A DNA stretch of 64,000 bases from a virus, in the IMG/VR virus record IMGVR_UViG_3300044609_000721. The stretch is one strand, 5' to 3'. A program made the position numbers and the translations under genes. Of the stretch, positions 1-64,000 are shown in pieces (the first letter of the stretch is position 1; the number at the start of each line of letters is the position of its first letter). Under the pieces are notes generated by a model. It saw nothing but the letters and a program-made list of their open reading frames with translations. It was not told where the DNA came from and searched no databases.

Positions 1-128
1 GCAGGAGCACCGTCCCATTTCACAGTGACAGTAGAATTACGCTCACGCAGAAACTTGATAACATTCTGCACAGATTGCTTGCCCAGCAGTACAGAATCTT
101 CGGGATGTTCGAGGTGTGTGTTTTTCAT
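1..128 (-). CDS. 5' part of a conserved cyanophage protein (DUF6267-like, KxDG nucleotidyltransferase/ligase-type motif); runs off the window edge
   Basis: Manual translation from ATG 128: MKNTHLEHPEDSVLLGKQSVQNVIKFLRERNSTVTVKWDGAPA; sigma70 promoter directly upstream. Confidence 0.7.
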   Translation of the reverse strand, partial: MKNTHLEHPEDSVLLGKQSVQNVIKFLRERNSTVTVKWDGAP

Positions 129-134
129 GTCTTT

Positions 135-169
135 AGTATGGCACAAAAAAAGGGGGGCGTCAACCCCCC
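135..169 (-). promoter_or_regulatory. sigma70-type early promoter overlapping an intrinsic terminator
   Basis: TTGACG(163-158)-17 nt-CATACT(140-135); GGGGGG/CCCCCC stem around the -35 box followed by T7. Confidence 0.8.
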
Positions 170-192
170 AATGATCAGCGTTACTTATCGGT

Positions 193-1332
193 TCAGTGAG
201 TAACCATAACTCCAGCAGTTACCTTGTCAACAATTGCAGTAAGAACCTGCATCTTGAGTTCATTATTCTTAGCACCAGTACCACCACAAGCCCACTTGTA
301 GTTATCACCTTCATCGTTCACAATAGAACTGTCTGTATATGCTTCCTCATGAAGAGTAATTGCCTTAACAACTTCTTCATAAGTTTCGATACCGTTGAAC
401 ATCATCCAGAAAGTGTTCATAACTGTGCTGGGACGAAGAATAGACTTGTTAGAAAGTTCTACATCCTCATCCTTAATCATCGCATTGATGAAGTCAGACA
501 ACTCAGAAAATGCTTCAAGGTAGGTATCTTCTTCGATGTCATCATAATCAGAAAGATACAGTTTATCCTTCGAAGTTTGGGTAACACCCACGATGTTATC
601 TGGTGTCACGTTAATAACGAAATTCAAACACTCTGCGATCCATTCATCGGACTTCAGACGGCGCAGATAATCAGTGCCGAACATAGAGATGAGCAAAGAT
701 GCGTTTTCGTGACGAATCTTACGAACAAATCCAGCCCAAGGTGAATCAAATGCGTTACGCTTTTCTTGATTGTTCAGAGGAACTCCGCTATTCACGTTAG
801 TGAATACTTCAGAGAGACCCTTATAGTTGATCTGCACATACTCACTGATCACAAGATCACGATCTGCGATGATCTTTTGTACCAGTTTGGGGAGTTTGGA
901 GTATGTGTTGTTATGAGGGCCAACAACCAGGGTCTGAATGTCATCCTCAACGACATACTTATATGTACCCCTAGGAATTTCCCACTCGTTGTTCGTCAGC
1001 GAAGTGAGAAACTTGAATCGGTTGTTACCATCGAGAATGATATACTCAAGTCCTTCATCAATCAGTCCTTGGAAGAAGTCATATGCACGATCATTTGGTG
1101 CAATTTTCTTCAGTTTTGAGATTGCCAGTTGAAGATCAACAACCACAAAGTTGCCTTCAAGGCGATTCATCAGGAGCGAAGAGAAATAATCTTTCTTATC
1201 TTTCTTTCCCCAGGCTTCAGGGCGCTGAAACTCTTCTGGGGCAAAAGAGTGCCTGTAGTTAGTTACAGTATCAATCAAGGATCGCACTTTAGGGCAATGC
1301 TTGATAGGATACAATTCTTTGTTATTAGTCAT
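193..1332 (-). CDS. DUF262 (GmrS/ParB-like) domain protein
   Basis: Motifs EFQRPEAW, ILDGNNRF (DGQQR-like) and FTNVNSGVPLN; probable start ATG 1332 with GGAG upstream. Confidence 0.7.
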   Translation of the reverse strand: MTNNKELYPIKHCPKVRSLIDTVTNYRHSFAPEEFQRPEAWGKKDKKDYFSSLLMNRLEGNFVVVDLQLAISKLKKIAPNDRAYDFFQGLIDEGLEYIILDGNNRFKFLTSLTNNEWEIPRGTYKYVVEDDIQTLVVGPHNNTYSKLPKLVQKIIADRDLVISEYVQINYKGLSEVFTNVNSGVPLNNQEKRNAFDSPWAGFVRKIRHENASLLISMFGTDYLRRLKSDEWIAECLNFVINVTPDNIVGVTQTSKDKLYLSDYDDIEEDTYLEAFSELSDFINAMIKDEDVELSNKSILRPSTVMNTFWMMFNGIETYEEVVKAITLHEEAYTDSSIVNDEGDNYKWACGGTGAKNNELKMQVLTAIVDKVTAGVMVTH

Positions 1333-1395
1333 TAGGAGTTCTCCGTAAGGGGTTTGTTTGTGTCCCAGAATCACAGTCGATTGCAGGACGGATGT

Positions 1396-1429
1396 AGTTT
1401 AACAGATTTGGGTGGGGATGTCAAGCCCC
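1396..1429 (-). promoter_or_regulatory. sigma70-type promoter with stem-loop around the -35 box
   Basis: TTGACA(1424-1419)-17-TAAACT(1401-1396); GGGG/CCCC stem. Confidence 0.75.
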
Positions 1430-1966
1430 GATCAGGAACCGCTGCTCGTATTGTAACAGTTCTTTAGGTGCATCAATTACGTTGGAGTTCATCATAACAG
1501 AATCCTTCCATCGTTTCTTACCTTCTTCACGCTTGAGAAGGTTGATGCCAATATGGTTATATTTGAGGTGGGTAGGTATAGCAACCCTGTAACCACTCTC
1601 ATCGTTTGTTGTTAGCGAAGAGAGTTCTTCATTCTCTTGCTGTGTGACAACAATAGTTTGACAGGACAACCAGAACATCCGTTCAAACTCTTCATAGTTT
1701 ACCAGATAAGTGTCTGGGTTGTCAAGTATCATCCTACAAATGAATTGTGGTGATAGACAGTGATCAAGTACGGTCTTTTTACCGCTCAATTTGTTATGCA
1801 GTGCATTCTCACTGATTAATCCTGTAGGGTTGGGATTACCAGAATCAAATACACCAAAGTAATAGATTCTTGTGATGGGTCGTGTGTACTTAGGATTTCC
1901 CCAGTTGTGTACATTAGACCGCAATCCGTTGAATGCAGTCTCACAATAGACTCGCCAATCTTTCAT
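1421..1966 (-). CDS. hypothetical protein, possible degenerate HNH-like nuclease
   Basis: 181 aa ORF; VLDHCLSP...TIVVTQQEN resembles a beta-beta-alpha-metal signature. Confidence 0.55.
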   Translation of the reverse strand: MKDWRVYCETAFNGLRSNVHNWGNPKYTRPITRIYYFGVFDSGNPNPTGLISENALHNKLSGKKTVLDHCLSPQFICRMILDNPDTYLVNYEEFERMFWLSCQTIVVTQQENEELSSLTTNDESGYRVAIPTHLKYNHIGINLLKREEGKKRWKDSVMMNSNVIDAPKELLQYEQRFLIGA

Positions 1967-2337
1967 CAGTCCTCAGAGCACAACCACAGGAGAAAGATAA
2001 CAATGAAACCACCAACAAACCATGGCCAATGTGCCATTACGAAAGAAAGTACCATTCCGCCAAATACAAGGATAGAACCAAGAAGTAGCAGAGCAAGGGA
2101 AGAACTACCATCAAGAGAGGAACCTCCAGAACTAGAATGACTTTGGTGGTCACAGTTACTACTGTCACCAAATTGAACATTTGTTTTAGGACGCCAGGTT
2201 GCTCTTAGCGCCTCCATTCCATACATTGATTCTGCAGTGTGCATTGCTTCACGCTCACTCATACAGTCATCAATGATGACAGTTTTATTCAATCCACCTT
2301 CACGGCGGAGGAGAACTTCATACCTAGACATGATCAA
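1966..2337 (-). CDS. hypothetical membrane protein
   Basis: Two C-terminal hydrophobic segments; coupled to neighbouring genes. Confidence 0.65.
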   Translation of the reverse strand: MIMSRYEVLLRREGGLNKTVIIDDCMSEREAMHTAESMYGMEALRATWRPKTNVQFGDSSNCDHQSHSSSGGSSLDGSSSLALLLLGSILVFGGMVLSFVMAHWPWFVGGFIVIFLLWLCSED

Positions 2338-2561
2338 TACTCAGCAATACGTTCCATGAATAGGAAACCATAATTGTCTCCTTCTTCTGTAATTGCCCAC
2401 TCCATATATTCCATGGCAAGTGCTCTAGCATCACCCATACGATTCTCTGCCTCTAGGATCTCAAACCGTTTGTCACAACGATCTAGTTGATCCTCGATGA
2501 TTTCAGAAGCGTTCTTTACTGGTTCCCGAAATAGTTTTGCGAGTTTGCGTTGACTAATCAT
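2334..2561 (-). CDS. hypothetical protein
   Basis: Probable start MISQRK at 2561; the track's extension runs through the promoter. Confidence 0.6.
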   Translation of the reverse strand: MISQRKLAKLFREPVKNASEIIEDQLDRCDKRFEILEAENRMGDARALAMEYMEWAITEEGDNYGFLFMERIAEY

Positions 2562-2685
2562 TGTGTTGAAGTCTCCCAAGAAACTGTTTTTTCGCTTTTT
2601 TGAGTTGACGAGTCCTAGCGGATCGCTTAGGACTCTTAGTGTTCCTACCACGATTGCGTGGAGATTCATGTGATTTAAGTCGCAT
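2554..2685 (-). CDS. small basic hypothetical protein (43 aa, not in the ORF track)
   Basis: MRLKSHESPRNRGRNTKSPKRSARTRQLKKAKKQFLGRLQHND; first ORF after the promoter, AGGA upstream. Confidence 0.55.
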   Translation of the reverse strand: MRLKSHESPRNRGRNTKSPKRSARTRQLKKAKKQFLGRLQHND

Positions 2686-2703
2686 TTTCCTGACCTCTTG
2701 CTT

Positions 2704-2736
2704 AGAATAGGGCATGGCCCCACCAAAGTCAAGGGG
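2704..2736 (-). promoter_or_regulatory. sigma70-type promoter with stem-loop
   Basis: TTGACT(2732-2727)-17-TATTCT(2709-2704); CCCC/GGGG flanks. Confidence 0.7.
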
Positions 2737-2766
2737 TCATGGATTAGTGTTGCTTATGGATGCTGA

Positions 2767-3000
2767 TCAAAGTTCAAACTCTCCTAATGCGTTGTTTGTT
2801 TGTGATAATCTTTGTGCCCAGGTTGCACCGCCTTCTCTACCTAAACAGGGATTTGCACAGTTCTGGCGTTTATCATCAGGTAAATTGTTGCAGACGAGAC
2901 CAGCAAGATCTAGTTCATTCCCTTTTTTACCTGTACCAGACCAATAATGCTGCCCGTCGATCCACTTTGCTCCACAAACAGAGCATTGTTTATTATTCAT
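2767..3000 (-). CDS. hypothetical Cys-rich protein
   Basis: CSVC...WIDGQHYW...LAGLVCN...CANP; GGAG upstream. Confidence 0.7.
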   Translation of the reverse strand: MNNKQCSVCGAKWIDGQHYWSGTGKKGNELDLAGLVCNNLPDDKRQNCANPCLGREGGATWAQRLSQTNNALGEFEL

Positions 3001-3062
3001 AGATCGACTCCCAATTAAGTTATTATTTAGAGATTATAGCATCTCAAGTTAAGACTGCTGTA

Positions 3063-3551
3063 TCAAAAACTACAAAAAGTATCTCTTTTTGTGAGAGACT
3101 TCACAACAGTATGATAATTATCTTGACACTGATCATATTTGACTTTGAGTTCATCATGCTCAGAATCTACCTTATAGAATAGATCTTGCAGTTGTTCATA
3201 ATCCAATAGCAGTCGATCATACTCAGTCACAAGATCTTCATGCTTCATATGCAAACCATTGTATTCATCAATAGCAGCACGATAGTTCTTTTTAGTTTGC
3301 TCTAGTTCTGCAGCATCACACATCGCATCAAGTTCATCATCAGTGTATTTTGTTTGTGGTTTTTTGACCACTTCGTTCCATGCTTTAATGAATGCTTCAT
3401 CCTGCACTTCAATATAATGATCGAGTAGAGTCAATGCAGCTTCAACCATCTTGGGACTATCACTATAATCCCTTAGAATATCACGAACAGTGAGGAAACT
3501 TGTGATAGTTTCACTCACATCATTCATCACTTTCCAGTAAGGACTCGTCAT
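3063..3551 (-). CDS. hypothetical coiled-coil protein
   Basis: 162 aa ORF with a heptad-like C-terminal half. Confidence 0.6.
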   Translation of the reverse strand: MTSPYWKVMNDVSETITSFLTVRDILRDYSDSPKMVEAALTLLDHYIEVQDEAFIKAWNEVVKKPQTKYTDDELDAMCDAAELEQTKKNYRAAIDEYNGLHMKHEDLVTEYDRLLLDYEQLQDLFYKVDSEHDELKVKYDQCQDNYHTVVKSLTKRDTFCSF

Positions 3552-3723
3552 TAGAATACTCCGTCAGTAGTTTTTCAAGCATAGCAGTGATTTGTGCTTC
3601 TGTCAAGTCATTGAGAAAAGCATAGTTAGGATCTTCTGGATCCCATTCAATACTCAAAGTGCCATCAGCATTTTCAGATACTTTGAGTGTATCATTTTCA
3701 AACTCTTGCAGTTCTTCACTCAT
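3520..3723 (-). CDS. hypothetical acidic protein
   Basis: 67 aa ORF in a coupled gene run. Confidence 0.6.
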   Translation of the reverse strand: MSEELQEFENDTLKVSENADGTLSIEWDPEDPNYAFLNDLTEAQITAMLEKLLTEYSNDESLLESDE

Positions 3724-3724
3724 A

Positions 3725-3910
3725 TTATTCTCCTAAATTAAAATCAAATAAGTGTTTCCATTTGGGTTCTTTTAGTATATCAACGTGATTCTGCAATTCG
3801 TACAATTCATTCGTCAAACCAACATTCTCATCCTCTAGATACTTAACTCGTTCCTCTAATTCAACAAGTTTTTCATGTAAAGTTTTGATTGCAAGTTCAG
3901 TGAATTTCAT
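3725..3910 (-). CDS. hypothetical coiled-coil protein
   Basis: 61 aa ORF in a coupled gene run. Confidence 0.6.
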   Translation of the reverse strand: MKFTELAIKTLHEKLVELEERVKYLEDENVGLTNELYELQNHVDILKEPKWKHLFDFNLGE

Positions 3911-3911
3911 A

Positions 3912-4097
3912 TCAGTAATTTGTTGGAGTTGTACGAGTTACAAAATTACCTTTACCTTCTAAACTCTGAACCATGAGTTCAGTAAATCGTTCCATCTTTG
4001 CAGGATGAACAGAAGCAGGGTCGTAAGTAATGGCATCTTTCAGTGCCTTCAGCTCGATCCATTCGTCTTGTGTCATGTTGGTTCTTTCGATTACCAT
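3912..4097 (-). CDS. hypothetical protein
   Basis: 61 aa ORF. Confidence 0.6.
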   Translation of the reverse strand: MVIERTNMTQDEWIELKALKDAITYDPASVHPAKMERFTELMVQSLEGKGNFVTRTTPTNY

Positions 4098-4152
4098 ACT
4101 ATTTTATCTTGAAATGCTGATAAAGTACCATTTCTTAACGATTGCTCCTGAT

Positions 4153-4485
4153 TCAATTAATAAAACTACACTCTAGAGTGTATTCTTTCTTCTGTAGTTT
4201 GTGTCGCTCGATGTATTTAGTTGCATGTGATTCATGCTGAAACCAGCAGATCTTTTTACCAGTTCCCTCTTTATGTTCAAGACGATAGGGGAATGTCTCA
4301 TAGGGGAACTTAGTATCACTATGCTCTGCTGCAACAATATTCACAGCAGGTTCTACAACCTTCTTTGCCCTAGGTTTAGTGGCAGGTTTCTTTGCTGGTG
4401 CCTTAGGTTTGGTTGTAGTCTTCTTCTTAGCAGCAGGTTTCTTTGCTACTGGTTTGGTCTCTTCAGTCTTCTTTGCTCGGGGCAT
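4153..4485 (-). CDS. hypothetical protein with a Lys/Ala/Pro-rich (histone H1-like) N-terminus
   Basis: PVAKKPAAKKK...PAKKPATKPRAKK followed by a small globular domain. Confidence 0.7.
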   Translation of the reverse strand: MPRAKKTEETKPVAKKPAAKKKTTTKPKAPAKKPATKPRAKKVVEPAVNIVAAEHSDTKFPYETFPYRLEHKEGTGKKICWFQHESHATKYIERHKLQKKEYTLECSFIN

Positions 4486-4889
4486 CAGCGTCCTGTTACA
4501 TCTGTGAAGTCCTGTATCTTACCATATCTGAAGTGGATTCGCAACCTAGGACAATCTTCCCATGATTCTTGCCCAGCAGCAGGATACACTTCGATATACT
4601 TTGTGATATAACATGGTTGATACTTACCATGCACACCAGTAGGTATCCATTCCCAGTTCATCCATGATCGTTCAGGATTATAATTAGGATGCCCTTCTTC
4701 ATAGATTTCCATTCTACTACATCCAATATAACTTGGATACCATAAAAGACCACTGGGATCTAACCAGTAGTCTGTCATTGTGCCACCAATACCATCCTCG
4801 ATGTCTTTAGTTTGGCACACTACATTTGTGAATTTCTCACCCAAATCGTAGGATGAACGAAAGTAATCAAACATTCCCAAGGCTATCAC
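4485..4889 (-). CDS. conserved cyanophage-type hypothetical protein
   Basis: GMFDYFRSSYDLG...CQTKDIEDGIGGTMTDYWLDP. Confidence 0.7.
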   Translation of the reverse strand: MIALGMFDYFRSSYDLGEKFTNVVCQTKDIEDGIGGTMTDYWLDPSGLLWYPSYIGCSRMEIYEEGHPNYNPERSWMNWEWIPTGVHGKYQPCYITKYIEVYPAAGQESWEDCPRLRIHFRYGKIQDFTDVTGR

Positions 4890-5061
4890 CTCTCTTCTTT
4901 TTGTCGTAGATAATTTCGATTTTCTTGTGCTCTGAATGAAGGTCAGAACAGTGGTAGTATTTTACCTCACCATCGAGTAATTTGCAAATGTTTTCGATTT
5001 GTATTCCAGCAAGGATAGATTTAGTTTGTTCAGTCATTTCAAATACCTGCGTCAGCATCAA
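4867..5061 (-). CDS. hypothetical protein
   Basis: 64 aa ORF. Confidence 0.55.
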   Translation of the reverse strand: MMLTQVFEMTEQTKSILAGIQIENICKLLDGEVKYYHCSDLHSEHKKIEIIYDKKKRGDSLGNV

Positions 5062-5248
5062 TCGTGAATTCTGCTTTGTCTGTGATAACCTCTACACTCA
5101 TTTGACCCATAATGTTGGCAATCGCATTCCTTACATCCTCCCTTGACTTGTGAGTATAAACACCACTCCAGTTTGATACCATTAGAGAGTGGTTGATTGT
5201 ATCAATAATAACTGCGAGTTGGTGTGCTGTGAGTTTCATTTTAGTCAT
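5039..5248 (-). CDS. hypothetical protein
   Basis: 69 aa ORF, 4-nt overlap with the upstream gene. Confidence 0.6.
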   Translation of the reverse strand: MTKMKLTAHQLAVIIDTINHSLMVSNWSGVYTHKSREDVRNAIANIMGQMSVEVITDKAEFTIDADAGI

Positions 5249-5463
5249 TTACAATCCTCATTAGGGTCAAAGTCAAGGTATTCTACCACAGGTTCTCTAC
5301 AATACTCACAAAGTTGTTCCTGTGCTTCTTCTAGAGTATCATATCCACCATCAAAATAAACCTCATAGGCAAAGATATTATACCAAGAATACAAAAATTT
5401 CTGTTGTGGATAATACTTTGTAGTATCACCATAAGTTTCTTTTTTGATACGATACTTTTTCAT
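5245..5463 (-). CDS. hypothetical protein
   Basis: 72 aa ORF, 4-nt overlaps. Confidence 0.65.
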   Translation of the reverse strand: MKKYRIKKETYGDTTKYYPQQKFLYSWYNIFAYEVYFDGGYDTLEEAQEQLCEYCREPVVEYLDFDPNEDCK

Positions 5464-5627
5464 CGGATTCCAACAGCAAAGAGTTTTTTGAGTTCGTGAT
5501 AGACAAGCACCAAATCTCGGTCAGTAGATAGATGACCACAATCCTTTGCCCCTCTCAAAAATTCATAGAGTTCTTTTGCTTGTTGCTCTGTGAGTGCAAG
5601 ATGGTAAGTTTTACTGATTTTAATCAT
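5460..5627 (-). CDS. hypothetical protein (55 aa, not in the track)
   Basis: MIKISKTYHLALTEQQAKELYEF...; fills the gap with 4-nt overlaps on both sides. Confidence 0.6.
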   Translation of the reverse strand: MIKISKTYHLALTEQQAKELYEFLRGAKDCGHLSTDRDLVLVYHELKKLFAVGIR

Positions 5628-5812
5628 TGTGGGTCTCCTACAAGTCCAGAATATTTTTCTCTATCCCAACCATCATTATAACCTCGCTCATAAGCAATTT
5701 CAGCAACTTTCATAGCAAAATCCATACGAGAAGGTTCCCAAGGAAGTTTTCGTGCTACTTTTCGTTCTTCCATCATATCCAGAAAGATTTGGTAGATTTC
5801 GTCCTCAGTCAT
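5624..5812 (-). CDS. hypothetical protein
   Basis: Probable start MTEDEI, overlapping the upstream stop. Confidence 0.6.
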   Translation of the reverse strand: MTEDEIYQIFLDMMEERKVARKLPWEPSRMDFAMKVAEIAYERGYNDGWDREKYSGLVGDPQ

Positions 5813-6030
5813 TTCACAAAATCTCCAATCACAGGAACAGTTCCACAAATATCAGTAATTCGTCCTACTGTTTGGTCTTTGAGTGCTTGACGACACTCCA
5901 AGTTCTTATTGTATGTTTGTTGAAAGAGTGCTCGTTGTTGTTGGTCCTCGTAAGTGATAGCACCAGCAGCAACGATTATAACAAAAAAGAAAGCAAAAAT
6001 TGCCAAAGTAACTTCATCAAAGTTTTTCAT
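5809..6030 (-). CDS. hypothetical membrane-anchored protein
   Basis: N-terminal hydrophobic helix. Confidence 0.65.
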   Translation of the reverse strand: MKNFDEVTLAIFAFFFVIIVAAGAITYEDQQQRALFQQTYNKNLECRQALKDQTVGRITDICGTVPVIGDFVK

Positions 6031-6218
6031 AGTGCCTTCAGTTCCTCACACAATTTTAACACATCAGCACACATAATCACACCAGGGCTTTGTTGGAGTT
6101 GATTGATAGTTTCACGGAGAGTAGCAACCATAATAGGAACCTCACATTCTTGGTCGTTAGGAGTTCTGTAAAGTGCTTGTCGTGCTTCTTCTCTTACTCT
6201 TTGTGCTCGTTCAGTCAT
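6027..6218 (-). CDS. hypothetical protein
   Basis: 63 aa ORF, coupled. Confidence 0.6.
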   Translation of the reverse strand: MTERAQRVREEARQALYRTPNDQECEVPIMVATLRETINQLQQSPGVIMCADVLKLCEELKAL

Positions 6219-6472
6219 TTCAGTTCCTCTTCAATCCTTTCAATCTCAAAGATTTCATTTAGAAACTCCAATCCATACTTACCCACAACCCAAGCATCTT
6301 TATCCTCAAAGAACCGATCACCTATGGTTCTCATATCATAACACTCTTTACCTTTATCAAAGAAAGCAATGACATAACAAAGTTCTTTTTGGTTGCAATC
6401 TTTATACCAACTGACGAGTTCATACTTTTTATTGAACTCACTCCAACGAAACTCTATATTACGGAACCTCAT
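6215..6472 (-). CDS. hypothetical protein
   Basis: 85 aa ORF, coupled. Confidence 0.65.
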   Translation of the reverse strand: MRFRNIEFRWSEFNKKYELVSWYKDCNQKELCYVIAFFDKGKECYDMRTIGDRFFEDKDAWVVGKYGLEFLNEIFEIERIEEELK

Positions 6473-6678
6473 TTGCCCTCCAGAATGTCAAGTTTTTCGT
6501 GAATAAAATCAGTCACATCAATAGTATTCGCATCCACACCTTCTTCTTGACAGTCAAGAATAAACTCCATAAATGCACTAAGAATCAAACAGGTGCGGCG
6601 ATGATCGTGCTCTGTGATGGTAGTATGTGGATCGGCAACATAATGAACAATATGCTCGTAGAGTTGGTCGTAAGTCAT
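6469..6678 (-). CDS. hypothetical protein
   Basis: 69 aa ORF, coupled. Confidence 0.6.
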   Translation of the reverse strand: MTYDQLYEHIVHYVADPHTTITEHDHRRTCLILSAFMEFILDCQEEGVDANTIDVTDFIHEKLDILEGK

Positions 6679-6983
6679 TATTCTTGGGGAGTTTGATTAG
6701 GAACTGGGGGTGGTGGAACCACTGGAGGTAGTGTAGCAGGTTTCGGTGCCACTTGAGGGGTAGGGGTCTGTTGTGGAAGTGGCACAGGAGCAGGGGGAGT
6801 TGCTGTTTGCTTCTCTAAATCAGCAATCTTTTGTTGCAGTTCAGTGATATGTTGCTCGTAGGTAGTATTAACTTCTTCTGCTGGTTTTGTTTGGTTTTCA
6901 TTTGCCAGTTTCCATCCAGCAGCACCAGCACCAAAGATACTGGCAAGGGCAGCAACAACAGAAATGGTTTTAGAAAAACTCAT
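6678..6983 (-). CDS. membrane-anchored or secreted protein with a Pro-rich tail
   Basis: Signal-like N-terminus, coiled coil, then PPAPVPLP...PPPPVP. Confidence 0.7.
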   Translation of the reverse strand: MSFSKTISVVAALASIFGAGAAGWKLANENQTKPAEEVNTTYEQHITELQQKIADLEKQTATPPAPVPLPQQTPTPQVAPKPATLPPVVPPPPVPNQTPQE

Positions 6984-7162
6984 CAATAATCTTCCTCGTC
7001 AAAGATAAAGTATTCGTAGATTGCAGACATCACGGCATCTTCAATCCTCTCGATAATAGCACCTTCAGAAGGATTCTCAACGTGTTTGTGTGCTAACGCA
7101 TACCCACGACGCACACCTTCTTCGATTGCCATTTCTAAGATGACACGGGTTTTAGGTTTCAT
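6983..7162 (-). CDS. hypothetical protein (59 aa, not in the track)
   Basis: MKPKTRVILEMAIEEGVRRGYALAHKHVENPSEGAIIERIEDAVMSAIYEYFIFDEEDY. Confidence 0.6.
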   Translation of the reverse strand: MKPKTRVILEMAIEEGVRRGYALAHKHVENPSEGAIIERIEDAVMSAIYEYFIFDEEDY

Positions 7163-7298
7163 TTCTTCACCTCACAAGCAGGAGTCATATCAACTAAGAT
7201 TGCAGCAAGTTTCAATCCACCAAGCACCGCAGTTGGAGCAATAAAAATTAACAACAGAATGCCAAGTGGAATGGCAACATATTCCTCAAAAAAGCTTT

Positions 7299-7484
7299 TC
7301 ATTCTTCATCCTCCACAGGGAACATAGCAGCATACTCTTCATCAGTGACAGTGAGAATCTCTAAGGTGCCATTCTCAGTTGCCTCTGTGATTTCCTCATC
7401 ATACATCACAAAGTAGCGAGCAAACTCGTGTAGACTGGTGCTGCCAAACTCAACAACACCATCAATCAGGCAGAGATAGTTCAT
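7299..7484 (-). CDS. hypothetical protein
   Basis: 61 aa ORF. Confidence 0.6.
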   Translation of the reverse strand: MNYLCLIDGVVEFGSTSLHEFARYFVMYDEEITEATENGTLEILTVTDEEYAAMFPVEDEE

Positions 7485-7681
7485 CGCATTTCAGTCAGGA
7501 CTTCAATAAAATCAATAATACAATCTTTGGGAATGTAGAATGGTTCTGCAGTTTTCCGTTCTTCAATTCCGTGAGTTGCGTAAGGAGTAATCTCTACAGA
7601 ACCTTCACCATCATCAGTGAATTGGTAGAACCAACCATCTTCGTGGTGAATACGAATTTGTTTTGTGATTTGGTAAGTCAT
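7481..7681 (-). CDS. hypothetical protein
   Basis: 66 aa ORF, coupled. Confidence 0.6.
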   Translation of the reverse strand: MTYQITKQIRIHHEDGWFYQFTDDGEGSVEITPYATHGIEERKTAEPFYIPKDCIIDFIEVLTEMR

Positions 7682-7914
7682 AAGATTACATCCTTGATTT
7701 CAGAAATGATTTCCCAGTGTGCATCTGCTTTGTCACCGAAACGATTACTTCCAGTGCGAGTGCTGACCCACATAAAGTATTTGCGATTCTCTGATGCTAA
7801 GAATAACTCACCACCAGTATCCTGCTCTACAATACAAACAGGATTGTTATCCATGATGTTAGCAAAACGATTCTTTGCCTTGCTAGATTTAGGTTTTACA
7901 ATAACCTTTCTCAT
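7678..7914 (-). CDS. hypothetical protein
   Basis: 78 aa ORF, coupled. Confidence 0.65.
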   Translation of the reverse strand: MRKVIVKPKSSKAKNRFANIMDNNPVCIVEQDTGGELFLASENRKYFMWVSTRTGSNRFGDKADAHWEIISEIKDVIL

Positions 7915-8108
7915 TTATCAGCAATGATAGCAACAATCAAGATGGTAGCAATGGCACAAAGAACAATCAGAGCACTAATCCACAGAGGAGAAAGAACCCA
8001 GACCCAAGGCCAAGTAATATGACCAGTGAGTTTCAGACCAATAAACAGAACAGTCAGCAGACCAGGGAATCCGATACCACTGGAGGAAGAAGAAGAATTG
8101 CTAGACAT
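7911..8108 (-). CDS. small phage membrane protein
   Basis: MSSNSSSSSSGIGFPGLLTVLFIGLKLTGHITWPWVWVLSPLW; start at 8108 lies downstream of the promoter. Confidence 0.75.
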   Translation of the reverse strand: MSSNSSSSSSGIGFPGLLTVLFIGLKLTGHITWPWVWVLSPLWISALIVLCAIATILIVAIIADK

Positions 8109-8133
8109 TTGCTTTGTTTCGTTCAACATTGAT

Positions 8134-8167
8134 AATATAACACCCCTCAACCGTGAAGTCAAGGGGT
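8134..8167 (-). promoter_or_regulatory. sigma70-type promoter within a 10-bp stem-loop
   Basis: TTGACT(8162-8157)-17-TATATT(8139-8134); ACCCCTTGAC/GTTGAGGGGT stem. Confidence 0.8.
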
Positions 8168-8179
8168 CATTGATAAGTG

Positions 8180-8716
8180 TTACGGATATTTGCCGACGAT
8201 ACCAATAGTATATCTTATCTGTCCACCAAATCCCGTGAATGATGGATCTATGTCTGCTCTAATATCTGATACTACAGCTTTTCCATTTGCAACTTCTTCC
8301 AATACCTTGAGAAAATGTTTTTCCATTTCTGTTGTTGGTTTAGGAAAAGCAAAACATGTTGATACTGAAGTTCTAGTAACAGGTGATGTGGTTTTGCCAT
8401 TACTAATCAATGCGTCTGCTTTAATATAATCACCATTCATATTCATTCTACCATTCGATATAGTAGCAGTAGGAATGACTTGATCAGTTAAACCATTATA
8501 TACTGAAAGTTCGTTAGTAGCAGCATTAAAGGATAGTTGACCATGCACAGGAGCATTAGTAATTGCAGTAGTAAATGCACCACTGTGAAGTGCATCCAGC
8601 TTCTTCCTCAATTCTTCCCTAAGTTTCTCCTCTCTATCTTCTACAACTTCCTCTACGACTTCTTCTTTCTTCTCACCATACATTTCGTCGAATGTATCGA
8701 GCAATGGATTAGTCAT
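8180..8716 (-). CDS. hypothetical protein
   Basis: 178 aa ORF with an acidic N-terminus. Confidence 0.65.
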   Translation of the reverse strand: MTNPLLDTFDEMYGEKKEEVVEEVVEDREEKLREELRKKLDALHSGAFTTAITNAPVHGQLSFNAATNELSVYNGLTDQVIPTATISNGRMNMNGDYIKADALISNGKTTSPVTRTSVSTCFAFPKPTTEMEKHFLKVLEEVANGKAVVSDIRADIDPSFTGFGGQIRYTIGIVGKYP

Positions 8717-8978
8717 AATTTCTCCGATAATACTCTAAGTTGCGGGGGGCAGTTGTAAGAAAATCACAGCGAATCTCAAACCATTTCCAGCGGAATGTGA
8801 ATCCTGTTACAGATCGACTGCCGAAACTAATCAGCAGCATTGGGAATATCTCAGTGGCAGGATAATCATCCCACTGAATACAAACATCTAGCAGTGAGAA
8901 TAGAGGATACCATGGGAACAGTTGGAAATACCATTCATGCCCATAGTCTTCGTAGTGTGCTGCGTCAAATAGTTTCAC
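8709..8978 (-). CDS. hypothetical protein
   Basis: 89 aa aromatic-rich ORF, coupled. Confidence 0.65.
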   Translation of the reverse strand: MKLFDAAHYEDYGHEWYFQLFPWYPLFSLLDVCIQWDDYPATEIFPMLLISFGSRSVTGFTFRWKWFEIRCDFLTTAPRNLEYYRRNYD

Positions 8979-9178
8979 AGGTTCTCCACTTCTTTGGATA
9001 GGGTCATCATATCACCCTTATCAAGTACAGTCAAGTTATTGAGTTTCTGTGCTGTCATGCTCTTCACATGTTCCATGGTTTTGCGAATGATAGCAGCAAC
9101 AAGTTTCTGTTCTGTATCTGCCCATGTGTTTCTCTCATGCCATATATCATCCATGAGTTTTTGTGCTCTAGTTGTCAT
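8975..9178 (-). CDS. hypothetical protein
   Basis: 67 aa ORF, coupled. Confidence 0.6.
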   Translation of the reverse strand: MTTRAQKLMDDIWHERNTWADTEQKLVAAIIRKTMEHVKSMTAQKLNNLTVLDKGDMMTLSKEVENL

Positions 9179-9390
9179 TTTCCTAACCTCAATACACGCT
9201 CATCAGACAGCTGGGGGTGAAACAAATCATCATATGGGTAGATGTATTCATCATACCACCCAGAACAAATGGCTTCCCAGAACTCACCATATCCCCACTT
9301 ATCACCGTCATTATAGCAGTCTAGAGCATACCAGAAGTCGTGGAATCCGTCAAGGAAATCTTGCCACTTTGATTGTGTCTCAAATCTCAT
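9175..9390 (-). CDS. hypothetical protein
   Basis: 71 aa Trp/Tyr/Asp-rich ORF. Confidence 0.6.
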   Translation of the reverse strand: MRFETQSKWQDFLDGFHDFWYALDCYNDGDKWGYGEFWEAICSGWYDEYIYPYDDLFHPQLSDERVLRLGK

Positions 9391-9562
9391 GATGTTTCAT
9401 CACTCCAATAGTATTTTAGTTGATCTCCAGTAATATTCAAGTGATAGATTTTGCCATCCTGACCATAAACACCGATCCACAGTGCTCTTTCATTCATACT
9501 TTCCAGATGAAACATCTTCACATCTTCCAGTACAATTTCATCTGGATTTTCAGTAAATCTAC

Positions 9563-9865
9563 TCATGAGTAATTAAAGTGTAAATGTGTTTCCCAAGTAA
9601 AAGCAGGTTGGTCTCTCCATTGCATCATTTCTGCGACGAAATATGGAATAAACCTTGTATATTTGTCTAGAAACTCCCTCTCAGTAAGTTCCTCAAAACC
9701 TTGCATATAATAATCACAATCAACAAACTTTACGAACTTTTCATACTCTCGGTCTCTATCATCAATTTTCTGATAGTTACGGCAGATCTTCAACCAAAAT
9801 GATCTACCCTCACCAGTCGCACAATAATCAATCGCAAAGAAACGATAAAAAGGTTTGTCATCCAT
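9563..9865 (-). CDS. hypothetical protein
   Basis: 100 aa ORF (YRFFAIDYCATGEGRSFWL). Confidence 0.7.
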   Translation of the reverse strand: MDDKPFYRFFAIDYCATGEGRSFWLKICRNYQKIDDRDREYEKFVKFVDCDYYMQGFEELTEREFLDKYTRFIPYFVAEMMQWRDQPAFTWETHLHFNYS

Positions 9866-10256
9866 TGTTTTGTCTCACTCTTTTAAGAAATGCAGTTGCT
9901 TGCTCATCCAATCGTTCAATCAAATCTTCAATATCAGTAATTGCAATATGAGTGTATTCTTGATTGAGGTGTTCACAGCGAAGCGCATCAATCATTGATT
10001 GAAATGCAATCATTTGCTGATGTTCTGGTGTGATAGGTGTTCCGTGAGGAAGTCCAGCACATTCCATATTGTAGTAATCATTATATCGTTGAAGAACACG
10101 ATTACTTCTCTCGCGGCGTTCTGCTTCTTCAAGCATTTCTTCGTGTGTCATAGTGTTTTTCCTCGCTGCCCAACCTAGATTAGGCCAAGTGTCATGATAG
10201 ATTTGATTGAGTTTCTCGTTATCGTAGTATGTCAAATCGGATACCTTTCGAAACAT
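9858..10256 (-). CDS. hypothetical protein (start uncertain; internal ATG at 10151)
   Basis: 132 aa ORF. Confidence 0.55.
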   Translation of the reverse strand: MFRKVSDLTYYDNEKLNQIYHDTWPNLGWAARKNTMTHEEMLEEAERRERSNRVLQRYNDYYNMECAGLPHGTPITPEHQQMIAFQSMIDALRCEHLNQEYTHIAITDIEDLIERLDEQATAFLKRVRQNNG

Positions 10257-10441
10257 GCAGAATTGTACATTCCAGGATGCCCAACAATCTTAATCTTAGT
10301 GTGCTGTGTATGGACCTCTACACGCTCCACACCATAAACGTACCCCTGAGTCAAGACTTTGTTCGGATCATCGTTAGAACCCCACGCAATCTGCTCTGGT
10401 GAGCATCCAAGAAAGTAAACAGTGTCTCCAGGATTAAACAT
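10232..10441 (-). CDS. hypothetical protein
   Basis: 69 aa ORF. Confidence 0.65.
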   Translation of the reverse strand: MFNPGDTVYFLGCSPEQIAWGSNDDPNKVLTQGYVYGVERVEVHTQHTKIKIVGHPGMYNSACFERYPI

Positions 10442-10597
10442 TACAGAATACCTACCGATTTAAGATAACGACGATATGCCATATAACGTCCTAGGTGTGG
10501 TTGCCCAGGAACATTTAGTTGATGGCAGATTTCACTATAGCATAAAAATTCGTACCATGGAGTCGTTGGATCGAGAACATGATACGGATATTCACGA

Positions 10598-10864
10598 TTA
10601 GAGTTTTCCACCTACCACACCCTCATACGAAGACCCAACATTGTCACTCCATCCTTCTTGTACTCCCTTAAGATAAAACCTGGTGGCAGAAATACATAAT
10701 TCTTTCGTGAGGGACGTGATAAGTGGTTTCCCATCTTTGTCAAAAGAGTGCCACAATTTGTACGGAGTTTCTTCAACATAAAAGGCATCATCATAGAAAG
10801 TTCGTTCGTTGTTCTGGTTGCTCATCAGGTACTCCTTCAATAATAATCTTGGCTGGTTCATCAT
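10598..10864 (-). CDS. hypothetical protein
   Basis: 88 aa ORF ending YEGVVGGKL; true start may be the internal MSNQ. Confidence 0.6.
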   Translation of the reverse strand: MMNQPRLLLKEYLMSNQNNERTFYDDAFYVEETPYKLWHSFDKDGKPLITSLTKELCISATRFYLKGVQEGWSDNVGSSYEGVVGGKL

Positions 10865-11021
10865 TCCAGTGTCGAATCACACCAGCAACAATGAACATGT
10901 TTGTAATTAAATACGTTGCAAATATAATCGTCCTGACAATCGCAACTTTATCAGCAACACAATCTTTCTTGTGTGCCTTTTCTCCTAGTGCCTTCGCCCA
11001 AAGTCTCCACATCACACCCAT
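10791..11021 (-). CDS. hypothetical membrane protein
   Basis: MWRLWAKALGEK...VAIVRTIIFATYLITNMFIVAGVIRHW. Confidence 0.7.
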   Translation of the reverse strand: MGVMWRLWAKALGEKAHKKDCVADKVAIVRTIIFATYLITNMFIVAGVIRHWNDEPAKIIIEGVPDEQPEQRTNFL

Positions 11022-11536
11022 TCTGGTTTTCTATCTGGTTTACGAAGGTAATTATCCTTTACCCAAGGTTTAGATGCAACATACATTTTATATGCTGTAA
11101 CATCATCTATGTTACTATCTAGTTTGTATTCGTTGGGCATGGCACGGGCAAACTTTTCCACGTTGGTATATTCGTAGATAGAAGTTCCTTTAGAGTGCAT
11201 CATTGCCATTGCCTCTTCAATAGTAGACTGACAAGAATGACGTTTACCATACCTGTGAGTATACTCGAAGCAAAGACCCAATCCATGAGCAATCAACCAT
11301 GCTAAGTTAGCATGACTTTGTGCTGCCCATTGAGTACAGGGATGATTGCGAAATGCACCTTTAGTAGTTGCATAAGCATCACCATCTTGCTTGTGAATAG
11401 GACCCCAACTATGATACCAGTCAGAATAAACAATAGAGAGCATTTGACATGTCTCTAGAGCCATTTTGACTACATGTTTGTCGGGTAGCAATGTTGCAGC
11501 AACAACAGGATCTTTATCGACTACGAATATATTCAT
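11012..11536 (-). CDS. denV: pyrimidine dimer DNA glycosylase / endonuclease V family protein
   Basis: MNIF...LPDKHVVKMALETCQMLS...NHPCTQW...EYTHRYGKRH. Confidence 0.8.
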   Translation of the reverse strand: MNIFVVDKDPVVAATLLPDKHVVKMALETCQMLSIVYSDWYHSWGPIHKQDGDAYATTKGAFRNHPCTQWAAQSHANLAWLIAHGLGLCFEYTHRYGKRHSCQSTIEEAMAMMHSKGTSIYEYTNVEKFARAMPNEYKLDSNIDDVTAYKMYVASKPWVKDNYLRKPDRKPEWV

Positions 11537-11662
11537 GATAAAGTTTGATGTACTTCTGGTAGAGTAGTTCTAGTGTAGCAGCATCTTCGGATTCGTCAAG
11601 TTCCAGCAAAGTATCTCTACAATCCTGCAACTTGTCACACAATTTCATAATATCTAGATGAC

Positions 11663-11842
11663 TCATGTTACTTGTTCCCTAACTTGTGTGTAGACAACAT
11701 CAAACATTTCATCAAGAATATCAGAACAACGCCAATACTCATTGCTGTCAAGAATAGTTTTATCCAGTTGATAGCGACGGACTGCATCATAGATGAGTCG
11801 GAGTTCTGCGTGATTAAACTTCGGAAGTGTAGTCTGCGTCAT
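11663..11842 (-). CDS. hypothetical protein (59 aa, not in the track)
   Basis: MTQTTLPKFNHAELRLIYDAVRRYQLDK... Confidence 0.55.
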   Translation of the reverse strand: MTQTTLPKFNHAELRLIYDAVRRYQLDKTILDSNEYWRCSDILDEMFDVVYTQVREQVT

Positions 11843-11987
11843 GATACTTTAGATACTCACGGAAGGTCATTTTCATTTCTTTCTGCGTCATACCACAATG
11901 GGCAGCAGCAGCGGGGAGGTTCATCGTAGCACGAAAGAGTGCTTGATTTGCCTCCTTAACGTTTTCTGGTGTGGTTTTTACTCCCAC
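11814..11987 (-). CDS. small conserved cyanophage-type protein (57 aa, GTG start, not in the track)
   Basis: MGVKTTPENVKEANQALFRATMNLPAAAAHCGMTQKEMKMTFREYLKY. Confidence 0.65.
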   Translation of the reverse strand: MGVKTTPENVKEANQALFRATMNLPAAAAHCGMTQKEMKMTFREYLKYHDADYTSEV

Positions 11988-12184
11988 TTAAAATCTCCTG
12001 TATGTAGATTATCGAGTTTGTCAAACAGTTTGTCAACCGATTTCAGTTTCTCAATGTTACACATGAGATCTGCAATTGCTTGATTGATCATTGGTCGTTC
12101 GTTTCGTGCTGCAAAAGCAAGTGCATTACGCAACGATGCTTGTGCTTCATCCAGCGATTCTTCTACTTGTTGCGATAATGCCAT
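11978..12184 (-). CDS. hypothetical protein
   Basis: MALSQQVEESLDEAQASLRNALAFAARNERP. Confidence 0.7.
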   Translation of the reverse strand: MALSQQVEESLDEAQASLRNALAFAARNERPMINQAIADLMCNIEKLKSVDKLFDKLDNLHTGDFKWE

Positions 12185-12186
12185 AA

Positions 12187-12405
12187 TTAAGTCATTGCGA
12201 GTTGAATAAGTTTTGCCACCTCAATGATAGCAAAGAAGGAACGGACGACAATCATATCCCACATTTTAACCTTATAGAAATAAGGCCATGAGAGAAGATT
12301 ACCAACCAGTCTAACATAGACTCCGAGTTCTACGCTATTGAACAATACGACTGCATACCCGACGATAAACAGAAGATTCCCAATAATTCTGCAAATGTTT
12401 AACAT
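12187..12405 (-). CDS. small membrane protein
   Basis: Three hydrophobic segments; probable start MLNIC at 12405. Confidence 0.65.
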   Translation of the reverse strand: MLNICRIIGNLLFIVGYAVVLFNSVELGVYVRLVGNLLSWPYFYKVKMWDMIVVRSFFAIIEVAKLIQLAMT

Positions 12406-12419
12406 TGGGAATCTATGGA

Positions 12420-12605
12420 TCAATCGGATGCTCGCCATTGTGTAAGTTTAGCACGTTTTTGCTGAAATTCTTCAACAGCATCAAGAATGATTTTAGCAGA
12501 TTCTTGAGCATCTGCTTCATCCCAACCATCATTCTGCTGCCCACTGATATAGTAGGAGTACAGTTGATCTTTGATTGCATCCATTAGTTTATCGTAGTGT
12601 GTCAT
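12420..12605 (-). CDS. hypothetical protein
   Basis: 61 aa ORF. Confidence 0.6.
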   Translation of the reverse strand: MTHYDKLMDAIKDQLYSYYISGQQNDGWDEADAQESAKIILDAVEEFQQKRAKLTQWRASD

Positions 12606-12752
12606 CCTACCAGTTGTCGAATAAGTTCTTCTTCATCACCGAGGACTGCATCAGTCCAGTTGTCATCTTCATCAAACTCATTGATACGATCGTATTGATC
12701 AATCAGAGAGAAATCGAAGTTGTCCATGAGGTCGTCTGTCATTAACAAGATT

Positions 12753-12787
12753 AGTATAGGGTAAAGAAAAGGGGGTGTCAAGCCCCC
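12753..12787 (-). promoter_or_regulatory. sigma70-type promoter overlapping an intrinsic terminator
   Basis: TTGACA(12781-12776)-17-TATACT(12758-12753); GGGGG/CCCCC stem followed by TTTT. Confidence 0.85.
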
Positions 12788-12793
12788 TATTGA

Positions 12794-13018
12794 TCAGTTC
12801 TTCTTATGGTTCCATGGGATCGGGGGAAGTCCTAACTCTTTGTTGAACTTATTTAGATCCCTAAGAAGTTTCCACTTGAAGTATATTCGCATTACTTCTG
12901 TTTGTGCGTGTCTGATCTTAATATTCATAAAAACTAAAATCTGATTCATTCCCTCTGGATATTCCCAGAATAAGTACACAAGTACAAGAAGAAATAGAAT
13001 AAAAAACTGATAATTCAT
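12794..13018 (-). CDS. hypothetical membrane-anchored protein
   Basis: N-terminal transmembrane-like segment. Confidence 0.6.
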   Translation of the reverse strand: MNYQFFILFLLVLVYLFWEYPEGMNQILVFMNIKIRHAQTEVMRIYFKWKLLRDLNKFNKELGLPPIPWNHKKN

Positions 13019-13024
13019 TTAGTT

Positions 13025-13234
13025 TTAGAAAACAAATTTATATTGACTCTCAGATCCATAGGCATACCCTCTAGGAGGAGCAGGAGTAGCAGCAGGGTAT
13101 GGTTGTCCAAAAACAACAGGTGCTGCATATAATTTTCTGATTAAATAACCTTCTGGAGTCTGAAGAGTTTCCCCATATCGTATCTGTGGGGCTACATTTT
13201 GAGGTACCGTAATAATTGTTGGAGCATCAATCAT
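13025..13234 (-). CDS. hypothetical Pro-rich protein
   Basis: 69 aa ORF. Confidence 0.55.
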   Translation of the reverse strand: MIDAPTIITVPQNVAPQIRYGETLQTPEGYLIRKLYAAPVVFGQPYPAATPAPPRGYAYGSESQYKFVF

Positions 13235-13404
13235 TTCTGTAAGTAGGGGTCAAATACTGTAAGCAGATGTTCCCACATCTGTTTCTCTTGCTTAGAAGTC
13301 TGCTTTGTAGTTTGTTCCCAGTCAAGTAGTACATTGACCAAAAATTTACATTCTGAAGTAGACAACTCAATGGTCTTTAGATTGTTCAACATCATGATTA
13401 GTTT

Positions 13405-13518
13405 TTAGAAAGAGTAATCGTAAGAATATTCGATATCCAGTTCTGGATAATCGTCGTATTGGACATCATCTTCTTGAGATGAATTTTCGTAGAATGATAC
13501 TTCTTCAGGAAGATCCAT
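13405..13518 (-). CDS. small acidic protein (37 aa)
   Basis: MDLPEEVSFYENSSQEDDVQYDDYPELDIEYSYDYSF; starts 1 nt after the upstream stop. Confidence 0.5.
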   Translation of the reverse strand: MDLPEEVSFYENSSQEDDVQYDDYPELDIEYSYDYSF

Positions 13519-13519
13519 T

Positions 13520-13702
13520 TCAGCACCAGTCTTCTTCAGTGAATTCATTGTAGTTAGCATTGAATTTTTTATTGCCTTTGTTTTTACGACCTTGCTGATA
13601 ATCATCTTCGGAACGATAACGTTCTGAATTTGCACGATAACGCTTATCCTTGGAAACTTTCCCCCAGGAGTGATAATCATCACGTCGATATGTACGACCC
13701 AT
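13520..13702 (-). CDS. small basic/hydrophilic protein
   Basis: MGRTYRRDDY...; first ORF after the promoter at 13737-13765. Confidence 0.65.
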   Translation of the reverse strand: MGRTYRRDDYHSWGKVSKDKRYRANSERYRSEDDYQQGRKNKGNKKFNANYNEFTEEDWC

Positions 13703-13736
13703 TAGTTTTTGTGTCTTTCGAATGAACTACTTCTAT

Positions 13737-13765
13737 ATAGTACCTCATGAGGCGAGACCTGTCAA
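13737..13765 (-). promoter_or_regulatory. sigma70-type promoter
   Basis: TTGACA(13765-13760)-17-TACTAT(13742-13737); palindrome CCTCATGAGG in the spacer. Confidence 0.75.
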
Positions 13766-14289
13766 GCCCCCTGACCGAGCATTTTTCTTTTATCATATTT
13801 CCACTCAGAATGTGGACCATTTGCATCAACATACTGAAGGAATGCTTGAACATGTCTATTACCTGTGAAAGGTTCTCTCCAATGTGGATATTCAATACCT
13901 TTATAGATGCATACATCACCTACATTTAGTTCATAAGATCTGATTTCACCATCAACTTCAAAAAATATAGGCCAATCAGTTTCCTTTTCGAGGCAACAGG
14001 TAACTCCATACTCAGAACTAGGACGGTCTGTATGACGTTCTAGGACACTTTGGTTTCCATATATCCTTCCATATGAATATGTTGGATACAGAGTCATCTG
14101 GAGTTCTCTCTCCACCTTTGGGTGCATCCACAACAAAAGAGATTCTAGAAATATAGGACTGTAATATCCAAATGCATTTGCAATAGTTGGATCTGGTGGA
14201 TTATTCAATAGTAATCTCAGCATTTCCATGTTGGTAGAAATATACTTGCACATCTCTACTGGAATTGCATTTCTAATAACTTTAATCAT
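13762..14289 (-). CDS. 2OG-Fe(II) oxygenase
   Basis: HTD...H(WR)...R pattern: ERHTDRPSSE, YPHWRE, NRHVQAFL. Confidence 0.85.
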   Translation of the reverse strand: MIKVIRNAIPVEMCKYISTNMEMLRLLLNNPPDPTIANAFGYYSPIFLESLLLWMHPKVERELQMTLYPTYSYGRIYGNQSVLERHTDRPSSEYGVTCCLEKETDWPIFFEVDGEIRSYELNVGDVCIYKGIEYPHWREPFTGNRHVQAFLQYVDANGPHSEWKYDKRKMLGQGA

Positions 14290-14879
14290 AGACTTGATAA
14301 ATTCATGTTAATGACACAGCGATACGGTTGTGTTTTCGTATAAGAACTCGAATGGTAATAATTTCCTGGGAAAAGAAGAAGTCTACCTTTTTTTGGTGCA
14401 ACTCTCTGCTTAATTGTCCACTCATTTCGTTTTAAGTAATATTCATCCCTCTCAATCGTAGGAATATCCAACTTCTGATCGAAAATTACAGTATCACCAT
14501 CACAGTCATTCACATAATATAGTGCAACATAATGTTTACTGTAATTATCAACATGAGGCATATGATAATCCATTGTTGAATCTGGATTGCCAAGTACAAA
14601 ATTGAACCTCATTCTATCCAGGAAGTTGAAAGAAACTCCAGTCTTCTCAGTGATAGACAATACTAGAGGATAGATTGTGTTGAAGAAGTTAGAAATTGGT
14701 TTCTGCTCTTCATACAATTCATGAGTAAATCCATGAATATTCAGAGGTTGTTTCCCATATTCATAAGCAACAATATTTTTCCTAAAGTACCAGGGAAAAG
14801 TAGCACTATTAACAATGCTCAAAATGTGATTCTGATAATCTCTACTGATGAAATCATCTATAACGATAATATCTTTCAT
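14286..14879 (-). CDS. 2OG-Fe(II) oxygenase
   Basis: PHVD, LYYVNDCDGDT, YYHSS, YRCVINMN. Confidence 0.85.
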   Translation of the reverse strand: MKDIIVIDDFISRDYQNHILSIVNSATFPWYFRKNIVAYEYGKQPLNIHGFTHELYEEQKPISNFFNTIYPLVLSITEKTGVSFNFLDRMRFNFVLGNPDSTMDYHMPHVDNYSKHYVALYYVNDCDGDTVIFDQKLDIPTIERDEYYLKRNEWTIKQRVAPKKGRLLLFPGNYYHSSSYTKTQPYRCVINMNLSSL

Positions 14880-15493
14880 ATAGCATGTCCAAAAAACACT
14901 AGGGTTAATCTTGCAGTATCAATATCTTTACCAAAGAAATTATCTGCACTGTGCCAAACTCTAGGATCGAAGATATTGCATCGATTGAATCTATTCTGAA
15001 CTGTAATACTTGGAATCCATTGAGATCTATGATCTTTTCTGTATTGATCATACTTCCTTCGGCCTTCAATGTCATCAGAGTTCACTTCTTCCATGAACAT
15101 CTTAGAGTAATCATCACCATTAACATCCATTCTATCATTATAGAATGTAGTACCAGAATTAATTGGAGTTGGATCTGGATTTAAATAAACCATTCCAGCA
15201 ACATTATACTTATCATCGTCAGTGTGAATCCACCCACTCCCATAAGTGTCATCAATAATTTGAAAAGAAGTCTGAAGAATAGAAAATGAATTCTTATCTG
15301 GGATATGATGAACTAACTTAGATGCAAAAGTATGAAAGAGAGTAATATCTACTTCATCTAGAAAATTACTTCTCAATCCAGGCCAATTTCCACGATCACC
15401 TTTAAAATATTCCTGCTGTAAAGCAAAATTCCTAACAAGAGATGGAGTTTCAAAGAAATTGTCAATTGTAATTAGTGGTAATCTATTTTTCAT
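14876..15493 (-). CDS. 2OG-Fe(II) oxygenase (DUF6445-like)
   Basis: WIHTD, AGMVYLNP...SGTTFY, FNRCNIF...WHSA, ARLTLVFF. Confidence 0.8.
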   Translation of the reverse strand: MKNRLPLITIDNFFETPSLVRNFALQQEYFKGDRGNWPGLRSNFLDEVDITLFHTFASKLVHHIPDKNSFSILQTSFQIIDDTYGSGWIHTDDDKYNVAGMVYLNPDPTPINSGTTFYNDRMDVNGDDYSKMFMEEVNSDDIEGRRKYDQYRKDHRSQWIPSITVQNRFNRCNIFDPRVWHSADNFFGKDIDTARLTLVFFGHAI

Positions 15494-16056
15494 TCTGTTA
15501 CAAAATTAAAAGTAAGTACAAGTCTTCGAGAACACATTTTAGGGCAACCACTTGCATGATAGTGCTTACCATCAAAACAAACAAATTTACCTTGTTCTGG
15601 TTTTATTCTTTGTTTGATAGTATATTTTTCATTTTGTTCAGTCTCATTGAAGATATAGGTATCTCCATCACAGTCATTGAGATAATAGAGTCCAACTTTA
15701 TGCTGATACTGATAATCTACATGTGGATTATTGTAAGAATATGGTAAGTGTGGCATACTGTATACAGTATTCAGAAGAAATCCAAGTCTAACTCTCAGCA
15801 AATCTTTGAGAACCATATTCTCTCTATGTAAGAATTCAAGAAGAATTGGATAATAAGAATTCAAATACTGATTAGATTGTCCTTCATTATACATCAAATT
15901 ACAAAATCCCTGAGTATTCTTCTTACCCTCGGTGGTTCTTTCGTTTGTAACTTCAGGAAGATAATGCCAATCAAATTCTCTAGACGTTGCTAGATCAAGT
16001 AAAAACTTCTGTTGAGATTTGGGAATAATGTCTTGAATTGTAATGATGTCATTCAT
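15490..16056 (-). CDS. 2OG-Fe(II) oxygenase
   Basis: PHVD, LYYLNDCDGDT, HYHAS, RRLVLTFNF; paralog of 14286-14879. Confidence 0.85.
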   Translation of the reverse strand: MNDIITIQDIIPKSQQKFLLDLATSREFDWHYLPEVTNERTTEGKKNTQGFCNLMYNEGQSNQYLNSYYPILLEFLHRENMVLKDLLRVRLGFLLNTVYSMPHLPYSYNNPHVDYQYQHKVGLYYLNDCDGDTYIFNETEQNEKYTIKQRIKPEQGKFVCFDGKHYHASGCPKMCSRRLVLTFNFVTE

Positions 16057-16759
16057 AGTTTATCTTGTAATAATTACGATCTACAGACTGATTTGAAGTC
16101 GGTAACTTTTGCCAACATGGTATACTCATAGACAAACGTTTTCCTAAAGGAACTGCCCAATGATAAGCCCTAGAAGGAATATACAATCCATCCCCAGGTT
16201 TAAGAACAACTTCGGTTTCAACCTGTAGTTGATCTTCACTCAATGTGTGCTGTTGAGTTCCTGTCTTATATAGTGACGATATGCGATTCTTAAAGATCTT
16301 CCAATGAGTTTCACCTTCTACCTGAATTATGAAGTTGGAAGGATAATCATCATGAATTTTAAATGACTTTGAATCCTCCAGACCACAATACACATGAATT
16401 GCAGTATCTATATCAAAGATTCGTTCAAAGACATTCAATAGATCATTCGTCTTCTGACTATAGAATCCATAGTTCATGATGATGAGAGTATTACCTGCAT
16501 TGATTCCATCAGCAAGAAATCTTTTGTCCTGTACAAGTTTGTTACTAATCCAGGCCTTCTGCTGTGCAGGAATATTGATCTTGTTTGAGAACTTATCAAT
16601 CATCTCAAAGTCAAACAGATGAGGATTGTTCACACAGGTCTCAACATCTTGCCAAGAAAGATAGTCTTCTGGATTGTCTAGAAGGTTTTCAAAGTAATGA
16701 GATCTATCATTCACAATCAGATTAGTCTCATTTAAAATTCTTTGTCCGATGTTATACAT
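16049..16759 (-). CDS. JmjC/cupin-4 family oxygenase
   Basis: HVY...SFKIHDD..SNFIIQVEGETHWKIF, LKPGDGLYIPSRAYHWA; probable start MYNIG at 16759. Confidence 0.85.
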   Translation of the reverse strand: MYNIGQRILNETNLIVNDRSHYFENLLDNPEDYLSWQDVETCVNNPHLFDFEMIDKFSNKINIPAQQKAWISNKLVQDKRFLADGINAGNTLIIMNYGFYSQKTNDLLNVFERIFDIDTAIHVYCGLEDSKSFKIHDDYPSNFIIQVEGETHWKIFKNRISSLYKTGTQQHTLSEDQLQVETEVVLKPGDGLYIPSRAYHWAVPLGKRLSMSIPCWQKLPTSNQSVDRNYYKINYE

Positions 16760-17336
16760 TGTACTTGATTGCAATGTTGAATGAAATCGAGATTCTCTCT
16801 TCTTCCGTTTCGTTTTCATCTACGGAGTGTGGAACATAAGATGGAAATAGAATCAATCTACCAACCTTTGGAGGATACTTACATACGCTTCCACTGATAG
16901 GTGTATAGTTAGCAACTCTAGATGCTGAAGTTACAATGAAATCTTCCTGAAAGTTCTTGTAGAACACAATCTGAGGACTATCATCATTGCACTTCACATA
17001 ATAGACACCAGATACAAATGACCCATGGTGAATGTGAGTCTTGTTTGAATTGTTCTTTTGATTGATATTCACCCACATATTACCCATCTCTAGGGTTGTG
17101 CTTGCATCATATCCATAATCATGTAAGCACTGGTTTGCATTTACCATGATGTAGTTATACAGTTCTGGTAGATCTTTAGGATTAATATCGTTAGATTGCC
17201 AACCCCCAAGATTACTAATGCTTCTACCAGCAGGATCTTTCTCTCTAGCAGTATAACAATACTGTAATATGGTTTTGTTATCAATTCCAGTGTCAGTCCA
17301 CCACACTGGAGTAGGGAAGTAGTAATCTAGATTCAT
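16752..17336 (-). CDS. putative 2OG-Fe(II) oxygenase (TIGR02466-like)
   Basis: FPTP, WVNIN, HIHHGSFVSGVYY, LFPSYVPHSV, RISISFNI. Confidence 0.85.
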   Translation of the reverse strand: MNLDYYFPTPVWWTDTGIDNKTILQYCYTAREKDPAGRSISNLGGWQSNDINPKDLPELYNYIMVNANQCLHDYGYDASTTLEMGNMWVNINQKNNSNKTHIHHGSFVSGVYYVKCNDDSPQIVFYKNFQEDFIVTSASRVANYTPISGSVCKYPPKVGRLILFPSYVPHSVDENETEEERISISFNIAIKYNV

Positions 17337-17872
17337 AAGACTATGGGGATAAAACTAAAGTTTTCACTAATCATGTTAGAAGTTTGGAGATCAAATCCTA
17401 GGGTAATTCTTTCGTCATCAAAGTCTTCATCTACTCTAACGTGATGATATCTGAATCCAGGCCCAATATAAATCTGACCTGGTTGATTCTGTATCTCATA
17501 CATTATATTACCATTATGCGAATCTGTAAAGACCGTGGTTGTTTTGTGATCAGTGATACTTATATATCCATGAATTGGAAAGTCATGACTATGTGATTGC
17601 AATACTTGATCCTTAGTGTGTAGGTTAATCCAACTCTGCAACCACAACTGATCATGAGTAGTTGTATAATCTCGAATACATCTCAATAACTCTGTATAAA
17701 GTTTGTACACATGTTGATTACATGATGCAATACTAAAGAAATTGTACATGTAGTAATAATCTGTAGAGTTATTCCTACCAAAGATATGATGAAATTTGTT
17801 GTTGGATAACTTGATGTAGTCTGTGAGTTCTTTTACTTCGATATCAATTTTATACGTTTTGTAGTCATTCAT
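17333..17872 (-). CDS. putative 2OG-Fe(II) oxygenase
   Basis: SWINLH, HSHDF, YHHV, RITLGFDL; probable start MNDYK at 17872. Confidence 0.75.
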   Translation of the reverse strand: MNDYKTYKIDIEVKELTDYIKLSNNKFHHIFGRNNSTDYYYMYNFFSIASCNQHVYKLYTELLRCIRDYTTTHDQLWLQSWINLHTKDQVLQSHSHDFPIHGYISITDHKTTTVFTDSHNGNIMYEIQNQPGQIYIGPGFRYHHVRVDEDFDDERITLGFDLQTSNMISENFSFIPIVL

Positions 17873-18651
17873 ATCATAGGAGTGTAAGAGATAGCATATG
17901 TGTGAGACCACCTGAAGTCCACAGAAGAATCAATGTATGGTGAATGAGGAGTATGAGAATTGTATAGAGTCATCTTAGATTGAATACTAGGTGCAATTCC
18001 AACAGGTTCAAATCCCCAATATTCATACTCATCTTGACTCATATTCTTCCACTCAGAAAGTCTCTTCCTATCAAGAAAAAGTTCCTTACATTCATTGAAT
18101 CTTGGATGAGATTCGTGTACCTGAAAGTCAAAGTACATTTTATTATCATCACCTCTATAAGTTTTGCCCTTATATTCATATAGAGATGTTCCAGAAGTAC
18201 CTTCTTTATGATCAGAAAACCAAAAATTTGCAACTACACCACAAGGAAAATCCATATGAGGTAATCTAAAGTATTCGAGTGGTTTTGATTTCTCCCTAAA
18301 GTATACATTTCCCCACTCACTAAATCTCATATCAAAGTGAGGAGGAAACTGAGGTTTGAAATAGGTTTTGATTAATATTAATATTCCCCTACACATCCAT
18401 TCGGGTAAATGAATAGCCTCAAATGGGTTTGCTTCTTTACACTGTTGGTTGTTGTGCGTTTTGATAATAGGGAAGCAAGATGCCAATTCTTTATACATTT
18501 CAAATCCATTATCCAAGAATGGATTATCTGCTATCCAATATCCTACAGTGTCAGTTAATTTAATGTATTGGATATTCCATTCATCATACTTTTTGACTTT
18601 AATTACGTCGTCAAATTCATTTGCATCTGGATAACAATATCTAAAATTCAT
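17869..18651 (-). CDS. putative 2OG-Fe(II) oxygenase (DUF6445-like)
   Basis: LPHMD, SGTSLY, LYNSHTPHSP, FRWSHTY. Confidence 0.7.
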   Translation of the reverse strand: MNFRYCYPDANEFDDVIKVKKYDEWNIQYIKLTDTVGYWIADNPFLDNGFEMYKELASCFPIIKTHNNQQCKEANPFEAIHLPEWMCRGILILIKTYFKPQFPPHFDMRFSEWGNVYFREKSKPLEYFRLPHMDFPCGVVANFWFSDHKEGTSGTSLYEYKGKTYRGDDNKMYFDFQVHESHPRFNECKELFLDRKRLSEWKNMSQDEYEYWGFEPVGIAPSIQSKMTLYNSHTPHSPYIDSSVDFRWSHTYAISYTPMI

Positions 18652-18652
18652 T

Positions 18653-19252
18653 TCATGTTCCCTTTATGTTATAAGTAAGAACTATTCTTTCTTCATCAGT
18701 AGAATTCTCTTGTGTCCTATGATTAATCCATGGAGGAAAGATAAGAACGTCATTTGTAGTAACTTCCAATTCTCTCCACAATTGCTTCTCTGGATTGAAT
18801 GGTAGTCCAAGTTTATGGTACTCTAAAGGATCTCTAAACTCAATATTACCAGATCCTTCTGGACACTTCAGGTAAGCAGAAACAACCATGTCAGACATAT
18901 TATGAACATGTTCGACGGTTTTTCCTGTTCTTCTGTGAACATTAATCCATGACTTGGTGATGATACTATTGGAAGATAAAAGTTGATTCATCTCCCAAAT
19001 ATATGCAATTCTAGATACCAACCATTTGTGATAATCATTTAAGAGTGGAGAGTTATGAGGTTCTAACTCGTTATCATAAACTCCAACTCTTGCTGTGGAT
19101 ATTGCATCACCAGTTTCTAATAGACTAGACTCTGGTGATACAGACCAATGAGTTCGCAGAGACTCAATCAGAGGATTAAGTTTATCTAAATCAAACTCGT
19201 ATTTAAATTTCCAAATCAAAGGTGGCCATAAATGTATTGGTGTTCCATCCAT
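18653..19252 (-). CDS. putative 2OG-Fe(II) oxygenase (TIGR02466-like)
   Basis: SWINVH, EHVH, SAYLKCPEGSGNIEFRDP, IFPPWINHRT, RIVLTYNI. Confidence 0.85.
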   Translation of the reverse strand: MDGTPIHLWPPLIWKFKYEFDLDKLNPLIESLRTHWSVSPESSLLETGDAISTARVGVYDNELEPHNSPLLNDYHKWLVSRIAYIWEMNQLLSSNSIITKSWINVHRRTGKTVEHVHNMSDMVVSAYLKCPEGSGNIEFRDPLEYHKLGLPFNPEKQLWRELEVTTNDVLIFPPWINHRTQENSTDEERIVLTYNIKGT

Positions 19253-19255
19253 AAA

Positions 19256-19477
19256 TCAAGAAATTCCACACTCCTCTTTTGCTAATTCCAGACCTTCAAT
19301 AGCACCTTGAAGTTTAATGATTAGTTCATACATCTCTTGACGCTTTTGAAAGTCAATTGTAGTAATACCATAAGGATTTAGTTTGGTATCAGCAAATTCT
19401 ACCTCAAGTTTTTCTTTATCTTCAATTGCCATTTGAATTTGACCTTTAAAATTATCAATCAGTTCATCAATAGTCAT
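19256..19477 (-). CDS. small helical hypothetical protein
   Basis: 73 aa, coupled within the operon. Confidence 0.65.
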   Translation of the reverse strand: MTIDELIDNFKGQIQMAIEDKEKLEVEFADTKLNPYGITTIDFQKRQEMYELIIKLQGAIEGLELAKEECGIS

Positions 19478-20247
19478 AATTTCCGATCTCCTGTTCTATA
19501 GCGTTTAAAAATTTCTGTCACTCTATTTATTCTAGATTGAACCGAATCATATCTCATTGTATTGCATCTATTTGCATAGACAAATGATTCCTCCATATCA
19601 TACTCCACTTGTCCAGCACTGTCAATAATGGTCTCAAAGTTATTGAGGTTCAAATACTTCCTATTTACAGGTACGTACTGAACTAAAGGTGTTCCAGCCT
19701 TTACAAATGTTTCACCTTCAAGTACATGCCAAAAAAGTTGAACATTCATAACATGTGCATATCTGGGGTCTAGAATTCCATATGCTGGAGTAAATCTAGA
19801 TTCATTGTTATATGCAACTGGCATTTGTATGAATACAATATCATCAGATGCTTTCACTCTCCATGGAGTCTCAACTTTAACAATTTGCTTAAGAGTATTA
19901 TCTGGATTATCTAATAGTGGTTCAACTTGCTTTTCATCATGCTTATCAATATACCCATACATACCACGTTTGAATAGGTATGGTGTTTCCCAAGTAAAAC
20001 TAGATCCATCACCATTGGTAGTGATAGTAAAGTCTGCAGGAGCAACTAATACGTAACCAGCATGAGCAAGATTAGTGATTCCTGGGCAATTTGAAGATGA
20101 CATGAAACCAGAGAAAGGACATTTCTTTTTCCTTACTTCTGGTTCCATCCATTTCCTTCTAATTGAATGTGATGTAATGATTGGGTATAAGTCAGTCACT
20201 CCAGGTTCTAGTGAATAGAACCTGATCCAACTCTTTTTTCTAAACAT
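19474..20247 (-). CDS. hypothetical protein (possibly DUF6065-like)
   Basis: CPG...AGYVLVAPADF, PWRVK, GILD, KAGTPLVQYVP; family call tentative. Confidence 0.55.
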   Translation of the reverse strand: MFRKKSWIRFYSLEPGVTDLYPIITSHSIRRKWMEPEVRKKKCPFSGFMSSSNCPGITNLAHAGYVLVAPADFTITTNGDGSSFTWETPYLFKRGMYGYIDKHDEKQVEPLLDNPDNTLKQIVKVETPWRVKASDDIVFIQMPVAYNNESRFTPAYGILDPRYAHVMNVQLFWHVLEGETFVKAGTPLVQYVPVNRKYLNLNNFETIIDSAGQVEYDMEESFVYANRCNTMRYDSVQSRINRVTEIFKRYRTGDRKL

Positions 20248-20274
20248 AATTTATCTACCTTTATTCAGATTATA

Positions 20275-21879
20275 TCATGCATCAACGTGTTCGTCAACCC
20301 CATCGTAAATATTATCTCGGAGAAACTCATAGTGAGAAGGTAATGTTTGAACATACTCAACAATATGATCTCTATATTGTTCATATTTTCGCTTGGAGTC
20401 TTCAATCCTATCTAAAGGCCATCCATTACTTTCATAGATTTGCTCAACTTGCCTCTTATACGAAAGTGGTTTCATTCCCATTCCAGCAGCAATATAATTT
20501 GTACCACTGGTTCTAGTCTCCCAGTAATTATTCTGAAGTGATCCTGCAAGGAAACTTTGATATGATGCTTGATGATTCACAAATACGTTCATCATATCTG
20601 GATTGTATTCATTAATGTTTGTTGCCCATCTCCAGTATGGAGTATCATCTCTCATAGAGAACGCATAGTGCATAGAAACAAAATCCACAAATCCAGTCAA
20701 TTCATGATCAACAGCAAAGTTGTATCCATCAATTTCAGATCTGGTTACTCTACCCTCTCTACGATTGATAAGATCTACCAGTTTAATCACATTTTCATGA
20801 GTTGTGAGCAGTCCTGTAGATTCTAAAGGTTCTACGAATCCATAGGACAATCCAATTCCAACAACGTTTCTAACCCATGCACGTTCTCTCTTTCCATGAC
20901 GAATATTAATATGGAACATTTCTGCTTCTTCTGCTCTCTTTGGATCAGTTTTTGCTAAATGCTCTCTGAATTCTTTTTGTGCATCCTCTTTAGATGTAAA
21001 GCGAGATGAGTAAACATATCCCGTTCCAATACGATTCCAGAGAGGAATATTCCAAACCCATCCATTGTCTAGTGCATGACAATCGGTAACATTGTGCATT
21101 TCATTTTCCCTATCAATATAGGGGATTCTGCAAGCCCATGCACTATCGTTTGCAAGTTTCTTACTGAAAGGTCTGAAAATAGAACCCATATACCCCTCAA
21201 GGAGCATGGATTTAAATCCAGTACAATCAATATAAAGATCTGCACAAATTGCAGTCTCTTCATCAAGAACTAGATATTTGATTGATTGATCTTTGTTTGG
21301 TTCATATCCAGTAATGTTACCAACAATATGTTGAACTCCATTAGGAATACAAATATTTTCCTTTAACCACTTACCAAATAGTTCCGCATCCATGTGGTAT
21401 GCAGTATCATATTTAAAACTAAAGTTTCTAATTTTATTGTCTTTATTTCTGGTCTGTTTGTTGTACTTGGCCAAGAAGGTATTGGCATTATAGAACTCAG
21501 CAAAAGTATCTGGAGTATAACTCTCATCAAAGAGAGCAATTTCTGCCCAAGTATTCAGACCATTATGCTTATCGGTGAAATCAAACTCTGCACCAAAAGG
21601 ATATTCAAAATGACTTCCATCATTTTCACGGAAGTTAGTAAATCGAATAGAATTTTTGTAAGTTGCATTACATGCCTTCATCCAATCTTCATCCTTAATA
21701 TCCAAAAGATCTAAGAATCGATTGATATGACCAAGAGTAGATTCTCCCACGCCAACTGTTTTGACATTGGGAGATTCAACTAAAGCAATTTCCAAAAATG
21801 GGCACAGTTTACTAAGTGCTGCAGCAGTCATCCATCCAGAAGAACCACCACCAACAATTACGACGCTTTCAATTTTCAT
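20275..21879 (-). CDS. flavin-dependent halogenase (tryptophan halogenase/PrnA family)
   Basis: GGGSSG FAD motif, VGESTL, catalytic-Lys region ATYKNSIRF, GWVWNIP (WxWxIP), FVEPLESTG (FxxPxxSxG). Confidence 0.9.
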   Translation of the reverse strand: MKIESVVIVGGGSSGWMTAAALSKLCPFLEIALVESPNVKTVGVGESTLGHINRFLDLLDIKDEDWMKACNATYKNSIRFTNFRENDGSHFEYPFGAEFDFTDKHNGLNTWAEIALFDESYTPDTFAEFYNANTFLAKYNKQTRNKDNKIRNFSFKYDTAYHMDAELFGKWLKENICIPNGVQHIVGNITGYEPNKDQSIKYLVLDEETAICADLYIDCTGFKSMLLEGYMGSIFRPFSKKLANDSAWACRIPYIDRENEMHNVTDCHALDNGWVWNIPLWNRIGTGYVYSSRFTSKEDAQKEFREHLAKTDPKRAEEAEMFHINIRHGKRERAWVRNVVGIGLSYGFVEPLESTGLLTTHENVIKLVDLINRREGRVTRSEIDGYNFAVDHELTGFVDFVSMHYAFSMRDDTPYWRWATNINEYNPDMMNVFVNHQASYQSFLAGSLQNNYWETRTSGTNYIAAGMGMKPLSYKRQVEQIYESNGWPLDRIEDSKRKYEQYRDHIVEYVQTLPSHYEFLRDNIYDGVDEHVDA

Positions 21880-21918
21880 AAGTTTTTCAGATAAATGATC
21901 AAGAAATAAATTTAAATA

Positions 21919-22410
21919 TCAATCTTCCTTTTTATAACCTTTCCATCCAGGATATCTTACCCAGGCAGGTTTTTCCATTGTAGAAATACCACATGGTTTA
22001 TCTGCACCTGGTTCTTCGTTCTCTGCAAACTCTAGAAGTTCTTCGAGAACCATTAAATTCTCTTGAGACTGTTGTTTTGGTTTGGGTAAAGTCTCTTTTA
22101 CATTTTTAATATGATCAACCCAAGTATTTGTTCCACTGACCATATCCTTATATAGCATATCAAGTTGCTCTCCAACATCACCATAAGCAACTTTTCTTGC
22201 CATACCTGGATCAGTATATGGTTGATCCCTCTTCACCCAAACCATATGTCCTTTTTTGGGTGAATATTCTAGAGTCCATTCTAGAGCAACTTCATCTGGA
22301 GCATCAACCCAAAGCATTGCTGCTCCAGGTCCTTCATAAATTTCATACTCTTCTCCAGGATCTTTAATTTCGTGAATGTATCCTTGAAATCCTACTAATA
22401 CCTTTTTCAT
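21919..22410 (-). CDS. putative tail-fibre-associated protein or assembly chaperone
   Basis: RKVAYGDVGEQLDMLYKD motif; directly follows the fibre genes. Confidence 0.55.
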   Translation of the reverse strand: MKKVLVGFQGYIHEIKDPGEEYEIYEGPGAAMLWVDAPDEVALEWTLEYSPKKGHMVWVKRDQPYTDPGMARKVAYGDVGEQLDMLYKDMVSGTNTWVDHIKNVKETLPKPKQQSQENLMVLEELLEFAENEEPGADKPCGISTMEKPAWVRYPGWKGYKKED

Positions 22411-22434
22411 GTTTAAATTACTCCTTTCCTATGG

Positions 22435-22442
22435 TATTTATA
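22435..22442 (-). promoter_or_regulatory. T4-type late promoter
   Basis: TATAAATA on the minus strand, 24 nt before the ATG at 22410. Confidence 0.75.
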
Positions 22443-23241
22443 TGTAATGTGTTACAACCACAAGTCCAGGTCTTCCATTAGATCCTCTGTGGCCATGATA
22501 GTGTGCCCCTGATCCACCAGATCCTGGTGCAGAGTGAGACTGGTGGTTATGACTAAAGTTACCACCTTGAGGGTGTCCAGCAGCAACGGCGCCGCCGTGA
22601 TGAGAAGTCCCACCAAGATTAGCACCTCTACCATGATGTGAGTCTCCGCCTCCACCATAAATGTTTAGATCTCCACCAGATCCAACTCCAGCAAGACCAC
22701 CAGAGTGTTGGTTATTACGATTGGCACCGAAACCACCAGAAGCAGAGCAATAAGATCCAAATGATGAAGCACCACCATTATCTCCTGCGTTTGCATAGTA
22801 GGTACCATTCACTTCTCCAGAAACAGTTACTGGAACCGAAGAAATGGATTGCACATTAATAATTCTTTCAGAATATCCTCCAGCACCTCCACATTCACCA
22901 TGGCCAGATCCTCCTCCTCCACCACCTTGAACCTTTACGTGAATAAAACGAATATTTCCAGGTTTTGTCCAAGTACCAGACGAAGTGAATACCTGAGTGC
23001 TTAGAATATTACCAGTAGATCCCAATGGTTGCCAAGATGCTGTAGATCCACTGGTCTCTAACCATTTTCCAGAATTACCAGATTGGGATGGTAATGTAGA
23101 ATTAGTAGTACCGCTAATTGTACCGTTAATAACCAAGTTACTAACTTGAAGTCTTCCTACAACAGACAAAGAACCAGAAACTAGATCAAATCCACTAGTT
23201 CCACTAAAATCTCTAATATTTGTAACTTTAATAGTACTCAT
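22438..23241 (-). CDS. glycine-rich virion/adhesin-like protein (paralog A)
   Basis: FTSSGTWTKP followed by polyglycine motifs, ending GLVVVTHY. Confidence 0.75.
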   Translation of the reverse strand: MSTIKVTNIRDFSGTSGFDLVSGSLSVVGRLQVSNLVINGTISGTTNSTLPSQSGNSGKWLETSGSTASWQPLGSTGNILSTQVFTSSGTWTKPGNIRFIHVKVQGGGGGGSGHGECGGAGGYSERIINVQSISSVPVTVSGEVNGTYYANAGDNGGASSFGSYCSASGGFGANRNNQHSGGLAGVGSGGDLNIYGGGGDSHHGRGANLGGTSHHGGAVAAGHPQGGNFSHNHQSHSAPGSGGSGAHYHGHRGSNGRPGLVVVTHYI

Positions 23242-23521
23242 TTGTTTATCACTTGAAATGTGTTACGACAACTAATCCAGGTCTTCCATTAGATCCTCTA
23301 TGACCAGAGAAATATCCACCAGATCCACCAGATCCTGGTGCAGAGTGAGACTGGTGGTTATGACTAAAGTTACCACCTTGAGGGTGTCCAGCAGCAACAG
23401 CACCACCAAAGTGTGATGCACCACCAACAGAAGAATAGTTGTGGTGTGATTGTCCACCACCACCATAAATGTTTAGATCTCCACCAGATCCAACTCCAGC
23501 AAGACCACCAGAGTGTTGGTT
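22465..23521. repeat. identical blocks shared by the two paralogs
   Basis: 24 bp 22465-22488 = 23276-23299; 77 bp 22511-22587 = 23322-23398; 62 bp 22652-22713 = 23460-23521. Confidence 0.85.
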
Positions 23522-24049
23522 AGTTCTATTAGCACCAAGACCACCAGATGCTGAACAGTAAGCTCCAAACGAGGAAGCGCCACCATTATCACCAGGACCA
23601 GAATAATAAGTACCATTGACTTCTCCAGCAACAGTTACTGCAACTGTGGAAACCGATTGTACGTCAATAACTCTCTCTGAGTAACCACCGGCTCCTCCAC
23701 CTTCACCATGTCCAGATCCACCGCCGCCACCGCCTTGTACTTGAACTTTGATGAATCTTACACCAGTTGGTTTTGTCCAAGTACCAGATGAGGTGAATAC
23801 CTGCATACTGGTAATATTGTCAGATGTTGGTTTTGTGATCCACTGTGGATTTGTGCCATCAGTAGAAAGAATTCTACCAGCATTACCTGACTGTGAAGGG
23901 AGATACTGTTTATTGTTTCCACTAATAGTACCATTAATAACAAGGTTCGAAACTGTCAGAGTTCCGTTAGCAGTAACTGCACCAGAAGATAAACTAAATC
24001 CACCTGTATTACTTAGATCTTTAATTGCTGCAACTTTTAGGGTACTCAT
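23249..24049 (-). CDS. glycine-rich virion/adhesin-like protein (paralog B)
   Basis: Same architecture as 22438-23241. Confidence 0.75.
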   Translation of the reverse strand: MSTLKVAAIKDLSNTGGFSLSSGAVTANGTLTVSNLVINGTISGNNKQYLPSQSGNAGRILSTDGTNPQWITKPTSDNITSMQVFTSSGTWTKPTGVRFIKVQVQGGGGGGSGHGEGGGAGGYSERVIDVQSVSTVAVTVAGEVNGTYYSGPGDNGGASSFGAYCSASGGLGANRTNQHSGGLAGVGSGGDLNIYGGGGQSHHNYSSVGGASHFGGAVAAGHPQGGNFSHNHQSHSAPGSGGSGGYFSGHRGSNGRPGLVVVTHFK

Positions 24050-24071
24050 ACCTTAATCCTCTCTACATGTT

Positions 24072-24079
24072 TATTTATA
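24072..24079 (-). promoter_or_regulatory. T4-type late promoter
   Basis: TATAAATA upstream of the ATG at 24049 (GAGG SD). Confidence 0.8.
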
Positions 24080-24109
24080 AAATTGTTTGATCATAATGAG
24101 TCTGTACGT

Positions 24110-25006
24110 TTATGCTCTAGTGATGTAAATATATCCGCTGCCGTCACCAGAGGTATTGCCGCCAGTAGTATTTTGTGGATTAGATCCAGAATTAAATGAT
24201 CCACCTCCAGCAGCATCATAACTCCAAGGTGAGGCACCGCCTCCAGAATATCCACCGCCAGCGCCAGCACCGTTGGTTCCACCACCACCGCCACCGCCAC
24301 CGAATCCTCCGCGAGCATTAGCACCACCTACAGAACCATTAGTAAAAGATTGACCAAACCACGATCCACTACCATTACCAGTTAATCCACCACCGCCGCC
24401 AGCATTACCATATCCGCTGCCGCCAGATCCTCCTGAACCACCTCCAGCCCAAGAAGTACTAAAACCATTCTGACCAGAGTTTCCTGCAGGACTACCACTT
24501 CCACTAAATCCAGAAGCAGATCCTCCTCCTCCACCACCAGCAATAATTAATGGTGAATTATCAGTATAGCAGACATAAGTGCCTCCTCCACCACCAGCAT
24601 CATAGTAATTATTTTCTCCGTTTTGCCCAACAACCATTTTCAATTGCGTTCCAGAAGATAGTGAAAATGTTCCAACCATCAATGCTCCCCATCCACCCCA
24701 TCTACCCCAACCATTGCTATATCCACCCCTAGCTCCACCTACAGTAATTCTGTAAGATCCACTTGAAGGGACTATCCAATATTGATATCCAGAAATAACG
24801 TTATAGAATGAGATATTATTTTTCCAAGCATCAACACCTATTCCAGTAAGTCCATTTATACCTTGCGATAAACTTGGTCCAGTATTATATGCTTGTCCAC
24901 CTGGAGTAAATCTAGCCTCGGTAAAAGCATAGCGAGATCCACCAGAACCTGATGACGGACCAACTGGAATAAGATTTGATTTAAAACCAGTAATAAATGG
25001 TGCCAT
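24110..25006 (-). CDS. glycine-rich (ALK/LTK-like polyglycine) virion protein
   Basis: WIVPSSGSYRITVGGARGG, LKMVVGQNG, GGGGGTYV, PLIIAGGGGG; probable start MAPF at 25006. Confidence 0.75.
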   Translation of the reverse strand: MAPFITGFKSNLIPVGPSSGSGGSRYAFTEARFTPGGQAYNTGPSLSQGINGLTGIGVDAWKNNISFYNVISGYQYWIVPSSGSYRITVGGARGGYSNGWGRWGGWGALMVGTFSLSSGTQLKMVVGQNGENNYYDAGGGGGTYVCYTDNSPLIIAGGGGGGSASGFSGSGSPAGNSGQNGFSTSWAGGGSGGSGGSGYGNAGGGGGLTGNGSGSWFGQSFTNGSVGGANARGGFGGGGGGGGTNGAGAGGGYSGGGASPWSYDAAGGGSFNSGSNPQNTTGGNTSGDGSGYIYITRA

Positions 25007-25011
25007 AGTAA

Positions 25012-25947
25012 TTACGCAAACTCTGACATCTGTAGTAATGGAATCCAACTGTTAGAAGTTCCACCACTTGAATCTGTATATTGAGTAACTCTCATCATAG
25101 AAACTCCAACCACAACTGTTCTATTTGCAGTTGCAGCAGGTGCTGATCCACCACTCCATCTTGCAGTTCCAATGCTTGTACCATCTAACATAATTGTACC
25201 AGAAGGTCTATATGCAGTTGAACCATTCTGATATATAATCGTGAAACCAAATGCTCTGTTGGAGTCTACTCCACCAGTTCCAATACTTGTTTGAGGGAGA
25301 CCTCTCAGGTTTATCATAAAATTGTTCTGTAGATTAGTGATATAAACGATTCCACCGTCAAGATAGTCAATATTAACAACTGGAGAAGTATCAAAATCAG
25401 GTAATCTGTAAGATACCATCTTTTCTCTAATGGCACCAACATCAAATCGTGCTCCTACAGTATTTAAAATGTCATAAACATCTAAATCTTCGTAAGCAGC
25501 AACGTTCGAATCTTCACCAATAACATAGAAATTTGCACCATTTTCAATTGTTAGGGTATATCCACTAGCAATTTCTACTGGACCTGCACTATAAGCATTA
25601 GTAAACTGAGCACCACCGTTAGCAACTGGACCAATAGTAATGTTTTCATCGATACTATTAGAGTTTGTTCTAATGTAAGAAGTATCTTTATTACCTACGT
25701 GAGGACCACCAGCACCAACAAGAGTCCATCCATCTAGACCCTGGCCGTTTGAGTTGCTGACATAAACCTCTACCTTATCTTCAGTTGTATTGAATCTAAG
25801 TGTACCGTAAGCAACACCAGTAGGACGTTGAGCAGTAGTACCAGTCGGTAACTGCAAAACACTATTAGTGTTTAAGAACTGTAGTGAGGAAATCAGAGCT
25901 TGAGTACTAGTACTAATCTGATTACCATTGATTTGCTGTAATGCCAT
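25012..25947 (-). CDS. tail fibre-type structural protein
   Basis: LQLPTGTTAQRP...GTLRFNTT...EVY fibre motif. Confidence 0.7.
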   Translation of the reverse strand: MALQQINGNQISTSTQALISSLQFLNTNSVLQLPTGTTAQRPTGVAYGTLRFNTTEDKVEVYVSNSNGQGLDGWTLVGAGGPHVGNKDTSYIRTNSNSIDENITIGPVANGGAQFTNAYSAGPVEIASGYTLTIENGANFYVIGEDSNVAAYEDLDVYDILNTVGARFDVGAIREKMVSYRLPDFDTSPVVNIDYLDGGIVYITNLQNNFMINLRGLPQTSIGTGGVDSNRAFGFTIIYQNGSTAYRPSGTIMLDGTSIGTARWSGGSAPAATANRTVVVGVSMMRVTQYTDSSGGTSNSWIPLLQMSEFA

Positions 25948-25978
25948 TTGTTACGCAGTCCTTTCCTATTTGTATTTA

Positions 25979-28900
25979 TTAGATTGGGAACTCTCTAATC
26001 TGAATATTGTCTCCATTTCTAGGAGCATCACCAGATCCAAATACAACGTTAGTACCAGAAACTGTATAATTTGTATCAGGTACTTGGCAAACACCATTGA
26101 TGAATACCATTACACTTCTGGAATTATGACCAGAGGTAATAGTATATTGTTGGGTTGTACCATCACCAGTGTACGATCTCAAAATATACTTAGATGGAGA
26201 AACACCTCCCTTACCATCAACAACAAGATCACCACTAATATGCTGACTACCAGTAACATCTAATCTATAGGTGGTGTTTGCAGTACCACCAAGAGCCATA
26301 TTTGTATTGGATCCAAATGTAGCAATATCAATGAATCCTGTGTTTGTAAGTCCAAACTTATACCATGTATTGGAATAATAAATCCAACCTAGGTTCTTTC
26401 CAGGAGTCCATGATGTATTGTATACAATATCACCGTCAATAGGTGTTGTATAATATGTTAGAGCAGATAGATTTGGTTGTCCAGATCCATTGTCTGGTGC
26501 CATTAGTGTGGACTTTAGAATTGTACCATCTGGATTCGCATATGTCAACTTCTTGACTTGAATATTGCTGTCCGAAGTAAGTTTTCCTTGGAATGTTACA
26601 GGACCAGCAAATAGTGATTCTAACTGGTTAGATGCACCACCAAGAACCGTCAACTTATCAGTAAGAACAAGTTCAGAGAATGTCTGAATTGTAGTGTTCT
26701 CTTCACCAACAACATTCAACTGAGCAATATCGTCAGAAGTGATCTGTCCAGTAACAGGGTTGATAACCTGGTTACCGATGAATAGATCACCGTTCGAGTT
26801 TAGACCAGAGTAGAATGAAACACCAGCAGCTTCCTTAAGTGACTGAGATAGTTTTACCTGATCTGCAGTTAGAACTTCAACCTGAGTCTGTGGGAATGCA
26901 GTTGAGTAGTTACCAGGACCGAAACCAGTATATTCAAATGTATGGTTACCAGATCTTTGAATAGAGTGACGACGAAGTTCAATGGGGATGGGTACCAATT
27001 CTCCCTCAGTATCAACCTTGAGTGGAATCATTCTAGTTTCAGCATCACCTAGTCTAGCAGTCAATCCAAATGAACCGATTGTTCCAGCACTAGCATTCCA
27101 TGCAAGGTTATTTTGAGATTCTGCAAGGAAGAATTGTGCTGCTTCCTTTGTGATACTTCTCTTAGTATCCTTATTTGGAGTTGGAGTAGCACCATCGGTT
27201 CCATATACCAGACCAATAGTAATATTATCCGCAACAGAAATAGATGCCAATGGATCAGCATTTGGATTATCTCTGTCAAATGCAGGATATACTTCGTTCA
27301 CATTCTGAGAGAATCTAAAGTCATTAAAGTTTGAAGTGGATGGTGTAATAGATGCACACAATACACTCAAGTAGTAAATACCATCGGCAACACCTCTTTC
27401 AAATTGCTGATGAGTTTCAATCTCATACACATAATAAACTTTATTGTATGATGGAGAACTAGACTCACTGGATCTTGGTTGCAACACATAACCAGTAATA
27501 GGTGCTCTAGGAACAGGGAATGAATCTTTTGGCATTACATAGCGTAATCTATAGATTCTATCTTTCAGAACACGAGCATCAGGTACTCTCTTGATGAATG
27601 TAGTTGGAGTAAATGCTAGAGTATTGTAAATGGCATTGGTAGTTAGAGTAGTAAAGATTTCATTACTTGTAGATGAAACTTGAATATACCAACCACCAAC
27701 AACACTTTGACCACCAACACTGTATGTGTTTGAGTCAAACTTCAATGGGCTATCTGCAGTATTTGCAGTTGCAGTAGTTACAGATGGTCCGTATGGATTA
27801 ATTCTTGCAGATTTAACTGTTGCTGTTGTAGATCCAGAAGAAATTAGCAGACAGTATAACTTATCTGGTACAGCAGATCCACCAGTACCATCTTGTCTAG
27901 CACCAACAGTATAACCTTGAACTTTCTTTGGAGGTGCAGCATCTGGATTAGTGTATCCATATAGATACAATCTCTGTGAATTTGCAACTACTTTGGTTCT
28001 CTGAATATCAACGTTAACCCAGTTTACAGATACTTCAGGAACATCAGAAAGAGACTTAGGTGGAATGATGTGAGTTAGAGTTCCGAACTTATCCTTAGTA
28101 AATGCTGCTGCTTTGAATCCCTTACAGCGGAGAGCAGTGTTACCAAAGTTAGAGTTGGAGTTAGTGATGGACATGTCAGCACCACTATCAGCAAAGAAGT
28201 GATCACCATATCCCACCGCGAACACCGAAACGACCTGAATGAATGCGTCGTTGGATGCCTTAATGTGAACGTGTCTCCATCCCTTCTTATATCTACATGC
28301 ACCATCTAGGTGAGCACCTTGGCCACCCTCATCGTAGGATCCAGTAGAAGTGTTATAGCGTACAAATGCACGATCGTCTTTCTGTAGAGATAGACCAGTG
28401 AACTGTGCAACAACCATGGATTTGAAACCAGTGGTTTTTCCACCATCAGCGTGCATACCATTCATACCCCACACAGAACGTAGGGATAGGTTGAACACAT
28501 ATGGAGATGATGAGTCAACAGTATCAATCTCAACCTTAACTAGAATGTTAGATCCAACAGCATTACCAGTTGGTTCATCAGACATCTGATAGGTAAATAC
28601 GTTTCCTTGTGCAGATGTTACTTGGAAGGATCCATTGTAGAGAGAGGCATCCAGTTCAGACTGAGTACCAGTCGATCCAGTAACACCTGAAATATTAACA
28701 GAAACCCCAACGGAGAATCCGTGATTCTTAGGATTACCTAGTTCATCAACAGTGATTGCAGTAGCAGTCTGACCGTTTCTAGTAATCTGAAGAACCTGGA
28801 ATTCGTCAGAGATAGGTCCAACGATTCTATTTTCTTCGATTCTTGGTTGTAGTTGGTCTTGTGATGGAGTACCAGAGGTATCAGGAATAGAAGTGAATGC

Positions 28901-29668
28901 TCTCGAAATCTTCTGATAGTAGATCTCAAGGTCAGTTCTGGACTGAAGATCAGGAATGATCGAAGAGTTAATATCAAAGTTTGGTTTTACATTTCCATCA
29001 GCAATTAACTGTCTGAGTTCGTTTCTACCATCAGCAAACTCAAATGCAGTTAGTTTGTGGTGTGAATAGTTTGGTTGGATTGTAGTAGCATCATTCTCTT
29101 TGTAGTAAACACCAGTAGAGTCACCATCAAAGAAGGAGAACTGCCAGAAGTAGCAACCACCAGTTACACGGAAGATTGCAGCCTTTGATGGTTCGTTAAC
29201 TGTGGTGATGCCTAGAGATGGTCTCGTTGTAGGATAAGGAATGTACTTAGGAATAATCTTAGTTCTTCTAAGGTCAGATCCTACGATAGAACAACCTCTA
29301 GGAACAATAACACCACCTTCAACAGAGTTAAATTTATAAAGAATATTGTTAGGACTTGTCACATCAAAGTTTGAGTTTTCATCCAGAGGTGGAATTTCTG
29401 TGTATAGAATTTCTCCTGGACGATTATCAATAATATATTCAGAGGGGTATAGGTAGATGCTGAATGCATCATACTCGTCATTAGAAAGACCAACACGATA
29501 CGAGAATCGTGATACTTCAAGAAGTGCTCTCTGTAAAGTCTTGAAAGGTCTAAGAGCAGAGTTACCTCTATTGTCAATCGAGTCCGAAGCGTCGAAATCA
29601 TCGGGATTGACGTAGATGATACGTCCCGTTCTGGACGTAATAATATTCTTGAGTCTTGTTAATGACAT
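25979..29668 (-). CDS. large virion structural/tail fibre protein with a probable beta-helix
   Basis: 1229 aa; IYVNPDDFDASD...RPFKTLQRAL; C-terminal GDG..VFINGV.Q module. Confidence 0.75.
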   Translation of the reverse strand: MSLTRLKNIITSRTGRIIYVNPDDFDASDSIDNRGNSALRPFKTLQRALLEVSRFSYRVGLSNDEYDAFSIYLYPSEYIIDNRPGEILYTEIPPLDENSNFDVTSPNNILYKFNSVEGGVIVPRGCSIVGSDLRRTKIIPKYIPYPTTRPSLGITTVNEPSKAAIFRVTGGCYFWQFSFFDGDSTGVYYKENDATTIQPNYSHHKLTAFEFADGRNELRQLIADGNVKPNFDINSSIIPDLQSRTDLEIYYQKISRAFTSIPDTSGTPSQDQLQPRIEENRIVGPISDEFQVLQITRNGQTATAITVDELGNPKNHGFSVGVSVNISGVTGSTGTQSELDASLYNGSFQVTSAQGNVFTYQMSDEPTGNAVGSNILVKVEIDTVDSSSPYVFNLSLRSVWGMNGMHADGGKTTGFKSMVVAQFTGLSLQKDDRAFVRYNTSTGSYDEGGQGAHLDGACRYKKGWRHVHIKASNDAFIQVVSVFAVGYGDHFFADSGADMSITNSNSNFGNTALRCKGFKAAAFTKDKFGTLTHIIPPKSLSDVPEVSVNWVNVDIQRTKVVANSQRLYLYGYTNPDAAPPKKVQGYTVGARQDGTGGSAVPDKLYCLLISSGSTTATVKSARINPYGPSVTTATANTADSPLKFDSNTYSVGGQSVVGGWYIQVSSTSNEIFTTLTTNAIYNTLAFTPTTFIKRVPDARVLKDRIYRLRYVMPKDSFPVPRAPITGYVLQPRSSESSSPSYNKVYYVYEIETHQQFERGVADGIYYLSVLCASITPSTSNFNDFRFSQNVNEVYPAFDRDNPNADPLASISVADNITIGLVYGTDGATPTPNKDTKRSITKEAAQFFLAESQNNLAWNASAGTIGSFGLTARLGDAETRMIPLKVDTEGELVPIPIELRRHSIQRSGNHTFEYTGFGPGNYSTAFPQTQVEVLTADQVKLSQSLKEAAGVSFYSGLNSNGDLFIGNQVINPVTGQITSDDIAQLNVVGEENTTIQTFSELVLTDKLTVLGGASNQLESLFAGPVTFQGKLTSDSNIQVKKLTYANPDGTILKSTLMAPDNGSGQPNLSALTYYTTPIDGDIVYNTSWTPGKNLGWIYYSNTWYKFGLTNTGFIDIATFGSNTNMALGGTANTTYRLDVTGSQHISGDLVVDGKGGVSPSKYILRSYTGDGTTQQYTITSGHNSRSVMVFINGVCQVPDTNYTVSGTNVVFGSGDAPRNGDNIQIREFPI

Positions 29669-29693
29669 AGTTTTATTGTCCTATATTACTTAA

Positions 29694-31709
29694 TTAGATA
29701 GTAACTCTGTTATAAAGTAGAACTTCAAAGTCCGATGTAGTGTCTTCGAATCCATTTAGAACATAACTAAGGTCAGCAACACTAGAATTTACAACAATTG
29801 ATTGACCTGGACCAACTACAATACTTGTATTTTTGTCAGTTACCTTTGTTGCTAATGACTTATCAAACAGAATATAATCTTCTGCATTTACAGAAGTTGC
29901 AGAAGTAAGAGATGATACAGTAGCAAAGGATCTCACAACACCAACTTCTCTAGGAGAATCATATAACATATGTTCAAATGTTCCAGTTCCAGAAACTGCA
30001 CCAGTGTTTGCAATTGATAGTGTGACGGTTGTTCCACTAATTGCGGTGATTCTAGCACCAGATGCAATTCCAGTTCCAGAAACTGACATACCTTTAACAA
30101 GTCCAGTGGCAGAGCCAACCGTAATTGTCTTAGTACCATTAGATCCAGTAATGGAAGTGGTTATTTCAGCAAAAGCGACGGAATTAAGTCCAAGAGAAAC
30201 TTTGAGTGCAGTTCCAGAGTAACTGTGTACATAACCATATGGTCCAATATGAACAGCGCCTACATCGTTACTACCAGAACCAGTATCAAAAGAATCAGTT
30301 ACTGAGATCGTACCATCAATATCATAAACGTAAATACTATTATAAAGTGGAGTATTATCAATTGTAACACCTCCACCCAATCCATCTTCGTCTAAATCAA
30401 CAATATTTAAATTGACAGAAGTAGTTGAAGTGATATCAATTTGAGTGTATGCTCCAGCAGATCCAGCAATACCAACAATAGAAACTCCAGTTGCATATTC
30501 TGCTGTTTCTCCAGTTAATCGGAATCTAAGTGAATGGTTCGTGTTTGATGAATCATTCTGAAGGAATCTATATGTCCTATTCAAGATGGCAGAGAAGTTG
30601 GTAATATTCTGATAAATGCCAACACTGCCAATATCATAAACAAATTTCTTCGTTGGTGAGAATGGGTTGTTAGTTAAAGTACTATAATTTACTTCGGATG
30701 CTACAGGTCCAACAGTCACTACTTCATCTTGATCAAAGAAGTTGAGGATAACTCTATCATCATATGTAAAGTATGAAACGGTGGCGGCAGCAAGATGAGC
30801 AGCGGCAGTTGTACCAAATCTTCCTCTAGAAACATCAATAGTTGTACCATTGATACCAAGAATTTCCATCAATTCATTATCAATTTTAATATAATTACCG
30901 ATGGTTAATCCAGTAGCACTTGCAACATCTAGACTAGTTACAACACCATCAATACCGCTAGAGAGAGTTGTAGTTGTTGCAGTAGTACCAAGTACAGAAC
31001 AAGTTGAACCACTCTTGTGAGCAGATGCAGTAGTTCCGAACTGTGCTCTAGTTACAGCAGAAATGAATCCAGTAAAAGTACCAAGCAATACAATTTCAAA
31101 ATCATTTGAACCTGGTGTTGTACTAACTCCTGGAATGGCAACATACTTACCAGAAGCAACATTAGTGAGATTTGCAAATCTTAAATTGGTTGCAGCACTA
31201 GTAACGTCAGGAATACCAGCAGAAATTGCGTTGGTAGTAGATTGATAAGAATAGACTAGAGCAGTAAGTCCATTTGCTCCAGTTAAAGTATCTCCAGCCG
31301 CAATTGTTCCTCCAGTAGGAGCAACACCCAAGTTAAAATTACCAACGTCATCCACTTTAGTTGGAACTTCAATGATGCTATCATCTGTTACAACATCAAG
31401 ATATCTGAAGGTTGCATTTTGACTATCTGTTGTGATCAAACTTCCAGGTACAAGAGCATTTGCCTGAACACCAGGAATTAGATCTAACTGGTAAGTACTT
31501 ACTACGTTACCTTTTCTGTATTCATAGTTACTAGCATCTACAGTTAAAATTTGGTCATAGTCTCTTAGACCGACTTTATAAGTCGAAGCAGAGGATCCCT
31601 GATTGGTTACGTTAAGAACTGCACTAGCAGAACTTCCAATTGGAGATCTGTATAAAAGGGTATCTGTAGTTGCTGAAGGTTTTGCCGAAGCTAGTTTTCC
31701 TGCGGTCAT
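29694..31709 (-). CDS. virion structural protein
   Basis: 671 aa Thr/Ser/Gly-rich; two R..FGTTA.AH modules. Confidence 0.7.
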   Translation of the reverse strand: MTAGKLASAKPSATTDTLLYRSPIGSSASAVLNVTNQGSSASTYKVGLRDYDQILTVDASNYEYRKGNVVSTYQLDLIPGVQANALVPGSLITTDSQNATFRYLDVVTDDSIIEVPTKVDDVGNFNLGVAPTGGTIAAGDTLTGANGLTALVYSYQSTTNAISAGIPDVTSAATNLRFANLTNVASGKYVAIPGVSTTPGSNDFEIVLLGTFTGFISAVTRAQFGTTASAHKSGSTCSVLGTTATTTTLSSGIDGVVTSLDVASATGLTIGNYIKIDNELMEILGINGTTIDVSRGRFGTTAAAHLAAATVSYFTYDDRVILNFFDQDEVVTVGPVASEVNYSTLTNNPFSPTKKFVYDIGSVGIYQNITNFSAILNRTYRFLQNDSSNTNHSLRFRLTGETAEYATGVSIVGIAGSAGAYTQIDITSTTSVNLNIVDLDEDGLGGGVTIDNTPLYNSIYVYDIDGTISVTDSFDTGSGSNDVGAVHIGPYGYVHSYSGTALKVSLGLNSVAFAEITTSITGSNGTKTITVGSATGLVKGMSVSGTGIASGARITAISGTTVTLSIANTGAVSGTGTFEHMLYDSPREVGVVRSFATVSSLTSATSVNAEDYILFDKSLATKVTDKNTSIVVGPGQSIVVNSSVADLSYVLNGFEDTTSDFEVLLYNRVTI

Positions 31710-31716
31710 TTGTTAT

Positions 31717-33021
31717 CTACCATCCTGATTGAAAATGTGCCTGTAGTTTGAGTCTTCCTCCAAGATTTTTTGCTGTAATTGCTCCACCAAAATCAATATT
31801 CTCTAGTGATCCAGCATTGTTGGTGGATAGTAATGTAGCATCGCCATCTGGAAATTGTATAGTTCTCGTTTCACTAATATTAGTTAGGTCAAAAACAACT
31901 CGTCTCAATGATGATCTAACGTCAGAAAATACTGGTTGATCGTATAATTTATTTTTGATTGTTTGAGATGCTAACTCAGAAACAAGAATGCTTGTTGCTG
32001 TACTATTTAGTGTCGTAGGAAATGAGAAACTATTAGTTGTTGCGGTTAGAAGATTACTTAGTTCAAATTGAATCTTTTTGGTTGGATCTGTTGACGTAGC
32101 AAATACAGCATCTTGATATACTTTGGAAGTAATTGTCTGTGCTGAGTCAGTACCAACCAGAGTAATACTTAAGTCAGGGAATCTTACAGTCCTTGGAGCA
32201 GTAAGTAAAGAAGCATCAAACAATGCCTTGTTACTTGTGGATGCGTTCAGTGCAAAACTTGGTTGAACAAAAGTCTTGTTCGAAATCGTCTGTGATGATA
32301 GATCATCGACAATTGTACTTTGAATTACACCAGAACCAGGATCTGGGAAGAAATAAGTTTTAGTGCCAGAGTTAGTTAAAACCCAGTCAATACCAAACTT
32401 GGCTTCTTTATTACCATCAGTAATGTAGAGATTGTTTTCAGTTACTCTAATTACTTTGTTGGTGATAGTTTGTGATGTATCAGTACCAACTAGTGTAGTG
32501 CTATTTCCAACGTCAACTAGTGGTAGTGAGAAAATTCTTAGACCAGTACCAATATTGCTTACTTCAAATCTCGCTCTCTTGTTGCTGCTAACATCATCAA
32601 CAACTTCGAATTGTGTGTCCTGCAATCTAAAAATAGATCCAGGTTGAACACCTACAGTTCCAGATCCTTTTGGTTGTAAAAGAATATTAACATTATTTGC
32701 TGTAGTGTCAACTGCCTGCAGTTTCGCTGTTACTGTACTAGCAGCACTTTCTGTGATTTTAGAAAAGTAATATCCAGAAGTACCAAAAGAAATTCCAAGT
32801 TCATTATAAGCGTTTTGATATAATCCAGTGTCACGATCAAGGTCAAATGCTAGTCCAGGAGCAGTTTTAGTTCCCGCTGCAACACCACGAAATAACTGAT
32901 TTACTTTACTTTTTCTATTTGGGATTAGAGGATCAGCAATAACTACTGGTACAATAGCTTCACCAGTAAGCAAATCATCCGCTAAGTTTTCTAATTGTGA
33001 TATTTTTTTGGTTCCAGCCAC
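31717..33021 (-). CDS. tail fibre-like protein
   Basis: Probable GTG start at 33021 (AGTKKISQL); repeated TLVGTD..QTITNK units. Confidence 0.7.
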   Translation of the reverse strand: MAGTKKISQLENLADDLLTGEAIVPVVIADPLIPNRKSKVNQLFRGVAAGTKTAPGLAFDLDRDTGLYQNAYNELGISFGTSGYYFSKITESAASTVTAKLQAVDTTANNVNILLQPKGSGTVGVQPGSIFRLQDTQFEVVDDVSSNKRARFEVSNIGTGLRIFSLPLVDVGNSTTLVGTDTSQTITNKVIRVTENNLYITDGNKEAKFGIDWVLTNSGTKTYFFPDPGSGVIQSTIVDDLSSQTISNKTFVQPSFALNASTSNKALFDASLLTAPRTVRFPDLSITLVGTDSAQTITSKVYQDAVFATSTDPTKKIQFELSNLLTATTNSFSFPTTLNSTATSILVSELASQTIKNKLYDQPVFSDVRSSLRRVVFDLTNISETRTIQFPDGDATLLSTNNAGSLENIDFGGAITAKNLGGRLKLQAHFQSGW

Positions 33022-33053
33022 AAGTAACCTTCGGGGGGATTGTTCTTCAGATT

Positions 33054-33061
33054 TATTTATA
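33054..33061 (-). promoter_or_regulatory. T4-type late promoter for the fibre operon
   Basis: TATAAATA about 30 nt before the GTG at 33021. Confidence 0.8.
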
Positions 33062-33065
33062 CAAG

Positions 33066-33095
33066 AAAAAGGACTAGGGTATTTCACCTAGTCCT
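33066..33095 (-). terminator. intrinsic terminator
   Basis: AGGACTAGG-TGAAATAC-CCTAGTCCT then TTTT. Confidence 0.85.
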
Positions 33096-33115
33096 ATTAC
33101 TTCCTTCACACGGAC
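33066..33115 (-). ncRNA. candidate ~50-nt small RNA
   Basis: Near-consensus promoter TTGACG-17-TATAAT, no ORF, terminator within 50 nt. Confidence 0.6.
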
Positions 33116-33120
33116 AACTT

Positions 33121-33149
33121 ATTATACCACTAAAATGGTGGTCCGTCAA
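33121..33149 (-). promoter_or_regulatory. sigma70-type promoter
   Basis: TTGACG(33149-33144)-17-TATAAT(33126-33121). Confidence 0.85.
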
Positions 33150-33351
33150 ATCCTTCGATTGAATGTATCTTCTTCTTTAAGTCTTTCACTAAAGTACGAA
33201 CTATCTGAGACTGCTCTTCATAGAATGGATCCCCAGTACTCAAATAAAATTCTTGTAATTTATCTACATACTTCAGCATCTGATATATGTGGGGATTCCA
33301 GGGATCTCTAGTTGGAGCAAAGTAAGTTCTTCGCTCTGTCTCTGGTGGCAT
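33130..33351 (-). CDS. hypothetical protein
   Basis: 73 aa ORF (PTRDPWNPHIYQMLK). Confidence 0.65.
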   Translation of the reverse strand: MPPETERRTYFAPTRDPWNPHIYQMLKYVDKLQEFYLSTGDPFYEEQSQIVRTLVKDLKKKIHSIEGFDGPPF

Positions 33352-33376
33352 GTATACCTACTGCATACGCTAGTAT

Positions 33377-34324
33377 TTATGATAAAATTGTCTTAGTTCG
33401 ATTAATATATTCATTGCGAATATACTCACCGTAGGATTGATTTGGGTCAATCCTGTTTTTGCAACTACCAACACCACAATATCCACAGTTCTTACCTACA
33501 ACTAGGTAATTCATAATTATGTTCTTGTAAGTGTCAGTTCCATTACCAACAATAAGTGGAGTAATATCAACTCCATTCATGGCAAGGAGATACATGGAGT
33601 TGAATACAATGTCCATGCTGTTATTGTGAATCAATCCATTAAATTCACAGAAGGTAATATACTCTTCGTAACTTGAATTGTGCAAACTATACAGAACAGA
33701 ATATACTGTACCTATCTTATGCATCAATTGATCTGAATTGAAAATATCAGCAACATCAGTAACCAATCCACTATATGAAATATCAGATATGGAATTTTTA
33801 TCCCATGGGAAGTTCCAATTATTGGTAATCATATAATCCAACAACTCACGAAGTTTGTGTGATTGTGGTTGTTGCATATAAAAGATTCTATTACATTGAT
33901 AGAGAACTTTCAAGTAGTACTGCTCTGAAGATTCATCTATTGTTTCATAACCAAGTACATCAATAGAGTTCTTTTCAAAACTTGGTTCATCATATAGATT
34001 CTCAAGGATGTTTAGTTCCTTTATTCCACATGATCCAATCCAGTCAGTAAATTGTGGTTGGAATTTCTCTTGAAAGATTCCTACCTTACCTTGGAAACAT
34101 TTCTTGGATACCTGAGTGCCCAGGTAAAAGATTGGACTTTCTGATATTATGTCATACTCATCTGAAATTTGCAAATCAGTATGATGAGATGTATATGGTA
34201 CACCAACTCCTTTGTAATAGATTTGACTACCTTTATATACTCTACCATCAACGTACTCTAAATTATCATCAATATGGATATTATTGACTACATTTCCAGT
34301 AGTATCATACACAAGTACATCCAT
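33377..34324 (-). CDS. hypothetical protein with a C-terminal Cys cluster
   Basis: 315 aa; NCGYCGVGSC. Confidence 0.7.
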   Translation of the reverse strand: MDVLVYDTTGNVVNNIHIDDNLEYVDGRVYKGSQIYYKGVGVPYTSHHTDLQISDEYDIISESPIFYLGTQVSKKCFQGKVGIFQEKFQPQFTDWIGSCGIKELNILENLYDEPSFEKNSIDVLGYETIDESSEQYYLKVLYQCNRIFYMQQPQSHKLRELLDYMITNNWNFPWDKNSISDISYSGLVTDVADIFNSDQLMHKIGTVYSVLYSLHNSSYEEYITFCEFNGLIHNNSMDIVFNSMYLLAMNGVDITPLIVGNGTDTYKNIIMNYLVVGKNCGYCGVGSCKNRIDPNQSYGEYIRNEYINRTKTILS

Positions 34325-34344
34325 AATAATATTTTAGTATGTAA

Positions 34345-34416
34345 AGCCTCCGACAAGATTCGAACTTGCGACCAGCGGTTTACAAAACCGCTGCTCTACC
34401 ACTGAGCTACAGAGGC
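34345..34416 (-). tRNA. tRNA-Thr(UGU)
   Basis: Cloverleaf; anticodon arm GCGGT-TTTGTAA-ACCGC; TTCGAAT T-loop; no encoded CCA. Confidence 0.95.
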
Positions 34417-34417
34417 A

Positions 34418-34690
34418 TTAATCGTATTCTGGAGGCATACACTCTGGATTTTCCAGTTCCACATCAAACAGACATGGGTGTGCCTCCTCATCAATCAAAT
34501 AGAAAGATATTTTATATAGGTCTTCTGGTTCCCACCTTCTTTGTTGATCTGCTTGTTTGATCAGATCTTCATCGTAGATAGCATTTTCTTCAAGTTCATC
34601 AAACGTAAAGGGGAAAGAATTGATGAAGTACATTCGAACAATCATCTCGCCTCTATTATACCAACAATACGCCTGAGTGATCTTGTACAT
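34418..34690 (-). CDS. conserved cyanophage-type hypothetical protein
   Basis: YCWY...MYFINSFPFTFDEL...EEAHP. Confidence 0.7.
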   Translation of the reverse strand: MYKITQAYCWYNRGEMIVRMYFINSFPFTFDELEENAIYDEDLIKQADQQRRWEPEDLYKISFYLIDEEAHPCLFDVELENPECMPPEYD

Positions 34691-34697
34691 AAATGTT

Positions 34698-34916
34698 TTA
34701 CTTTAGAGACCTTGCTGGATTCATAACTGGATACACTGGTGGCACATTACTATGTACAATCACTTCATCCCAAAAAGTAGGATGACAGATTACACAACAA
34801 TCAAGATACGCATCAGCATCCACATTCACGCAAATAGTAATATATTGATCAGATATAAATCGAATATAACCCGTAATGTGTTTCCATTCGACATAAGATC
34901 CAATCTCAAAATTCAT
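34698..34916 (-). CDS. hypothetical protein
   Basis: Probable start MNFEIG at 34916, overlapping the speD stop. Confidence 0.6.
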   Translation of the reverse strand: MNFEIGSYVEWKHITGYIRFISDQYITICVNVDADAYLDCCVICHPTFWDEVIVHSNVPPVYPVMNPARSLK

Positions 34917-35256
34917 ACCCACCTCTAGGGAAAGATTTAGTTGCGTGTGATTTTGGTTTAAATTGTTCAATTACATGCCAAACGGCAGATTCAGGATTGC
35001 TTAGTCCGCAAGTGTAAATATCAATTGCGGCACTACCTTTCTCTGGCCACGTATGGATTGAAATATGTGATTCAGCAAGGAGGAGAACAAAAGTAATGCC
35101 TTGGGGTTCAAATTTATGGAAAACAGAATTTAAAATTGTTGCCCCAGATATAATTGCTGCTTGACGTAGTGTTTTATCAATGAAGTCTAAATCATCAAGT
35201 AATTCACTTTGAACGCCATAAACTTCAAGGGTGCAATGCTTTCCTAAATTTTCCAA
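34906..35256 (-). CDS. speD: S-adenosylmethionine decarboxylase proenzyme
   Basis: GKH, HKFEPQG, LAESHISIHTWPE (E/S autocleavage site), DIYTCG. Confidence 0.95.
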   Translation of the reverse strand: MENLGKHCTLEVYGVQSELLDDLDFIDKTLRQAAIISGATILNSVFHKFEPQGITFVLLLAESHISIHTWPEKGSAAIDIYTCGLSNPESAVWHVIEQFKPKSHATKSFPRGGYEF

Positions 35257-35301
35257 GGCATACCGTCTCCATTCACTAAATTTCCAACTATTTAGTTGGA
35301 A

Positions 35302-35374
35302 TAGGAGTGGTGGGATTCGAACCCACCCTTGAACGATTTTAAGTCGTTTGCCTCTTCCGCTGGGCTACACTCCC
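35302..35374 (-). tRNA. tRNA-Leu(UAA) with a short variable region
   Basis: GGGAGTG/CACTCCT acceptor, A73; AACGA-CTTAAAA-TCGTT; variable region CAAGG (5 nt). Confidence 0.85.
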
Positions 35375-35407
35375 GAAAGAATCGCGGTCTCTCAACCGCA
35401 TGTATGT

Positions 35408-35436
35408 ATGATACCAGACTCAGAAAGGGATGTCAA
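35408..35436 (-). promoter_or_regulatory. sigma70-type promoter for tRNA-Leu/speD
   Basis: TTGACA-17-TATCAT. Confidence 0.8.
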
Positions 35437-35674
35437 GAGGAGGAGGACCAGCAAGAGCAGTCTCAGGAGACTCAAGAACCTTTTGCATCTGTTGCAACTC
35501 TTCAATCAAATCTTCAGGAAGAGGTGCCTTTTCAATCACAGGAACCAAGAGTACATCTCCACTTTCACTTGTAACACGGAAAGACATCTTATTTCGTCCT
35601 ACAAGTGTATCAACAATAAAATCAGCGTACTCAGCAAGTTCATCAAGAGTAATTACTGGGACTTGTGTGTTCAT
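35420..35674 (-). CDS. hypothetical protein
   Basis: 84 aa ORF, coupled. Confidence 0.65.
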   Translation of the reverse strand: MNTQVPVITLDELAEYADFIVDTLVGRNKMSFRVTSESGDVLLVPVIEKAPLPEDLIEELQQMQKVLESPETALAGPPPLDIPF

Positions 35675-35868
35675 AGTTTATAAATTCGTTGTTCAGCGGG
35701 AAGAGTTTCCTGGCAGAAGTTTACCATATTTTCAAACTCTTGTAAACCCTCCTCATTCCATTCACATGCGACTGTCTGAAACTCACCATCAGTACCATGC
35801 ATTTCTACAGTACGTTTGGTGAAATCAATTACCACATGGTCTAGCGTGGCATCGGGACGGATATTCAT
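35671..35868 (-). CDS. hypothetical protein
   Basis: 65 aa ORF. Confidence 0.65.
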   Translation of the reverse strand: MNIRPDATLDHVVIDFTKRTVEMHGTDGEFQTVACEWNEEGLQEFENMVNFCQETLPAEQRIYKL

Positions 35869-35893
35869 CAGGGGTGCTCGGGGGTCTCACGAC

Positions 35894-35923
35894 ATCCTAG
35901 CACAGGTCCAGGCGGTTTGTCAA
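35894..35923 (-). promoter_or_regulatory. sigma70-type promoter
   Basis: TTGACA-18-TAGGAT with TG extension. Confidence 0.6.
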
Positions 35924-38406
35924 TTCAGTTTAATGGTCGTTGCGGTTAGTGTCATGATTGTTGCAGCGGTCATCGTCATGGCTTGTCCAGCATTCAATGA
36001 TAGAGCACCGCCGATAGCACTCATAGCGATTGCACCTGTGGTAACTGTAGCGGTTAATCCTCCCGCAGCAACAGTAAAGAACATACCACCAGTTCCAACT
36101 AAAAGTGAGATTGGTCCAGCAGTATTGTTCACAGTATATCTAGGAACTGCATCTGCTCCCAATCCAGGATTGATAATCATGTCATATGAACCATGCATGA
36201 TCGTAAAGATACCAGACTTTGCTCTAGGTAGAGGTGGGAAGTTGATATTTCTAATTAGTGAGGGAGTCTCAACATAGATTGCATTACCTGCAGCCAACTT
36301 GAGGTCATTTGTGCAGTTGATGTTTAACGATGGAGCATTTAAGTTCATCGTATCTGTCATGATCTTAACATCAGTTCCAGGTTTGGATGCGATAGTTGAT
36401 CCCATACCCTGCATAGAGACTTTACCTCTACCAGCAATCTCAGTGTCACTATCAAAAACGATAACATTCTTGGATTGCTTTCCACTAGTATTACCTTTTG
36501 CTCCAGTTGATGTTACTGGCAATGGAGCACCATTGACTTTGAATGCCAATCTTCCACCAACTTCAATATCAAGATCTCCAGTGATCTTTAACTTATAACT
36601 ACCTCCAACATTCTGCTGGAACTCACCAAGGTTTTCAAGTAGGAAATCTTTCTGAGTCTCTACCTTAGTTGCACCAGGGAAGGTAATGACATCACCAAAA
36701 ACAGTCTTCTGGGGATTTGGTGCGGTCTGTGCTCCAGTAGACTTATTCTGCTGTTCAGCATCATACTTTTCTTTCCAGTTGCGATATTCCTGATTATTAG
36801 AACGAATACTCCACCATGACATACCACTAGCACGTCTTTCAATAGTGGATTGCCTACCTGGAGTACCACCATGAATCATATTATATCCACTTAATTGATT
36901 ACTTGAAGTTGTCAAGTATTCATTTGCATCTTCAAGAATTGCTTGAACAGCATTAACAGAAGATTTCACTGCAGCAACAGTAGTATTAGTTGTTACTGCT
37001 TGTCCACAACCAGCAGCAATTGATCCTAATGGATTTGATTCTGAGATGTTACAATCAGTAGTTCCAAGGAAAGGTACAAATGACGTAATCTTATCTCCAC
37101 CAGGAGCAGTGCGATCACACATTGTTGGTATTAGTCCCAACAGAAGACTGATAATGCTAGTGATACTACTGAGATCTTGAATATTAATCTTCTCAAGATT
37201 TTGGAAGAATGCCGTTCCACTCTTCATTACATTAGATACTGTCTTCGAAACTGCAACAGCGGAAGAAATTGCACTAACAATACCATTGATACCAGAAATA
37301 GCATCACTAATTGTACAAAGTACTTGGTTAACAATATCATCAAAAGCACCTTGTATTAGAGATGTCAATTGATCAAACGAAGATCCAACAACAGATTGAA
37401 CAAAACCCTCAATACCTTGAGACAGAACATTCATTGTTACGCTGAGCCAAGTGGAGTCCAATCCACAAAGAACTCTCAGAACTGCCTGAAGAATTGCCTG
37501 AATAGCAGTGGTTACAACTCCAGGAATGCCAGTGATACCTGCAATTTTTAAAGCTTTAAGACCAGCAGAAATTGTCTGTAAAAACAATTCTTTAACAGCA
37601 GCAAGTGCTTCAGATAAAACTCCAGATATTAAATTGATTACAGAACCAGTAAGTGCAGACATGTTAACTGGTAATCCACTACTGATACTGACATAACTGT
37701 TTTTACCAATAGAAACTACATTTGCACCAGTGATCGCAATGTTCTGCAGCATTCTAGTTAAAGTTCCCTCAAACGTATTGACGCTACCAGCAACAGCGTT
37801 GGCTGCTGGAGATGCTGCAATAGTAGGAACTGCAGGGTTAGCAGAACTACCACCAAATTGAACCTGAGCAAATGTATTTGCATCAGAAAATACTTGCTTC
37901 TCGTTAACTGGAGTATTTAATGAATTTGGTGGTGCTGATGCTCCAGTATCAACTCTATTAGTAGCACTAGATTTTAGAGATAGATTTGCTTCTGCACTAT
38001 ACTTATCATTACCAAAAATAGAATTATACTCACCTATACCAACCCCAGGTTGCTTTCTTGCTCTAACAACACCCATGATAACAGGTTGCTGAGCTTCTTG
38101 ACCATCAAGAAAGAAACCCATAACCATAGCACCATTCTGCAATTGTCCTGCAGATTCTCCAGATGCTTCAACTCCAGGTTGATTTGTTGGTTGTAAAACT
38201 ACTGACCAGGGAAGATCTTCGTTTGGTATCTTTTCCTTGAACTTATCATCAAGACCAGTGTACCATCCCATGATCCTGACTCTACATCTACCGAGTCTTA
38301 ATGGATCTTTATTATCTACAACTTCACCAAACCACCAGAAAAATCCATCTTTACCTAGATAATCTACTGTTGGTTCATTAATAATACCGTCAAACGTATT
38401 TGGCAT
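35920..38406 (-). CDS. gp5: baseplate hub/central spike protein (gp5-like; no lysozyme domain seen)
   Basis: OB-fold WWFGEVVDNKDPLRLGRCRVRI...LPWS...VMGFFLDG.EAQQPVIMG; C-terminal beta-helix-like repeats. Confidence 0.9.
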   Translation of the reverse strand: MPNTFDGIINEPTVDYLGKDGFFWWFGEVVDNKDPLRLGRCRVRIMGWYTGLDDKFKEKIPNEDLPWSVVLQPTNQPGVEASGESAGQLQNGAMVMGFFLDGQEAQQPVIMGVVRARKQPGVGIGEYNSIFGNDKYSAEANLSLKSSATNRVDTGASAPPNSLNTPVNEKQVFSDANTFAQVQFGGSSANPAVPTIAASPAANAVAGSVNTFEGTLTRMLQNIAITGANVVSIGKNSYVSISSGLPVNMSALTGSVINLISGVLSEALAAVKELFLQTISAGLKALKIAGITGIPGVVTTAIQAILQAVLRVLCGLDSTWLSVTMNVLSQGIEGFVQSVVGSSFDQLTSLIQGAFDDIVNQVLCTISDAISGINGIVSAISSAVAVSKTVSNVMKSGTAFFQNLEKINIQDLSSITSIISLLLGLIPTMCDRTAPGGDKITSFVPFLGTTDCNISESNPLGSIAAGCGQAVTTNTTVAAVKSSVNAVQAILEDANEYLTTSSNQLSGYNMIHGGTPGRQSTIERRASGMSWWSIRSNNQEYRNWKEKYDAEQQNKSTGAQTAPNPQKTVFGDVITFPGATKVETQKDFLLENLGEFQQNVGGSYKLKITGDLDIEVGGRLAFKVNGAPLPVTSTGAKGNTSGKQSKNVIVFDSDTEIAGRGKVSMQGMGSTIASKPGTDVKIMTDTMNLNAPSLNINCTNDLKLAAGNAIYVETPSLIRNINFPPLPRAKSGIFTIMHGSYDMIINPGLGADAVPRYTVNNTAGPISLLVGTGGMFFTVAAGGLTATVTTGAIAMSAIGGALSLNAGQAMTMTAATIMTLTATTIKLN

Positions 38407-38436
38407 GATACAATCGTATATTGATGTCCTTCAAAA

Positions 38437-38469
38437 TATTTATACAAAAAAAGGGAGGTCACCCTCCCG
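38437..38469 (-). terminator. rlpA terminator followed by a late promoter for gp5
   Basis: GGGAGG-GTGA-CCTCCC-T7, then TATAAATA (38444-38437). Confidence 0.85.
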
Positions 38470-38473
38470 ATAA

Positions 38474-38836
38474 TCAAACTCTACTATAACAAATACTAGC
38501 AACACCTTGACTTGGTGAAGCAATAGTAGAAAATGCACCATAGGATAGATCTAGATCCCTACCACCTACATAAGGACCACGATCATTCACACGCACAATC
38601 ACTGATTTACCATTTCGTTGATTCGTCACTCTCAACTTTGTACCAAATGGCAACCACTTGTGTGCTACCGATTTCCCATAAGCATTGTATCTTTCTCCAT
38701 TGGCAGTTGTCTGCCCATGATATCCATCACCGATTCCATAATGTGAGGCGAGGGAACATCCGCTCGCTGCCTTTGCGGAAAGGGGTGCCAGACCCACCAG
38801 ACCAAAAGCAAGAATTGAAATTGTTTTAAAAAGCAT
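38474..38836 (-). CDS. rlpA: RlpA-like lytic transglycosylase with a signal peptide
   Basis: ASHYG...TANGERYN...AHKWLPFGT.LRVTN...VRVNDRGPY...LDLS; probable start 38836. Confidence 0.9.
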   Translation of the reverse strand: MLFKTISILAFGLVGLAPLSAKAASGCSLASHYGIGDGYHGQTTANGERYNAYGKSVAHKWLPFGTKLRVTNQRNGKSVIVRVNDRGPYVGGRDLDLSYGAFSTIASPSQGVASICYSRV

Positions 38837-38845
38837 TAATTTTGA

Positions 38846-38912
38846 TAGAACTCTACATCCCAATAGAAGGGGGGTATACCACCCCTCTCGGGGGGCACCT
38901 TCCTGGGCTCTA
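38846..38912 (-). ncRNA. candidate structured cis-regulatory RNA in the rlpA leader
   Basis: GC-rich nested stems with a GAGA tetraloop in an AT-rich intergenic region. Confidence 0.5.
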
Positions 38913-39044
38913 AATGATAGTAGTCAAGTGCTTCATGACAAAAAAATCTACTATCAATGGGCGATACTGGATTCGAACCAGTGACCATCTCCGTGTAAAG
39001 GAGGCACTCTACCGCTGAGTTAATCGCCCAAAATGATAGTAGTC
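38912..39044. repeat. 14-bp direct repeat flanking tRNA-Val
   Basis: aaatgatagtagtc at 38912-38925 and 39031-39044. Confidence 0.85.
38958..39029 (-). tRNA. tRNA-Val(UAC)
   Basis: GGGCGAT/ATCGCCC acceptor; loop TTTACAC; TTCGAAT T-loop. Confidence 0.95.
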
Positions 39045-39464
39045 TTTGCTACCCCATATCAGTTTATTGTCTATATAACCCGCATCGCGTGTCATAAGTA
39101 CATTATTATGTAGTTTGAATTCGGAACGGAGATTTGCACCGCGAACGATACACTCCGTTCCGATATTTTTACCAAACCACGTATTATCCCTAAATGTAAT
39201 CAGTACATCACATTTATTGTTCTTGGTACCATCATCATTCCAACATTGCAATAAAATCCCAGATTCTGTTTCAATAAAAGTGTTTAACCTTTTTCGGTAA
39301 GGTTCGTTTTCTCCCATATAGTGATACCACTGTTTGGAAAGATACTTATCTTCACCGACATATTCCCAAGAAGAAAGAATCCAGGCATATTTAGTTGGGT
39401 TGCTGAACGCTTGGTCTTTGTTTGACCAGCGACCAAGCAGGTGTCTCAAGAACTCCGTTATCAT
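39009..39464 (-). CDS. cpeT: CpeT/CpcT-type phycobilin lyase
   Basis: GRWSN..QAFSNP, SKQWY, PYR, RDAG, WGS..YHF; last 21 nt overlap tRNA-Val. Confidence 0.8.
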   Translation of the reverse strand: MITEFLRHLLGRWSNKDQAFSNPTKYAWILSSWEYVGEDKYLSKQWYHYMGENEPYRKRLNTFIETESGILLQCWNDDGTKNNKCDVLITFRDNTWFGKNIGTECIVRGANLRSEFKLHNNVLMTRDAGYIDNKLIWGSKDYYHFGRLTQR

Positions 39465-39484
39465 AGCACAAGATCAGTGGGGTG

Positions 39485-39697
39485 TCAAACGTCGTAGATG
39501 CGGCACTCGTCTGCGTGAGGGTTGTCGTTGCAGTATAGCTCTAATGCAGTTGGATCCCTATCTTCATTTGGATGATTTGCCTTATATGATTCTAGAGATT
39601 TCAACTCTTCTTCAGTATGCCTTCTTTGCTGTGGAGAAGTTGTTGGATTATCTAGGATATCGGCATCATATTTAATATGCTTATCGATACTATCCAT
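39485..39697 (-). CDS. cp12: CP12 Calvin cycle inhibitor (phage type)
   Basis: LELYCNDNPHADECRIYD C-terminal motif. Confidence 0.9.
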   Translation of the reverse strand: MDSIDKHIKYDADILDNPTTSPQQRRHTEEELKSLESYKANHPNEDRDPTALELYCNDNPHADECRIYDV

Positions 39698-39723
39698 AGA
39701 ATTGTAAAAAATAGAAGTTAATA

Positions 39724-41061
39724 TTATTTAGGAGTAGCATCTCCTAGGGAATCTTTGACCAAATCAAGTTCACTGATAAGTGATTCACCACCAGAATACT
39801 TATGGCGGACTCCTGCAATAATATACAACCCCGTATAAATTTTGTCAAGTTGAATTTTTCCTTTTTCGGTAACAGTGTCTGGAATCTCAACAAAGACAGA
39901 ATTACCTGCGTTAAGTTTTAAATATCCAGGAACTTTAATTGATAACTTAATTGCCTCAAAATTAACTTTCCTACAATGAGTATAGATTGCAGTATCTTCC
40001 CATCTGCTTATATACTCACCAGTAGATGGTTGTATTTCCTTGGCTTTATCACTATCCCATAAATGCAATTGATTTGCTCTATACCTAACTCTTCTTGGAG
40101 TTTGCATTAGAGATTTTATACCTTGATCACCCTCTTCATATGGTTTGATGTTGCCAAGATGTTCCATCTTATTATAAACATCAAGTATATTAAAGTAACT
40201 TCCACCGTAGGGTATTTCTGGACTACCATTAGTTGGTACCTTTGAGTTGGATATAAAGTCTAGTGAGACTCCAACAAAAGCACCAGACCAATGACCATTC
40301 CTAACAGCATATAAAGAATCAAATAGATTTGGAAATGATATTGATTGTATATTGAATATATCCTTTCCTGTACTATCTTCTCCTAAATTTTTCATAAAGT
40401 ATCCATAGGTTGGAACTGTCCTATTGGTCTTTTTCTTATATTCTTCCTTTGCATCTTTGATGATTTTATCAAATGATTTGAAGTGGAATCCATCTGGATT
40501 CTCATAGAAAATAAATCCAGATTGTTTTTGATTTTCACTTCGAACTGCTTTAGATCCCAACCAGTTAACAACATCAAAAGGTCTCCAGTTCGGAACTACA
40601 CATTTAATATTATCCTTTGTTTTTTCTATGAAAATACCTTTCTTTGTGCCAAGTTCATTCGTAAGAATTTCACTTATAACTTCATCTGCTCTTTTATCTT
40701 TATAGCACTTGAAGATATTGGTAACTTCATTAAGTATAAATTCATTGGATACACACTCAAGAACATACTTCTCATTCTTCTCATATCTAACTCTAGGCCC
40801 AATACGATAAATTCTCATGAAATAAGTGTGAGTTCCAGTGAGAGTATCCTCAAGAATAATCTCTACCATCTCATTACCCTTCAACGTCTTGATCATTCCT
40901 ACCGAGTCGTTGATAGCAATGGTCATTCTCATGCATGGAAAATCTAGAGATTGAATAATATTAATCTCATTAACTAGAGACTCCCAGTTATCAGACTTTT
41001 GCTTAAGATCACTCGTAGTAAATCTTGCAGAATGTAGTTTTGTTTGTACTGACTGTGACAT
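39724..41061 (-). CDS. baseplate hub protein (gp27-like)
   Basis: VVPNWRPFDVVNWL, FIFYENPDGFHFKS, VPG..KLNAG; tail-module context. Confidence 0.65.
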   Translation of the reverse strand: MSQSVQTKLHSARFTTSDLKQKSDNWESLVNEINIIQSLDFPCMRMTIAINDSVGMIKTLKGNEMVEIILEDTLTGTHTYFMRIYRIGPRVRYEKNEKYVLECVSNEFILNEVTNIFKCYKDKRADEVISEILTNELGTKKGIFIEKTKDNIKCVVPNWRPFDVVNWLGSKAVRSENQKQSGFIFYENPDGFHFKSFDKIIKDAKEEYKKKTNRTVPTYGYFMKNLGEDSTGKDIFNIQSISFPNLFDSLYAVRNGHWSGAFVGVSLDFISNSKVPTNGSPEIPYGGSYFNILDVYNKMEHLGNIKPYEEGDQGIKSLMQTPRRVRYRANQLHLWDSDKAKEIQPSTGEYISRWEDTAIYTHCRKVNFEAIKLSIKVPGYLKLNAGNSVFVEIPDTVTEKGKIQLDKIYTGLYIIAGVRHKYSGGESLISELDLVKDSLGDATPK

Positions 41062-41067
41062 AATAGA

Positions 41068-44040
41068 TTATGCGAATTTCCAAGAATATTGAATTAATGA
41101 TGTAGTAGGATTTAGTGCTTCAATTGGTAGATTTCTACTTGGTCCTGGCGCTGGAAGTATTATTGGTTTTGCTGGTGATGTCTGAACCTGGGTCTGTGTT
41201 TGATTCTGTTGTTTAATTGCGCCTGCAGCGACCGAAGATGCCCCTGCAACAGCAGCGACGGCTGCTGCCTTGGTCTGACTCTTTAATTTATCCTTCTCCG
41301 CTTCTGCTGACGTTGTGGCGCTAGTTAGGGAAGGAGAAGATGCTGGTGCAGGTGATAGACCTAATGCTACATTCAACTTATTAAATGTTTCAGCAAGTCC
41401 AGTAATACCTGCCATCTCATCTTCAGTTTCAACTGGTATTTGATTTTCAGTGTCTGTAGATGGTCCAGATCCTGGTTTTGCCCCCTGTATAGGTTTACCA
41501 CCAATAGTAATGTCCTTCAATGCTCCACTAACAAGAGGATCTAATGATGTCCCCTTACCAAAATCTTGCTTTGTTCTGTGCTCAAAGTGTAGGTGAGGTC
41601 CAGTACCTATTCCAGTATTACCTAAGGTACCAATTTTAGATCCTGGAACTACTGTGTCTCCCCTCTTAACAAAAAATCCATCCAAATGAGCAAATCTAAG
41701 AATTTTTGATGGACCAACTTGCAAATCAACAGTATTTCCATATCCACTATAACTTCCAGCATAGAGAACCTTACCTCCAGTAATAGAAGTTATAGGAGTT
41801 CCTCTAGGTACTCCAGCGAGATCAATACCAGCGTGCCAACGACCCCATCTAGGACCATATTTTGACGTAATAACCGCTCCACCTGAAGTAGCCGTTCTTA
41901 GTCCTTCATCACCTGATCCTTTCTCCTCTTTAACTTTTCCACCCTTAGCATATTGGGGAAGAGCGTATCCTCCAGACTTTGCTTGCTTAAATCTAGAAGA
42001 AGTAAGTCCCTTGTTATTCTTAGTTGCTGGAGTATCAAATGGAATTACAAATGCACTATCAGATGCTCCACCTGCTGCTTTCTTAAATCCAACCCATTCA
42101 GTACCATGACCAATGAATGAAGTAGACATTCCACCATCAAGAGAGACGGGATATCCAGACATAGGACCAGAAATCCATCCACCCTTAGAAGCTTCTTGCT
42201 CTTTCTTTGCAGCATCAATTAACTTCTGCTTGTTCTTAATATCATCTTGTGTGATATATTTAAGGTCCAATCCCTTTTGAGCAGCATTATTAACAAAGTA
42301 TGCTCTTACTTGATTAAATGCTTTCTGTCTAATTGCTGCATTTTTGTTTCCAGAGATATCAATTTGATTTCCAAATGCCCAATCTTGAAATACCTCATAG
42401 TCACCATTGGTAGCATTGATTATTACTCTGTAAGGTTTTCCATCTGGTCCCTTAAATTTAACTTCGCCTCCCTTTCTGTCTCCTGCTTTAGAACTGAATT
42501 GAGAACCAGTTTGAGATGCTTGCCCAGCATCCATTGCTTTAGTTGCACCTTCTCTTCCTTGATCTGCACTTCCAGCACCTTGAGCACCAGCGGCTAGAGC
42601 AGATGCTGATGTATTATCTATTGAATCTGGTGGAGTTGCTGTTGGAGTTGTTGTACCCCCAATCTTATTGGCAATTACTTGCCCCGCAACCATCAAATCA
42701 GTAAGCAATCCAAGAACAGTATTATCACCCTTCCTGGTAAACTTCGTCTCTGTAGTTTTAACAGTCTTTCCTCTACCATACAGTTTCTGTAGTGAGGATT
42801 CTTTAGTCTTTCCTTTCTGTGGTTCAGCAGTTTTAGTCTGCCCAGATAATTTCTTAACTAAAGAAGAAGGAACTCCAAAACTATTTGCAACTGGTGCAAT
42901 AATATCGCTAAGAATTGGACTTAGTTTAGATGCAGGTCCACCAGTTTGTCCAACAACGCTTGAAATAGCACCAATAATACCAGCACCAATTCCCTTGAAT
43001 GGTGCCATGTATAGATCAGAAAGATTCTTCGCTTTCGCTTTATCTGGTTTATTGGTATCAGTACCTAAAGTAGATAGTGGTTTGATACCAGCATCACGAA
43101 TTCTCTTCTTATTATCTAAAGGAATCTTGACTTCTGGACCCCTCTCACCCATTACTGCCTGGGTTGGTCTAGTTACGATTCCACCATCTTTCAAGTGAGG
43201 AGCCTCAGATTCACCCTGAGACATGCTTCCTCCGATAGCCGCAGCAGTTCCAACAGCAGCGGCGGCACCTAATAGACGCCCTGCCTTTCCGCCTCCACGA
43301 ATTGCTCCACCAGAAGACCTTCTACCTTTTAATAGTTTAGATGCTTGACTTACAGACTTCCAAATAGTTTGAAGTACAAACTTAACTCCACTTAGAAGTA
43401 ACTTTGGGTTTTTGAGGAATGTGAATCCAAGAAGCAGAGATCCAAATCCAACAATAAACGTACCAAATCCCTTAAGTCTATCCCAGAACCCAAGATTGCT
43501 GTCAAGCATTGCTGCAAGACCATCAAGAGTTTTAGTAATATTGTCAGTTATGAATGTTTTCAGAAAATCAAATACACCTACTATTGCTTCCCATATCTTA
43601 GATAATTTCTGCTGATTTGCTGGGTTAGCAATCCACCTCAGAACAGATTGGGTAATTACTGCTCTCATCAGGAACCCACCGAGCTCCATGAGTCCTTCAA
43701 AAAATCCTCCAATTGCAGGAAGTACTGCTTTAGTTACATTAGACTCTAATTTAGTAAGTCCGCTAGATCCTTTCTTATTCTTATCTGCCCTTTCCTTCTG
43801 AAATTGTTTCTTCTCATCCTCAAGTTCCTTAGACTTCAACTTAAGGTTTTTGATGAGAGTATCACGAATCTGAGTATTAATTACAATTGTAGAATTTAGG
43901 GTGGCGCCCATTCTGTTAAATGCTGTTGCAAATGCAGAATAAGAAGATGCTGCAACTCCACCCGATTTAGATACCTTAGGTACCGTAACCATTTTATAGA
44001 ATACTGTTTTTGGTTTGGAGGTAGGAATTGCGGATGGCAT
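41068..44040 (-). CDS. tape-measure-like tail protein with an M23 peptidase domain
   Basis: GGIVTRPT...GERGPE motif; HAGID...FAHL...GPHLHFE. Confidence 0.8.
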   Translation of the reverse strand: MPSAIPTSKPKTVFYKMVTVPKVSKSGGVAASSYSAFATAFNRMGATLNSTIVINTQIRDTLIKNLKLKSKELEDEKKQFQKERADKNKKGSSGLTKLESNVTKAVLPAIGGFFEGLMELGGFLMRAVITQSVLRWIANPANQQKLSKIWEAIVGVFDFLKTFITDNITKTLDGLAAMLDSNLGFWDRLKGFGTFIVGFGSLLLGFTFLKNPKLLLSGVKFVLQTIWKSVSQASKLLKGRRSSGGAIRGGGKAGRLLGAAAAVGTAAAIGGSMSQGESEAPHLKDGGIVTRPTQAVMGERGPEVKIPLDNKKRIRDAGIKPLSTLGTDTNKPDKAKAKNLSDLYMAPFKGIGAGIIGAISSVVGQTGGPASKLSPILSDIIAPVANSFGVPSSLVKKLSGQTKTAEPQKGKTKESSLQKLYGRGKTVKTTETKFTRKGDNTVLGLLTDLMVAGQVIANKIGGTTTPTATPPDSIDNTSASALAAGAQGAGSADQGREGATKAMDAGQASQTGSQFSSKAGDRKGGEVKFKGPDGKPYRVIINATNGDYEVFQDWAFGNQIDISGNKNAAIRQKAFNQVRAYFVNNAAQKGLDLKYITQDDIKNKQKLIDAAKKEQEASKGGWISGPMSGYPVSLDGGMSTSFIGHGTEWVGFKKAAGGASDSAFVIPFDTPATKNNKGLTSSRFKQAKSGGYALPQYAKGGKVKEEKGSGDEGLRTATSGGAVITSKYGPRWGRWHAGIDLAGVPRGTPITSITGGKVLYAGSYSGYGNTVDLQVGPSKILRFAHLDGFFVKRGDTVVPGSKIGTLGNTGIGTGPHLHFEHRTKQDFGKGTSLDPLVSGALKDITIGGKPIQGAKPGSGPSTDTENQIPVETEDEMAGITGLAETFNKLNVALGLSPAPASSPSLTSATTSAEAEKDKLKSQTKAAAVAAVAGASSVAAGAIKQQNQTQTQVQTSPAKPIILPAPGPSRNLPIEALNPTTSLIQYSWKFA

Positions 44041-44114
44041 ATATTAACCCTTTTGTAACATTTCTTAACATTCCTTTTTCATGATTTTTGGCGGCGCTTC
44101 GGAACGCCCCCTCG

Positions 44115-47100
44115 TCAAAAACCGTTGGTAATTGGATTTTGCGATCTAATTACCTGTGGTGATTCATAAATTATAGTTTGATTACTACCAATATTTAGTG
44201 GTATGGGAGCAACCAATACCGATGGTGAATCTTCAATAGTCTTAGTGATTTGACTAGATTGTGAAGATTGTGATAGTTGTGCTCCAGAAACATTTGGTTT
44301 ACTCGGAGAGATTTTTGGTGCTGGTGGCAGAACTGCTGGTGCTGGTGGTTTTTCAGTTTGTACTGGTTTTAATCCCAATGCAGAATTGAGTTTATCAAAT
44401 ACATCAACCAGATTCACCAATGCCTTCAATGGATCTTCTTCAACTTCCTGCGATGCTGATGGTGAACTAGTAGAATCCGTACTAGGAGTCATACTCGATG
44501 CATTCAACTTCTCAAAGTGCCATGGTTCAAACCCACCTTTAGCCCAATCAGGTAGTCCCCATCCATATGCAGAACCTTTATTATTGATCCAGTTTTGTGA
44601 TTTTGCAGCACCAATATCAAGAGCAAGTCCCCAACCATGCTTAGATGTTCCAGGTTTTGCTGCCATACCTCTAGGTTTGGTATTAAACATATAGACCTGA
44701 CCATCATAATCACGATAAGATCCAGTGATATCTGAAACTAGATCCACACCATCTTTTTTAGCAGCACCAACCATTGATTTGAATGATTGTGCTACCTCAC
44801 CCTTCCTTAATTTATGACCTCTCCCAACATCTTCTAAAGCAGAACTTGGTAGTTTCCCATTCTCATACTTACCACCAGTTGCAAATTTAACCATTCCACC
44901 AATTGCTTCACCTTTCAATCTAGAAAGTTCACTTTTATCCTTTGGTGGTTTAGTTCCCTGCACAATCTGATTTACATTCCTACCTACTCCAGGAGGAGGT
45001 ACAGTACCCCCCTGTGCTTTTTTCACATTACTCTGCTTAACCTTAGATAGAGCATCTCTAATCGTACTAGGCTTCATGCTGCTGCTCTGACCCTTATACT
45101 TAAATCTACCATAAGCATCAGGCAAGGAAGCAAACTCATATGCCAACCCATCCATGAATGCTTCATCACTCATCTGACCACTTAACCACCTTGATCCTCC
45201 ACGGTTCTGCTCAATATTAACCTTAGATACAATTAGATCTTGATTTGCTGGACTGTACATATCTTTATCTGGATTCAATCCTGCTGCTTTTGCTCTACTT
45301 ACGAGGTACTCAGGAAGTTGTTGGTACTTACCTACAGCACCAGTTGCTCTTCTAGCAACCTCAGCGATAGTCATCTTTGTAGCACCATTGAGAGTGGTAC
45401 TTGGATACATCGCCTCATAATTACCCCCAGATTCCTTTCCAGCAATAAGATCAAGAAGGGCAGCCCAATCACCAGTAGCACCTCCAGAAACTCCTCCAGA
45501 AGGAGCGCCACCTGCTGAAGCACCTCCTCCACCACCTGCAGAAAAATCTTTAGTCGTAAGCAGCGCAAAAACACCCAAGACGTTTGCAAGAGCACCTCTT
45601 AGATTGTCCATAGTATTATTTGTTTTACCAACATTAAACGTTGGGTTTCTCTCACCAATATACTTGAGTTCTACGTCTTCAGACTCTTTAAGTTTATTCT
45701 GTAAGTTAGTCTTCGACTTAACTACGGACTTACTCAAACTATCTCCACCAGCGGCAGCAGAAACATTTCCCAACCCGAAAAGTTGCTTTGCTTTATTAAT
45801 ATCTCCCGATAGTAATTGCTTTGCAATTTCACCAGAAGAACCCATTCTCTCAAATGATGAGTTAACTGATGAAACAAGTGTTGCAGCAATATTACCAGAC
45901 ATTGCTGTTGATAATTTTGCAAGAGGAATAACTGCCTCTGGTCCTTTCTCACCAATCAATGCCTGAGTTGGTTTTGTTACTAATCCACCTTCAGCGAGTG
46001 CTGGTGGAGCGATCCAATCATAAAGTTTAGATGACAACCAATCTCCAATGATACCACCAACAATACCACCCGCTGCTGTACCTGCAACAGGTAGGATTGC
46101 GGATCCAACTGCAGCACCAATACCTGCACCAATACCAGATCCAATAGCAATTACAGCAGATCTAGCAATAGGTTCCTTGAAGATTAAAGTCCTAACAGCG
46201 AAGTCAATCAGAGGACCGATAATAGGAATTCTTCTGAAAATCTTTCCTACTGCTTTACCCAAAAACTTCCCACTGGATCTAGAGGCCGCTTTACCTGCAG
46301 CACCACCTGCTGATGGTTTACCCGATGTTGGTTTTGTTTTACCTGATGTTGGTTTTGTTTTACCTGATGTATCTACATCCGCACCGCCATCGGATTTAAG
46401 TAAGTCTAGGGTATTAAGAACATCTCCCAATAAGGAAAATGGATTTAGCAGATACCCTAGAGCCTTAAACCCAGCAATACCAATCAGAATCTGCCCAAGA
46501 CCACCGAGAACTTGCTTGAATCTATCGAACCCCTGCTTGTCCCCAGTTCCAAATACAGATGATACCCCAGTGAGGAAATTATCTATTGACTTATATGCAA
46601 CATTATAGATGAATCCGAAGATCTTTGCTGCACTATTAACAAAACTCTGAATGTTCTTACCATTCTTAGGATCAGCAATCCACTTCAATATCCCTTGAGT
46701 TATAAGTGCTCTAGCAGCAAATGTAACAATGGATTCAAATGGTTTGAAGAATTCTTCCAACCATCCTAAATTTTTTGATACTTCTTTCTTCCCTTCCTTT
46801 TCAACATTCGTAGATACGCTTGATTTTTTACCAAGACTTTCCTGCTTATCTTCCGATTGTTGATCTTTTCTATATTGCTCTTTTCTCTTGGCAAATTGAC
46901 CACTGCTCACCAGATACTGATTATCAGTCTGAATGATAGTGAGTATTTGCTTTTGTACTTTACCTAAAGATTCTACTGAAGCCCCAATTCTATTCACAGA
47001 TAAAAGAACACTACGGGCAGACTTAATACTGGACATAGATCCTCCAGTAATCTGCTTTCCACCCGCAATGATTGCAGCACCCTGACGAGATCCAGAAGTA

Positions 47101-47150
47101 ATCAAACTAGGATTTACAAACTTATATGGTTTGATAGTACTTGAAAACAT
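44115..47150 (-). CDS. tape-measure-like tail protein with lysozyme-like and M15 (VanY-type) peptidase domains
   Basis: EGGLVTKPT..IGEKGPEAVIPL; IAGKESGGNY...AVGKYQ; SYRDY...PGTSKHGWGLALDI...EPWHF. Confidence 0.8.
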   Translation of the reverse strand: MFSSTIKPYKFVNPSLITSGSRQGAAIIAGGKQITGGSMSSIKSARSVLLSVNRIGASVESLGKVQKQILTIIQTDNQYLVSSGQFAKRKEQYRKDQQSEDKQESLGKKSSVSTNVEKEGKKEVSKNLGWLEEFFKPFESIVTFAARALITQGILKWIADPKNGKNIQSFVNSAAKIFGFIYNVAYKSIDNFLTGVSSVFGTGDKQGFDRFKQVLGGLGQILIGIAGFKALGYLLNPFSLLGDVLNTLDLLKSDGGADVDTSGKTKPTSGKTKPTSGKPSAGGAAGKAASRSSGKFLGKAVGKIFRRIPIIGPLIDFAVRTLIFKEPIARSAVIAIGSGIGAGIGAAVGSAILPVAGTAAGGIVGGIIGDWLSSKLYDWIAPPALAEGGLVTKPTQALIGEKGPEAVIPLAKLSTAMSGNIAATLVSSVNSSFERMGSSGEIAKQLLSGDINKAKQLFGLGNVSAAAGGDSLSKSVVKSKTNLQNKLKESEDVELKYIGERNPTFNVGKTNNTMDNLRGALANVLGVFALLTTKDFSAGGGGGASAGGAPSGGVSGGATGDWAALLDLIAGKESGGNYEAMYPSTTLNGATKMTIAEVARRATGAVGKYQQLPEYLVSRAKAAGLNPDKDMYSPANQDLIVSKVNIEQNRGGSRWLSGQMSDEAFMDGLAYEFASLPDAYGRFKYKGQSSSMKPSTIRDALSKVKQSNVKKAQGGTVPPPGVGRNVNQIVQGTKPPKDKSELSRLKGEAIGGMVKFATGGKYENGKLPSSALEDVGRGHKLRKGEVAQSFKSMVGAAKKDGVDLVSDITGSYRDYDGQVYMFNTKPRGMAAKPGTSKHGWGLALDIGAAKSQNWINNKGSAYGWGLPDWAKGGFEPWHFEKLNASSMTPSTDSTSSPSASQEVEEDPLKALVNLVDVFDKLNSALGLKPVQTEKPPAPAVLPPAPKISPSKPNVSGAQLSQSSQSSQITKTIEDSPSVLVAPIPLNIGSNQTIIYESPQVIRSQNPITNGF
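46324..46370. repeat. 21-bp tandem repeat (about 2.2 copies) encoding TSGKTKP
   Basis: gatgttggttttgttttacct x2 plus gatgt. Confidence 0.9.
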
Positions 47151-47364
47151 TATAGACTCGACCTACCTTGTGATTGCTGTTGTTGTTTCTTATATTTCTC
47201 CTCTTCTTCCTTAAGATGACTGAGAAGTTTATCAACATAAAATTGTTTCTCCCAAGGTACCATGTTCTCTAGATCCGAGTAAGACCACTTATGATAGTGA
47301 ATTAATGCAAAATTAGTTTCCAAGTGGTTCTCTAAACTAGAGTGTAATAGGGCTATTCGAAAAA
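47150..47364 (-). CDS. gp51: gp51-like baseplate hub assembly ORF (not in the track); no ATG at its 5' end, probably reached by -1 frameshift
   Basis: ...IALLHSSLENHLETNFALIHYHKWSYSDLENMVPWEKQFYVDKLL...; TAA overlaps the next ATG; only fallback 5' start is TTG 47323. Confidence 0.7.
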
Positions 47365-48066
47365 ACTTCCAAGTCCTTCCAGTTTGACAGTGCTTGTAAC
47401 ACCTGTTTTGGGATTCTCAACTTCAATTTCATGCTCTAATTTTGGCATAGTAGCAAAGAAATCCTGCAACTTCTGGAACTGATCGCTCTTCATACTTTCC
47501 AAGAACTCCATTAGTTCTTTCTTAGTATAAGTCTTGGCATCAGAAACATCATCACCTTCATAGATCTGACTCATACAAGTAATAGAAAGATCGAAAATAT
47601 TATCAACTGTGATTTCATCTCCACTAAAATTCAATTTCACAAAAGTATCAAGTGAAGGATACTTCATGATAATTCCAATGTTATCAGTGAGTTCAATCTT
47701 ATTGCTATGCTTTTCTGGGAACTTTACATGAACAGATTCAAGATCAATTTCTACCTGCACTTGAGTTTCTTCATCATCTGGGCATGTGACCATGACTTTA
47801 GAAACTTCACCAATAGACTTAGAACGAATTCTAAGGAATACATATTCAATATCGAATGTGGATAGTTCTTCAACTCTAGATTTTAGATTGGTACAATTTT
47901 TGATAATGGTTTTAACTGCACTAATCATATCCTTCTCTTCACCCAATTGCATAGCAGTTAGAAGAAGTTTTTCTTCCTTCACAAGGAATGGACGATACTT
48001 AACAATTTCTTTTGACGATGGCAATTCCAATTCATATTCAGGAACCACTAATTTAGGTAAAGGCAT
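47353..48066 (-). CDS. gp26: baseplate hub assembly protein
   Basis: MPLPKL..P.YEL.LPS...YRPFLVKEEKLLL...FDIEYVFLRIRSKSIGE. Confidence 0.9.
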   Translation of the reverse strand: MPLPKLVVPEYELELPSSKEIVKYRPFLVKEEKLLLTAMQLGEEKDMISAVKTIIKNCTNLKSRVEELSTFDIEYVFLRIRSKSIGEVSKVMVTCPDDEETQVQVEIDLESVHVKFPEKHSNKIELTDNIGIIMKYPSLDTFVKLNFSGDEITVDNIFDLSITCMSQIYEGDDVSDAKTYTKKELMEFLESMKSDQFQKLQDFFATMPKLEHEIEVENPKTGVTSTVKLEGLGSFFE

Positions 48067-48110
48067 AATTACTCCTTAATATAGTTATCAGTAAAATTAT
48101 TTAGTGCAGT

Positions 48111-48956
48111 TTAAATAGTGAGATTTCTTCCACTAGTATCTGTAAGAATTGTTTGTGTAAGTCCCTGTGGTCCTGGTCCTGCAGCAGTACTTGCTTGTTG
48201 AGCAGCAGCAGATGCAGCAACTCCTCTAGTTCCTAAAGATACTGCAACTTCTTCAATACCATCATTAGATGGTACATAGAATCTATACCTCTCAAAATAA
48301 AATGACACTTCCATCGTTGCATAATTTGCAGGTCCAGATTGGAGTTGCATATTGCTGATATTGAATGGAAAAGCATTCTTCATTGTCCACACACCTACAC
48401 ATTTATTCCACTTAGTTGTAGTGAAATTTCTTTGTGATGGATTTACCAATGACATTTCAGCATTTTGATCGTATGGATTTGATCCACCTCTTTCATACTT
48501 AAAGATGTCAATGTATGATGTGCAGATGTCATCATACCAAGATACTCTCTGACTTGCATCATTTGCAGAGTAATTCATCCACCTCTCAAAGAAGGTTCTT
48601 GTTTTATATGTACGTGGAATAATAAATTGAATACTAATTTCACTAAAAGTTGTAGAGGTTGGATATCTCCACATAGTACCGACACTTTTTATCTCACCAG
48701 TTGTCAGTTGCCTGCTGGGAACTGTAACATCTGTGGCATAGTAGGTAAGTAATCTAGACTTATCAGTTCCAGGTCCAGAAGTATTTCCATCGTTGAAAAA
48801 ATCATTAAACCAACTACTACTATTCATCACCTTAGGTTTAGTCCTAAAACGAACCCAATATAAGTTGTTGTACGATGGTGCTTCCCTTCTAGCAAGGCTT
48901 AAGAAACCTTGAAAACTGTTTGCACCAGATAAACCTGTAACAGCTACATCTGCCAT
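48111..48956 (-). CDS. tail tube initiator / gp19-family tube-like protein (gp54-like)
   Basis: TDVTVPSR, RTFFERW, AFPFNIS.MQL, V.FYFERY; position next to gp4. Confidence 0.65.
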   Translation of the reverse strand: MADVAVTGLSGANSFQGFLSLARREAPSYNNLYWVRFRTKPKVMNSSSWFNDFFNDGNTSGPGTDKSRLLTYYATDVTVPSRQLTTGEIKSVGTMWRYPTSTTFSEISIQFIIPRTYKTRTFFERWMNYSANDASQRVSWYDDICTSYIDIFKYERGGSNPYDQNAEMSLVNPSQRNFTTTKWNKCVGVWTMKNAFPFNISNMQLQSGPANYATMEVSFYFERYRFYVPSNDGIEEVAVSLGTRGVAASAAAQQASTAAGPGPQGLTQTILTDTSGRNLTI

Positions 48957-48964
48957 TGTGTCCC

Positions 48965-48998
48965 TATAAATAGTTTTATGCTTTTATTATTATTTATG
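48965..48998. promoter_or_regulatory. divergent T4-type late promoters
   Basis: TATAAATA on + (48965-48972); CATAAATA on - (48998-48991). Confidence 0.65.
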
Positions 48999-49445
48999 CC
49001 GTATAACAAGAACATCCTAAAGGGTGTGTATACGCCAAAAAATCCATCAAAATATAAAGGAGATCCGAATAATATAATTTTTCGTTCTTCGTGGGAACTT
49101 AAGTTTATGAAATATTGTGACCATAACAATGTCGTTTTGGAATGGGGCAGTGAAGAATTATTCATTCCATACATATCACCTGTTGATAATAAGACTCATA
49201 GATACTTCCCAGATTTTTACATCAAAGTTAAAGATCGTTCAGGAAAGATTAGTAAATATCTAGTTGAAGTGAAACCACAATATCAGGTGAATGGTCCAGT
49301 CCCACAAAAAAGAATGACAAAGAAATATTTGAATGAAGTGATGACCTACGCAGTCAACCAAGCAAAATGGAAAGCTGCAGAAGAATTTTGTAATGATCAC
49401 ATGTGGAAATTCATTATACTAACGGAAAACGAATTAAAGGTCTAA
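48996..49445 (+). CDS. gp4: head completion nuclease
   Basis: PKNPSKYKGD...RSSWE..FMKYCD...WGSEE..IPY..HRYFPDF...EVKP; probable start 48996. Confidence 0.9.
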   Translation: MPYNKNILKGVYTPKNPSKYKGDPNNIIFRSSWELKFMKYCDHNNVVLEWGSEELFIPYISPVDNKTHRYFPDFYIKVKDRSGKISKYLVEVKPQYQVNGPVPQKRMTKKYLNEVMTYAVNQAKWKAAEEFCNDHMWKFIILTENELKV

Positions 49446-49449
49446 CTAA

Positions 49450-50493
49450 ATGGCAACAACGTACAAAACTTATCACTACCCATCAACACCTCCAGTAATT
49501 GGAGAGACTGATGCTGGTTTAATGGCGTTAGGTACTGAATGGAGTCAGGGATCTGCGATGCCAACAGAGTATATTGACTTCCTAAAAATTCAAGCAATCC
49601 AAGTTAATTATGATAAGGGTGCAGTTCTAAGTAACTTGGGTGCAGTAAATGCTACTGGTATAGAAGACAAAATTAAACCTTTAGATACTGTATACCTCTA
49701 CATGCCTCAACAACTGGCAGCAAGTTATGGTGTTTCATACAATCCAGTTGCAATGGGTGTTGCTGGAGTCGCCGCAACTAAAGGATTAGGTACTTCAGGA
49801 ACACAAATCGTATCAGAAATTCAAGCAGCAGCTTCAGATGCAGCACCAGAAGCACTATTCAATACAATCTCAACTGGTTTAAGTGGTCTGTCTAAGACAG
49901 TTGGAGTAGCGTACCAAGGAAATGGTAGTGCATTATCTGCCGTTTCACAAGGGAAAATATTCAACCCATTCGAAGAACTCATTTTCCAAGGAGTAGGTTT
50001 TAGAAGTCATCCATTCTCATGGAAGTTAGTTGCTAGAAACGAAAGAGAGGCAGATGATATTATCAATATCATCAAGTTCTTCAAAGTAAATATGTTACCA
50101 AATTTTGATAACAAATCTATTCAACCTGGAGAAAACCCAAGTAATACAACATCTACATCTACTACACCTTCAGGTTCAACAACAAATGCACAATCTGCTG
50201 GACAAACACCGTTTGGAACTGGAACTGGTGCTAGGTATTTAACCGTACCAAATAGATTTAAAATATCAATAGTAAGAGTAAATTATAATGCTGGTGGATA
50301 TACATCTGGAAATGAATTGGGCAATAGCATTTATAGATTCAAAGATTCTCTATTAGAGTCTATGAATGTTAGTTATACACCAGACAATCAATACGTATCT
50401 ACGGCTCAGGGAAAGGTACCTGCAGTTCAACTGGATCTAGTATTCAAAGAAACTGCTTACGTTACCGCAGAAGACGCAAACCAGGGTTACTAA
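49450..50493 (+). CDS. gp48: baseplate tail tube cap
   Basis: VYLYMP, NPFEELIFQGVGFRSHPFSWKL, V.YTPD, LDL.FKE. Confidence 0.8.
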   Translation: MATTYKTYHYPSTPPVIGETDAGLMALGTEWSQGSAMPTEYIDFLKIQAIQVNYDKGAVLSNLGAVNATGIEDKIKPLDTVYLYMPQQLAASYGVSYNPVAMGVAGVAATKGLGTSGTQIVSEIQAAASDAAPEALFNTISTGLSGLSKTVGVAYQGNGSALSAVSQGKIFNPFEELIFQGVGFRSHPFSWKLVARNEREADDIINIIKFFKVNMLPNFDNKSIQPGENPSNTTSTSTTPSGSTTNAQSAGQTPFGTGTGARYLTVPNRFKISIVRVNYNAGGYTSGNELGNSIYRFKDSLLESMNVSYTPDNQYVSTAQGKVPAVQLDLVFKETAYVTAEDANQGY

Positions 50494-50495
50494 AA

Positions 50496-51161
50496 ATGGC
50501 AAACTATTTTCAAAACGTACCAAATATTCGTGTTGGTGTTCCAGGAATGGACACCTCACAACAAGAATATGTTGTCATAAAAAATATTTTCAGAAGAGTT
50601 AAAGGCGTCTTCATGGCAATGAAGAGAGATAGTATCTTCGAGAAGTATACTATTCCTGGTGATGAAAAACCATATCAAATATCACAAAGAATATACAATA
50701 CTCCAAACTATGAGTGGATCATTCTACTGACTAATGATATAACAAATATCTATACTCAGTGGCCATTGTCACAAAGAGAATTTGAAGAGATGATGCATAG
50801 GAAATATGGTACAAAAAGTAATGAGACTAAGCATTGGGTCACAAAAGAAGTGTTATTTAATAACATGGTGATTGTACAATCTGGTATCTTAGTGAATCAA
50901 AATTACACTTACAAAAGACCAGATGGTGTAATGATTGGTGGAGATAGTTTAGTTAGACCCATATCACATTATGAATACGAGTACGAACTGAACGAAAGTA
51001 AAAGACAGGTGTATCTACTAAATCCAGTATACATAGATGAATTTGATAGACAGATGAGAGAACTGCTTCAGTATCCAGAAAGTGATGATAGAGTTTCATA
51101 TACACAAAAACGTTCTGGTGACGACGAAGAAATATATACCGTAAGAATTTTCGACACATAA
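50496..51161 (+). CDS. gp53: baseplate wedge subunit
   Basis: YF..VPNI, KNIFRRVK, YTI..DEKP..IS..IY....YEWIILLTNDI. Confidence 0.85.
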   Translation: MANYFQNVPNIRVGVPGMDTSQQEYVVIKNIFRRVKGVFMAMKRDSIFEKYTIPGDEKPYQISQRIYNTPNYEWIILLTNDITNIYTQWPLSQREFEEMMHRKYGTKSNETKHWVTKEVLFNNMVIVQSGILVNQNYTYKRPDGVMIGGDSLVRPISHYEYEYELNESKRQVYLLNPVYIDEFDRQMRELLQYPESDDRVSYTQKRSGDDEEIYTVRIFDT

Positions 51162-51188
51162 AAAAAGGGGGGTATCAAACCCCCCTTT
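51160..51188. terminator. bidirectional terminator between gp53 and gp32
   Basis: AAAGGGGGG-TATCAAA-CCCCCCTTT with A/T tracts on both sides. Confidence 0.85.
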
Positions 51189-51194
51189 ACTTTA

Positions 51195-52136
51195 TCAATC
51201 TTCTTCTGCCAGTCGTGCAAAGTAGGAAAGATCATCATCCTCATCTGCATTGAAATTAGGAAGAGACGGTGCTGCTTGCCCAACCGAAGAACGGAAGTTG
51301 CTAATTTCTTCACCCCAATTAGAAGGAGAAGAAGGTGCAGTCACGATTTCATTCTCTTCAGTTTCACTATCAACATAACGAGAAGCCTGACGCTTAGGAG
51401 CACCAAGAACAGAATTCAAACGTGCCTCAAGTTCCTCATAGGTTTTGAAGTTCTTGGGATCAGTGAATTCGGTAAGGGCGTATTCCTTCTTCCAGATAGA
51501 TTCCAGTTGATCATCACTCAGTTCCTCAAGGGTTCCAGGACGAGAGAACTCGGACTTATCGTAGTTCCAGTAACCATCCACCTTACGAATCTTCAGTTTG
51601 AAGTTTGCACCTTCCCAGAAGTCAAAAGGATTGATAGGAGTTTCATCCTTGAACTCAGGTTGCATTGCTGCCATGATCTTATCGAAGATCTTCTTACCAA
51701 ACTTATAAAGGAAGACTCGCCCTTCATTCTCAGGATGAGCAGGATCTTCTACCACATAGATGTTAGCGTAGTAAGAGAGTTTACGCTTCTGCTTACGAGC
51801 AATTTCCTTATCAGCATCACTACCACTATTCCACAGTTGACGATTCATTTCACCAACAGGATCTTTCTTGTTGAGAGTCGTCAGACTGTTCTCAATATAC
51901 CATCCACCAGGACCTTGGAACGCATGACTCCAAATCTTTGCCCAAGGAATATCTTCACCCTCAGGTGCAGGAAGGAATCGAATTACAGCATAACCATTAC
52001 CCGACTTATCCATCTCGGGTTTCCAGAGGCGTTCGTCAGCACCACTGCTGCTCTCTGGATTAGAAATCTTCTCGACTTCCTTAGTCAGTTTCTCGAAAAC
52101 AGAACCCGACTGCTTTTTAAGTGCTGCAAAAGACAT
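51195..52136 (-). CDS. gp32: single-stranded DNA binding protein
   Basis: MSFAALKK, DERLWKP, GNGYAVIRFLP, YIENSLTTL, FKLKIRKV, acidic tail; start 52136. Confidence 0.95.
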   Translation of the reverse strand: MSFAALKKQSGSVFEKLTKEVEKISNPESSSGADERLWKPEMDKSGNGYAVIRFLPAPEGEDIPWAKIWSHAFQGPGGWYIENSLTTLNKKDPVGEMNRQLWNSGSDADKEIARKQKRKLSYYANIYVVEDPAHPENEGRVFLYKFGKKIFDKIMAAMQPEFKDETPINPFDFWEGANFKLKIRKVDGYWNYDKSEFSRPGTLEELSDDQLESIWKKEYALTEFTDPKNFKTYEELEARLNSVLGAPKRQASRYVDSETEENEIVTAPSSPSNWGEEISNFRSSVGQAAPSLPNFNADEDDDLSYFARLAEED

Positions 52137-52200
52137 GTATTTCTCCGTATTAGTTGTATTTGTTGGATTGTGGGGCGGACCCCCCTCACCCGACCATGAT

Positions 52201-52229
52201 ATCATACCCTATTTAGGAACGCTTGTCAA
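52201..52229 (-). promoter_or_regulatory. sigma70-type promoter for gp32
   Basis: TTGACA-17-TATGAT. Confidence 0.85.
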
Positions 52230-52545
52230 GGTCCGCGACGACCTTATCCAAATATTTTTCAGTTGAGATCAAAGATTCCATAAGATTTGAATAACCAAAC
52301 ATATTTGAAATCAAATCAATTCGATGCTTCATATCAGAAGCTTCTTCATCAGTACCTGAGGATAGTTGCAATCTAGTGTAGAATATTTTTTGTTTTTCTA
52401 TTAGTTGCTTTGTTTTATTGATATGCTTTATCGCATCCTCCTTTGGCATTGAAGTAAGTTCATCAGATTTATCATACAATTCCATGTATGTATCATATAT
52501 TGATTGCAAATGGTCTTGGACCATTTCCGAATTAAAAAAGTTCAT
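52213..52545 (-). CDS. DUF1825-like protein
   Basis: FFNSEMVQ...KQKIFYTRLQLS. Confidence 0.7.
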   Translation of the reverse strand: MNFFNSEMVQDHLQSIYDTYMELYDKSDELTSMPKEDAIKHINKTKQLIEKQKIFYTRLQLSSGTDEEASDMKHRIDLISNMFGYSNLMESLISTEKYLDKVVADLDKRS

Positions 52546-53153
52546 ACTTTTTCTTTTACTGTTTTTAAAATGATTGACTTATACTTCTTACAATCAATCG
52601 TTAGAAATGGAGCATATTTAATTACTTGTATTTTCACTTGTTGCCAAACAGGATCTGTTAAGGTTTCATCCAATCTTTTAACATATCCTAAACAGGTCTC
52701 AAAAATAACTAAAGTCTCTAAGCTAATTTCTTTTCTCAAATAAGAAGTAAGAATGTTGGGATGTCGTCCCTTTGAACAAACAAATAATTTATCAAAGTTT
52801 TCCTCGTAGGGAAAGTCAATATTGTCCAATAGAAGACTGACTTCTTCCCTAAAATTATATAGGAAACTCTCTTGTTTCTTTTTCCAATTGGAGTATATAG
52901 TTTCTCCACTCGGACGAATAATATCCTTGATGTATCCCCTATTGTCACTTATAAAGTTTGATACGAAATACTCCTGTATTCTATCACGGTCGTACTTAGA
53001 TGCCAACTTCTTAAAAAAATAGGAGTCATTCCTTTTGTTGAATGACTCCTCACTTGCTCTAGTTTTTCCGTTGAACCTGAAGTAGTCGTAGTCATCTTTA
53101 GTGAAGTGAAGTTTAAGAGAAAGATACATCTGATAAACTTCAAATCCAGTCAT
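52542..53153 (-). CDS. gp59: helicase loader
   Basis: YLSLKLHFTKDDYDYFRFNGK...RND.YFF.KLA. Confidence 0.9.
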   Translation of the reverse strand: MTGFEVYQMYLSLKLHFTKDDYDYFRFNGKTRASEESFNKRNDSYFFKKLASKYDRDRIQEYFVSNFISDNRGYIKDIIRPSGETIYSNWKKKQESFLYNFREEVSLLLDNIDFPYEENFDKLFVCSKGRHPNILTSYLRKEISLETLVIFETCLGYVKRLDETLTDPVWQQVKIQVIKYAPFLTIDCKKYKSIILKTVKEKV

Positions 53154-53404
53154 AGCGGTAAGATTCCCCTCGACGTTTTCTTCATGTAGTTAAGGCTCTG
53201 TGCCTGATACTTAAGTTTTTCTTTTAGTGGTTTGGAGACTAATTTAGATACTGTCTCCAGTTCAATTTCATTCTCCTCACAATAAGTAACGATTGCCTCA
53301 ATATAGTTTACTAAACCACCAGATTCTTTGACAATACGTTCAATGTCTTCTGTGAATTTGGTTGCAGTTAGAAACTTATCTTCTGTGGAATCGTTATTTT
53401 GCAT
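53150..53404 (-). CDS. gp33: late transcription coactivator
   Basis: KFTEDIE...YIEAIVTYCEENEIE...SKPLKEKL..QA..LNY; probable start 53404. Confidence 0.9.
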   Translation of the reverse strand: MQNNDSTEDKFLTATKFTEDIERIVKESGGLVNYIEAIVTYCEENEIELETVSKLVSKPLKEKLKYQAQSLNYMKKTSRGILPL

Positions 53405-54068
53405 TCTTTCTTCCAGCATTAAAAGCATCGATATACTCCTTTAATAATGTAAAATAATAATCTAGATCGTACTTCACTATCACTTGGCAATCGCCTTCTT
53501 CTGTAGCAATGATAGTTACAATCTTCTTTGGCATAAGTCCAGTTCGTTCGTAGAACATAACTGCGTATGCAGTTTCTTGGACAAAATAGTTTTCAATCCA
53601 CTCTTCTTTTTTTTCTTTATCTGATGTTTTGAAATCAATTACAGCAAGTTCGTTATCAAACTCAGCAATACAATCAACTCGTCCTGCTACACCTAGATAA
53701 TCGGAATATAAAGCACCTTCAAGAACATGAATGTTATTGATCCTATTGAGGATAGGTTTCGCAACTTGGAATAAAGTAAAAGGAAGAGGTTTACTTTTGT
53801 GCTCTTCAAGTGATTCATTCTTTAGATATGATTCAACAATACTATGAAAAGCAGTACCTCTTCCTGTTGCTCTGGTTGTTTTACGATTTGCTACCTCTTC
53901 CCCAACTCTCTGGCGCCATTCCTTAAAGAATGCTGCCTTCTTAAATGAAGTTACTGTAGTAATGGATGGATATTGTTTCCCCGATGGTGTGGGGTAGAAA
54001 CGCATACCATCTTTATCAATGGACTCCAGTTCTTCAAGTTGAACTGGAAGGGTAACAAAATTAAACAT
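53394..54068 (-). CDS. PD-(D/E)XK (Cas4/RecB-like) exonuclease
   Basis: YPSITT, RGTAFH, AGRVDC, IDFKTS, Q..AYA. Confidence 0.85.
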   Translation of the reverse strand: MFNFVTLPVQLEELESIDKDGMRFYPTPSGKQYPSITTVTSFKKAAFFKEWRQRVGEEVANRKTTRATGRGTAFHSIVESYLKNESLEEHKSKPLPFTLFQVAKPILNRINNIHVLEGALYSDYLGVAGRVDCIAEFDNELAVIDFKTSDKEKKEEWIENYFVQETAYAVMFYERTGLMPKKIVTIIATEEGDCQVIVKYDLDYYFTLLKEYIDAFNAGRKNAK

Positions 54069-54823
54069 CAGAAACCTAAATTCAATTTACTAATAATGTA
54101 ACTACGGACAAGACCAGAACGAACGATGTCATCAACACCAAACTCAATACAACGAAACTCTTCCATGGTTTCTAGGATCTTCATGAAGTCTAGGACTCCA
54201 TTCTTTTCATTCTGCTTAATAAGGTCAGACTGAGTAATATCACCAGAGAAAATAATCTTAGCATCTTGACCCACACGGGTAATCATTGAGTCAAGTTCAT
54301 GGAAGTTTAGGTTAGCAAACTCATCGACAACAATGATGCAGTTATCGAGAGTGACACCACGAATATAAGAAGTGCTCCAGAAGGAGATAGTTTCTTGAGC
54401 CCTTAGATTATTATATAGCATCTCAAAGGCATTATCGTCAGGCATCTCAAACATAAACTTTACCATATTCTTATAGGGAATCTGATAAAGTGCTGATTTA
54501 TCTTCATGATCTCCAGGAAGGAAACCGATTTCTCTAGTTGGGACAAGAGAACGAACAACGTAAATCTTTTCGTATGGTGTATTGGGATTAAGTACTTCCC
54601 TCAGTGCTAGGTATAGACTGATAAATGTTTTACCAGTACCAGCACACCCATGAAGAATCATATGTTTGTCATCTGACCAAGCATCGAACACAGCTCTTTG
54701 TGAGTCTGTTAGTGGTTCGATGTTGAGGAGGTGATCACTATTAATTGGTTTCTTTCTTCTCATTTGTTTCGCACTCATTCCAGCGGGAACTACAGAGTTG
54801 TTGTTTCTCTTTTTAACTGGCAT
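54068..54823 (-). CDS. phoH: PhoH family ATPase
   Basis: GCAGTGKT, GFLPG, RGVTL, DEFAN, GDITQSDL, DIVRS. Confidence 0.95.
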   Translation of the reverse strand: MPVKKRNNNSVVPAGMSAKQMRRKKPINSDHLLNIEPLTDSQRAVFDAWSDDKHMILHGCAGTGKTFISLYLALREVLNPNTPYEKIYVVRSLVPTREIGFLPGDHEDKSALYQIPYKNMVKFMFEMPDDNAFEMLYNNLRAQETISFWSTSYIRGVTLDNCIIVVDEFANLNFHELDSMITRVGQDAKIIFSGDITQSDLIKQNEKNGVLDFMKILETMEEFRCIEFGVDDIVRSGLVRSYIISKLNLGF

Positions 54824-54824
54824 A

Positions 54825-55055
54825 TCAGGTAAATCGTGATAGGTTTGCTCTCGGATGTGCTTCTTGCACTTTAGTCATTACTTCTTTGAATGCATCCGAA
54901 CTTTTCGGTGCTCCATACATAGTTCCCCCACATCCAGCAGACCAATCTTTATCCCATTCAGGATTATCCTTGCGCCACTGTTCATACTCTTTCATTGTCA
55001 TGTAAAGTTCTTGTTTGTCACCAGTATTAGTATTAATAACGGGATATGTTGGCAT
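54825..55055 (-). CDS. FmdB-like small protein (Cys-less variant)
   Basis: MPTYP...TG; GGAG SD. Confidence 0.6.
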   Translation of the reverse strand: MPTYPVINTNTGDKQELYMTMKEYEQWRKDNPEWDKDWSAGCGGTMYGAPKSSDAFKEVMTKVQEAHPRANLSRFT

Positions 55056-55068
55056 TGAGCACCTCCTC

Positions 55069-55215
55069 TTATTTAGTGGTAGCGATTTGAGACTTATTTG
55101 AGAACTCTTTCTTGAGTTCTTTACGGATCCTTTGATAGAAATCTAGAATGTCATGATTGTTATTGTAGATCAGACCACACTCTTTTGCGACTTCAATTAC
55201 TTCTTGGTTATTCAT
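55069..55215 (-). CDS. hypothetical protein (48 aa, not in the track)
   Basis: MNNQEVIEVAKECGLIYNNNHDILDFYQRIRKELKKEFSNKSQIATTK. Confidence 0.5.
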   Translation of the reverse strand: MNNQEVIEVAKECGLIYNNNHDILDFYQRIRKELKKEFSNKSQIATTK

Positions 55216-55217
55216 TT

Positions 55218-55913
55218 TCAATCAATCCTGATACAAGGTTGTGTATTTTCCCAGTCTTTACAATCACACTCTCCATCACACCATCCAAGTGCTTCAGCAA
55301 CACTCGGGAACTGACAAACAAAGATTCTCTTTGCTGCCTCTGCAACTTCCATGTGTTCTGCTTGAGTTCCGTTCTTCTCTCGGAGACCGATGTAGTGGAT
55401 CCATGAACGGCACGAGCCTGTCATGTAGATACGAGTGGGAGTATTTTGTGGAAGCACCTTGCGGGCACACTCCTTTGCCACTCCTGCAGTAAGCATATCA
55501 TCATACAGATCCATGATGTCAGCGAAGACATGCTTGATGCGACGTTCAAAACTACGCTTCAGTTCAGGATCAAGATCATCGATAGAGTTCTGACGATTCT
55601 TGGTATCCTGCTTACGAAGTTGGGGAACAGGAAGTTCTTCAGTTAGAAGAGATGCATCAGCATACCGTTGGGAAAACTGCTGGAAGCAGAAGCTTCTATG
55701 ACGAAGAATTTGAGTTGCGATATCTAGAGTTGTTTCGATCTCTAGGGTCATGGTTGATTGCTCAAACACAGACCAGTGCTGGTGATCAATACAATACTTT
55801 AGAAGTTTAGCATAGTTAGGGTTCTCCTGGTTTGAAGGATTACTAACCCTTGCGATATATGCCATTGTCTTTTCTGCATCTGGAGTCACAGAAACCAAAC
55901 ATGCTTTAGTCAT
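55218..55913 (-). CDS. thyX: flavin-dependent thymidylate synthase
   Basis: HWSVFE, QILRHRSFCFQQFSQRY, ARKVLP, SWIHY..LR. Confidence 0.9.
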   Translation of the reverse strand: MTKACLVSVTPDAEKTMAYIARVSNPSNQENPNYAKLLKYCIDHQHWSVFEQSTMTLEIETTLDIATQILRHRSFCFQQFSQRYADASLLTEELPVPQLRKQDTKNRQNSIDDLDPELKRSFERRIKHVFADIMDLYDDMLTAGVAKECARKVLPQNTPTRIYMTGSCRSWIHYIGLREKNGTQAEHMEVAEAAKRIFVCQFPSVAEALGWCDGECDCKDWENTQPCIRID

Positions 55914-56199
55914 TAGATCTTTTACCTCTCAAAATTCTTGCTACGACCACCGTTCCCAGTGATTCAACGTAACCTATGTTAGCAAAGTTGAACATTTTTG
56001 TCAAGGACACATTGAAGGCAACCATGAACAGTAACGGCAGTACAACAGTATAGGTGATGACACCATTAATTATTTGTGATACTGCCTTTACTTGCTCAGT
56101 GTGTTCTTGCTCTTCAGTTAGTTCTTCTTCTTGTTCTTCAATCGCTCTTTGATCAAGATAGATTGTAGTCTTATTCTTCTGTTTCAATTGATTTTTCAT
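55906..56199 (-). CDS. membrane protein
   Basis: Two C-terminal hydrophobic segments; start uncertain. Confidence 0.6.
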   Translation of the reverse strand: MKNQLKQKNKTTIYLDQRAIEEQEEELTEEQEHTEQVKAVSQIINGVITYTVVLPLLFMVAFNVSLTKMFNFANIGYVESLGTVVVARILRGKRSND

Positions 56200-56590
56200 C
56201 TTGTTTAGGACAATCAGGAACCCATGGGGCACATAATCTCATTTCTCCACCCAATAATTCTTGTGCTTTAGAACCGTCAGGTGCTTTTTCTGAATACACT
56301 GGAGGTGAAACCTCAGCAGGTCTTTCTCCAATAGATTTCCAGTAATCATCAATGGCTTTGTCTACATCACGTTTGATCCTTCTATCTAATTTTTCAGGAT
56401 CTTTAATTACAAACTCATTGAGTATTGTACCTGGGAAATATTTTCTTTGAACTGCATCCAGTATATCCCAAAGTTGAATTTCGGAAACACCAGTACACTG
56501 AGATAGAGTTGCGATTATTGTTGACAAAACAATTCCAATAATCGCATACTGCTTAATGTCTGGTTTTTTATTTCCGAAATTGAACTTCAT
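56171..56590 (-). CDS. conserved cyanophage-type membrane-anchored protein
   Basis: Probable start MKFNFG at 56590; transmembrane segment, then LWDILD.VQRK. Confidence 0.7.
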   Translation of the reverse strand: MKFNFGNKKPDIKQYAIIGIVLSTIIATLSQCTGVSEIQLWDILDAVQRKYFPGTILNEFVIKDPEKLDRRIKRDVDKAIDDYWKSIGERPAEVSPPVYSEKAPDGSKAQELLGGEMRLCAPWVPDCPKQDEKSIETEE

Positions 56591-56844
56591 TTTTTCTTCT
56601 TCTCTTGTTTCTTGGGTGGACCCCACAACTTAGGATTGACTCTACCTTCAGTTTGTTTAAAGTCAACAAAATCTTCACGATACCTATCCCAATAATAATC
56701 AAAGATTTCGATCTTCTTATTGGCAATGATCAAATCGTAAGTAATGACTCCATCCATTTTATACGTCACCAAATATGAAGTGTATGGCAAAGTTCGATCA
56801 CTTGCCATCTCTGGATCACAATTCTGATGGAGAATTCTCATCAA
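56587..56844 (-). CDS. conserved hypothetical protein
   Basis: IFDYYWDRY...QTEGRVNPKLW. Confidence 0.7.
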   Translation of the reverse strand: MMRILHQNCDPEMASDRTLPYTSYLVTYKMDGVITYDLIIANKKIEIFDYYWDRYREDFVDFKQTEGRVNPKLWGPPKKQEKKKK

Positions 56845-57293
56845 CTACGGCCTCCCCATGTGATTTGTGGAAATGCTTCTTCCACTACTGCTTTGGTGAT
56901 ACGATACTTCTTCTGCAGTTCTTTATCTTTCACTAGACAAAGTAGTTCTGCTTCAGAACTATGAAGACCTTCTAACAATTGAACGAACATCTGTTCACGC
57001 TGAAATTGCTTCAGTTCATTGTTGCCACCTTTGATGTAGTTGTACAGTTTCCTATACTCTTGTTCTAGGATTGTATGTTCCGTTCCTGCAGGTGCTTCAT
57101 TAGGACGATAGGGAACTTCCCCTTCTGGAATCATTGAAATGATACTCTCATCATAATTCCAGATTAGGATAGAGCGAAGTGCTTGAGTATTATATTGTTG
57201 CAGTAGTTTAATTTTCTCTGCTTTAGTCTTAGCATTCGAAACTTTTTGCAGGACTTCAGAAAGCAGCAGTCGATTACTAGTGTCCATTGACAT
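56841..57293 (-). CDS. conserved T4-like hypothetical protein (DUF6433-like)
   Basis: LLSEVLQKVSNAKTKAEK...LPEG-like motif...RE.MFVQLLEGLH. Confidence 0.7.
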   Translation of the reverse strand: MSMDTSNRLLLSEVLQKVSNAKTKAEKIKLLQQYNTQALRSILIWNYDESIISMIPEGEVPYRPNEAPAGTEHTILEQEYRKLYNYIKGGNNELKQFQREQMFVQLLEGLHSSEAELLCLVKDKELQKKYRITKAVVEEAFPQITWGGRS

Positions 57294-57294
57294 T

Positions 57295-58170
57295 TTAAAA
57301 TTCTCCGATTTTATCAAGTAAATTAATAAGTTGTTGTTTCACAAAATAACTATACATTTTATTTCGTGGAGTTTGGGTCACTGAATCAAATGATTCTAGA
57401 ATTCTTTCTTCGACCTCTACAGGTATATATGAGAAATCAATTAGAGTCAGATTACGCTTATAGTAATTCATCTGCTCTTCATTGCAAAATTGTTCTGCTG
57501 ATAGATTAACAATCCTATCAAGATTCTTTTTCATTAAAGGTTTTTGTCTTTTACCTTCAACGAAAGTATCATCGGGAGAAAGATAATTTGGAATACCATC
57601 AGACTTATCTCCCTTAAGAACATGCTCAAGAATATATTTCTTGGGATCCATTCCAGAAACAAACTTCTTCATCACTGGATTGTACTGCTTAAGCCAAGGA
57701 TACTTTTGCAATTGAATGAAATCTTTATCTCCAGAAAGAATGAGAACCTTACCAATAGGTTTCATGTCTCGTTGCAACTTAATATTTTCGTGTGCTTGAT
57801 ATTTGGTTAGGACAGAAATAATATCATCTGCTTCTGCACCATCAACCTCCATAACTTTGTATGGCATGTTCTCACGAATTTCATCTCTAATCTGATTAAG
57901 AATCTCAAAAATAGATCCCCAATTAAAATTAGATTTCTCTCGATCTTTCTTTCGAGTTCCTTTATAGTATGGGAAATATTCCCTCCTCCAATAATGTTTG
58001 GAGTCATAACAAAGGACTAGTTCCCCATACTCCTCACCAAACTTCTGATTATACATCCGAAGAGAGTTGAGAACCATATGGCGAACTAGTCCCTTATCAA
58101 GTTCATTAGATAATTGAATCTGAACCATCAGATTAGAAATCATCACTTGGTTCATATCGATAAGGATCAT
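57295..58170 (-). CDS. rnh: T4-type RNase H (5'-3' exonuclease)
   Basis: ILIDMNQ, YWRR..FPYYK..RK, EADDII, SGDKDF.QL, GDKSDGIPN. Confidence 0.92.
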   Translation of the reverse strand: MILIDMNQVMISNLMVQIQLSNELDKGLVRHMVLNSLRMYNQKFGEEYGELVLCYDSKHYWRREYFPYYKGTRKKDREKSNFNWGSIFEILNQIRDEIRENMPYKVMEVDGAEADDIISVLTKYQAHENIKLQRDMKPIGKVLILSGDKDFIQLQKYPWLKQYNPVMKKFVSGMDPKKYILEHVLKGDKSDGIPNYLSPDDTFVEGKRQKPLMKKNLDRIVNLSAEQFCNEEQMNYYKRNLTLIDFSYIPVEVEERILESFDSVTQTPRNKMYSYFVKQQLINLLDKIGEF

Positions 58171-58175
58171 GTCAG

Positions 58176-58418
58176 TTATTCATCTTCCTCATCAAATATA
58201 TCATCATCGTCCGAGAATGTCAAGTAGGTCAGTTCATCTTGTAGGATACGACCGTCTTCATCTAGCATTTCTGGATGAATGATGTGCTTAGCGTAACTAG
58301 CATTTTGATACCAAGCATCAAATAAATTATTCGAAAACCATCCAAGTACAAAGGCAAGGATGAAAGTACCTATCGTCAAAAAGAAAGATACGTATATAAA
58401 CTCTATATGCTCTAGCAT
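58176..58418 (-). CDS. membrane-anchored hypothetical protein
   Basis: N-terminal transmembrane segment; HPEM.DEDG. Confidence 0.7.
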   Translation of the reverse strand: MLEHIEFIYVSFFLTIGTFILAFVLGWFSNNLFDAWYQNASYAKHIIHPEMLDEDGRILQDELTYLTFSDDDDIFDEEDE

Positions 58419-58489
58419 GGGTTCCTCCTGCTAACGTTTTGGATAATAAAAGAACCCAACCTCCTATCTAAACTCAAAACTATTTATTA

Positions 58490-58726
58490 CTAAAGGAGTC
58501 CCTTAGATCTAAAGTAGTTAATAGATTCAGTGCATCCACCAAGAAGAAGATCATCATTAATTACTCTAGGAAAAGTCGAACCTTCTCCGAACTGAGAGTA
58601 GAATTGATTGCGGTTAAAGTCTCTATCTAAAATATACTCTGCATAATTCCACCCCTTGGCGTCAAATACTTGTTTAATCTTGTCGCAATATGGACAACCA
58701 GGCTTAGTGTATACAGCAAGTTTCAT
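58490..58726 (-). CDS. nrdC: glutaredoxin
   Basis: CPYC, TFPRV, GGC. Confidence 0.9.
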   Translation of the reverse strand: MKLAVYTKPGCPYCDKIKQVFDAKGWNYAEYILDRDFNRNQFYSQFGEGSTFPRVINDDLLLGGCTESINYFRSKGLL

Positions 58727-58890
58727 GTCAGTCCCCCTGTCATTTGATTAAAATTGTCTTGCATTTCTTTAAATGTTTTCTTCTTCAATTCATCGTCATC
58801 GATGAATTCATCAAGTACTTTAATGATATCATTAAATGAATCTCGAATCAACTCAACAGTTTCAGATACGTCTAGTTTATCAGGTTCCAT
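58723..58890 (-). CDS. hypothetical protein (55 aa, not in the track)
   Basis: MEPDKLDVSETVELIRDSF...; ATGA overlap with glutaredoxin. Confidence 0.55.
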   Translation of the reverse strand: MEPDKLDVSETVELIRDSFNDIIKVLDEFIDDDELKKKTFKEMQDNFNQMTGGLT

Positions 58891-58907
58891 ATATTAAAGT
58901 ACTGAAG

Positions 58908-58981
58908 TCCAGATGGAGGGATTTGAACCCCCGACCGCCCGCTCCCAAAGCGGATGCGCTACCAAACTGCGCTACATCTGG
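58908..58981 (-). tRNA. tRNA-Pro(UGG)
   Basis: CCAGATG/CATCTGG acceptor; TCCGC-TTTGGGA-GCGGG. Confidence 0.92.
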
Positions 58982-59069
58982 TGGCGGAGGGGGTGGGATT
59001 CGAACCCACGGAGGCTTTCACCTCGCTGGTTTTCAAGACCAGAGCCTTCAACCACTCGACCACCCCTCC
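58982..59069 (-). tRNA. tRNA-Ser(UGA) with encoded CCA
   Basis: GGAGGGG/CCCCTCC, G73, CCA; CTGGT-CTTGAAA-ACCAG; long variable arm. Confidence 0.95.
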
Positions 59070-59080
59070 TTACATACTAT

Positions 59081-59109
59081 ATATTAGTCCATTTCACCGA
59101 GTTTGTCAA
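59081..59109 (-). promoter_or_regulatory. sigma70-type promoter for the tRNA-Ser/Pro pair
   Basis: TTGACA-17-TAATAT. Confidence 0.75.
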
Positions 59110-59404
59110 GGGTCTTGATCTCAAATAAAGAAGACTTATAGTATCTGGAGATCTTTTTAGTCTTTTTCCACTTTTCATGTTTAGTGGAATCGGTAGAATG
59201 AATTTTCTGAAGTGCTTTCAATTCTTCTAAGGTTTTATAAATTTTTCTATTCAGGACAGCACTATGTCCTTCATCCTGATTTGGAATATAATTGTCTTGA
59301 GGTACAAGACTTTCCACTTCAATCTCGCCTTCTGGGATGCGTTGTTGCATCTCCTCTGGAAGATCTTCGTATTTAATTTCAGGCAAATCCATTAAGTTCT
59401 CCAT
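59084..59404 (-). CDS. hypothetical protein
   Basis: 106 aa ORF; ATG overlaps the upstream TAA. Confidence 0.65.
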   Translation of the reverse strand: MENLMDLPEIKYEDLPEEMQQRIPEGEIEVESLVPQDNYIPNQDEGHSAVLNRKIYKTLEELKALQKIHSTDSTKHEKWKKTKKISRYYKSSLFEIKTLDKLGEMD

Positions 59405-62400
59405 TAAGTACCAGTATTATCTAGATTGTCTTCATAGTATGTTTCACCACCTGGCAAGTTTGCTGGCAGACTATAACCATACCTATAACGAATCTGACCA
59501 TCATCACCTTTTCTTCCAGGTATATCATTTCTGACTTGAGTAACCTTTATCTGGAAGGTGAAATACTGTCCGCTAATATTAGCAGGTTTATCATATATCG
59601 TCAAGTTTCTAGTGAGTCCCCACTCTGGAGAGGTTTTATCCCACCAAGGTTGAGTACCCTCACTTTGTAATGGTGGGAATGTACCAGTAACAGTATCGTT
59701 TACGGCCCACCCAGCACCCAATCCCCACTTAGGGATTCCTCTCAATCTAATTTTAGTTGACCAAGTATTTCCAATCTTAACTGGATTCCACCATAGGGCA
59801 AGTTCCAATGATTTTGGTTTGTAAATACCATCTCTGTTGATACTATTATTATCTGCTCCTTCATATGTTCCATATCTCAATCTCTGTAGATCCAAATCAT
59901 TCGTGGGATTTGAATCGGTAGATCCCCAAAAATAATGAAAGGGGAACTCTACACCACTCATATCATTTGTCCAAACACCTTGACCCATCCCAGGAATAGT
60001 TACATCATAAGTCGATCCAGAAGAATTGTATAGTGCATATTCATTGCCGTTAAATATGATACTAAATCTAGTTGGTCTCGATCCACCAAATCCTCCACTA
60101 CCATGGCGATATGATTCATCATTTGTTCCAGGACGTTGATAACCAGAAATAAATCCTCCTGGTGCTTGATAAAAATGTTCAACAGTTACTGCTGGATGAT
60201 TGATAACAAATGTCTTACCAGAAGAACCACCAAAAGCAGTAGAATCACCATTCTGGCAAGATGCAGATCCATACTTTAAATCATAAGCAGTAAGTCCAGA
60301 TCTTCCTCGGCGGCCGCCTCCTCCACCGCCACCAGGACCATCACCAATTCTATGGTCACTACCATACTTACCGCAGTACATATCAGTTGACCAAATTTTA
60401 TTCATGGATGGATTGTAAAGTTCTAAAGCAAGGCCTGCTGGGTTATCTTTCCAGTTATTACCATCTTCACCATTATAAAGAAGGAACCTAAACACATATC
60501 TTCCAGCAGAAGAATTTGAAAATGTAATTGTATTTGGTACAGAACTTCTAAAGTCTGAGCATGTTCCAATCAAAGTCCAATTATTAGCTCCATTAAGATC
60601 TGCAGGTAGAGTAGAAGGGAATGCTGAATTTGAATTCAGATCTGGATTCCTATCGGGTTCACCATTATAAAATCTAGATCCATCAACATATGATGATTGA
60701 CCTGGATCATACCATGCTGCTCTGTAGATTCCGACTTTATTATCGCACAACACTTTAATTGTGTGAGTTCCTACAGAAGATAATTCTAAATTTATCCTAA
60801 CATCTTGATATTGACCTTGTACTGGATCATGATCATTTACCCATACAGACCTTTCTGCCAACCAGTTACTCCAAGATGGATGATATTTACTTACCGAGTA
60901 TAGTGGTGGGTTTGAAAATAGTGGTATTGCATCCCTAAGAAATCCATACGATTCATTCGTATTGATATCAGTTTTTGAAATGTTGTCTCCACTGTACAAA
61001 TTATTCTGCCAATTACCCCAAGGTGCAGGATCACACCCATCATTAGAGTTGCTACTCTTGACATAAGAATCTCCACCATCATTCGATCCTTGTGAACTTC
61101 TTGTTGCTCCACCTGATCCCACAACTATAGTAAGAGTCGCACCAGGAGTTACAGGTACATCAGAAGTCCAAGCATATCCACCACCGCCTCCACCACTTCC
61201 ATGATCATCACCAGTTGGATCTTTAGCACCGCTTCCGCCGCCTCCAATACAAACAACTTCACTCAAAGATGTAACTCCTACTGGAACAGTCCAAGAATAT
61301 GATCCTGGTGATGTATATGAAAGTGTACTGCTGCCATACTTAATTCTTACGGCTCCATTTCCACCAGCACCGCCTGTCCCGCCAGGGGCGCATCCTCCTC
61401 CACCGCCGCCATAGGCGCCTCCAGATGCCCCGTTAGCAGTGCTACTGCTGGACCCATTGGATAAGTGGTACCCGTCTAGGGAGACCCCGTGGCCTCCTCC
61501 ACCGCCCTTGGTGGCGATGGTGGCAGTATTCTTGGATTGCCCCGTCTCATATCTCCCGCCTGCACCGCCTCCATACTTACCTGAAGTTGGATCATCGCTT
61601 CCACCATTGCCACCATCATTACCAACTCCAACGTGGACTTTACCAGAAATACCTAATTGATAATCGTCCAATCCACCATGACCACCAGTAGAGTAGCATA
61701 GAACATTTTTATGTGCATTCGATCCATTTTCCAAGAAAGATAAACATCCTTGGCCTCCACCTCCACCACCTCCACCAACAGAAGCAATTAACTGACCATT
61801 AATATAAAGTTCTGAGGATCCTCCTCCTCCACCTCCACCACCTGAGGCTCCATTTTGCCCCGATGTTCCACCTGGAGATCCACCATTAAATGATTTTAAT
61901 AATTTTTTTTGTTCATTACTGAAATGTATTCCAGGGCGGCCACCTTCTCCAACTACGGCAACTATGGTATTCGTTATGGATGGATCCAAAGAGATGTTAA
62001 ATCTCAATAAAGATCCAGTTCCTCCAGAATTATTTCCAGATCCCGAACCACCATTAGATCCCCTATCACCACCGCCTGCTCCTCCGCCAGCGCCAATCAT
62101 AATTACATCCATACTATTAATACCTATAGGTGTAGTATGTTCGTAAATTCCGTGGGCACTATATCTCTGTATAGATCCACAGATCAACATTGGTTGAACT
62201 TCAATTGGTAAGGTTTTTATTTTTGTATTTACTGGTAATAACCCTCCACATCTCTCAGCAACAATTGAAGGATCATCCAAGATATCATCATAATCTTCGG
62301 CTGTACATTCACTCATAACCCTAGGATCATAACAAATCCTAGTATTCTCATCAATATCAATACATTCTAGTTCCCCAAGTAATCCAGGATCACCTATGGT

Positions 62401-62745
62401 ATCAAGTAAAACTGTTGGTGGAGAATCGATTGCAACTGTAGCAGGAAGATCACTAACAGGATCTTCTGGACAATCATAATATTTTCCAGTATCAATCAAT
62501 CCAGTACCTTCACTGGAAGCAATATCACATATTGGTCCATATGGACCATTAGGAGTATATTTTTGTAAAACTGTAACAGACTTACAAAGTGATGCTTTCT
62601 TCAAAGATGGTGGTCTGGTAGTAGAAGTGGTAGTATCTTCGACTGAAGATTCGACGATAACTTCTCTTATTATAATTTCTGGTGTAGGTTCAGGGATAAT
62701 GTCACAAATTGGACCATACAACCCATTAGGAAAATAGATTGTCAT
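59404..62745 (-). CDS. large glycine-rich multidomain virion protein (adhesin-like)
   Basis: 1113 aa; PNG.YGPICDI twice; two polyglycine modules and inserted beta-rich domains. Confidence 0.75.
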   Translation of the reverse strand: MTIYFPNGLYGPICDIIPEPTPEIIIREVIVESSVEDTTTSTTRPPSLKKASLCKSVTVLQKYTPNGPYGPICDIASSEGTGLIDTGKYYDCPEDPVSDLPATVAIDSPPTVLLDTIGDPGLLGELECIDIDENTRICYDPRVMSECTAEDYDDILDDPSIVAERCGGLLPVNTKIKTLPIEVQPMLICGSIQRYSAHGIYEHTTPIGINSMDVIMIGAGGGAGGGDRGSNGGSGSGNNSGGTGSLLRFNISLDPSITNTIVAVVGEGGRPGIHFSNEQKKLLKSFNGGSPGGTSGQNGASGGGGGGGGSSELYINGQLIASVGGGGGGGGQGCLSFLENGSNAHKNVLCYSTGGHGGLDDYQLGISGKVHVGVGNDGGNGGSDDPTSGKYGGGAGGRYETGQSKNTATIATKGGGGGHGVSLDGYHLSNGSSSSTANGASGGAYGGGGGGCAPGGTGGAGGNGAVRIKYGSSTLSYTSPGSYSWTVPVGVTSLSEVVCIGGGGSGAKDPTGDDHGSGGGGGGYAWTSDVPVTPGATLTIVVGSGGATRSSQGSNDGGDSYVKSSNSNDGCDPAPWGNWQNNLYSGDNISKTDINTNESYGFLRDAIPLFSNPPLYSVSKYHPSWSNWLAERSVWVNDHDPVQGQYQDVRINLELSSVGTHTIKVLCDNKVGIYRAAWYDPGQSSYVDGSRFYNGEPDRNPDLNSNSAFPSTLPADLNGANNWTLIGTCSDFRSSVPNTITFSNSSAGRYVFRFLLYNGEDGNNWKDNPAGLALELYNPSMNKIWSTDMYCGKYGSDHRIGDGPGGGGGGGRRGRSGLTAYDLKYGSASCQNGDSTAFGGSSGKTFVINHPAVTVEHFYQAPGGFISGYQRPGTNDESYRHGSGGFGGSRPTRFSIIFNGNEYALYNSSGSTYDVTIPGMGQGVWTNDMSGVEFPFHYFWGSTDSNPTNDLDLQRLRYGTYEGADNNSINRDGIYKPKSLELALWWNPVKIGNTWSTKIRLRGIPKWGLGAGWAVNDTVTGTFPPLQSEGTQPWWDKTSPEWGLTRNLTIYDKPANISGQYFTFQIKVTQVRNDIPGRKGDDGQIRYRYGYSLPANLPGGETYYEDNLDNTGT

Positions 62746-62797
62746 TACATACGAAAGGTTTTATTTTATTTAGATAACAATTCAAAACAAAAAAACG

Positions 62798-62805
62798 TAT
62801 AAATA
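62798..62805 (+). promoter_or_regulatory. T4-type late promoter
   Basis: TATAAATA on the plus strand. Confidence 0.75.
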
Positions 62806-62810
62806 ATCTC

Positions 62811-63044
62811 AGGAGGAGAAATCCTTCGGTTAGAGATCAGATGTATTACTAAAAGATTCCAGCAATGGCTCTTTCATTAATCCTTCACCTCTAATTGAAT
62901 TACGATTCAATTTTAAATAGAAGTAATCCCAGACGATTCACCTACAATTGTCTGTGGGAGCGATTCGTCTGGCATTATGTCATGGACGGATTGAATCGTT
63001 TTCTCCTCTCCTTAAACACATTCTTTTCCTTAAGGAGAAAACAA
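62811..63044 (+). ncRNA. candidate structured 5' leader
   Basis: Several perfect helices, a UACG tetraloop, and an anti-SD with two alternative partners. Confidence 0.5.
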
Positions 63045-63872
63045 ATGGCAGAACCCGTTTATATGCCCGATCCATGGGCAGCACTCGCATCACAGCACTC
63101 AGACATCCGTAGAGAAGGTTCTGTAGAGCGTGGCGAGATTCGTTATGACATCGCAACTAAGACTGGCGATGTTCGTGAAGCAGTTCTCGTTGGAAATTCT
63201 GATCTTCGTAGAGAAGGAGCAGTCGGTCTTGGCGAGACTAAGTATGCTATCGCTGCTTCATCAGAAAACACCAACCGTGATGTTTTAACTTCTGGTTATC
63301 ACACACAAGTTAAGGTAGACGAAGCTGCTGATAAGATTCAGCAAAGAGCTACCGACTTCTATATTTCTGGACAAGCAAGAGATTTTGATCAGTCCCGTGA
63401 TCTTGCTGCTCTAAGAGCAGTCACAGACCTCGCTTCTCAAAAACTCAGTTCAGAAATTCTTCTCGCTACTGAGAAGACTGCTACTGCTGCTGCTCTTGAG
63501 TCAGCAAAAGTTGCTGCTGCTGTAGCACTTGGTCAGCATCAACTCAGCAGAGAGATTGCTGAAGGTAAGTATGAGACTAGCAAGCAGATTTCTTACGAAA
63601 ATGAGAAGACTCGTGACCTCATCAATTCACTCAAGAATGATGAACTCAATCGTATGCTGATTGAGCGTAACACCGACCTAAGTGGTTGCCGTCAGGATTA
63701 CTGGGCTGCCAGAGAGGGTCTGTTCAACAGTCAGTTCGCTGCTCTTTCTTCACAAGTTAATTCTCAGTTCAACGCTTTAAACAGCCAAGTAGCTGAGACC
63801 CGTCAGGGTATGGTTAACTTCGGAACCATGGCTGGAGTTGGTCAGTCTTCAACCAGCAACGCTGTACGCTGA
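63045..63872 (+). CDS. hendecad-repeat coiled-coil protein
   Basis: Start MAEPVY at 63045 with AAGGAG SD; 11-residue periodicity; GCT/CGT/ACT-rich codons. Confidence 0.75.
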   Translation: MAEPVYMPDPWAALASQHSDIRREGSVERGEIRYDIATKTGDVREAVLVGNSDLRREGAVGLGETKYAIAASSENTNRDVLTSGYHTQVKVDEAADKIQQRATDFYISGQARDFDQSRDLAALRAVTDLASQKLSSEILLATEKTATAAALESAKVAAAVALGQHQLSREIAEGKYETSKQISYENEKTRDLINSLKNDELNRMLIERNTDLSGCRQDYWAAREGLFNSQFAALSSQVNSQFNALNSQVAETRQGMVNFGTMAGVGQSSTSNAVR

Positions 63873-63892
63873 TTTAGTTCAGTAGTTATCAA

Positions 63893-63918
63893 GGGGGAGA
63901 CCATCTCCCCCCTTTTTT
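63893..63918 (+). terminator. intrinsic terminator
   Basis: GGGGGAGA-CCA-TCTCCCCC then T6. Confidence 0.85.
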
Positions 63919-63932
63919 AAAGGAGAATAACT

Positions 63933-64000
63933 ATGGACTCAGCAGAAAGAAGACTTATTGACCTTTATAATCTCCTCGCTCAATACCAAAGAAATGGAGA
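63933..64000 (+). CDS. 5' end of a gene truncated by the window edge
   Basis: AAGGAG SD; MDSAERRLIDLYNLLANTKEME... Confidence 0.65.
   Translation, partial: MDSAERRLIDLYNLLAQYQRNG

Follow-up and report, generated by a model that had tools for sequence, protein, structure and literature searches.

The window, a stretch of 64,000 nt from a viral record (IMGVR_UViG_3300044609_000721), contains an enzyme array directly downstream of the tail-fibre tip genes of a T4-like cyanobacterial virus. All genes of the array were confirmed on the minus strand at the positions given in a preliminary description of the sequence (Table 1). The order on this strand is fibre, gp38-like glycine-rich adhesins, p163, halogenase, p257, and nine distinct non-haem Fe/2OG oxygenases. 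The run had been described as nine oxygenases plus a halogenase, and these are present; however, besides p163 and the VirX1-type halogenase, the segment 22410-13762 (-) also encodes a dUTPase-fold protein (p257, 19474-20247) and a 73-aa protein (p73). The oxygenases comprise eight classical 2OG/Fe enzymes and one JmjC enzyme.

Table 1. Genes and expression signals of the fibre module and enzyme array (window coordinates).
Feature	Position	Strand	Evidence and remarks
Tail fibre protein, 1229 aa; heads distal fibre module	25979..29668	-	phrog_529 'tail fiber protein', E 0
Fibre-associated protein, 311 aa; between fibre gene and adhesins	25012..25947	-	phrog_7459, phrog_745
Glycine-rich protein, 29.5% Gly, no His	24110..25006	-	Composition; phrog_22713; S-SZBM1 homologue
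Gly/His-rich gp38-like predicted adhesin, paralogue A	23249..24049	-	Pfam Gly_rich_2 E 4.7e-8, above cut-off; phrog_863
Gly/His-rich gp38-like predicted adhesin, paralogue B	22438..23241	-	Pfam Gly_rich_2 E 5.4e-8
T4-type late-promoter motif TATAAATA	22435..22442	-	24 nt upstream of p163 ATG 22410; overlaps adhesin stop codon
p163, Syn9 gp40 family, chaperone-like	21919..22410	-	phrog_1787
Flavin-dependent halogenase	20275..21879	-	Pfam Trp_halogenase E 1.8e-106
Sigma-70-type promoter candidate, TTGACG-17-TATAAT, extended TG	20269..20297	-	Between halogenase and p257; 11/12 consensus matches
p257, Syn9 gp43 family, dUTPase-fold protein with C-terminal helical hairpin	19474..20247	-	AF2 pLDDT 85
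p73, Syn9 gp44 family, small protein	19256..19477	-	Present in 19/41 long loci
ox1, 2OG-FeII_Oxy_5 / TIGR02466-type	18653..19252	-	Pfam E 4.8e-14; H115-x-H117...H178...R189 conserved
ox2, gp46-type dioxygenase	17869..18651	-	phrog_1644, common to DUF6445 gene; H132-x-D134...H236...R247 conserved
ox3, divergent Oxy_5-type	17333..17872 (ORF to 17911)	-	Pfam Oxy_5 E 0.0022, sub-threshold; phrog_2696; H107-x-H109...H156...R168
ox4, Oxy_5 / TIGR02466 oxygenase	16752..17336	-	Pfam E 6e-26; TIGR02466 E 8.9e-34
ox5, JmjC, MINA/NO66/YcfD type	16049..16759 (ORF to 16819)	-	Pfam JmjC_2 E 2.2e-16; H156, D158, H220 conserved
ox6, P4H-like 2OG-FeII_Oxy_3	15490..16056	-	Pfam E 3.3e-5; H112-x-D114...H167...R178
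ox7, DUF6445 (Syn9 gp52-type) dioxygenase	14876..15493	-	Pfam DUF6445 E 7.4e-14; H90-x-D92...H181...R195
ox8, P4H-like Oxy_3	14286..14879	-	Pfam E 6.3e-5; H109-x-D111...H176...R187
ox9, gp54-type oxygenase	13762..14289	-	phrog_2954; H86-x-D88...H136 conserved
Sigma-70-type promoter candidate, TTGACA-17-TACTAT	13737..13765	-	Overlaps ox9 stop codon; start of small-gene (early-type) region

The tail fibre protein is 97% identical to S-CREM1 ORF63, and the 311-aa fibre-associated protein precedes the adhesins in most IMG/VR loci. Two of the three genes previously described as Gly/His-rich and adhesin-like fit that description, whereas the product of 24110-25006 contains no histidine and is not of the same family as the two adhesins. 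The family of adhesin paralogue B is limited to halogenase-bearing phages. The phyletic set of p163 is that of the adhesin, which it follows in 75 of 76 IMG/VR loci. In the structural model of p163 (AF2 pLDDT 78), the N-domain weakly matched a cyanophage Pam3 fibre chain (Z 4.1, 24% identity), and the Atlas leads were Caudo_TAP_N and XkdW; p163 is likely to be a fibre-assembly helper or a fibre component.

The assignment of the halogenase to the PrnA family was upheld. The protein aligned end to end with VirX1 (PDB 6qgm, E 1.6e-225), the flavin-dependent iodinase of cyanophage Syn10, kept every catalytic motif, and shared 61.5% identity with the Syn9/Syn10 gene (tblastn); GxGxxG, Lys75, WxWxIP, and EPLES were invariant across 22 relatives. 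Judged from its sequence, the product is a full-length VirX1 orthologue. VirX1 is a trimer with a large, open active site that accepts bulky substrates; it halogenates small heteroaromatic compounds in vitro, the best reported substrate being an azaindole heterocycle, and neither a biosynthetic cluster nor a natural substrate is known for it (PMC8407142).

The nine oxygenase genes span 19252 to 13762 (-). Six were backed by Pfam above or near the cut-off (ox1, ox4, ox5, ox6, ox7, and ox8), and ox2, ox3, and ox9 were assigned on weaker evidence: ox2 had no Pfam match and was aligned locally with the DUF6445 family by hhalign at the HxD strand, and the ESM-Atlas clusters nearest to ox9 carry PF13640 (score 0.92). 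The name 'ferrochelatase' given to ox9 in PHROGs and RefSeq is a misnomer. The metal motifs are conserved at ≥90% across relatives. Intact metal triads had been claimed for all nine genes; six carry HxD...H with a basic residue approximately 11 positions later, and the three Oxy_5-type genes carry HxH...H...R, so the 'intact triad' there is a variant form. JmjC/MINA-type and P4H-like families elsewhere are protein hydroxylases. The Syn9 orthologues gp45-gp54 have been classed as dioxygenases, and gp49, the orthologue of ox5, has been assigned to the MINA clade (Iyer et al. 2010, PMC2938197).

p257 always lies directly after the halogenase, and p73 is probably helical. The p257 structural model matched ten dUTPases (VIA Z 9.9-8.0; Foldseek best E 1.1e-3), Cys54 is invariant, and the GILDPRY sequence resembles motif III (GxxDxxY). 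One reading of this dUTPase/dCTP-deaminase fold is that p257 binds a (deoxy)nucleotide for modification by the halogenase, the oxygenases, or both; the product could, for example, be a nucleoside metabolite or a phage DNA base bearing a halogen or a hydroxyl group. The translational coupling of p257 to the halogenase, the heterocyclic nature of VirX1's best reported substrate (PMC8407142), and the fact that a canonical dUTPase (PF00692) was not found in S-CREM1, Syn9, or S-RIM44 are consistent with such chemistry. However, we regard it as very unlikely, given that p257 is missing from 7 of 41 long loci in which the halogenase and oxygenases are retained, that Pfam places none of the oxygenases in the TET/JBP or AlkB families, and that QueC (7-deazapurine pathway) was not found in the same three phages. 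Furthermore, the dUTPase HMM misses p257, and in place of a C-terminal arm motif of the dUTPase type, which was not seen, the model ends in the helical hairpin.

The genes from the fibre through the oxygenases are mostly translationally coupled. As first described, the junctions are short, with overlaps of 4-8 nt or gaps of 1-3 nt when the genes are taken from their conserved ATGs (ox3, 17872; ox5, 16759; both likely to be the true starts, the former giving an ATGA overlap); the exceptions are the gaps of 39 nt before and 27 nt after the halogenase. The late promoter reported upstream of p163 was also found, and its motif is identical in S-CREM1, GATAAATA in Syn9, and CTAAATA in S-RIM44. A second TATAAATA lies at 24079-24072, for adhesin paralogue A, and AATAAATA lies upstream of the fibre-associated gene. 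In the loci of relatives, NATAAATA late motifs frequently precede the fibre, adhesin, and p163 genes (39 of 77 loci for p163) but almost never p257, the second halogenase, or the oxygenases (1/345). Late-promoter motifs end at the halogenase, with none in the enzyme run, and no strong terminator was found inside the run, in agreement with the preliminary description. Its proposal of late co-expression with the fibres accords with the distribution of the late motifs, but has to accommodate the near-consensus sigma-70-type promoter at 20297-20269, which is only partly conserved in S-CREM1 (-10 there, TAGGAT). In 18 of 100 relatives a sigma-70-like promoter also precedes the halogenase, and such promoters at the halogenase or p257 argue against strictly late, fibre-coupled expression. 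The promoter candidate at the end of ox9 has the same GGGGCTTGAC context as a terminator-promoter cassette at 12788-12753.

The enzyme array is not new: it was published from Syn9 in 2010 and interpreted as metabolite synthesis (Iyer et al. 2010, PMC2938197). The Syn9/Syn10 neighbourhood (Syn9 gp40-gp54) has the same families in the same order, including the dUTPase-fold protein with its conserved Cys and, among the tandem dioxygenases, one MINA/NO66-type JmjC, at amino acid identities of 40-72% to the window. Syn9 has two halogenases and ten dioxygenases, whereas the window has one and nine, respectively, and no gp50 orthologue. The published Syn9 account makes no mention of a link to gp38-like adhesins. 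S-CREM1 is closer: its ORF63-ORF80 (OP535465) are the same genes, identically ordered, and the nucleotide identity across the entire stretch is 82%; its second adhesin copy is annotated as a mere 369-nt ORF, whereas the window holds a full paralogue. The S-CREM1 annotation gives eight 2OG-Fe(II) oxygenases, a JmjC, a tryptophan halogenase, and a 'triphosphate nucleotidohydrolase', which its authors treated as separate auxiliary metabolic genes, with PrnA serving antibiotic protection (Zhang et al. 2023, PMC9964418). Its virion proteome comprises only 14 listed proteins.

According to the metabolite interpretation, the halogenase and dioxygenases would convert a host amino acid, a small peptide, or an aromatic compound into a halogenated, hydroxylated metabolite during infection. 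Its authors noted that one operon of distantly related dioxygenases is typical of a biosynthetic pathway and that in proteobacteria, at sites unconnected with phage fibres, genes for a Trp-halogenase, JmjC, and gp52-like dioxygenases are found together with those for TonB receptors and SapC (PMC2938197); the in vitro halogenation of small compounds by VirX1 points the same way (PMC8407142). However, neither a scaffold-forming enzyme (NRPS, PKS, ATP-grasp) nor a recognisable precursor peptide was found among the 13 genes, and four to nine oxygenases of changing families are hard to square with a fixed pathway. With one exception, the 80 closest cellular halogenase loci (30-44% identity) lack close homologues of the window's oxygenases. 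This interpretation, which also leaves the fibre linkage unexplained, therefore appears unlikely to us.

That linkage, the loss of which in relatives had been proposed as a refuting result, held. The adhesin and p163 families were restricted to phages in which a VirX1-clade halogenase lies 1-4 kb downstream (10 of 10 isolates), and among IMG/VR adhesin loci with enough downstream DNA the halogenase was present in 65 of 65, although such locus counts are not independent events because related phages share ancestry. An Oxy_5-type oxygenase lay downstream in all 41 long IMG/VR adhesin loci. In the reverse direction, the adhesin and p163 were upstream of the halogenase in 53 of 65 loci; two others had diverged adhesins upstream (any such adhesin, 55/65), and two had other fibre-like genes directly adjacent. 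Non-fibre contexts account for approximately 12% of halogenase loci, plus S-B64. The same gene order occurs in S-CREM1, Syn9, S-RIM44, P-RSM6, and S-SZBM1 (at least five genera), and in S-RIM44 the block has been relocated to just before gp13 with its order intact. S-H38, the sister of S-CREM1 (Zhang et al. 2023, PMC9964418), has neither the adhesin nor a VirX1-type halogenase, whereas the more distant Syn9 has both, suggesting that the two were gained or lost together as a unit. Structural proteins lie on both sides of the halogenase and four oxygenases in Sf-CH11, and an oxygenase lies between a structural gene and the adhesins in P-RSM6.

These observations lend partial support to the reading of the preliminary description, in which the enzymes tailor the fibre. 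We tentatively propose, at somewhat less than even confidence, that the late-made enzymes of the Syn9-type array, appended 3' of the distal fibre module, modify late proteins. Transcripts that read through from the late promoters of the fibre module would supply most of the enzymes late, possibly with an extra sigma-70-type start before p257, and the enzymes would act on proteins made late in infection. The oxygenases would hydroxylate side chains, and halogenation of an aromatic side chain would fall to the halogenase, drawing on O2, halide, and FADH2 reduced by the host. Among candidate substrates the fibre-tip adhesins rank first, since they are always accompanied by the halogenase. The oxygenases fit less closely: their families occur in approximately 150 phage records, far more widely than the adhesin and in many cases without it. 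Copy numbers range over 1-3 for adhesins, 1-2 for halogenases, and 4-9 for oxygenases of varying kind, and the predicted co-variation of oxygenase repertoire with adhesin type was not borne out, either for adhesin copy number or for histidine content, the latter being no higher where a JmjC is present. The oxygenases probably form a loose set open to exchange, not a line of nine fixed steps. Also against fibre tailoring, the halogenase sits among replication genes in S-B64 and L237, p257 has no obvious role in protein tailoring, and, to our knowledge, no flavin halogenase has been shown to modify a large folded protein.

The variable oxygenase complement, with its differing orders and families, raises the alternative that these are unlinked auxiliary enzymes, each oxygenase, and likewise the halogenase, having a separate target in host or phage (such as translation factors, ribosomal proteins, 2OG levels, or metabolites). 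The enzymes would then collect at the late/early junction that follows the fibre genes because insertions are tolerated and transcription is supplied there. The same oxygenase families occur in many cyanophages that have no adhesin or halogenase, and other sites are used too, next to gp3, uvsY, gp13, and gp16 in S-B64 and HTVC008M. At the same junction, the oxygenases are preceded in S-MbCM6 by fibre-tip genes that are not homologous and in S-T4 by non-fibre genes (helicase), so their position may simply mark an insertion hot spot. The region has been listed among the variable hot spots and 2OG enzymes have been linked to nitrogen status (Sullivan 2010), and the S-CREM1 authors placed ten paralogues in nine separate clades (PMC9964418). 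We nevertheless consider this alternative rather doubtful, because it explains neither why the adhesin family is never without the halogenase, nor the movement of the block as a unit in S-RIM44, nor why adhesin-less halogenases often still adjoin other fibre genes. The tight translational coupling and the lack of internal late promoters also argue for one co-regulated unit. The near-constant attachment of the array to fibre genes thus offers a testable guess at the enzyme targets and a useful hypothesis for the natural substrate of VirX1.

The window's two adhesins (266 and 267 aa) pass the Pfam cut-off for the polyglycine adhesins of the T-even gp38 type (Gly_rich_2, PF21722) and are likewise encoded as tandem paralogues at the distal end of a fibre module; in contrast to T-even phages, they are His-rich and followed by a dedicated small protein and tailoring-type enzymes. 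Mimivirus L230 is a comparable case, being a co-encoded 2OG oxygenase that we take to serve surface-fibre/collagen-like hydroxylation. Bacterial operons of tail-collar and collagen-like proteins with 2OG oxygenases have also been predicted (Iyer 2010, PMC2938197). The likeness lies in 2OG oxygenases beside glycine-rich surface-fibre proteins, with the substrate suggested by gene linkage. Collagen-type GXY repeats are absent from the window's fibre proteins and, in contrast to these systems, the array has no glycosyl- or sulfotransferase partner and carries a halogenase.

The window comes from a T4-like cyanomyovirus within the Kyanoviridae, and the genes surrounding the enzyme array are consistent with this placement. 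Positions 13000-25500 share 82% identity with Synechococcus phage S-CREM1 (OP535465) across the whole length, and every other phage record was matched over at most 9%. All genes from 22410 to 13762 lie on the minus strand and, when conserved ATG starts are applied, are joined by 4-nt overlaps of the ATGA type, overlaps of 8 nt, or gaps of 1-3 nt, bearing out the preliminary description of a single-strand run joined by 4-8-nt overlaps or gaps of a few nucleotides. The tandem oxygenase array within this run consists of nine genes (ox1-ox9) from at least four families, namely Oxy_5, Oxy_3, the DUF6445/gp46 type, and JmjC, according to Pfam and PHROGs.

Features of the enzyme array and its surroundings in the window
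Feature	Position	Strand	Annotation
gp5-like baseplate hub	35920-38406		
Tail-fibre gene	29694-31709		
Tail-fibre gene	25979-29668		
Third glycine-rich protein	24110-25006		phrog_22713
Adhesin	23249-24049		PF21722, phrog_863
Adhesin	22438-23241		PF21722, phrog_863
TATAAATA octamer	22442-22435		
p163 (small protein, Syn9 gp40 family)	21919-22410	minus	phrog_1787
Flavin halogenase, 534 aa	20275-21879	minus	Pfam Trp_halogenase
Sigma-70-type promoter candidate	20297-20269	minus	
p257 (Syn9 gp43 family)	19474-20247	minus	
p73 (73 aa, gp44 family)	19256-19477	minus	
ox1	18653-19252	minus	
ox2	17869-18651	minus	
ox3	17333-17911	minus	
ox4	16752-17336	minus	
ox5	16049-16819	minus	
ox6	15490-16056	minus	
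ox7	14876-15493	minus	
ox8	14286-14879	minus	
ox9	13762-14289	minus	
First GGGGCTTGAC site	13737-13770	minus	
Long run of small genes	below 13700		
Second GGGGCTTGAC site	12753-12788	minus	

An array of this kind has already been described, and the present one is a further member of the Syn9 type. Iyer, Abhiman, de Souza and Aravind (2010; PMC2938197) analysed the Syn9 array in detail and proposed a role in making halogenated, hydroxylated secondary metabolites. The window shares with it the tandem divergent dioxygenases, including one MINA/NO66 JmjC protein, the Trp-halogenase, and a dUTPase-fold protein with a conserved cysteine (C54), and differs only in carrying a single halogenase and lacking a gp50 orthologue. 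S-CREM1 has this gene set too, its annotations comprising eight 2OG-Fe(II) oxygenases, a JmjC protein, a tryptophan halogenase, and a "triphosphate nucleotidohydrolase"; its authors discussed PrnA and ten divergent oxygenases individually, as auxiliary genes (PMC9964418). Multiple 2OG oxygenases and prnA were also tabulated across cyanomyoviruses by Sullivan et al. (2010). The linkage of the array to fibre genes is absent from the papers searched, none of which connects halogenases with tail fibres.

The halogenase matched Pfam Trp_halogenase with an E-value of 1.8e-106, and its residues 1-527 aligned with VirX1, the flavin-dependent iodinase of cyanophage Syn10 (6qgm; E-value 1.6e-225), far ahead of the next structures, which were bacterial tryptophan halogenases (6e-74). 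The best cellular homologue shared 44% identity. In an alignment with 22 relatives, the FAD-binding GxGxxG motif is present as GGGSSG at residues 10-15 (G10, G11, G12, and G15 invariant), the catalytic lysine (K79 of VirX1) corresponds to the invariant K75 in ATYK, the WxWxIP motif occurs as GWVWNIP (W274, W276, and P279 invariant), and E350 and E353 of EPLES are likewise invariant. These features place the enzyme in the VirX1 clade of flavin-dependent, tryptophan-type halogenases, in line with the PrnA-family assignment made previously.

Among the oxygenases, ox1 and ox4 (2OG-FeII_Oxy_5), ox5 (JmjC_2), and ox7 (DUF6445) exceeded the Pfam cut-offs, ox6 and ox8 fell slightly under that of the P4H-like 2OG-FeII_Oxy_3 family, and ox3 gave only a sub-threshold Oxy_5 match. 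The JmjC_2 match of ox5, the profile of the ribosomal-oxygenase type (MINA53/NO66/YcfD), was strong (E-value 2.2e-16; 60 bits, with the cut-off at 22), and the HxD...H residues H156, D158, and H220 are conserved. Neither ox2 nor ox9 had a Pfam match, and PDB profile searches with both gave no meaningful match. The ox2 protein shares phrog_1644 with the DUF6445 gene and gave a local profile-profile match to the DUF6445 family at the HxD strand; the nearest ESM-Atlas clusters of ox9 carry PF13640, and hhalign of ox9 against the Oxy_3 family yielded nothing. In alignments with relatives from metagenomic loci, six of the oxygenases have a conserved H-x-D...H motif with a basic residue about 11 positions further on, and the three of Oxy_5 type have a conserved H-x-H...H...R; the metal motifs of all nine are kept at 90% or more. 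Conserved metal motifs in all nine family alignments indicate that nine oxygenase-type genes are really present, so that the earlier claim of nine intact metal triads stands for motif conservation but has to be amended for the three Oxy_5-type proteins, which carry an HxH variant. Several PHROGs or RefSeq product names attached to 2OG-oxygenase-type proteins are misleading, including "ferrochelatase" (phrog_2954, ox9), "DNA endonuclease V" (phrog_274), and "minor coat protein" (phrog_1644).

The two adhesins (266 and 267 aa; 4-6% His, 23% Gly) scored 33.6 and 33.8 bits with PF21722 (Gly_rich_2), whose cut-off is 24.3. Their genes lie downstream of the fibre genes in every relative, at the distal end of the fibre module, and profile and gene position together identify them as putative gp38-type phage adhesins. 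Three glycine/His-rich adhesin-like genes had been described; two answer to this description, but the third encodes a protein with 29.5% Gly and no His. This third protein, upstream of the two His-rich adhesins, represents a distinct family, and its S-SZBM1 homologue is 64% identical. S-CREM1 contains an apparently full-length second adhesin on the minus strand at 18223-19020 (tblastn; 86% identical to the 23249-24049 adhesin), where the record annotates only a 369-nt ORF (SCREM1_66), reflecting a mis-annotation or a frameshift in the record. In Syn9, gp39 (6672-7850, annotated as 1179 nt) aligns as an adhesin, with a second half that repeats adhesin-like segments out of register, and this gene model may be frameshifted or duplicated.

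The small protein p163 is a probable but weakly supported fibre-assembly helper: its model matched a chain of the cyanophage Pam3 fibre (Z 4.1, 24% identity) and low-scoring Atlas leads pointed to tail-assembly families; its fold searches gave no significant match (best Z 4.3) and its PDB search no sequence match.

Adhesin and halogenase proved to be tightly associated. A search of 50,697 phage records found the adhesin family in only 20 records, representing about ten phages from at least five genera: S-CREM1, Syn9/Syn10, S-RIM44, P-RSM6, P-TIM40, S-SZBM1, S-WAM1, Sf-FP1/CH3, and Sf-FR1. The same phages were matched by p163, whose one additional match, short and partial, was in an unrelated Methylophilales phage, and every adhesin-bearing phage encodes, 1-4 kb downstream, a halogenase sharing at least 41% identity with that of the window. 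The maps of Syn9, S-RIM44, P-RSM6, and S-SZBM1 share the order fibre, adhesins, small protein, halogenase(s), and oxygenases, with a p257 homologue after the halogenases in Syn9 and S-RIM44; in S-RIM44, the complete block is followed immediately by gp13-gp16, and not by small early genes. We then laid out by tblastn the best 80 loci of 366 IMG/VR adhesin relatives. Among these, p163 followed the last adhesin in 75 of the 76 loci with room, and a halogenase lay downstream of the adhesin in 65/65; the 41 loci with at least 9 kb of downstream sequence all had an Oxy_5-type gene, and 39 had an Oxy_3-type gene, 34 a JmjC gene, and 34 p257. When the 80 IMG/VR loci closest to the window halogenase (44-64% identity) were examined in the reverse direction, adhesin and p163 were found upstream in 53 of the 65 with upstream room, diverged adhesins in two more, and other tail-fibre-like genes directly adjacent in another two, and the remainder lay beside gp15, UvsX/gp41, oxygenases, or unknown genes. 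Linkage to fibre genes in relatives, whose absence had been named beforehand as evidence against the proposal, thus held (65/65, and 53/65 in the reverse direction), although such counts overstate the number of independent events because the loci are related by descent. Taken together, the isolates and both sets of loci show that the dependency is one-sided: the adhesin never occurs without the halogenase, whereas the halogenase sometimes occurs without the adhesin. S-H38, which core genes place nearest to S-CREM1 (PMC9964418), has no adhesin, p163, or VirX1-type halogenase; its equivalent locus holds different small genes distal to the fibre, a distantly related halogenase, and a smaller number of oxygenases.

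The explanation that we rank first, tentatively, is protein tailoring: the array enzymes would modify proteins of the virion or other late products, the foremost candidate substrate being the adhesin at the fibre tip. It alone accounts for the one-sided dependency, for the joint relocation of the block, and for the fact that the halogenase is repeatedly found next to fibre genes that are not homologous. The more specific proposal, that the VirX1-type halogenase and some of the oxygenases post-translationally halogenate and hydroxylate the phage's own Gly/His-rich adhesin, is doubtful. The idea of an assembly line acting on the adhesin is weakened by the wide distribution of the oxygenases, their other contexts, the lack of co-variation, and the unexplained dUTPase-fold protein. 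The gp54-type oxygenase occurs in 154 phage records, most of them without the window's adhesin family. In S-MbCM6, oxygenases occupy the equivalent junction behind unrelated serine-rich fibre-tip genes, in S-T4 they lie behind a helicase gene downstream of the tail genes, and in HTVC008M, P-SSM2, and S-B64 halogenase-oxygenase pairs or single genes are found in other late or replication contexts. Co-variation of the oxygenase repertoire with the adhesins, proposed earlier as a check, was not seen: copy numbers of adhesins (1-3), halogenases (1-2), and oxygenases (4-9) showed no joint pattern. A hot spot that gathers independent enzymes is ranked second and is possible, if somewhat unlikely; it explains neither the one-sided dependency nor the joint relocation of the block. 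Two particular substrates were also considered. A collagen-like target of prolyl or lysyl hydroxylation was rejected, as the fibre and adhesin proteins near the array contain no GXY run longer than four triplets, and the JmjC protein gained no support as an adhesin histidine hydroxylase, because adhesin His content averages 3.6% with JmjC against 4.6% without it.

The metabolite pathway proposed for the Syn9 array (PMC2938197) is ranked third and is unlikely, as neither a scaffold enzyme nor a recognisable precursor was found in the array and the oxygenases vary too much in number and kind to form a fixed pathway. Pfam and PHROGs detected no scaffold-forming enzyme (NRPS, PKS, ATP-grasp, or cyclodipeptide synthase) and no recognisable precursor peptide among the genes at 25947-13405, and neither did an NCBIfam scan covering ten of these genes. 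The p73 protein is conserved and probably helical and not precursor-like, and the array may contain a cryptic precursor. Among the 80 closest bacterial halogenase loci, homologues of the window oxygenases were found only once at a tblastn threshold of 1e-4, which is too insensitive for testing the bacterial neighbourhoods of Iyer et al.

Nucleotide chemistry, ranked fourth, would draw on p257, for which a dUTPase fold is predicted, in agreement with Iyer et al. (2010): the model (pLDDT 85) had dUTPases as its ten best structural matches (Z 9.9-8.0), Cys54 is invariant, and a GILDPRY motif resembles dUTPase motif III. This explanation is highly improbable; searches of three relatives, S-CREM1, Syn9, and S-RIM44, found no QueC, and 7-deazapurine halogenation was dropped on that ground. 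In the whole records of these same phages, the divergent p257 family was the only member of the dUTPase fold detected, and no canonical dUTPase (PF00692) was found.

Cyanomyoviruses are among the most abundant marine viruses. Their 2OG oxygenases and PrnA-like halogenases were listed in the Syn9 (2007), Sullivan (2010), and Iyer (2010) papers, and their substrates have remained unassigned since. VirX1 is in use as a biocatalyst, and its natural role is the gap that the linkage addresses by pointing to specific proteins as candidate substrates, namely the gp38-like adhesin and its putative helper, which are directly testable because Syn9 and S-CREM1 are cultured. The S-CREM1 virion proteome comprises 14 proteins, not named in the text or supplement (PMC9964418). 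If the adhesin were halogenated, it would be the first virion protein to be halogenated by an enzyme and would be the long-sought natural substrate of the viral halogenases; host recognition by abundant marine phages would also gain a chemical component, and the host range of these phages would then depend on chemistry as well as sequence. If the enzymes do not decorate the adhesin, the array is an example of co-regulated auxiliary enzymes.

The TATAAATA octamer upstream of p163, previously read as a late promoter heading the run, is present in six copies in the window against 4.5 expected, with no excess over chance. Its placement, however, is not random, the copies at 22442 and 24079 lying 23-24 nt upstream of gene starts. 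When NATAAATA was scored within 60 nt upstream of genes in 80 IMG/VR loci, it preceded the fibre gene in 30/48 loci, the first adhesin in 42/79, the third adhesin in 33/45, and p163 in 39/77, falling to 10/71 for the first halogenase, 0/52 for p257, 0/34 for the second halogenase, and 1/345 for the oxygenase genes, which overlap by a median of 8 nt in these loci. Upstream of p163, the motif is TATAAATA in S-CREM1, GATAAATA in Syn9, and CTAAATA in S-RIM44. This distribution, together with the motif in relatives, fits late read-through of the enzyme genes from the fibre module. The oxygenases are not mentioned in the P-HM2 transcriptome paper and its supplements or in PMC7238727. Because sigma-70-type sites complicate late read-through, we only infer the expression timing of the enzyme run. 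One of these, a near-consensus GGGG-TTGACG-17-TATAAT with an extended TG, lies just before p257 in the region of the 27-nt gap after the halogenase and is only partly kept in S-CREM1; transcription of the oxygenase run could begin there, separately from the late promoters.

A TTGAC-17-TAnnnT site just upstream of the halogenase was found in 18/100 relatives, against a background of 0.013 per 100 nt, mostly embedded in the last p163 codons and in some cases followed by a hairpin and a T run. A conserved TTGACA-17-TAAGAT-type version lies in the terminal W-V-D-N-W-stop codons of p163, about 30-70 nt upstream of the first halogenase, in loci L023, L027, L037, L039-L042, L045, L051, L054, and L081; in L040, L042, L051, and L081, a GC hairpin and T run stand between it and the halogenase ATG. 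The arrangement resembles a promoter with a terminator-like leader, possibly an attenuator or a small RNA. At the other end of the array, a TTGAC-17-TAnnnT-type site with GGGGCTTGAC (13765-13737) overlaps the ox9 stop codon, and a second GGGGCTTGAC...-17-TAnnnT site has its -35 box within a GC-hairpin loop, with TTTTCTTT after the hairpin, forming a terminator-promoter cassette. Together, the two GGGGCTTGAC sites mark the point at which the late block gives way to the early-type region of small genes.
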